Assembly (NCBI RefSeq): GCF_001194135.2
Contig: NC_068983.1
Location: 135,441,859-135,476,661, forward strand
Direction of reading: 5' to 3'
DNA: 34,803 bases
Source: Octopus bimaculoides
Taxonomy: Eukaryota
In this document: piece after piece, positions 1 through 34,803 of the stretch
Layout of the letters: each line of letters opens with the position of its first letter
How positions within the stretch are numbered: position 1 is the stretch's first letter
The notes under the pieces: model-generated
Told to the model about the DNA's origin: nothing
Seen by the model: only the letters and a program-made list of their open reading frames with translations
Database searches by the model: none
Made by a program: the position numbers and the translations under genes

Positions 1-385
1 CCAACGTGGACATGGAGTAACCGCATCGGGTCGTCCAGATCGTATTTAGGGTATTCTGTAGGACAGTGGATAAGGATAGAGTAGGTTGTCCACAATTCCA
101 CATAGTCAGCTACACAGACCACAAATTTGTCACTTGTACGCTTGACTTAGATAAGACACATAGACAGGGTCCCGGTTACTGGCAGCTGAACGCATCGTTC
201 ACGGCATGCCAGGCTTACAGGGACCGGATTAACACTTTAGTTAAGAGAGCATTAACGGGTGCCATCATCAACAACAAATGGTGGTATGCCCTCAAAAAAA
301 CGATCAAAGCAGAATCGGTTGGGTACAGTAAGGCCCTAGCGTTAGACCGAAATAGAATAGAGGGAGACCTAGTTAAGAAATTTTA
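1..385 (+). mobile_element. Non-LTR retrotransposon (L1/Tx1-type) ORF2 fragment: end of APE endonuclease plus linker, frameshifted, cut by window start
   Basis: Translation gives PTWTWSNRIGSSRSYL [frameshift] ...SYTDHKFVTCTL...GPGYWQLNAS...WWYALKKTIK. The TW..SR.D / (S/T)DH / GPGYW.LN motifs are typical of the L1/Tx1 endonuclease C-terminus and linker. Confidence 0.8.
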
Positions 386-649
386 TAACTGTAACTACAA
401 CTGTTCCTAATAGCTTGGAAATTTCAACTCTACTCTGTCTCATTTATATTGTTTGATGCACTACATTTTCTGTTACAATTGCAAAGTTCTTGTGAAAGCT
501 TAAAAACCGTAAGCTTTAATAAAATCAATTGAAGTGTTTGGAAAATATAGAAACGCAGTGGGAGAGCAGAATTGGTCTTTTTAGCAATCTGATGAAAAGC
601 AAGGGACATATTTTAGCCATATTAGACCTCCACAACAAAGCATATCTAC

Positions 650-1185
650 CCAGCTCATAAGACAAAGAGTGACCCGTAGCCATCTCCCTCTCTCTCTCTC
701 AAGTACACTCCTTTTCCTTTTTCGTCTTGCAAGTTACTAGTGCTGATAGCACCCTCTCACAGCAATAAGTCTATTCCTCCATTCTGCGCTACTCTCATCA
801 CCTTACTTAAAAATCAATCTCTTTTTCCTATTCTCCTTTTACTCGTGGGGCCTCTTTAGACTGGCACATTGCTAAGTGACCTCACTAGTGGTGGTACTCT
901 GAAAAAATTACTCAGTACACTGTTTAAATTGGTTGGTGTTAGGTAGGGCATCCAGCAGTAGAAACTGTGCCTAGATTGAGACACTGGAGCCAGGTCCTAA
1001 TGTCAGTTGGAGTGGGCACATAAAAAAAGGCATCTATTTTGAAAACTGTGCTGGTGGGGGTGCTCCCCTTGTTCCCCATTAGCTACATCATTGACTGGAG
1101 CACAACTTAATCCTCCAACTTGTTGGATTGTATTGGACCATCCAATTCAATTCAGCATGGAGAGCTGATGTAAAATGATGATGAC
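650..1185 (+). repeat. Degenerate copy of the high-copy (ATG)n-tailed repeat (RTE-LINE 3' end / SINE-like)
   Basis: Contains cttgcaagttact, tggttggtgttagg.agggcatccagc.gtagaaact and ends agcatggagagctgatgtaaaatgatgatgac, all shared with copies at 4700-5150, 9450-9950 and 20500-20895. Confidence 0.7.
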
Positions 1186-1444
1186 TACTAATAATTTAAA
1201 TTAAAATACTACATTCAAATATAATTTTCCATATGGCTTTAATAATGCTTAGTCAACCTATCTGTGTTTTTATACACTGTCAATCATTTATTTTTAAATA
1301 TATTTAGCACACCTAGCTAACAATTCTTTATGCAGAAAGAGACGAGAAATGAAATGTTTGCATTTTATTTTTCATAAATATTAAAAGTTTAAAGTAAACA
1401 AGCTAAATGTGAACAGCTGGATTAGAAAATTAGCAACAGTACTT

Positions 1445-2194
1445 TGTAGTAAAGATTGTTTGCCAATATAACGTGGCAGTCCTGGTTTAGGACGACTGTT
1501 GCTGTAATTTAGCCCCAGAAGACATTGTCTCCAGCTGGCTATACAACATGTCATCATCATCATCATCATCATCGTTGTTTAACGTCCGCTTTCCATGCTA
1601 GCATGAGTTGGACGATTTGACTGAGGACTAGTGGACCAGGAGGCGACACCAGGCCCCAATCTGATTTGGCAGATTTTCTACAGCTGGATGCCCTTCCTAA
1701 CGCCAACCACTCCAAGAGTGTAGTGGGTGCTCTTACGTGCCACTGGCACGAGGGCCAGTCAGGCGGGTACTAGCAACAGCCACGCTCGAAATGGTGTATT
1801 TTACGTGACACCTGCACCTTATATTTTTGAACAAGGGAATCTAGCACACCCACTCAGCTCAAAACAATATTTGTGTATCACAATTTCCGGGTTATTTCCC
1901 TTCATCAGCACAATAATTGTTCGGCTAGAGGTGGCGTTTTCAAATGGGAATTTGGCAGCGACACCTCTAACTGAACAATTCTTCTGTGCTGATGAAGGGA
2001 AATAACCCAGATATCACGATACACAGATATTGTTTTGAGCTGAGTGGGGGTGCTAGATTTCCTTGTTCAAAAATATAAGGACACAGATTGTGTCGTATAG
2101 CCAGCTGGAGACATTGTCTCTTGGGGCTAAATTACAGCAACATTTGTCCTAAACCAGAACTGCCATGTTATGTTGGCAAGCAAACTTTACTACA
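1445..2194. mobile_element. Foldback/palindromic non-autonomous element (~480 bp of its own sequence) interrupted by a SINE-like insertion
   Basis: 1445-1547 is the reverse complement of ~2092-2194, and ~1813-1945 is the reverse complement of ~1950-2085. The symmetry centre is CAAAT-GGGA-ATTTG (1941-1954). Confidence 0.75.
1548..1812 (-). repeat. (ATG)n-tailed SINE-like repeat inserted in the left arm of the foldback element
   Basis: A (CAT)n tail at ~1550-1572 is followed by aacgtccgctttccatgctagcatg...ctggatgcccttcctaacgccaaccactcc, the reverse complement of the family core. Confidence 0.85.
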
Positions 2195-2600
2195 GTTAGC
2201 TGGATCTTCAAAATATAAACCTGTTTGAAAAGAAGATGCAGCCAGCTTGAGAGATTTTTTTTCCCCTTCTCAGTTTAATTAATAGCATTCTACGTAATCT
2301 AGATTGAAAGATTGTTAATAACATAGGTACCAGAGAAATTTAAGGATAAGGGACAATTTTAGTTTTCATGAAGATAGATTTTGCAGTTTACATTATCTTC
2401 TAGGAGTACAGATGATGAGCTATAGAAGAGACTCATTTAAATTATTTTAAATTTGGCTCTGGAGATGATGGCCGTTACCATAAATCAGAAAAACAAAGGT
2501 CTTGCAAATGTCCAAGATAGATTCCAATGCTTCAGCAGCAAAGTGCTATTGATATTTGAGCTAATATAATTGCAATGCATTAAGAAAAGTAGCAAATATA

Positions 2601-3350
2601 CAGGGTGTCCCAAAAAGATGTACTCACTCTTTGACAAACGATTACTAATGTATTGTTTTTTTTTTTTAATTTCAGATGCAACCAACCCTTCACAATGGCA
2701 ACTGCACAACTGATGTTTGAGGGAAAAAAATTATATTAAAGTGCTACTGGAAGCACGAAAATGTCACGGAAGTGGAAAGACAATTTAACATACAGTTTCA
2801 GAAGACACCACCAATACGACACAGTATTGCTCGCATCAGAGCAATAAACGGAACATTAGTAAGCAATGCTTTGGAAGACCATGAACATCCACCAACCCCA
2901 ATAGACACAACCAATTAATGGAAACCCTTTCCCGATCCTCCCAAAAATCTGTAAGACAATTGAGTCGTGAGATAGGAATCCCAAAATCGAGTGTTCATTG
3001 GATGTTGAAACGAGTTCAATGGAAAAGTTACGTTCCAACATTAATTCAAGCCCTCAATGAAGATGATCCTGATTGGAGAGTTCAATTTTGCGAATGGTAT
3101 CTGAATAAATTCGCAGAGGATGCAATGTTTCCAGAGAAAATCTTATGGAGTGATGAGGCCCCCTTCAAGTTAAATGGTTCAGTCAACTGACATAATTGCA
3201 CATACTGGGCTTGTGAAAATCCACATTTTACTATGGAACACCATCTGAACTTACCAAGAATTACAGTGTGGTGTGGGATGTTAACATTGGGTGTTGTTGG
3301 ACCATTTTTTTTTTTTGACCAAATTGTCAAAATAATTCTAAATGACAATA
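2601..3350 (+). mobile_element. Tc1/mariner-superfamily transposase relic (DUF4817-type HTH N-terminus), frameshifted and truncated
   Basis: TA|CAGGGTGTCCCAAAAAG left end at 2599-2617. Broken translation reads ILKCYWKHENVTEVERQF..., [56 protein letters not shown]...VVGPFFF. No matching right TIR was found. Confidence 0.85.
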
Positions 3351-3733
3351 AATAATCGTTTCTACAACAATTTATTTTCCTGAATTTAATTTAATTTTTT
3401 AGGATTGTATGTATATCAATAAACATCTACTTGAACACAAAATGAAGGAGATAGTTAGTGAACTTCACAGATAAAATGATGCAGGATAAAGACAAAAATT
3501 GTGTTGAGAAATACTGGAGACTTATTCAATGCATACCAGTATGGAAAAAAATAGATGTTACAGTAATAAAACAATGATGATAATAATGATCTTCAATAAA
3601 CCTTGGTATAGCAGGCTGAATGTAGAGCTTAACATAAAAATCCAGAATATAAGGTAATTTGATCTAATATTGGTGAAGCAATAATGTAAAAAAAAAAAAA
3701 AAAAAAAAAGAAGAAGAAGTATCATTAACTTAC

Positions 3734-4476
3734 AGATTTCTCTTTGTTGGTGGGGGCCATCTCCCAGAGAGCCTCAGATGATTTCTGACTGTCAACATTA
3801 CAATCTTCCACTAGCTGGTGGTAATACTGAGTAATTCCTAAATGGGTTTGTGGCACTGATGAAGTTCCAGTGATGTCCATAGAATGTGGATAAGACTTAC
3901 TGTTATTAAGTCTTTCATCAGTAACATAATGAATGACAACTTTTTGGTTATTATTAAAAGAACGATAAACATGTTTTAGCAGACAAGTTTCAATCTCATT
4001 AACTAACATTCGAAAAGTACTTTGACGCAGAGCAGGGCTCTGATTCAAGATTAAATCATTTGATCCTAAACTTAACCAAGAGTAGCCATCTTTAGTCCAG
4101 TCACTGGATTCCTGTGAAGGATCAATTTTCATGAGGTAAATTTCTCCCCGAATTGGCTCACAAGGAGGTTGACTTGAAAAAACTTCATCTGGAAGCATTA
4201 ATAAATCCATAACTTCTTTTGTTTCAAGAAATTTGTGAACTGCTTTTCGGTAAGATTCAGATCCAACATTTGTGAGAGGCTGACATCTTTGTTGCAATTC
4301 AGAATTGCAAACAGACAAAGCAAATAATGTATCATCAGAGCTGGAATCCAATTTTCTTTTGCGTTTTGTCTTACCGCGGACAGAACCAGCTTGGAAATCC
4401 TTTGCACGATCACGACCAAGTCGAAGAGTTGGAGCCCAATCGGGGTTTGCTGTTTCATATAGAGTGGCAGATTTTC
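3734..4476 (-). CDS. Coding exon 2 (743 nt, phase 1 to phase 0) of a THAP-domain gene: THAP C-terminus, basic NLS-like stretch, CG-1-like domain
   Basis: Acceptor attctattttatAG at 4478-4477 and donor TCT|GTAAGT at 3733. The frame is open throughout: (G)KSATLYETANPDWAPTLRLG...KTKRKRKLDSSSDD...FLETKEVMDLL...PPCEPIRGEIYL...WTKDGYSW...KHVYRSFNNNQKVVIHYV...NKEKS. It is in frame with track ORF 3725..4351. Confidence 0.85.
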
Positions 4477-4699
4477 CTATAAAATAGAATACAAGGAACT
4501 CTAATAAGTAAATAGGATTCTTTTACCACCAAAATTGGTGCAAAGAGGGATAATAATATAACTACAAAAAAAAGTTTGGTAAGGAAATGGTTAAGGTGTT
4601 TCAGATGAAAGATGCCATTTGTATGATTATTATATTTAAGTTTTGAGTAGGATTTGGCAGAATCTGCCATTGACAACAAATTTAAAATATCCTTTTTCA

Positions 4700-5150
4700 A
4701 TGTCAAGTTTCATCTACTGATCGGGTAACCATGTATCTCCTCTACAGCAAGACACCTGTTTCTGTCTCTCTGTCACTAACCTTTCATCATCAGGCATAAG
4801 ATCACCTCCAATGCTACATCTCTTCTCAAAGGATCTTTAGCTTGCAAGTTACTTGGTGGCCCTGTCAGTACTGGTGCCATGTAAAAAGCATCTAGTCCAC
4901 ACTATAAAGTGGTTGGCATTTGGAAGGGCATCTAGCTGTAAAAAAACCATGCCAAAACTGATCTTGCCTGTGCTGGTGCCATGTAAAAAGCATCCAGTCC
5001 ACTCTGCAGAGTGATTGGTGTTAAGGGCATCCAACCATAAAAACCATACAAAAGACAGCAAAGCATGGTGCAGTCTTCTGCCTAGCCAGCTCCTGTCAAA
5101 CTGTCCAACCCATGCCAGCATGGGAAGTGGATGTTAAATGATGATGATGC
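4700..5150 (+). repeat. (ATG)n-tailed repeat with extended 5' segment (RTE-LINE 3' UTR-like)
   Basis: Contains an internally duplicated ggtgccatgtaaaaagca...agggcatc block and ends ccagcatgggaagtggatgttaaatgatgatgatg. It is the reverse complement homolog of 13675-14150. Confidence 0.75.
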
Positions 5151-8150
5151 CATAAGGTGGATCCTTTACTGAACTGCCTTTTTGGTTTCCGTTGTATCAG
5201 TCATATAAGTAATATCTTATTTACTTACTTTTTTTAGAGGCAGTTATAAGGAAAGTGGTGAAACACCCAAGTCAGTCCTCTTCAAACATTTTATTATGTA
5301 TCTAATTAGAGTATATCATTCAACATCTTTACTTCACCTAGCAGTTGGAAATAGTCATCAGGACTTCTAAGACAGTTATTTACCATGGAATTCACTGGGA
5401 GATTTCTCTCATCTGCTTAATGCTGCTAAATTTAAAGTTAATTACTGACTCAATGTACTCCAAAGATTTAAGTATAGACTAATTATTTATGGAGAGACGG
5501 GAGATAAAACTACAAGTTAATGCTTTCTCTCTACTTTTTCCCTTTTTATTTCTTGTTCATCTTTTCAAAGTAAAACATGGATGCTAAAATTCTTATTCTT
5601 ATTTCATAATTGTTAACCTTGATTTCTGCTTTTCTACATATTTTCAATGACTAAAGAATTGTGCTGCAACAAATCTTTAATTCCCATACCTACTATTGGA
5701 ATTCCCTCTAATGTTTAACTTAGTAATTGTAATGATTATTTCCCTTGATTTATCTTGCAACTGTATGTTGGCAAAGGAGCCCAAAATCTGAAGTTACAGA
5801 TTCAAATACTACTAGACTTAACTTTCATTACATAGAATTCGTGAATAGCAGATCAAATGAAAAGGAGACACAGTGTTTCAGATATCTCAAATGAGAAGAG
5901 GTGTAATGTAACATTTTTGTGGCTCACAAATTTCACTTCAAATTGCGTCAAAGTAACCTCATTAATTTCTCAATAGATGAATATTAAAAAGCCATTTTCA
6001 TTATTATAACACAGAGATTTATATGATTGTTATATCATAATAGAATTTGAACCTATGCTCTCTAGGTTAACACACGATCATTTTAAACACTTAGCAAATA
6101 CATCTTTAATGTCTGGCAACTTTTCTTTGGTTCACATAATCAGAGAATATGTGGTGTTCAATTCCAAGCATGTGTGATTTTTCAGTAGCTCCTTGCTGTG
6201 CTGTTTATCTTTAATAGTGTTGAGTGAACTGGAATCAGTGGTCTTTAGAACTTACCATGACAGTTTACCACAATTTTCAGTAGAAGTGAAGTGAGGTGAA
6301 GGGATGATGCCAGCATGTGAAATATGGAAGATACTGGGCAGCAATATGAAGGGCAAATTACTAGGATTGGATGGACTGTCCCATGGATAAAAGCTTACAA
6401 GAGGAACACAGTGGATAATTTTAGACCAATCACTGGTTCACGTCAATGAAACAGAGATTGCCCATTGGAATTCTATATGAGCCACAAATATCCAGTGACA
6501 TTATTGATTACAGATGCATGCAATAAGAAATTATTGTTACTACTAAGAGGTAAACAAACAAGTGGATAAGGAAATTGATCCTAAGTTCCAAGTCATGATT
6601 TTATATTCTACTGTAGGCCAGATACTTAATTTTACGAGTCTAAGGTTTCATAGCAGTGTAAGAAATTACAACAATTATTACTACTACAACAGTGAAAATA
6701 ACATAATAAAGCAACAAAGCTGTACATAAACTTTGCCTTTCATAACAATAATATAAAAACTTGTAATATATTAATTTTCAATTTAGCCAACTATAATTCC
6801 TCTTTTATTAAATTATGCTCCTGCCTAAGCAAAAATGAATTTTTTAATATTGCTTCAGTTCAATGTACTGAACTCAGAGAAATAGTAAGGTGTTTATTTT
6901 ATTGTCTGCCCTCACTATCTTCCAAACTTGAAATTCCACCATAGTAAATATTACCTTTTCAGTCTCAATTACTGAAGTATCAGTAATATAATGTTTTCTG
7001 CTGAAATGACTATAATCTCTCCCTATAAATACTGGTAATGTACTAAGTCATATTTATTTGATCAATGAACTTTCCATATGTAACTCTCTATCTTCAGTTG
7101 TGTCTCTAATGTCAGTGGGAAAAAACATGAATGGAATATCACAAAATCTCAGTTCATTTTCTCCACAAATCTGAGGCTTTGTGCTATAGTGGAAATAATT
7201 GCTATTCCTGTGGCTGGTGCCATGCAAATTGCTTCTGCAACAATTTTTTCTTTTTTAATTTCACATCGAACTGTTTCATTTTACTGTTTACAACTTACTT
7301 CCTCTTTCACCTTAAAACTGACAGTTATCTGCATAATAGAGAACATTATCATCTTTACTACTGCTGTTGCAACTACTACTACTACAACTACTGGTGTTGG
7401 CTAATGTTACATTAATGATGGAAACTAGGACGTCTGACTGAAATGAGAAAACATAAAGTAGAACTAAAACTGGGAAGTAAACATTTAATTTGAATTACAC
7501 AAAATGATGGTGGGCATGACAAAAAATTTTACTTATAAAATGAGGAAGGAAAACAAATACAAAAAAAATTCCAAAGTAACTCAGAGCACCTCAGAATTAT
7601 TCTCAGTCCCAACCTAAAACAATGACAAAGCAACTTTTCACAATAATATAAGAGAGTGACTATAATCCAAATAAATTATTGTAAGACATGGTAGGAAATC
7701 AATTTTCCACTGTGTAATATTTAGAAAAACAAGATTTTATGGTGGGTACAAAAGGGAGTCTTTCTACACACTGTATAGTTCTTCCTCTTAGTTGTTGCTG
7801 TTATTCACCATCATCATCATCATCATCATTTAACGTCCACTTTTCCATGCATGCATCAAGCAGAATTTGTTGAGGTAGATTTTCTACAGCCAGATGCCCT
7901 TCATGTTTCCAAGTAATATATATATCATCAGTAAATCATAAATATGAAAAAAAAGCACACTCTAAGTTATAGAGCAGTAGAGTATATAAATAAAGATATA
8001 GAATCCTGGCTGCCGAACATAGGGGAAAAATTATGTAGGGTCAACAATGTTAAATGATGATGAGATATGGCTGGTTTATGGGGTTACCCAGGGTTTCACG
8101 TCCATAAAGTAACCCCATAAACTGGCCGTGTCTGTCTGTCTATCTATATA

Positions 8151-9046
8151 TCAGGTCATCCTATAAGTTCTGTCCAAATTTTGAATAAAGAAAACAAGTG
8201 ATCAAATGCTATATTTAATTGAAATTTAATCATCAATGTATTTTCCCTGATTATCTATGACTTGCTTCCATCTATTTACATACTTTTTAATCCCACCAAT
8301 GTAAAACTCTTTTGGTTTCAAAGCGAAGAACTCTGACATGTCAGTTTCAACCTCCTCCTGGTTTGCGAAAGTTATGTCCCCAAATGATTCTGTAAACTAT
8401 GAAACAAATGGTAGTCTGAAGGAGCAAGGTCGGGAGAATAAGGTGGATGAGGAATTTTTTCCCAACCAAGCTCTTCGATCTTCTGTGATGTGATCTTTGC
8501 AGTGTGGGGCCGCGCATTGTCCTGATGAAACATTACACCTTTTCGATTCACTAAAGCAGGTCTTTTTTTCTTCAAAGCTTGGTTCAAACATTCTAATTGC
8601 TGACAGTAGACTTGAGCATTGATTGTTGGATTAGGTGATAACCATTCAAAGTGAATTACTCTTTTGCAATCCCACCAGATAGAGAGAAAAACTTTTTTCC
8701 ATGAAGTTCCCTTCTCGGTTGTGGTTGAGCTTTTCCCCTTTTACCAAGCCACTGTTTACAACGTTTAACATTTCAATAAAAGATCCATTTTTCGTCACCA
8801 GTCACAAGTCTGCCTAAAAGGGGTGAAATGAGTTCGCGAGAATGGAGAGAAGAGCAGATGTCAACTTTTTTTTGTGGTTGCTTTTGGACAATTCATGAGG
8901 CACCCATTTTCCAAGTTTAGGAACCTTTCCAAGTTGTTGAAGATGACGACGAACAGTTGTATGGTTTTGAACTAAGCTTTATTGCCAATTCTTCAACTGA
9001 TAATGCAGGATTTTCTTCAACTAATGCCTCAAGGAGCTTATCATCA
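8151..9046 (-). mobile_element. mariner (D,D34D) transposon relic with frameshifts and stops, running into an assembly gap
   Basis: TA|TCAGGTCATCCTATAAG terminus at 8149-8167. Minus-strand translation contains LGKWVPHEL, LVTGDEKWIFY, HQDNARPH, HPPYSPDLAPSDYHLFHSLQNHL and, after a frameshift, RWKQVIDNQGKYIDD*. Confidence 0.95.
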
Positions 9047-9447
9047 NNNNNNNNNNNNNNNNNNNNNNNNNNNNNNNNNNNNNNNNNNNNNNNNNNNNNN
9101 NNNNNNNNNNNNNNNNNNNNNNNNNNNNNNNNNNNNNNNNNNNNNNNNNNNNNNNNNNNNNNNNNNNNNNNNNNNNNNNNNNNNNNNNNNNNNNNNNNNN
9201 NNNNNNNNNNNNNNNNNNNNNNNNNNNNNNNNNNNNNNNNNNNNNNNNNNNNNNNNNNNNNNNNNNNNNNNNNNNNNNNNNNNNNNNNNNNNNNNNNNNN
9301 NNNNNNNNNNNNNNNNNNNNNNNNNNNNNNNNNNNNNNNNNNNNNNNNNNNNNNNNNNNNNNNNNNNNNNNNNNNNNNNNNNNNNNNNNNNNNNNNNNNN
9401 NNNNNNNNNNNNNNNNNNNNNNNNNNNNNNNNNNNNNNNNNNNNNNN
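9047..9447. other. Assembly gap (401 N)
   Basis: Run of N. Confidence 1.
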
Positions 9448-9449
9448 GT

Positions 9450-9950
9450 TAACAGCACCATCTGAGCAAGATCACTGCCAGAGCAACGGTCTCGCTTCTG
9501 TGCCGGTGGCACATAAAAAGCACCATTTGAGCGCGATCGTTTCCACCTTCACCTTACTGGCACTTGTGCCAGTGGCATGTGAACAAAACATTGGACTGAC
9601 TCCTGTGCAGGTGGCACGTAACAAACACCATTTGAGTGTGGCTGTTGCCAGTACTGCTGGACTGGCCCTCAAGCCAGTGACACGTAAAAAGCCCCCAGTA
9701 CACTCTCGGAGTGGTTGGCGTTAGGAAGGGCATCCAGTTGTAGAAACTCTGCCAGATCAGATTGGAGTCTGGTGTAGCCATCTTGTGCGCCAGTCCCCAT
9801 TCAAATCATCCAACCCATGCTAGCATGGAAAGCGGACATTAAATGATGATGATTAAACATTCTAAAATACTATTTTAAAAAAGGTAAAATCAGACAGAAC
9901 TTATGGGATGACCATGGAAAGCGGATGTTAAATGATGATGATGATGATGA
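9450..9950 (+). repeat. (ATG)n-tailed repeat with internal ~100-bp tandem units and a duplicated tail
   Basis: Repeated ggtggcac.taa.aa.caccattt(c/g)agcg units, then the core ctctcggagtggttggcgttaggaagggcatccag. Tails end at ~9853 and ~9952. Confidence 0.85.
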
Positions 9951-10330
9951 TGATAATTTGTTGAAAATTTACCTCAACAAAATCTGAGGCTGTAGCAGAA
10001 GACACTTGCTGAAGGACTCATGCAGTGAGACTGAACCTGAAACCCTGAGGTTGGGAAGCCCAGCCATGTCTGTTTTATCCACACAGCATGCTGTATACCT
10101 CACCACACACACAAAAATAATTTTTTACACCAAACATACTCTTTGTCCTTAAATAAGCCGAAAAAGATCAATAACTAATCTTTTTCTATGTATCAATAAT
10201 TTAGATATTATATGTTTAAATCCTGCTCAAAACATCTTATGAAAACTAAAAAGTTCAAAGTTAGTCTCAGAGCCTAAAGGGTCTTAATCAGTTAAGTTAG
10301 GATTAGGGTTAGGGTTCCTTCAAATTTTAA

Positions 10331-10550
10331 CCCTTTTATTACCATACTTCTGTTGAGATGCTCTATGTTTCTTTCAATTAATTTTAAATATAACAAAGAA
10401 TTTAGTAAAATAACTTAGTTATCATTGAGCTAGTGTTAGGAACATCAATAGTGACTAAGGTTTGGTGGAAGATTTTAATTCAGAACTTTTGAAAACAAGA
10501 CATTTGTACCAGAGCCAGAGACGGTTTCAGGTGGGTTGATATCAAAAGGC
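10331..10550. mobile_element. piggyBac-type MITE (TTAA-flanked, 220 bp)
   Basis: TTAA (10327-10330)|CCCTTTTATTAC ... GATATCAAAAGGC|TTAA (10551-10554), with imperfect TIRs. Confidence 0.5.
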
Positions 10551-10926
10551 TTAAACAATATTATTGATTCCTAGCTGCCTTCTAAAACCAGTTTCACTGA
10601 ACCTTTCTCCAATTTAGTTTATATGCTTATCTAGATAGATGTTAAGAAACTAATTCTTTTTCATTTCCAGTAGATCGTCTGCATTTACTGCATATCACCC
10701 AATCCATGCCTCTCACATAGTCTCTCTTTGTGCTAAATGAAATTAAATTCAGCCTATATAAACATAGCTTAGTTGCAATGTGAAAGAGTTTCTGTGCCAG
10801 AACTCTAGGGATGTAATTATGTTATGGATGCTGAACCAAATATTCTTCATCAGTCTTGGGTCACAGAAACTTTCACAGTAAGAAAAAAATCATAATTTCA
10901 TTAACCAGAATCCTTAATCTTTGTAC

Positions 10927-10965
10927 ATATATATATATATATATATGTATGTATATATATATATA
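10927..10965. repeat. (TA)n microsatellite
   Basis: Direct reading. Other microsatellites lie at ~11049-11074 (CT)n, 23167-23198 (AT)n, ~27868-27930 (TA/TG)n, 29109-29138 (AT)n and ~33376-33411 (ATT)n. Confidence 0.95.
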
Positions 10966-11536
10966 ACTACTGCGAGTAGTAAGTTTATTTAAGTGACCTA
11001 GTTAGTTAGACAATGCTGGTAGTGAGTAGTGAAGTTATGTGACTTGGAGTCTCTCTCTCTCTCTCTCTCTCTCTGACTTTCTCTCTCCCTCACAAACTGT
11101 TAGATGTATCTGAAGTGTCACATAATACTGTACTGCTGTAAAAGATAGATCAGTAAAGGTTAGACAAGGGATAAATACTTTGAGTCATTGAATTGGGAGA
11201 GTATATCATAATTGTTTATGAATTGATGTTCCGCCCTACACACCAACAGATAATCAGGCACTCCTGTTGGTTCACTTGAGAACTTAACATTTTATTAAAA
11301 GGTCTCTCAAACAGTACTTTTAATACTTATTCTTTCTTAGTGTAGTATTAGTAGTAGTAGCAGCAACAGCAGCAGCACAAATATAAACATTCGATGCAAG
11401 TACACAGACAAAAACAAACTTACTCATGTAAGGCAAAATGCATATGATAAACAATGCAATATAATACATATACATAGATGTGCAGTCACTAATTTATCCA
11501 TAATTGAAAAAATATAAACACATACATAGAAATATA

Positions 11537-11958
11537 GGTGCAGGCATGACTGTGGTTAAGAAGTTTGCATCCCACCCACATAGTTTCAGGTTCAGTCCTG
11601 TTCTATGGTACCTTGGGCAAGTGTCTTCTGCTATAGCCCTGGGCGGACCAAAGCCTTGTGAGTGGATTTAGTAGAGGGAAACTGAAAGAAGACCCTTGTG
11701 CGTGTGTGTGTGTGTGCATGCGCGCATGTGATTGTGTTTCCTCTTTTTACATAGTTGTAAATGAATGTCAGTCATACAAGGGATGTCATTCATTTCCAAT
11801 GTCCTGTGAAAATATGTCTGGCCATAGAAAAATATTACTTTATTTGAAAACAGATGAGGCTAGGCAACACGAGGCGCATGCAGCCATAGAAAATCTACCA
11901 CAATAGACTCTGTCTGAGCCATACAAGCAAGGAATAGTGGACATCAAAATGATGATGA
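11537..11958 (+). mobile_element. Near full-length tRNA-derived SINE with (ATG)n tail
   Basis: A-box-like ggcatgactgtggttaag, B-box-like ggttcagtcc (11589-11598), core ttgggcaagtgtcttctgctatagcc, a (TG)n middle and the tail ggacatcaaaatgatgatga. Related fragments lie at ~7805-7915, ~9975-10070, ~15680-15760, ~16590-16690, ~16940-17040 and ~34420-34600. Confidence 0.75.
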
Positions 11959-12019
11959 AATGATTTATATCTATGATGAACTCTACTGTTTAGAACAAAA
12001 TATGAGCATTCAGTTGTTT

Positions 12020-12390
12020 GATCAAATAAACAACCTACTCACTGAATTAGTATGCAAACTATATGGAACATACACCAACCAGCTCAGAAAGATACAGAAC
12101 ATCAGTTGGAGATCACACTCAACACTTAGTAACATCTACAGAAATCTGATATCAATATCCCTCAAGCTAAAGCAGAAATGGCTACAATTTGATGGCCACT
12201 GTCATCGAGCAGAGAAAGAGGTTATCTCATCCCTGCTCCTATGGTATTCCTATGGAAGTGTTTTCTCCAGGAAACTGGCATTTTCAAATACTATATTTTG
12301 GGACTCAAGGCTAGATATTAAAGATCTGAACACAGCAATGCAGGACCATGTAGTATGGGATTGTCAATGGCATTCCGACCAAGCATAGGT
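12020..12390 (+). mobile_element. RTE-clade LINE ORF C-terminal relic
   Basis: LYGTYTNQLRKIQNISWRSHSTL..IY.NL..IS..LKQKWLQFDGHCHRA...SLLLW...AMQDHVVW matches the RTE post-RT region (L.GTYTRLLR..N.SW..H...RRL.F.GHC.R...W). Confidence 0.7.
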
Positions 12391-13236
12391 TGATTGAAGG
12401 ATGATGATAAGTATGCAAAATGGCTGAGTATCCCACAGACATGCAGATTTCATTAGCTTTTGTTCCTTTTGGGATTTGGCAAGCAATAGACTGCTCTGGA
12501 ATATCTTTCCAATGCAACCATAAGACTCAAGGAAACAAATTTAGCTTCTTTCCAAACCCTAATATCATAGTAGACTGCCCTCTGCTCCACAGTGAGTTTG
12601 TGTTCACTGTTATTTACAGATACTGTTCACATTATATGAAGTGTCTTAAAATTTCTGTAGCTAGACTTTTGCCTTCAGTGTAGTTAGGTCAAGGGAGATC
12701 ATATTTTTGAAATCCTTGACCATTTATGCCTTTGAGCTTGTCAATGAAATCTACATGATAGATTTCATTCTGTTTTCATACTGAGGTGCATCTGTTGAGC
12801 TTGATGCTTGAAATCTTTGACAAAGTCATCATGATACTTGAGCCAAAGCTGAAACAAGATTGGCTGGTTCATAATGTTCTAACAGGATGGTGAAAGGAAA
12901 GATAGGATGGTTGAAATACAGAAACTTTTATGTTGCATTCCATCGTGACCATTCTCCAGCAATCTAAATATAAACATGTTTCTCTGTGGATGATCTAAAT
13001 TTTGCCAGGTACTTTTCATCAATCTTGAAATGAACTTGAACCTCACACTTTAAAGAGAAGGGATTTTGAACAATGCATTCATTGTTTATGGTATACTCCC
13101 TTCCAATGGTGCAATAAAAAAAGGGTACCTTACTTTTTTTGTCTCCATTGCATCTTGTTCCTGATGGTACAGCAATGTTTTTGCAAAGCTATCATACTTG
13201 CAGAGCTTAAATCTATAAGTGTATTGTCCCTTAGAC

Positions 13237-13502
13237 CAGGGGTTTTCAAACTTTTTGACTTGCGGACCCCTTTATATTTCAGACTTTACCTTATAAACGC
13301 TTACGAAATTTATACATAAATATTTGCTTAAAATAACATATATTTTTACATTTATTTATTTAACAGTATTTAACAAATAGGTTTATTGCCAATTAAAAGA
13401 TTTCGATTAAAAAACACATATAAAGTCAAATTGCCCATAAAAAGTATTTGCTGTCCACGGACCCCCTGTCTTATCGTTGCGGACACAGTTTGAAAACCCC
13501 TG
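13237..13502. mobile_element. hAT-superfamily MITE, 266 bp, perfect 16-bp TIRs and 8-bp TSD
   Basis: TIR CAGGGGTTTTCAAACT / AGTTTGAAAACCCCTG. TSD CCTTAGAC at 13229-13236 and 13503-13510. Confidence 0.92.
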
Positions 13503-13674
13503 CCTTAGACAATGCTTGCTGTACAGCAGTCATTTGAGTGAAGTAAACCTGGCCATTTTCCAAGTGGACAGCAAGTTGTTGAATCCTGATACACCTTCAA
13601 GTAGGGAAGACAAAAAAGTACCAGAAAGCCTCATTGTTGCTAATCCCTTGATGGAATTCACCATAATTCCTCTT

Positions 13675-14150
13675 CTTCATCGTTGAATGTCCACCTTCCA
13701 TGCTAGCATGGGTGGGATGGTGTCACGAGAGCCGGCCAGGCAGAAGCCTGCACCAGATTTCTGTGACTGTTTTGGTAGGATTTCTACAGCTGGATGCTCT
13801 TCCTAACACCAACCACTCAGCAGAGTGGACTTAGTGCTTTTTACATGGCACAAGCACAGATGAGATCAGTTTTGGCAAGATTTTTATAGCTGGATGCCCT
13901 TCCGAACACCAACCACTTTACAGTGTGGACTGGGTGCTTTTAAGTGGCACTTGCACTGAAAGAGTCATCAAGTACTTGCAAGAAAAAAAAAAAAACTTTC
14001 AAGAGAGAAGGAGGCATTGGAGGAGGTGATCTTGTGTTGGATGATGAAAGGTTATAGGTGTCTTGCTGTAGAGGAAGTATAAGGTTACCTGACTGAAGGG
14101 AGAGAGAGATCAGGAATGAAGACAGAAACAGGTGCACTACCACAAAGGAA
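13675..14150 (-). repeat. (ATG)n-tail family repeat, extended form, reverse orientation
   Basis: Reverse complement similarity to 4700-5150, including the gcattggaggaggtgatctt / aagatcacctccaatgc segment and a duplicated ctggatgc.cttcc.aacaccaaccact block. Confidence 0.75.
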
Positions 14151-14331
14151 ATACACAGTTACCCAACCTCAAGGAAATGCAGGAGAAGGAGATTATTATT
14201 AATACTTCTTTTTGACACAGTTGAGCTTGAAATCTGTGAGTTCTTTAGTCATATACTCATAATATACAAACAAAAATTTAACTATTACTACTCCTGCTAC
14301 TTTACCATTAATAACAATAATCTTAATAATA

Positions 14332-14582
14332 TCAGGTCATCTCATAAGTTCTGTCCGAATTTTGAATAAAGAAAACAAGTGATCAAATGTTATATTTAAT
14401 TGAAATTTAATGATCAATGTACCTTCCCTGATTATCTATGACTTCCTTCCATCTATTTACAAGCTTTTTAATCCCATTAATGTAAAACTCTTTTGGTTTC
14501 AAAGCGAAGAACTCTGAAATGTCAGTTTCGACCTCCTCCTGGCTTGCGAAAATTATGTCCCCCCAAATGATTCTGTAAACTA
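14332..14582 (-). mobile_element. Second, 5'-truncated copy of the mariner at 8151 (TIR plus transposase C-terminus)
   Basis: TA|TCAGGTCATCTCATAAGTTCTGTCC...gattctgtaaac is colinear with, and highly similar to, 8151-~8400. Confidence 0.9.
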
Positions 14583-14589
14583 CCTTTAA

Positions 14590-14810
14590 CCCTTTAGCAT
14601 TTGGATTATTCTGTTAAATATAATGCTTATTTATTCACATTATTTTGAATTAATCATGCATTATCTTGTAGCTTTCAGATTTCAGCAACGTTACTGTTTA
14701 TATTTAGAATGACAAATGCTGGGTAGATGTGAGAGGCTGGATCTGGCCAGTTTGAACATAAAATAGGAAGAATATTTGGGCCAGATACAGCTGGATTAAA
14801 TGCTAATGAG
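14590..14810. mobile_element. piggyBac-type MITE (TTAA-flanked, 221 bp)
   Basis: TTAA (14586-14589)|CCCTTTAGCATT ... AATGCTAATGAG|TTAA (14811-14814). The 12-bp TIRs have 2 mismatches. Confidence 0.7.
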
Positions 14811-16699
14811 TTAATGTATCATGCTTGCCATCATGCAGCTATTAAAGCTAAAGAATAAGGCTGCAGTCATTGAGCAACACACTACTTGGCCAAGTAAATA
14901 GTATGTGTAATGGCACTTATTTAGTTATTCAAAAAATTAGAATGAAAGTTATTAAACGAAAAGAAAGTGTCCTTGGCACAGGAATTATATGTTTATTCCA
15001 ATAGTTGACCTTTCTTCTGAAGGTGACAAGTTTGCATTTACACAAATAAGAAAATGGTACCCAATTAAATAACAACGGTAATGACAATAAGTATATTACA
15101 AAGACAAACATTTTAAAAAAATTGCACTGATTTACCAAAAGTCAGTATCCATACATGGTGAAATATATGTTGCTTATCTAGGGTATCAGAAAGGTTTCTT
15201 TTAGGTTTGGATATATTCATAGTATGAAAAAAAAAAAAAAAAAAAATTTGTGTACAAAGAAGTTTTAAAATAAGAATATATAGTTTTAGTTTAAAACAGC
15301 ATTTTCTGTATGCAGGAAATTAGGTCACAAATTTTAAAATAAACAAAATATTTTTTAAAGATAAACTTAATACACACACATACACACATCCATCCAGCAA
15401 CAGCTGCTACTACTATCAATTTAAACTTCCATTTTTCCATATTTGTATGGGTCAGGTGAAATTTATCAAGGCAAATTTTCAATGAGTAGAGACCTTCCTG
15501 TCACTAACATTCACCTGTTTCTAAACAAGGTAATATTTTACCAAGGCTGGACATGTTTTCATAAAAGATTGGAAGTAAATGACACTGCTTGTATGACAGT
15601 GATGCTTGCTTATAACTTTAATCCAATGTCAAGATAAGGATTCACAAATACACATATATATACATATAAGTATATGACAAGCTTCTTTCAGTTTCCATCA
15701 ATCAAATTCAATCACAAGGCTTTGGTTAGCCCAAAGCCTTCTAGTAGCAGAAGCCTGAACTACAAAGGGCTTGTCCCACAGAGAATGTTTCCGGTTACTT
15801 TTGGGTACCTCCTTGTATAAACCATTTGTGAGGCAGTTGTACACTTGCTGGTCTTTAAATGCCAAACTGTTGCTGTATATGTTTCTGATGCAATAGAAGT
15901 GTTTGGATTTGACAGTACCTCCCATTCCTTTTGTATTTCTCTCTTTTATGCCAAAGGTTGAAACAAGAGTTTTGTAAATATTCCCCATATCTATCATACT
16001 ATATTATTCCAGTTTCAAAGAGTAAACATGTAACTTATTCCCAGCAATTAAGGTCTTTGATTTTACAAAAAGCATTCACCAAAGAAATTTAAAGTAATTT
16101 CTACAGCCGATAAGTAAAACCTCGGCTGTTAAGAGACAGAGCTGAGCAGTAGTCCAACCAATTCAACCGAAATATAGAATTCCCAGAGTGGAAAGAAAAA
16201 GGAGGCTGAACTAGAAAGAAGAAATATGAGAGTTAAGAAAAAAGCAGAAAAAGAAAACAAGGTAGAAACAGCAACAGTGGTTGAGACAGTCAATAGAGAG
16301 AAATCAAAGAATAGAACTTAAGTAGAAAGAGACACAAATAGAATGATAGCTAGATTTAGATATGTTTGGACAACTGATAAATATATAACAGATTGGTTGC
16401 TAGGAACCACAAAACATCATATGACAGGTAAAGCTCACAAGAGACATTAAATCTAAAGGTCAAAGTTCACATGTACTATGGATAAACACTTCAATTTCAA
16501 ATAAGAAACTGACAAGCAGTGCTTGTTGGAAGAGTATGAGTAATGATGACAGTAGAAGGAACTTTTTGACAAAAGACAAAATAGCTGTGTGGTTTTAAGA
16601 AATTTTAAACCAGGATTCTAGGTTTGATCCCATTACACTGCACCTTGAGCTAAACTTCTGAACAGAGTTTGGTAGACAGAAACTTTGCAGAATTGTGTT

Positions 16700-16935
16700 A
16701 TGTATATACACTTTTTTTATCTTTTATTTGTTCCAGTCACCAAACTGTGGCCATGCTGGAGTACTACTTTGATGGATTTAGTCAAACAAATTGACCCCAG
16801 TGTTTATTTTTTTAAAAGCCTGGTACTTATTCTATCAGTTTCTTTTGCTGACCTGCTAAGTTACAAAGATGTAAACAAACCATCACTGGCTGTCAAGTGC
16901 TGCTGGAGGGACAAACACACAGATATATACATTTA
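16700..16935 (-). repeat. SINE-like repeat of a second family (reverse orientation)
   Basis: ctgtggccatgctggag...attgaccccag...ctggtacttattctatc...ttttgctga.c.gctaagttac. Plus-orientation remnants lie near 17870-17960 and 29545-29585. Confidence 0.55.
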
Positions 16936-18402
16936 CACAAACCACAGTCTTCTTTCAGTTTCCATCTACCAAATCCACCCATAAGACTTTGCTTGGCCTA
17001 GGGCTGTAGTAGAGCTGAACACAAGATCACATGGTTACAAAGCTAGCTACAGGAAAATTCATTCTTCTGACTTCCCCGGGAAAAGTGATGTGAGCACAGA
17101 AACAAAATTTTGTCATATGTGAGAATTGTAAAATATTTTCTTTACTATGGTGTGTCAGATATTTCACTGTTTTATTTCTTAACAAGATACTAATGTAGTA
17201 AGCTAAAATCATTGATAAATTACTTATAACTAGTGAGACCTGTGAATATTTCATGGAATTAATGGTAAATTTAATGGGTTATTTCTGAAAACTTTATCCA
17301 AAAAAACCTGAAAGCATAGCCTATGTTGCGTCTGTATGGAAAGATAGTCGCTCATCTGATAGGTGATGTAAAAAAACATAGTTCAATTAAAAAAAAAATA
17401 CCCTTTTCACTATCTAATCACCACCACCACTTCCAACTCCATCTCCACCACCTCTCTCTCTGCCTTTTTTTAACCTCATCATCAGAACATCACCCCTCTG
17501 CTAAAATCATTACATTCCCCCTACCTCACCTCATGGATGCTTCTCTCTCTCTTTTTCTGTCTCACTCTTCGCTTTATCCTCTTTTTCTGTTTCCTTTTTC
17601 TTTCTCTTCAACTAATCATGTGAAAGCATTACAATTACATTCCCTCTACCTCATGTCATGGACATTTCTCTTTCTCTCCCTTTTTCTCTAATCATGTGAA
17701 AGCGTTATGAACGGGCTAAGTAATGTTAGTTAAGATTAGTTAAGGTGCACTCTAGTGTGTTTTATAATCATACACACATGCATGTGTGTATGTTTGTATA
17801 TACCAATGTAAGACAGCACGTATCCCTTTACATCAAAAGGTAACTCAGACACTCAATAAACAAAAACTGATAAAATAAATATTAGGGTGAGTATGATTGA
17901 CCAAAACCATTGAAAGCAAGACTTTAGCTTGGCAACAGTCAAATGGCTGAGTGTAGTAAAAGACTCATCATCATCACTATAGCCTCATCAAAGACTGGCC
18001 TATGAATGTGTTCTGGTCACATTCTTAGCAATAGTATTCTGCTAATTCCTCCTTCAAGTCTTCCTGTAACTGCCATTGTGCTATTTGGTGTGCAAGAAAT
18101 ACTTTTTTTTTTACGTCAGTAAAGAAGACATTGCAAGTGAGATGTGTTGATTGTCTCAAACAACTAGAACATACAGCAAGTTTAAAGAGAAAGTTAAGGT
18201 GACAGATAATTATAGTCAACATTATTGATTCTAGTACCTGAACTGGTTAGACAGAAACTAGAGTTATAGAGAAATATGAAATTCTCAGTATGGAATATAA
18301 AATACAAAACTATTAGTTTCATATTTCATTTCACTAATGAAACTAATTTACTAAAGAAATTAAGTGTAGACAAATGACTCGTTAAGAGAACTAGGTGTTG
18401 AC

Positions 18403-18905
18403 CAGGGTTGGCCAACCTGAGGCCCACAGATTTTTTTTTTGTGGCCCACTTGATACTTTCTTGAAATGGGTTTATTTAAACAAACATTTTAAAAATTTTA
18501 TCAAAAATTGAAGATTGTGATGAAAAGTAAAAAAGAACACCATTTTGAGCATGGCCATTGCCAGTACCGCCTGACTGGCCTTCGTGCCGGTGGGATGTAA
18601 AAGCACCCACTACACTCTCGGAGTGGTTGACATTAGGAAGGGAAAATCAGATTGGAGCCTGGTGTAGACATCTGGCTCACCAGTCCTCAGTCAAATTGTC
18701 CAACCCATGCTAGCATGGAAAGTGGACGTTAAATGATGATGATGACTACTGTTTTTGCAACGATAATATTTCATGTTGAATCAACAATCATTCATTCGTT
18801 ATTGTAATAATAGCATGAGAATAAGTCCATAAAGTATACATGCGGCCCTAAAAGACTTTCTGTGATTAAAGTAGCCTGCAATGTAATTCGAGTTGGCTAG
18901 GCCTG
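18403..18905. mobile_element. hAT-type MITE carrying a nested (ATG)n-tailed repeat (~18550-18745)
   Basis: Termini CAGGGTTGGCCAAC / GTTGGCTAGGCCTG. The 8-bp flanks GTGTTGAC (18395-18402) and GTGTAGAC (18906-18913) match at 7/8. Confidence 0.7.
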
Positions 18906-18929
18906 GTGTAGACAAATACCTTGTGAGCT

Positions 18930-20895
18930 GTATAAACTATGTACAAAGGTGTAGTAGGTAAAGCGAGTCAACATTGTGTTTAGTGACAAATTTAGCATAA
19001 TGGCAGGAGTCTATCAAGGCTTAGTCCTCAGTCCTCTCCTCATAGTCCTACTGTTTATCAGAAAGGAGTTTAACATTGGCTGCCATAGGAACTCCCATGT
19101 GCTGATGGTCTAGTTCTCATAACTGAATCTATAGTGAAATTTAGAATCAAGAGGCCTCAAGGTGTTAGAGATATTATTATGTAAGAAAGAAGACAAGACC
19201 TTGGTATTTGCAAGGAAATGGCTTTGCTTCATATGCAGAAAAAGAGTAGGTATAAATTCTATATACTGAACACAATGTAAATTATGGACACACAAAAAAC
19301 GTAGTGGAATCACAGGTAGGCCAGTAAAGAAAGTAAGCTTTGTACGTGGCAGATGCACTGAAGCAATACATATTAGAAGCACACAAAAAATAGATTTACT
19401 TATATGCCAGGTTGTCTCATTAGAAGTGGTTCATAACTCCTGTTATCTAGGAGACATAATTAGCAGGGAAGATAGTTATACAGAAAGTATGTATTGTAGC
19501 CACAGTAAAAATGGTTGGAAAAAGTTCAAGGACTTATTACCACTGCTGGAAATAAAGGCCTTTTACTTCAGAGTAAAGGATAGAATGTGTGACACCTACG
19601 TTAGAACAGCAATGTTACATGATAGCAAAATATAGGCTTAGAATGAAGAAGACTTGTAAAGACTAGAAAGAAATGAAACCAGCATGTTTTGATGGGTATG
19701 AATGTTAGTGTGTATGGACACTAGAGTACAAATAAGCTACATGAAAAACTGGGTATAAGATTGAGTATTGTGTGCAAGAGAGGAGGGTGCACAGGTACAG
19801 GCATGTAATGTATATTGGGGAGATAACAAAGGACTATGCTAGGCTACAAAAGAACCATTCACCCATGACAAAACTGCCTTCTCACTTTATATTCCTCATG
19901 CTGAACTTCATGTATCTATTACTCACTCCCCACTTCATGACTTCCATTTATTCATCACTCCTAGCTCTCTATCTCTTATCTTGCCACAACCTGTACAGAC
20001 TGCATCAGCCACTTTACTTCATTCTGACACCCCTATTCTTCTCTCAGTCAATATATAAGAGACTGCATTGAAAAGTCAGAGACTACCCACCCTATACACT
20101 CTAGCTTCACCTTGCTGTACTACAGCCAGCAGCACTCTCACTCCTCTGGGTTACCTCTATTGTCACTTAACTCCAATTCTTGCCTTTATCTCACCATCTA
20201 CACTTACCTTTGTTCACCCTATCTATTGCCAATAATACTGCTTTACTGACTCTACCCTCTAACATCTCTTTGTCTTTCCCAGTATACTCTTGACCTTTCC
20301 ATTCTTACATCCACTCCAACCCTTCTGATGTCTTGCTCCTCTTCTCTCTCCTATGTTCTTCTTAGACCACTTGAGCAAATGAACACATCCTGGGCTATTA
20401 GATATTCTCTACACTTACAGTCCTATAACCTCCTCTCAATCACCCATTTCTGACCTTTCTGCTGTCATTGCACCCTTTCCTATCTCCTTAGGTTACTGAG
20501 TACTCTAGTGCAGGTGCTATAAGAAAATGCACCCAATACACTCTGCAAAGTAGCTGGTGACAGAAACCAAGCCAAATGACACATACAAGCACCAGTCTTT
20601 AGTAGTAGTGGCTCTCATAAGAAATGATTCAAACAGTGAAGACCACTCAGTCAACCCATACCAGAATGGAAAGAGGACATAAAATGATAATGGGGCTTCG
20701 TGCTGGTGGCACGTAAAAGCACCCACTAGACTCTCGGAGTGGTTGGCGTTAAGAAGGGTATCCAGCTGTAGAAACTCTGCCAAATCAGATTGGAGCCTGG
20801 TGTAGCCATCTGGTTTCACCAGTCCTCAGTCAAATCGTCCAACCCATGCTAGCATGGAAAGTGGACGTTAAACGACGATGATGATGATGATGGTG
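18930..20895 (+). mobile_element. 5'-truncated, decayed RTE-clade LINE: RT core, C-terminus, pyrimidine-rich 3' UTR and (ATG)n tail
   Basis: Broken frames give GVYQGLVLSPLL, (Y)ADGLV, RGLKV..., LEVVHNSCYLGDIIS, WKKFKDLLPLL, YVRTAMLH and VQERR.HRYRHV. A C/T-rich tract follows (19860-20500), then the family core and tail ending ~20893. Confidence 0.8.
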
Positions 20896-22259
20896 AATAA
20901 GCTCCTCTTCTGATATAATAACAAGATATTTTAGTGAAACAGTCAATGCTATACAAGTGAGAAGATTAGATGGATTATAGCTTGATAAGTCAGAGTCCCT
21001 ACTGCAGTTACTGTGACAAATTTGTACATGCCACATTGAACCTTTATTTACATATTGTATGTTACCTGGTAAATAAAGATGTTCTTTATCAAACTATTTA
21101 TTGTTATATCTTACATCACAACAATGGTGTCATTGGCAAGCTCTGAATTGGTACTGACTGATCTTGAACTTGTTGAAACATGGTTAAGATGCATTACAGC
21201 AACCTTGAGAGCAAAGAAATCAAATGATAGTAAGGAGTGTGGTGGTATCAAGGAGATAATTATTAAAGATCAGTAGGTAGGCTACTAGTAAAGTGTTACT
21301 AATGGTTTATCTGAAGTAGCTGATGGATGTGTTTCAATGAATAGAGGAAATGATAGTGTATAATGTGAATCTAAAATAGAAGTTTATCACTGACAGTCAA
21401 AATAGGTTTATATCTCTGTGTCAAAAATCCTTTTAAAGTTTTGGCATCAACTTTGTAACAGGCTTTGATATTGTGAGTCCAGTAAACCTGGTCAAATTGA
21501 ATAAAGAACTGAAGATGATTTAATACAAATGAGACTTATTGAGAGCTTACCTGTATCATATATCTCAAAGATCAAGAATATTGAAATAACTGTATTTGGG
21601 AAATATGTCCTTGACACATGAAATTCACACTACAGGAATTGATATTGCATTCTAAGAATTAATATTTATCATAAAGTAGAGATAGAGTTTCCAATGATTA
21701 TCACTTGAGCAAAATGAATAAATTTTCTCAATACAAATTTTATGGTTATCAACATGCAAAATAAATAAAGAGAAAAATCCTGCATTCGGGAAGATAGATA
21801 AATTGCACGACAAAAAAAAAAAAAAAAAATCTACACTCAAAGTTTTGGAGTGTTAAAAAGGAAAGTAAGGAATATGTTCAGCAAATTGATGATAAAAACT
21901 CTGACACTAAAACAGATGTAGTGACACTACAAGATGAAGAAAAATCTTTCCATCCTAGCTGAAGCTAAAACTGAATAATTTCAGTTTGGATCTGCAAGTA
22001 AATACTTGTAGTTGTTACTTTAATTGTGAGGAACTTTTAAGATAACCAAACTTCTTAAAGGATTTGAACTTGAAATGTAAAAGGCTATAACCAAATACAG
22101 TATTATTGTGTTCCAAGTTCTAACGAGTCTACCTATCCACCGTGTCACTTCTTTTTACAAGTCGGAGCTGTTGACAAATAAATTAACATAAAATGCTTGA
22201 AGAATGAAGGTGGTCTGCAATAATGAAGTTATGTATTTAATCCAACACTCAACATAGAT

Positions 22260-22930
22260 GCCTAGGTGGTCGTTTGACTTTGATCTGCTAGAAATAGAAA
22301 CAAAATCACACCTTACAATCCTAACGTAGTCCCAAGTACCCCTATAAAGTCGGGGTAATTATGGATGAAATTCTTCTGGTAATGGGTCTGTTCGATCATG
22401 GTTAATAAAGAACTACTACAGTAGGAAAAACTAAACAAAAACAAAACGTATAGTTGCAACAAAAAAGTGTCTTTTTGTCCCCCTGTTCATCAAAGATACT
22501 GACAACAATAACTGTAAATTGAGTTAAGTCAACGAAGGAGCCTCTGAGCGATCGTTCAAAGCGATGGAAATAGTAACCAATTTCCCCTCAAATCATACAC
22601 TATTGTCTTACAAAATGACACTTTGGATATGGTCTTGGGTTCCCCGTATATAGGGAAAAGATGGGATAGTCACGGGTGGAATGTTTTTAATCACAGGATT
22701 GTTTGATAAGTGCTATCCAGTGTCTAAACGACAACTTCTATATATCGGACCGTCGAAGAAGCCTCTACATGGTTCCTTACCCTGCTAGAAATAGCAAATC
22801 TCCTTAAATAGTACATCACGGTCTTAAAACAAGGATATTTGGATACTTTCGACAATGTAGTCATTTATAACACACCCCTCTAAAAAGACAGAATAGCCAT
22901 GAATGGAATACTTTGATGATAGGTCTGTGT
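22260..22930 (+). repeat. Three degenerate ~200-250-bp units of an interspersed repeat
   Basis: The motif (c)tgctagaaatag..aaat..cc.t.aaat.a.ac....gtctta.aa recurs at ~22282, ~22565 and ~22779. Confidence 0.55.
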
Positions 22931-23164
22931 AATCAGTGCTGACATAAGATTAAACTAGTATAGATCTTAAAGAATTATGAATGTTTGTTTGTAAACAAAT
23001 AAACGCTTATCGCATTATACAACAAAGCTAGTGTCGTTATTTATTCACGTACGTTGCATTCTGTGTTTATATTTTATGAATTAATCACGACCTGTTTTTT
23101 TGTGTACATTTTTTTTACTTCTTTTGTGTAGTGCTATCTGTTATTAAAACATTCTTTATCGTCT

Positions 23165-23201
<37 letters not shown>

Positions 23202-24232
23202 CTTTATATTATAACACCAACTGACTTCAAACGAATTACATGATATCGCATGACAAGAATATCGAGACAAGTGGCAGCGTGTTCTGCTGCTCCCACTATG
23301 TTTACCATTGCATCTCAGAGAGGCAAATAATGGAATACGTGAAGTGACCGACCATTTCTAATCACCTTGGCACTCAGTTGGTAGCAGTTAGTTCTACAGA
23401 ATATTTACACCAATTATCAGAGTTAGAAGAACAATCGAAGAAATAAAAGACTATTATGTAATATATAAACAACGTGCTAATGTTAACATATTCTGTGTTA
23501 TAAACTGACATTTACCTAAATCGTGGAATTATTTAAATCTAATCAGCGAAAAGATAATGATCATACTGAATATTTAACGAAAATATACGCAATTCACACC
23601 GAATGAAATTACTAAGGTAACAAGCATGTTCACAACAACAGTATTTTATCAATGGAATCGCAAGTTTTATAGCTCTGCTAGCTAAAACATGTTCATTGAA
23701 TAGTTAATATTTGTTCAGTTCTATGTATTTTGATATAACAACTATAATAGTAATAACAACTGTTGTTGTTACTACCAACTCGACAAAATAAATATTCTGA
23801 GGCAGCATCGAACAAATTCTGTTTTGAGGTTAAGAATACATTCCATGAAAAAGCTCGACATACACATGCTCACGATGTTGTCAGCGAGGCATTGTCAGAG
23901 CTAATAGTATACGGTGGAGGAATGGAGGCATAACTGAAAGAGCCGGTTCTTTTCGTGAGTTGACAACTTTTATTTACTAATCATTTACAACCGAATTTTA
24001 TAAACAATTATAATCCTTATTCCTAGTAGAACGTCACGGTGGATATAAACTGTTTCAAGCTAGAATCTATACAAAACTACCACAATAATATGGGAATCCA
24101 ACATGTCTGACTCTCGTTGATTTCTCCCTCCACGACTACTGATAAAAACAAAGAATTCGTTTTGGAAGATAACGACTGAAACAATAACAACAACAGAGTA
24201 TTGAGTATTGCATAATTATGATTCCATCTTAC

Positions 24233-24452
24233 CGGATATGAAATGATCTGAGCACACCCGGACATATGCATAACTGGTCTCTTTTAAATCTGGTCGATTA
24301 ATATTAGCTATCCATTGTTCGCGACGTTTTCGCGATCTTTCTCTAGTTTCTTCTCCTTGGTTAGTGATGATGGCTGGCAAACGGTAAAATGAGTTAGCTC
24401 TATCGCGATCTGCACGACTTGAACAGCCGTTAACAGCACAAAAGTTAACCAT
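24233..24452 (-). CDS. Coding exon 1 of a THAP zinc-finger gene (N-terminal C2CH THAP domain)
   Basis: MVNFCAVNGC...FYRLP...RREQWIANINR...[11 protein letters not shown] carries the THAP signature C-x4-C...W...C-x2-H-F. The phase-1 donor G|GTAAGA is at 24232. Confidence 0.9.
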
Positions 24453-24802
24453 CGCGAGGAATTTCCACTGTCCTCCAGAATGGTGGTAGTGATAGATAAT
24501 ACCGCCAGGAAGAGGGTAAGAATTGTAAACATGACGTCACACATTCATTGAGTCAGACAGAAAAAAATTCGTTTGAGTTGAGGCTGTCTCATACTTTTAT
24601 TAACTTTCTTAGCATATCTAATTTTCTATGTCATATAATTCCTAAAAAAAGTTTTAAATTCTGTGATCTTGGAGATTTTATTGACTCGACAAACACTTTT
24701 CCAAAGTTTTTAACCAGTCTGTGATTTTACTAAACTAAACGAAATTAACTCAAAAGAATCTCTATCAATTTCTAAAACGCCAAAACAATCTTATCTGTTA
24801 CA
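24453..24802. promoter_or_regulatory. Putative bidirectional promoter / 5' UTR region between the THAP gene and GSKIP
   Basis: 350 bp separate the divergent ATGs. It holds a perfect CRE TGACGTCA (24532-24539), an AP-1-type TGAGTCA (24549-24555) and TCGCGA at 24452-24457. CpG is visibly more frequent around 23.8-25.3 kb than in the flanks. Confidence 0.6.
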
Positions 24803-25198
24803 ATGGCAGACACCGATTCCACTTTGTGCGACGACGAGGAATATACTCTAAAAATTGAGGCAGAGTCAGTTGTAAATGAAATCGCTTATGCTGTGAAATG
24901 TGTACAGCTTTCAGATGTCCTTCCCTCGGCCGATAACTTGATCTATCTCAATCTACGCACGAAAGAAAACCAAAAGTATTGCGTACAACTTTCTACAGAA
25001 GGTTTTCAAATAGTCGGTCATGATTTCGATAGCCTTGATAATGTCAGTAATGGCAAATATTTTGAGACCATCTACAGTCTCTTGGACAACGTCAGTCCCG
25101 AGTACCGAAATTCTTTTGGCGATGTTCTTCTCTCCAAACTGCAAAAAGTACAGGAACAACAACAAGAACAGGTCTCTGAGAAGGACGATCTGCAATGA
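24803..25198 (+). CDS. GSKIP: GSK3-beta interaction protein (DUF727 / GSKIP domain), 131 aa, uninterrupted CDS
   Basis: EAESVVNEIAYAV...YLNLRTKENQKYCVQLSTEGFQIVG..FD...FETIYSLLDNVSPEYRNSFGDVLLSKL aligns by eye along its full length with human GSKIP (EAEAVVNDVLFAV...[26 protein letters not shown]). A possible AATAAA lies at 25462-25467. Confidence 0.95.
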   Translation: MADTDSTLCDDEEYTLKIEAESVVNEIAYAVKCVQLSDVLPSADNLIYLNLRTKENQKYCVQLSTEGFQIVGHDFDSLDNVSNGKYFETIYSLLDNVSPEYRNSFGDVLLSKLQKVQEQQQEQVSEKDDLQ

Positions 25199-27861
25199 CA
25201 AAGACGTAAACGAAAGGCAAAACACCAAACTTTTTCATTTACTAAGTTTGTGATGAAAGATTTCCAAATGTTGACCCGTGTTGGTAATATTATTACGAAA
25301 TCATTTTAAGAATCGACAAATTTTCAACATGTTCACACACGCGCACATACAGTTGACACCTAAACCCATGTACACACAAAGTTCATAACATGCACGCACG
25401 CTGAAATTCAAATGAGCGCACACATCCAAGCATGTTATGCCTCTACTTACTATACCAAGTTAATAAAAACGATAACAACTTCAAATAACCAAGAACAAAA
25501 CTAATTTGTTGTGTGATGAAGAAGGAAATATTGCTTCCATTACTGAAATAGCATCTGTGCAAAACTTCTTAATCTGTGATTTAATGGACGCGTGGGTCGG
25601 AATCGATCTTGGGAAATTTTCAACTATGGCAGGATGTGGAAGAGTAAGAAATAATTTTTACTTTTGAATATATGAGCTTCTATTAGTTAAAAGAGAAAAA
25701 AAAATTGATTTGACACACACACACGTATGTATGTATGTGTGTGTGTGTGTGTATGAACACTTACGTTTTTAAATTTGCACCATCTGTGTTTATCAAATAA
25801 TCAAAAGAAAGTCTGTTTATAGATTTTCTCACATTATTCACATGTGCCTTAGATTTCTTCCAGTTAAGGGGAGGGTCGAGTGAAAGTTTCAACCCCATGA
25901 CAATGAATGGTGAACTTGTCCTTTCATTTTTGTTTTGTGGATTTTTCTATTATAAAATCAGAACAGAAGACCACCACAAAAATGCAGCCAAATTATTGCA
26001 ATAATGTAAAGGCATTTACTAATTAGATATACATGTAATTAAATTCCCATAACTTTATATCGAAATTTGTTCAAATGCAATTCTATGCCTTTATATACAT
26101 ATATCTCCCAATATTTTTTTGAAAATGAATTTTTAATAAAGAAAAGGGAAAATTATTTTAAAATTGTATTCTAAACGTTTTTTAAGCTTTACTGCGTTTT
26201 GAGGTTTACAATGTTATTTTATTGTATGTTAGCTGTGTGAGCAATGTATAAAAGTTTCTTTAAGGTATAAACTTGTTCGGTACATAATTTTTATTTCAGT
26301 AAAAATTAACACTTAAAAATAATATAAAGTGATCATGTCAATATACATCAAACATTCAAATTCTACGTATTTCTTATACGAAATGGACTACGTTAGTTTA
26401 ACCATGTAGGGTTATTGTTTTTATTATTGTTTGAAAAGTACTGGAATCTTTAGGACACATCCCTTTTCTCTAATGGTCTTTGAAATTACAGAAAGAGTTT
26501 GAGCATTTGCTAAGCATTTACTAAGTCCTTGTGTCACTTAAAAAAAAAAAAATTAATATCAATTTATAGAGAGCTTGTAATAATTTTGTGAAATTGTTAA
26601 TTATTTCAATAGTGCACAAATGAACAGAAATAGTTTCTAATCGTTTAGCAGAGAGTAAAATTCATACGTAAAATATTTGGATGGAATGGAATACCAGTTT
26701 AGGTTTGTACATGGGATATGGAAAGAAGTATTTAGAGGAGAATAAATAATTCTAGCATTCATTTAGTCTTGTCATGGTAGGTTTCATGCTTTTTATCCAC
26801 CCCAAACTTTTAATGTTTCCATGCTAATCTTGGGCTTTTCTTCAAAGACTAAAATGAAGATAGTCCTTCTGGATACAGAAATGGTGTAATTGAATTTCTG
26901 ACATGTAACCAGAAGTATAGGTAAACCATGAACTAAAAGTTATTATTTGAAAGACTGATGGAATTAGAGAAGCTCTGGATGCAGGAAGATGAAATGTGGT
27001 GTAAATTGGGGATGGAAAGTTATTTAAGGTCCACAAAATAATTAAATTTTTCTGATTTAAGTTCTGAAATAAGACCAAGAAGAAGTATGTAGAAAAGATA
27101 TAGGGAAATCAATATGTGCACAGAAATAAGTATCCAACCTATGTTAGTGTAGAAGAATTATGATTGACCATGGATTTCTTAAAATGATCTTACCTTGGCC
27201 AATGAAGGCACATGAGAGTAATTGAACTTAGTATTGCGAGTTAATGAAAGATTCAATTGGAGAGTGTAAGTTTTGCTTACAGCAAGCAACCAGCTTGGTA
27301 CCTATTTAGAATTGATTTTATGAAGTTTACTAGAATTTTGATTTGTGAGGGAAAGATTGCAGCTGGCAGGCTGGTTCCATTACTTCCTCAGTGGAGGATC
27401 TCATGCTAATTATGATCCACTTTGTTGTAGATGAGTAGGCTCACTCAAGTTTCTTTTTTTTATCCATGTTAGCTCTGAAAGTGATGTTTTTCTTGATTTG
27501 ACACAAAGCATAAAATACGTGTAGACAAGAGAATATAACAAAACCTGCAACAAATATAAAACTTAGAATCAGAAATTCAACAATTTGGTACTTTATTCAT
27601 TTACAATTCATAGATGGCAAAATTATCACAATCTGTGATTTAATATTTACTTACATTCTAACATAGATTGGGTGGAACTGTAATACAGCATCTTTTTAGG
27701 CATTTCAGACATGCTAATTCAACTAAGAGCCTATTACAGGAATCAGCCACATGTTAATATTCAGTGTCAGACATAATTAAAGTAAATTGTCAACCAAATT
27801 CCATACCACTATAAGACAATCTGCAAAAATGTTTTAACCTCAATATATATGTGTATGTTTG

Positions 27862-27931
<70 letters not shown>

Positions 27932-28152
27932 CAAAATTATAATTAATGATTGTCTTCTCTCCTGGTGCTGTATGAACATTTAATGTGGTTTTAGAGTCAA
28001 GTTTTGGCTGCTATATCTAGCATAGTTGGTAGCTTTTAGATACCCTTAATTATAATTTTAATAATAATTATTACCTTTGAGGTTTTTATTCCCATGCTGG
28101 CCACCTGATTAAGATTGGTATTTTAAATAACAATCTTATCCTTATTTATATA

Positions 28153-28383
28153 TGTGCCCCTGGACTGGTTCTGTGCCCCTGGACTGGTTCTGTGCCCCTG
28201 GACTGGTTCAGTGCCCCTGGACTGGTTCTTGTGCGGGTGGCACATGAGATGCACCATTTTGAGCGTGGCCGTTGCCAGTACCGCCTGACTGGCTCCTGTA
28301 GGATTTTCGAGCGAGATCGTTGCCAGTGCCCCTGGACTGGCTTGTGCGGGTGGCACATAAAAGACACCATTTCGAGCGTGGCC
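28153..28383 (+). repeat. Minisatellite (4 x 19 bp TGTGCCCCTGGACTGGTTC) joined to internal units of the (ATG)n-tail repeat family, running into a gap
   Basis: Units at 28153-28171, 28172-28190, 28191-28209 and 28210-28228, then gtggcaca...caccattt(t/c)gagcgtggcc units like those at 9470-9680. Confidence 0.9.
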
Positions 28384-29108
28384 NNNNNNNNNNNNNNNNN
28401 NNNNNNNNNNNNNNNNNNNNNNNNNNNNNNNNNNNNNNNNNNNNNNNNNNNNNNNNNNNNNNNNNNNNNNNNNNNNNNNNNNNNNNNNNNNNNNNNNNNN
28501 NNNNNNNNNNNNNNNNNNNNNNNNNNNNNNNNNNNNNNNNNNNNNNNNNNNNNNNNNNNNNNNNNNNNNNNNNNNNNNNNNNNNNNNNNNNNNNNNNNNN
28601 NNNNNNNNNNNNNNNNNNNNNNNNNNNNNNNNNNNNNNNNNNNNNNNNNNNNNNNNNNNNNNNNNNNNNNNNNNNNNNNNNNNNNNNNNNNNNNNNNNNN
28701 NNNNNNNNNNNNNNNNNNNNNNNNNNNNNNNNNNNNNNNNNNNNNNNNNNNNNNNNNNNNNNNNNNNNNNNNNNNNNNNNNNNNNNNNNNNNNNNNNNNN
28801 NNNNNNNNNNNNNNNNNNNNNNNNNNNNNNNNNNNNNNNNNNNNNNNNNNNNNNNNNNNNNNNNNNNNNNNNNNNNNNNNNNNNNNNNNNNNNNNNNNNN
28901 NNNNNNNNNNNNNNNNNNNNNNNNNNNNNNNNNNNNNNNNNNNNNNNNNNNNNNNNNNNNNNNNNNNNNNNNNNNNNNNNNNNNNNNNNNNNNNNNNNNN
29001 NNNNNNNNNNNNNNNNNNNNNNNNNNNNNNNNNNNNNNNNNNNNNNNNNNNNNNNNNNNNNNNNNNNNNNNNNNNNNNNNNNNNNNNNNNNNNNNNNNNN
29101 NNNNNNNN
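28384..29108. other. Assembly gap (725 N)
   Basis: Run of N. Confidence 1.
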
Positions 29109-29142
<34 letters not shown>

Positions 29143-31269
29143 CTAGTTTACTTAAAAGTCAAGTGTGGTACAAAAATATTAAAATAATGATTGATAAAAT
29201 ACCTTAAACCTAAACCTTTATGGTTGTTTAAAAACCTGGTAGAGCACATCCCATTTTAAGCTATTTCAATTCAGTTGAACATTGTAGACATGAGAGAAAT
29301 TAACTAGTTTGATCAATAATTATGCCTGAAGTATAAATTTCACTTCCTAAAAACTTACTGCTTGTGCAGAAAATATATCGTAAGCATCGTTTCAATACAT
29401 AGTAAATAAATAATTTAACATTTGTTTATTAACAAACTGTATTTCAATATTGTTTTACTAATGAACAATCAATTAGTATTATTGTAATAATGCTAATGCA
29501 AATCTAATATCTAGCTTGCATACAATGCATTCACAGTGGTGCACCAGCATGACCGCAGCCACTTGGCTGAAACCCATAAATAAATAAATGCATTTCAACA
29601 TAAAAAGTAAATAGAGTGAGTGTACTTCTTACAGAGAATTATATATTTTTAGTCTGATTTAACATTCTATATATATCATATTCTATGGGAAACAAATGTT
29701 GAGATGACATGAGTGAATAAAAATGATTGTTTGCAATTTGAAACTCAAGTAGATGTCCATCAAAAGCTCCTTCTCATCCGTTTCCTCTGTGTCTTGTATC
29801 AGTAGAGTTTTAACTTCAGAATATACTCCTGGTTGCTGATAATCTGAATTTCAACCCAGAATCATTTTATGAACGATAGAAAAAGATTAAACCATTGAGA
29901 TTAAAGGTGAACATTTCTAAAATGAAGATATTTATCTAGACCTCTACAGTGCAGATATTATCACCTCATAAATACTTACAACCATTGATCCCTTTAAATT
30001 GTGCACATGTGTGCAAACATATTTTGCAACTGGTGTTTGAAAGGAATTAATGTGCACAAAGAGGTTAGTTGCCTAAAATGAAGTAGTAATTAATAATTTA
30101 TTTCAAGTTTATATTTGCACAAGTATTCAGTGCACACCTGTTTTTGTCACAAGAAAAAAATATAGTGACAAACTAAAAATTCAAGAAAACCTTGCTTACA
30201 CCTTGTAATTAGTCACACAGACTAAACTAATTATATTGTATGTTAGGGCTTATTTCAGTCTTACAGAATTCAATGAAGAATTGCAACTGAAACTTTCAAC
30301 CTAAACTTGAATCAAATACTTAATGTTGAAGATAACTAAAATTTGCATATACTTGAGTTAATGGTTGGAAACCTTATAAATTAACAGCAAAGAAGTAATT
30401 AAATGTGTTTTAATAAACAGGCAAGAAATACATCACTGGTCAGACTGATTATAATCTTGAGAAGACCTAAACTGTACTTTGCTCAATAGTAATAAGAAAG
30501 CAACTTGTTATTTAAGAAATTTTGGTAAAGCTACTTTTAGTTTAATTTGAGAAATTTGCATTGACAAGAAACTAAGAGAGCTCAATTTTCTTCATGAAAA
30601 TAATTATTGTAATTTAATCCAAAAGATATTTGTCTGTATTTTATAACATTAGATAGTATAAATTTTTAACTTTATTTTCAAGGATAAAAGACAAGATCTT
30701 TACCTGAACTAATCCATTTGTTGATAGATGGCCAATATTCTAAGTGTATAACTTTATATCAGGTATTACTAATAATTTGAAAAACATGGAACACTACAAC
30801 TAATATGTGGACTCCAAACACCACATTTCGAGTTATCCATGAACTCTGAATAAGAACTGATCCAAAGTAGAGGAAATTCTAGTTCTCCTATAGGAGATAG
30901 TCCTTCTAGTTCCAGTGGCACAATAAAATACATCCAATCCACACTGTAAGACTACACAAGACCAAAATTAGCCAGTTGTCTATATTGTTGTATGTGACAG
31001 GTGACTCAAAACACAATAAGTGATATGATTCATTCACCCTATGCCAAATACAAAATTATGAACTAATGATGATGATATATATCATCATCATTATTTAACA
31101 TCCGCCTTCTATGCTGGCATGGGTGGGACTTACATATATATATTTCTACAGGAATAAAAAAAATTAAGTGGATTGTACACTTTAAGCTATGTAAATAACA
31201 TAAATACTATTATATATACAATATAATAGATGCATACATTTGTATTTATGATACAATTCTATTTACCAC

Positions 31270-31440
31270 CACCACCAGTGCACTCTGTGCAGTGGCTGGC
31301 CTTAGGAAGGGCATCCAGCTGTGGAAACCATGCCAAAACAGACAATGGAACTTGGTGTGGCCCCTGGCTTTGCCAGCTCCTGTCAAGCTGTCCACCCATG
31401 CCAGCATGGAAAACGGACATTAAATGATGATGATGATGAT
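31270..31440 (+). repeat. (ATG)n-tailed repeat, short copy; a reverse-orientation tail fragment lies at ~31075-31130
   Basis: ttaggaagggcatccagctgtggaaaccatgcc...ccatgccagcatggaaaacggacattaaatgatgatgatg. Confidence 0.8.
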
Positions 31441-33174
31441 TTTCATGTGTATCTATAGTCATTACTGCTTTATACACTTCCATGAAATAAAATATGCTTT
31501 ATCAACAGCAGTATTGATGTAATAGACACATAGCACACATAGGGATACTCCTCATTCTATAATGACTGGTATGATGCTGAATAAACAGCAGGCATCATTC
31601 TGATGTTATTGGATAACATTTAATGTATTTTGGAGTTCTACCCTTGGCATGTAATTAATGGACCTGGTCAGCTCTTCGGATGATGATGTTTCTGGGATTA
31701 CCCCAGCCCCATCAAGCTAGAACATGAAGCAAGCAAGGAGCAAGAAGGTTGTTTAAAATTAACACTTAAATGCATGTGACAAGCAATATAAATATGATAG
31801 ATTGGAAATCATCATCATTTAATAATTATGGTTTGGCCTTGTAGGTATGTTCCTAGTTTCTGGTTTGCTTAATTCAAAGCTAAAGCGCTATTCACTTATA
31901 TCATCATTATCCGGCATTCCATATCCATAACATCTTGCATTTGCCAGATTTTGGATTAATAGTCTGTAAGGTACTACATTGCTGCTGACAACTCATTTTC
32001 AGCTGAGTGGACTGGAGCCACAGGAAATACAATGCTGTGTCCAAGGAAACAACTTGCTGTCTCATCTGGTGATCAAACCTACAACCTTATGATCATCAAT
32101 CCAACATGCTAAGCACTAAGCCATACAATTTCATTTTTGCTTGACATAGATATAGGCAAAAAGGAGACATTTTACCAAGGGAATGAAAAGGCCAGTTAAT
32201 AACACAAAAGAGATATTTGTCCTCCTGTTAGTCTTTTACCAGAAATGCATTATGTTTATATATCTTGTCTGTATGCATGAATCATATAATAGGACATGAA
32301 TGCCATAGCCAAGGGTATATTCAGTTTCCTTATTTATATTTTATTTTTAACTCATAATTTACACTTGTTGGCAATCTAATCTATATTTTCCAATCTTCAT
32401 TTATTGAATTTCAACTATAGCTTAGGATAGGAATGGCTACAAGCCAATTGCCTGCCTACAAGTTAATTAACTGAGATGACTAAATTTCTTCCTAATTGAT
32501 GATAACTATTCTCTTATCTGAAATAAAGTGAAAACTGAGAGAGATTGTTGCTATTGTCAATTTGTTCTCATCAAACTACATTTATATCCTCCATATCTAT
32601 TTCCATTTGACATATTTGGAACAGTGATTTGTTATTACAACTTAAACATAAACTATACAAATTTTTCTACCTGCTGATGTGTCTGATAAGAATTGAAAAG
32701 CAGTCTTTTTACAATTATAGATCCATTTTTGTGTGCTAACATTGTTTATGAAAATTTGGACATTTGGGTTGATTTTGTTTTTATAGTTGGGTGTTGCTCA
32801 TGGTACTACTAATCACTTGATTATGTAATAGAAGTGGAAGATGTTAACTCAGGGCTACCAGACAGTATATATGTAGTAATGTTTGTTACCATGACTACAA
32901 GGTCAGTAATTCAGGATCTTAACTTTACCATCGCTGCACATTATTCAAAGCCATTATGCTTCACAATATCCTGAATACAATTAATGTGCTTTATTGGATA
33001 AACTGCACTCCCATATTAGTTATATCCTTTTACATTCTAAGTTCAATTCCTGCCTGGGTTGATATTACCTTCAATTCTCTCAGAGTAAATGAAATAGTAT
33101 AGTCAGACTGGGTTTTATAATTGATTATATTCTGACAATTTATGAACCTATTACCAATTATTTTTATTATTAAC

Positions 33175-33375
33175 AAGGCGATGAGCTGGCAGAATCATTA
33201 GCATGCTGGGCAAAATGCTTTTGTCTGTCTTCACGTTCTGAGTTCACATTCTGCCAAGGTCGACTTTGCCTTTCATCCTTTTGGGATAAACTAAGTACCA
33301 ATAAAACACTGGAGGTGAGGTAATCGACTAGTCTCCTCCCCCAAAATTTCAGGCCTTGTGCCTTTAGTAGAAAGG

Positions 33376-33411
<36 letters not shown>

Positions 33412-34060
33412 TATTGGGCAAGCTGGCAGAATTGTTAGTGAGATGGATAAAATACTTCTGGCTCTTTATATACTGAGTTCAAATTCCACTAACGTGAACT
33501 ACGCTTTTCATCTTTCGACGATGAAATAAAGTATCAGTCAAGTGCTGAGGTTAATGTAACCAACTAACCCTCTACCCCTAAAAATTGCTGACCTTATGCT
33601 AAAATTTGAAAGAATTATTATCATCATCATCATAGTCATTTAATGTCTATTTTCCATGCTGGCATGGTTGGAAGGTTTGACCAGATCTGGCAACCAAGAT
33701 GGAAAGCTGCACCAGGTTCCAGTCTGATTTGGCTTGGCTTCTATGGCTGGATGCCCTTCCTAACACAATCACTTTACAAAGTGTACTGGATGCTTTTTAT
33801 GTGAGCTGGCATGTAAAAATTATTATTATTATTAAGGCTGTGAGCTGGAAGAATTGTCACTGCATTGGAACATTTTTTGTAATATTTGTTCTAACTTTTA
33901 ACATTCTAACTTCAAATCCCACCAACGTCATTTTTGCCTTTTGCTCTTTCAGAGTCCATAAAATAAAGTACCTGTCAAGTACTGGGGTCAGTGGCATTGA
34001 CTAACCCCCTCCTCCTCAGAATTTCTGGCCTTGTACCTAAATTAGAGACCATTATTGTTA
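33175..34060 (+). repeat. Three head-to-tail copies of an (ATT)n-tailed SINE family, with a reverse (ATG)n-tail repeat (~33620-33810) between copies 2 and 3
   Basis: gagctggcagaat...gagttca.att...tttgcctttcatc...ataaagtacc.gtcaag.actgg...aaaatt...gccttgt.cct recurs at ~33177, ~33415 and ~33835, each ending in an (ATT)n-like tail. Confidence 0.75.
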
Positions 34061-34803
34061 TTAAGGGAAGAGGACAGGACAAAGTGGAAGAAACGATAGG
34101 GTACTAAGTATAGCACCTACCTTGCAATATTTAAGTCCTTCCATGTTTTTAGTTCAAATCCTATCCAGGTCTTCTAAGTATGGTCAATAAAATAAAAGTA
34201 CTAGTCATTTCCTCCCCTCTAGCATGTTTGTGGCTTGTGTCTATATCAGAAATCCTTATTGTTAGTAGCATTATCATTTCACATATGACAAGATCTTTGG
34301 ATTCTTGGCAGTGACATATAGATTTAAATGCTACTAGGACTTGTATCGTAAAATCAGAGAATCTATTTCATACTAAGTTATGAAAAAGAGAATTGCATCA
34401 GCCATACATCTCTAAAGCACAACTGAGTATTTTACTTTGCAATTATGAAGTCTTGGATTCAGTTCCAGTGCATGATATCATGGGAAAATGACTTGTTCCA
34501 TAATCCTTTGGTTGAACTAAGGCTTGTGAGTGAAACTGGGTAGACAGAAACTGCATGGGGACCAATTGGAAGGATTGTACCTGTGACCCAAAGGACCATC
34601 TTTGCTATACACTGTCATATTGATTAAGGGTGAATTCAGTTGTTGTCTTAAATTCATACTTATTCATTTTCTAAGCTTCCTAAATTCATGCTACGTTATA
34701 TTCTATTCACCTAGAATTCATTGCTCTTTTAAAAATTACGATTTATGCATTGTTGTCTCTCAAATATTTAAAATCTACAATTAAGAGCCCTATCTACTCG
34801 CTG

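What the first reader, a model, noticed from the sequence alone, without database searches (positions are those of the whole stretch)
3880..4240. THAP fused to a divergent CG-1 (CAMTA-type)-like DNA-binding domain
Seen: after the THAP tail and a KTKRKRK basic stretch, exon 2 encodes FLETKEVMDLL...SSQPPCEPIRGEIYL...DWTKDGYSW...KHVYRSFNNNQKVVIHYV. Established (CAMTA sequence recalled from memory): CG-1 reads NTNEEIAAYL...SPKTRPQNGSMILY...YRKDGYCW...RRCYWLLQNPDIVLVHYL. The four blocks match in order and in rough spacing. CG-1 is normally found in CAMTA proteins and has been linked to the WRKY/GCM-like folds associated with Mutator-type transposases. I do not recognise a characterised THAP + CG-1 protein. 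Inference: a chimeric transcription factor built from two transposon-related DNA-binding modules, possibly lineage-specific. This is the best candidate for an undescribed system in the window.
Basis: partly seen in the sequence, partly recalled or inferred. Interest (0 to 1): 0.8.

Follow-up and report, generated by a model that had tools for sequence, protein, structure and literature searches.

The report
THAP plus CG-1-like transcription factor gene
The window holds the first two coding exons of a cephalopod-type gene. It joins a THAP zinc finger of Harbinger-transposase type to a divergent CG-1-like DNA-binding domain whose relatives sit on Mutator-like (MULE) transposases, and related species add a BTB domain, so it looks like a lineage-restricted regulator built from transposon parts.

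Summary
On the minus strand, exon 1 (24452-24233) encodes a C2CH THAP core. Exon 2 (4476-3734) encodes the THAP tail, a KTKRKRK basic patch and a ~110-residue domain (about 4243-3926).

That domain matches Pfam CG-1 over nearly the whole profile (2-114 of 116). It scores 18-22 bits, below the curated cut-off of 23.5. Its homologues pass the cut-off: 23 of 24 aligned family members hit CG-1.

A family profile finds only WRKY domains in the PDB. A confident AlphaFold model (pLDDT 90) matches NAC and WRKY folds best.

Relatives of the domain sit at the N-terminus of MULE/SWIM transposases in rotifers, crustaceans and other invertebrates. The THAP part is 48-63% identical to THAP-Harbinger transposases. 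No transposase catalytic domain remains in the window.

A spliced transcript from a related species confirms the exon 1-exon 2 junction and adds a C-terminal BTB domain, which lies outside the window. A second isoform replaces the THAP exon with a ZSWIM3_N/FAR1-like exon.

Exon 2 is under strong purifying selection (dN/dS about 0.05).

This is a domesticated, transposon-derived DNA-binding protein with an undescribed domain combination. DNA binding itself is inferred, not shown.

The parts
24233..24452 (-). Coding exon 1. It runs from the start codon ATG (24452) through the THAP C2CH core (MVNFCAVNGC...VCSDHFIS + 1 nt) and ends at the donor CCG|GTAAGA.
   Evidence: Pattern scan and sequence. 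Pfam THAP 48.9 bits. 83% amino-acid identity to residues 1-75 of the transcript-derived P0035.
4477..24232 (-). Intron 1, about 19.8 kb. It splits the THAP domain between the zinc-binding core and the AVPT-like tail. It contains interspersed repeats, a mariner fragment and an assembly gap.
   Evidence: The junction is confirmed by the spliced transcript L003/P0035, which reads ...DHFISG|KPSTLYE... without interruption. The Harbinger transposase relative P0002 has no intron.
3734..4476 (-). Coding exon 2. The acceptor is tttatag|GA. It ends at a consensus donor TCT|GTAAGT (GT at 3733-3732). If the donor is not used, the frame stops two codons later (TAA at 3727-3725).
   Evidence: The donor is conserved in the orthologue L001. 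P0035 continues past the equivalent point into BTB-encoding sequence.
4412..4476 (-). THAP C-terminal tail (KSATLYETANPDWAPTLRLG), with the AVPT-like motif.
   Evidence: The Pfam THAP envelope covers residues 5-91. The tail aligns with Harbinger THAP transposases.
4352..4372 (-). Basic cluster KTKRKRK, a putative nuclear localisation signal.
   Evidence: Sequence. The RKRK core is conserved in P0035. The NLS function is inferred.
3926..4243 (-). CG-1-like, WRKY/NAC-type beta-sheet DNA-binding domain (residues ~152-257). The most conserved motif, DWTKDGYSW, lies at 4102-4076.
   Evidence: Pfam CG-1. Family alignment A2. PDB profile hits to WRKY. AF2 model with pLDDT 90. Foldseek hits to NAC and WRKY.
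3734..3925 (-). Poorly conserved tail after the CG-1-like domain. In orthologues it is a linker towards the BTB-encoding exons, which lie outside the window.
   Evidence: 35% amino-acid identity to P0035, against 58% for the CG-1-like domain and 81% for THAP.

Best explanation
The region is part of a host gene, not an active transposon. The gene encodes a nuclear, sequence-specific DNA-binding regulator assembled from transposon-derived DNA-binding modules.

Exon 1 and the start of exon 2 encode a C2CH THAP zinc finger of the type carried by PIF/Harbinger transposases. A basic KTKRKRK patch follows and probably acts as a nuclear localisation signal.

The rest of exon 2 encodes a ~110-residue CG-1-like domain. 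It is predicted as a helix followed by a five-stranded antiparallel beta-sheet of the WRKY/NAC/GCM type. Its closest relatives are the N-terminal DNA-binding domains of a subfamily of Mutator-like (MULE) transposases. The conserved strand DW-x-KDGY-x-W aligns with the WRKYGQK strand, which WRKY proteins insert into the DNA major groove.

In orthologues the protein continues into a BTB/POZ domain, encoded beyond the left end of the window. That domain would dimerise the protein and could recruit co-repressors or CUL3.

Shown here: the exon structure, the domain homologies, the predicted fold, purifying selection, the BTB domain and an alternative N-terminal exon in orthologues.

Inferred: DNA binding by each module, nuclear localisation, a dimeric repressor-like mode of action, and the presence of BTB exons in this species.
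For: Gene structure:
- Exon 1 and exon 2 have consensus splice sites.
- The junction is reproduced in a 3.5-kb transcript contig, L003/P0035, which is 56% identical overall.

THAP:
- Pfam THAP 48.9 bits against a cut-off of 23.9; spacing C5-X4-C10-X56-C67-X2-H70.
- 48-63% identity to THAP+HTH_Tnp_4+DDE_Tnp_4 proteins from many phyla.

CG-1-like domain:
- The Pfam CG-1 match is full-length but below the cut-off in the window.
- phmmer found 20 homologues. Most pass the CG-1 cut-off, and 23 of 24 aligned domains hit CG-1.
- MULE and/or SWIM domains lie downstream of the domain in P0040, P0041, P0044 and P0050. P0042 is a multi-copy Rotaria family named 'MULE transposase domain-containing protein'.

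Fold:
- The PDB profile search returns only WRKY domains, best E=0.007.
- AF2 model pLDDT 90, pTM 0.83.
- Foldseek top hits are NAC (E=3e-3) and WRKY (E=0.03-0.06, target TM 0.58).

Host-gene status:
- dN/dS=0.05 (4 non-synonymous, 21 synonymous changes) against a 97%-identical orthologue whose flanking introns also align.
- The two domains are better conserved than the linkers: THAP 81% and CG-1-like 58%, against 35-41%.
- No transposase catalytic remnant is present in the window.
- The transposon version of the THAP gene has no intron.

BTB:
- Pfam BTB in P0035 (35.8 bits), P0037 (30 bits) and P0062.
Against: - The window's own CG-1 score (18-22 bits) is below Pfam's cut-off of 23.5, so membership rests on transitive homology.
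- No Foldseek hit reaches E<=0.001. The top structural hits are NAC rather than WRKY or GCM, with TM-scores of only 0.4-0.6.
- The Cys/His zinc ligands of WRKY/GCM1 are not conserved in the family.
- No solved CG-1 structure was found for direct comparison.
- The BTB exons are not in the window. The reading frame would stop two codons after exon 2 if the donor is unused.
- There are no binding or expression data for the source species, and its identity is unknown.
Confidence: 0.8

Rival explanations
1. The domain is a MULE-transposase N-terminal domain of the WRKY-GCM1 superfamily. On this view it only shares superfamily-level similarity with CG-1: it is a sister family, and 'CG-1-like' overstates a specific relationship to CAMTA.
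For: - The window's score is below the CG-1 cut-off.
- The PDB profile hits are WRKY.
- Three of 24 members also hit Pfam WRKY, and one Dreissena member is auto-named 'WRKY domain-containing protein'.
- The family is linked to MULE/SWIM, as classical WRKY-GCM1 domains are.
- No TIG, ANK or IQ domain occurs in any relative.
Against: - CG-1 is the top Pfam family for 23 of 24 members, with near full-length coverage and per-domain E-values down to 9e-11.
- A Capitella protein with tandem copies scores 136.7 bits and is named 'CG-1 domain-containing protein' by UniProt.
- WRKY matches are far weaker, and the WRKY zinc ligands are absent.
Confidence: 0.2
2. In this species the gene makes only a short THAP + CG-1-like protein of 323 aa. 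Exon 2 reads through the GTAAGT to the TAA at 3727-3725, and no BTB domain is attached.
For: - An in-frame stop lies two codons after the putative donor and is conserved in the orthologue L001.
- No BTB-like sequence occurs in the 3.7 kb downstream that the window covers.
Against: - The GTAAGT donor is perfect and conserved.
- The orthologue P0035 and the paralogue P0037 splice at the equivalent position into BTB-encoding exons.
- In Argonauta the downstream exons of the paralogue spread over about 16 kb, more than the window holds.
Confidence: 0.15
3. The region is decaying transposon debris or a pseudogene. On this view, unrelated Harbinger and MULE fragments happen to lie on the same strand and do not form a functional gene.
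For: - The window is rich in transposon remnants: mariner fragments and SINE-like repeats.
- Both modules have transposase relatives.
Against: - The ORFs are intact and the splice sites are consensus.
- A spliced transcript in a related species joins the same two exons.
- dN/dS is 0.05.
- The domains are more conserved than the linkers across a deep divergence with saturated synonymous sites.
- No catalytic-domain remnants are present.
Confidence: 0.04

Closest known systems
CAMTA proteins (calmodulin-binding transcription activators; CG-1 + TIG + ankyrin + IQ)
   Same: The window's domain matches the Pfam CG-1 profile end to end (positions 2-114 of 116). It keeps the block order helix / P-x-x-P-x-G-G-E-x-Y / KDGY-x-W / F-x-K-x-V-Y...V-x-V-H-Y. 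It is presumably a sequence-specific DNA-binding module.
   Different: Its score is below the curated cut-off. No TIG, ankyrin or IQ domains occur in the window's protein or in its full-length orthologues. The flanking domains are THAP and BTB instead, so no calmodulin link is expected. The closest relatives are transposon-borne.
MULE (Mutator-like) transposases with an N-terminal CG-1-like domain. Examples: Rotaria socialis A0A820DWU8 family; Trinorchestia KAF2360161.1; unnamed P0040, P0041 and P0044.
   Same: They carry the same CG-1-like domain family, at 25-33% identity and phmmer E=1e-5 to 1e-7. In these proteins it sits where MULE transposases carry their DNA-binding domain.
   Different: The window's gene has no MULE catalytic domain or SWIM finger. 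It contains introns, is under purifying selection and is fused to THAP.
FHY3/FAR1 and ZSWIM-type MULE-derived factors (WRKY-GCM1 class DNA-binding domains)
   Same: The same principle applies: a DNA-binding domain from a Mutator-like transposase is reused by the host. An isoform in a related species (P0062) carries a ZSWIM3_N/FAR1-like exon in front of the same CG-1-like exon.
   Different: FHY3/FAR1 keep the transposase core and the SWIM finger, whereas this gene keeps only DNA-binding modules. The zinc ligands of WRKY-GCM1 are not conserved in the CG-1-like domain.
THAP-bearing PIF/Harbinger transposases (THAP + HTH_Tnp_4 + DDE_Tnp_4)
   Same: The THAP domain and about 40 residues after it are 48-63% identical, including the sequence DHFISGK...PDW.PTL.
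   Different: The transposase part is absent. The transposon gene has no intron, whereas here a ~20-kb intron splits the THAP domain.
Octopus THAP genes with BTB/POZ, catalogued by Mukherjee and Moroz 2023 (PMC10027918)
   Same: That catalogue describes cephalopod THAP-family expansions in which THAP is combined with BTB/POZ. The full-length orthologue P0035 is THAP ... BTB.
   Different: The paper does not mention a CG-1 or CAMTA-type domain (zero occurrences). The middle DNA-binding module and the alternative ZSWIM3_N exon are not described there. I did not check whether this exact gene is in their list.
WRKY and NAC plant DNA-binding domains
   Same: These are the best sequence-profile hits (WRKY) and structural hits (NAC, WRKY) among solved structures. 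The conserved DGY-x-W strand aligns with WRKYGQK.
   Different: The matches are weak (E=0.003-0.06, TM 0.4-0.6). There is no zinc site, and there is an extra N-terminal helix and loop.

Membership tests
THAP domain (Pfam PF05485) | Profile score at or above the curated cut-off (23.9 bits) | tested here: met
   48.9 bits, E=1.1e-12, profile positions 1-86 of 87 on the spliced exon 1 + exon 2 protein.
THAP domain (Pfam PF05485) | C2CH zinc ligands (C-X2-4-C-X35-55-C-X2-H) and a C-terminal AVPT-like motif | tested here: met
   C5-X4-C10-X56-C67-X2-H70 and WAPTLRLG are present. The spacing is slightly long and is shared with the Harbinger relatives. The motif definition comes from general knowledge of THAP.
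CG-1 domain (Pfam PF03859) | Profile score at or above the curated cut-off (23.5 bits) | tested here: not met
   The window's protein scores 18.2-21.7 bits (E=2e-3 to 1.8e-4) over profile positions 2-114 of 116.
CG-1 domain (Pfam PF03859) | Homology to sequences that do pass the cut-off (transitive membership) | tested here: met
   phmmer from the window finds P0034 (E=6e-47), P0036 (8e-22) and P0037 (1e-17). These score 136.7, 33.6 and 33.5 bits on CG-1. 23 of 24 aligned domains hit CG-1.
CAMTA family | CG-1 followed by TIG/IPT, ankyrin repeats and IQ calmodulin-binding motifs | tested here: not met
   Pfam finds only THAP, CG-1 (weak) and BTB in the window's protein and in the full-length orthologues P0035 and P0062.
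CAMTA family | Binding to CGCG/CGTG-type motifs | not testable with these tools
   Needs DAP-seq, SELEX or EMSA.
WRKY-GCM1 superfamily | Four- to five-stranded antiparallel beta-sheet DNA-binding fold, with the conserved W-R-K-Y-like strand first | tested here: inconclusive
   The AF2 model has five strands. All nine PDB profile hits are WRKY, E=0.007-1.3. Foldseek gives NAC at E=3e-3 and WRKY at E=0.03-0.06, and no hit reaches 1e-3.
WRKY-GCM1 superfamily | Zinc-chelating Cys/His ligands (C-C-H-H/C) | tested here: not met
   No conserved Cys or His columns occur at the corresponding positions in the 24-sequence alignment. Only the His of V-H-Y is common.
MULE transposase | MULE DDE catalytic domain (PF10551), often with a SWIM finger | tested here: not met
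   tblastn of the MULE relatives P0040, P0042 and P0044 against the window matches only the CG-1-like segment. Pfam finds no MULE domain in P0035 or P0062.
PIF/Harbinger transposase | HTH_Tnp_4 and DDE_Tnp_4 domains | tested here: not met
   Only residues 1-138 of P0002 find a match in the window.
BTB/POZ transcription regulators | BTB domain (PF00651) | tested here: inconclusive
   BTB is absent from the window. It is present in the orthologue P0035 (35.8 bits), the isoform P0062 (35.5 bits) and the paralogue P0037 (30 bits). The window ends 3.7 kb downstream of exon 2.

The most novel reading that the evidence does not exclude
The CG-1 domain, so far treated as the hallmark of CAMTA factors, may belong to the WRKY/NAC/GCM beta-sheet class and be spread in animals as the DNA-binding head of a Mutator-like transposon lineage. 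Cephalopods would then have domesticated one such head, joined it to a Harbinger THAP finger and a BTB domain, and placed alternative first exons in front of it (THAP or ZSWIM3_N/FAR1-like). One gene would thus produce regulators with interchangeable transposon-derived DNA-recognition modules.
Probability: 0.4. Interest if true: 0.65.

Novelty: new variant of a known kind. Interest (0 to 1): 0.5.

Why it matters
Transposon-derived transcription factors are a known source of lineage-specific regulators, and cephalopod genomes are rich in them. This gene would add three things.

1. A domain combination (THAP + CG-1-like + BTB) that I could not find described.
2. Direct evidence that CG-1-like domains travel on MULE transposases in invertebrates and resemble WRKY and NAC domains. 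That bears on the unexplained origin of the CAMTA DNA-binding domain.
3. A possible case of alternative first exons swapping one transposon-derived DNA-binding domain for another.

All three can be tested with standard binding assays and cDNA sequencing.

Tried and rejected
Searches that found little or nothing:
- Word-indexed protein searches with the C-terminal part found only the near-identical orthologue. The same search with the 24-sequence alignment found only four short proteins. The homologues came from the exhaustive phmmer run.
- tblastn for the BTB-encoding exons of P0035 and P0037 found nothing in the window. tblastn for the ZSWIM3_N-type alternative exon of P0062 also found nothing.
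- I looked for a THAP exon or THAP tail in the Argonauta paralogue locus. There is none within 10 kb upstream, and its CG-1-like exon starts directly at an acceptor. THAP therefore appears specific to the window's paralogue.
- The PDB sequence-profile search found no solved CG-1 domain.
- Literature searches for CG-1 together with transposase, WRKY-GCM1, GCM, AlphaFold/fold or Mutator-like found no paper stating the link.
- Searching for the SRA and assembly accessions did not identify the source species.

Rejected readings:
- The weak Pfam hit to THSD1_D3 (E=0.094) was dismissed as noise.
- Transposon debris or a pseudogene was rejected on selection, splicing and transcript evidence.
- I did not use CAMTA sequences recalled from memory as evidence.

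Full report
**Observation.** The finding lies on the minus strand. Translating 3600-4520 in the reverse direction gives one open frame. It reads ...KSATLYETANPDWAPTLRLGRDRAKDFQAGSVRGKTKRKRKLDSSSDD...FLETKEVMDLLMLPDEVFSSQPPCEPIRGEIYLMKIDPSQESSDWTKDGYSWLSLGSNDLILNQSPALRQSTFRMLVNEIETCLLKHVYRSFNNNQKVVIHYVTDE...

**Gene structure.**
- A scan for the C2CH pattern found the THAP core about 20 kb upstream on the same strand, at 24452-24233 (MVNFCAVNGC...VCSDHFIS), ending at a CCG|GTAAGA donor.
- Exon 2 starts at 4476, behind a polypyrimidine tract and an AG (tttatag|GA).
- The spliced product has a complete THAP domain: Pfam 48.9 bits, cut-off 23.9.
- Exon 2 ends at a perfect donor (TCT|GTAAGT, GT at 3733-3732), two codons before an in-frame TAA.
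- A 3.5-kb transcript-like contig from another species (L003, protein P0035, 901 aa) reproduces the exon 1/exon 2 junction exactly. It continues past the end of exon 2 into a long region with a BTB/POZ domain.
- No BTB-like sequence exists in the 3.7 kb that the window holds downstream.
- In the Argonauta paralogue the downstream exons spread over about 16 kb. The rest of the gene is therefore most likely beyond the left end of the window.

**Is the domain CG-1-like?**
- Pfam CG-1 (PF03859) is the top family for the window's sequence. It scores E=1.2e-3 / 19 bits for exon 2 and E=1.8e-4 / 21.7 bits for the domain alone.
- The match covers positions 2-114 of the 116-position profile, but it is below the curated cut-off of 23.5 bits.
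- An exhaustive phmmer search of 1.84 billion representative proteins found 20 homologues.
- These homologues pass the CG-1 cut-off. P0034 is Capitella teleta R7TPW2, named 'CG-1 domain-containing protein', with five or six tandem copies and 136.7 bits. P0036 scores 33.6, P0037 33.5, P0039 95.5 and P0052 78.7.
- In a 24-domain alignment (A2), 23 members hit CG-1 at E<=0.01 and three hit WRKY.
- The window's domain is therefore a divergent member of a CG-1-like family. Formal Pfam membership fails for the window's sequence on its own and holds by transitivity.

**Fold.**
- A profile built from A2 and searched against all PDB sequences returned nine hits. All are WRKY domains (best E=0.007). The family's most conserved strand, D-G-Y-x-W, aligns on WRKYGQK.
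- No solved CG-1 domain was found.
- AlphaFold2 on A2 gave a confident model (pLDDT 90, pTM 0.83): one helix followed by five beta-strands.
- Foldseek against the PDB ranked NAC domains first (E=3e-3 to 1.4e-2, TM 0.44-0.53). WRKY1-C and WRKY33 came next (E=0.03-0.06, target TM 0.58). No hit reached E<=1e-3.
- NAC, WRKY and GCM share a DNA-binding beta-sheet; this is general knowledge and was not tested here.
- Two independent methods therefore point to the same structural class. The evidence is suggestive rather than decisive, and the WRKY zinc ligands are not conserved.

**Transposon connections.**
- The THAP part, including about 40 residues after the domain, is 48-63% identical to THAP+HTH_Tnp_4+DDE_Tnp_4 proteins. 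These are PIF/Harbinger transposases from priapulids, echinoderms, hemichordates, brachiopods, bivalves and fish. One such gene examined has no intron.
- The CG-1-like domain occurs N-terminal to MULE and/or SWIM domains in P0040, P0041, P0044 and P0050.
- The P0042 cluster is a multi-copy Rotaria socialis family named 'MULE transposase domain-containing protein'. A Dreissena member is auto-named 'WRKY domain-containing protein'.
- No transposase catalytic sequence is associated with the gene in the window.

**Host-gene status.**
- A 1.6-kb contig from a closely related genome (L001) aligns at about 97% through exon 2 and the flanking introns.
- Within exon 2 there are 21 synonymous and 4 non-synonymous differences, giving dN/dS=0.05.
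- Against the distant orthologue P0035 (synonymous sites saturated), THAP is 81% identical and the CG-1-like domain 58%. The linkers are 35-41% identical.
- A paralogue (P0037 from Argonauta hians, P0036) has CG-1-like + BTB but no THAP tail and no THAP exon within 10 kb upstream.
- A second transcript form in the P0035 lineage (P0062/P0065, L005) replaces the THAP exon with a 218-residue exon matching ZSWIM3_N/FAR1 (60.3 bits). It is 97.6% identical to L003 from exactly the exon 1/exon 2 junction onwards. That exon is not in the window.

**Mechanism (inferred).**
- The protein most likely acts as a nuclear DNA-binding regulator with two recognition modules. One is the THAP zinc finger. The other is the CG-1-like beta-sheet domain, whose DW-x-KDGY-x-W strand would contact the major groove.
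- A basic nuclear localisation signal separates the two modules.
- The C-terminal BTB domain would dimerise the protein.
- Likely targets include sequences related to the ends of the parental Harbinger and MULE elements, or CGCG-like motifs. None of this was tested.

**Comparison with known families.**
- It is not a CAMTA: there are no TIG, ANK or IQ domains.
- It is not a transposase: there is no DDE domain.
- It is not a canonical WRKY-GCM1 domain: there are no zinc ligands.
- It works like domesticated transposase DNA-binding factors such as FHY3/FAR1 and the THAP proteins.
- Octopus THAP genes with BTB have been listed (PMC10027918), but without any CG-1-type module.
- Open-access literature searches found no statement linking CG-1 with WRKY-GCM1 or with MULE. 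Such a link may still exist in domain databases or subscription papers that I could not query.

**Verdict.** It is a new variant of a known kind (a transposon-derived transcription factor) and of moderate interest.

Noticed in passing
window 24803-25198 (+): An intact 131-aa ORF encodes a GSKIP-domain protein (Pfam GSKIP_dom, 116 bits). It lies head-to-head with the THAP exon, with the two start codons about 350 bp apart, which suggests a shared bidirectional promoter.
   Followed up: partly
L005 (P0062/P0065) and P0060, related species: An alternative first exon encodes a ZSWIM3_N/FAR1-like (MULE-type) domain and is spliced to the same exon 2 in place of the THAP exon. The resulting isoform keeps the THAP tail without its zinc-binding core.
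   Followed up: partly
window 8378-8999 (-) and 2918-3300 (+): Mariner-type transposase fragments with stops and frameshifts (Pfam Transposase_1, 65 bits for the minus-strand copy). One lies in intron 1 and the other just downstream of exon 2.
   Followed up: partly
window 4781-5140, 13690-14050, 33637-33799, 20700-20872, 31275-31426, 18656-18735, 9677-9845, 1659-1711: An interspersed SINE-like repeat occurs in at least eight diverged copies (70-87% identity) on both strands. One copy lies immediately upstream of the exon 2 acceptor region.
   Followed up: partly
window 9047-9447 and 28384-29108: Runs of N (assembly gaps). The first lies inside intron 1. A 19-bp tandem repeat (28153-28234) abuts the second.
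   Followed up: no
P0034, P0038, P0039, P0050, P0052 (relatives): Some invertebrate proteins carry two to six tandem CG-1-like domains. The last copy is often followed by a conserved P-H-G-N-x-K ... R-T-x-P-S motif, which is also seen in the MULE-linked copies and is absent from the window's protein.
   Followed up: no
L004 5258-6130 (-): Next to the intronless THAP-Harbinger transposase gene lies an ORF with YqaJ/viral alkaline exonuclease domains, and another with a faint PHD hit. This may be part of a larger mobile element.
   Followed up: no
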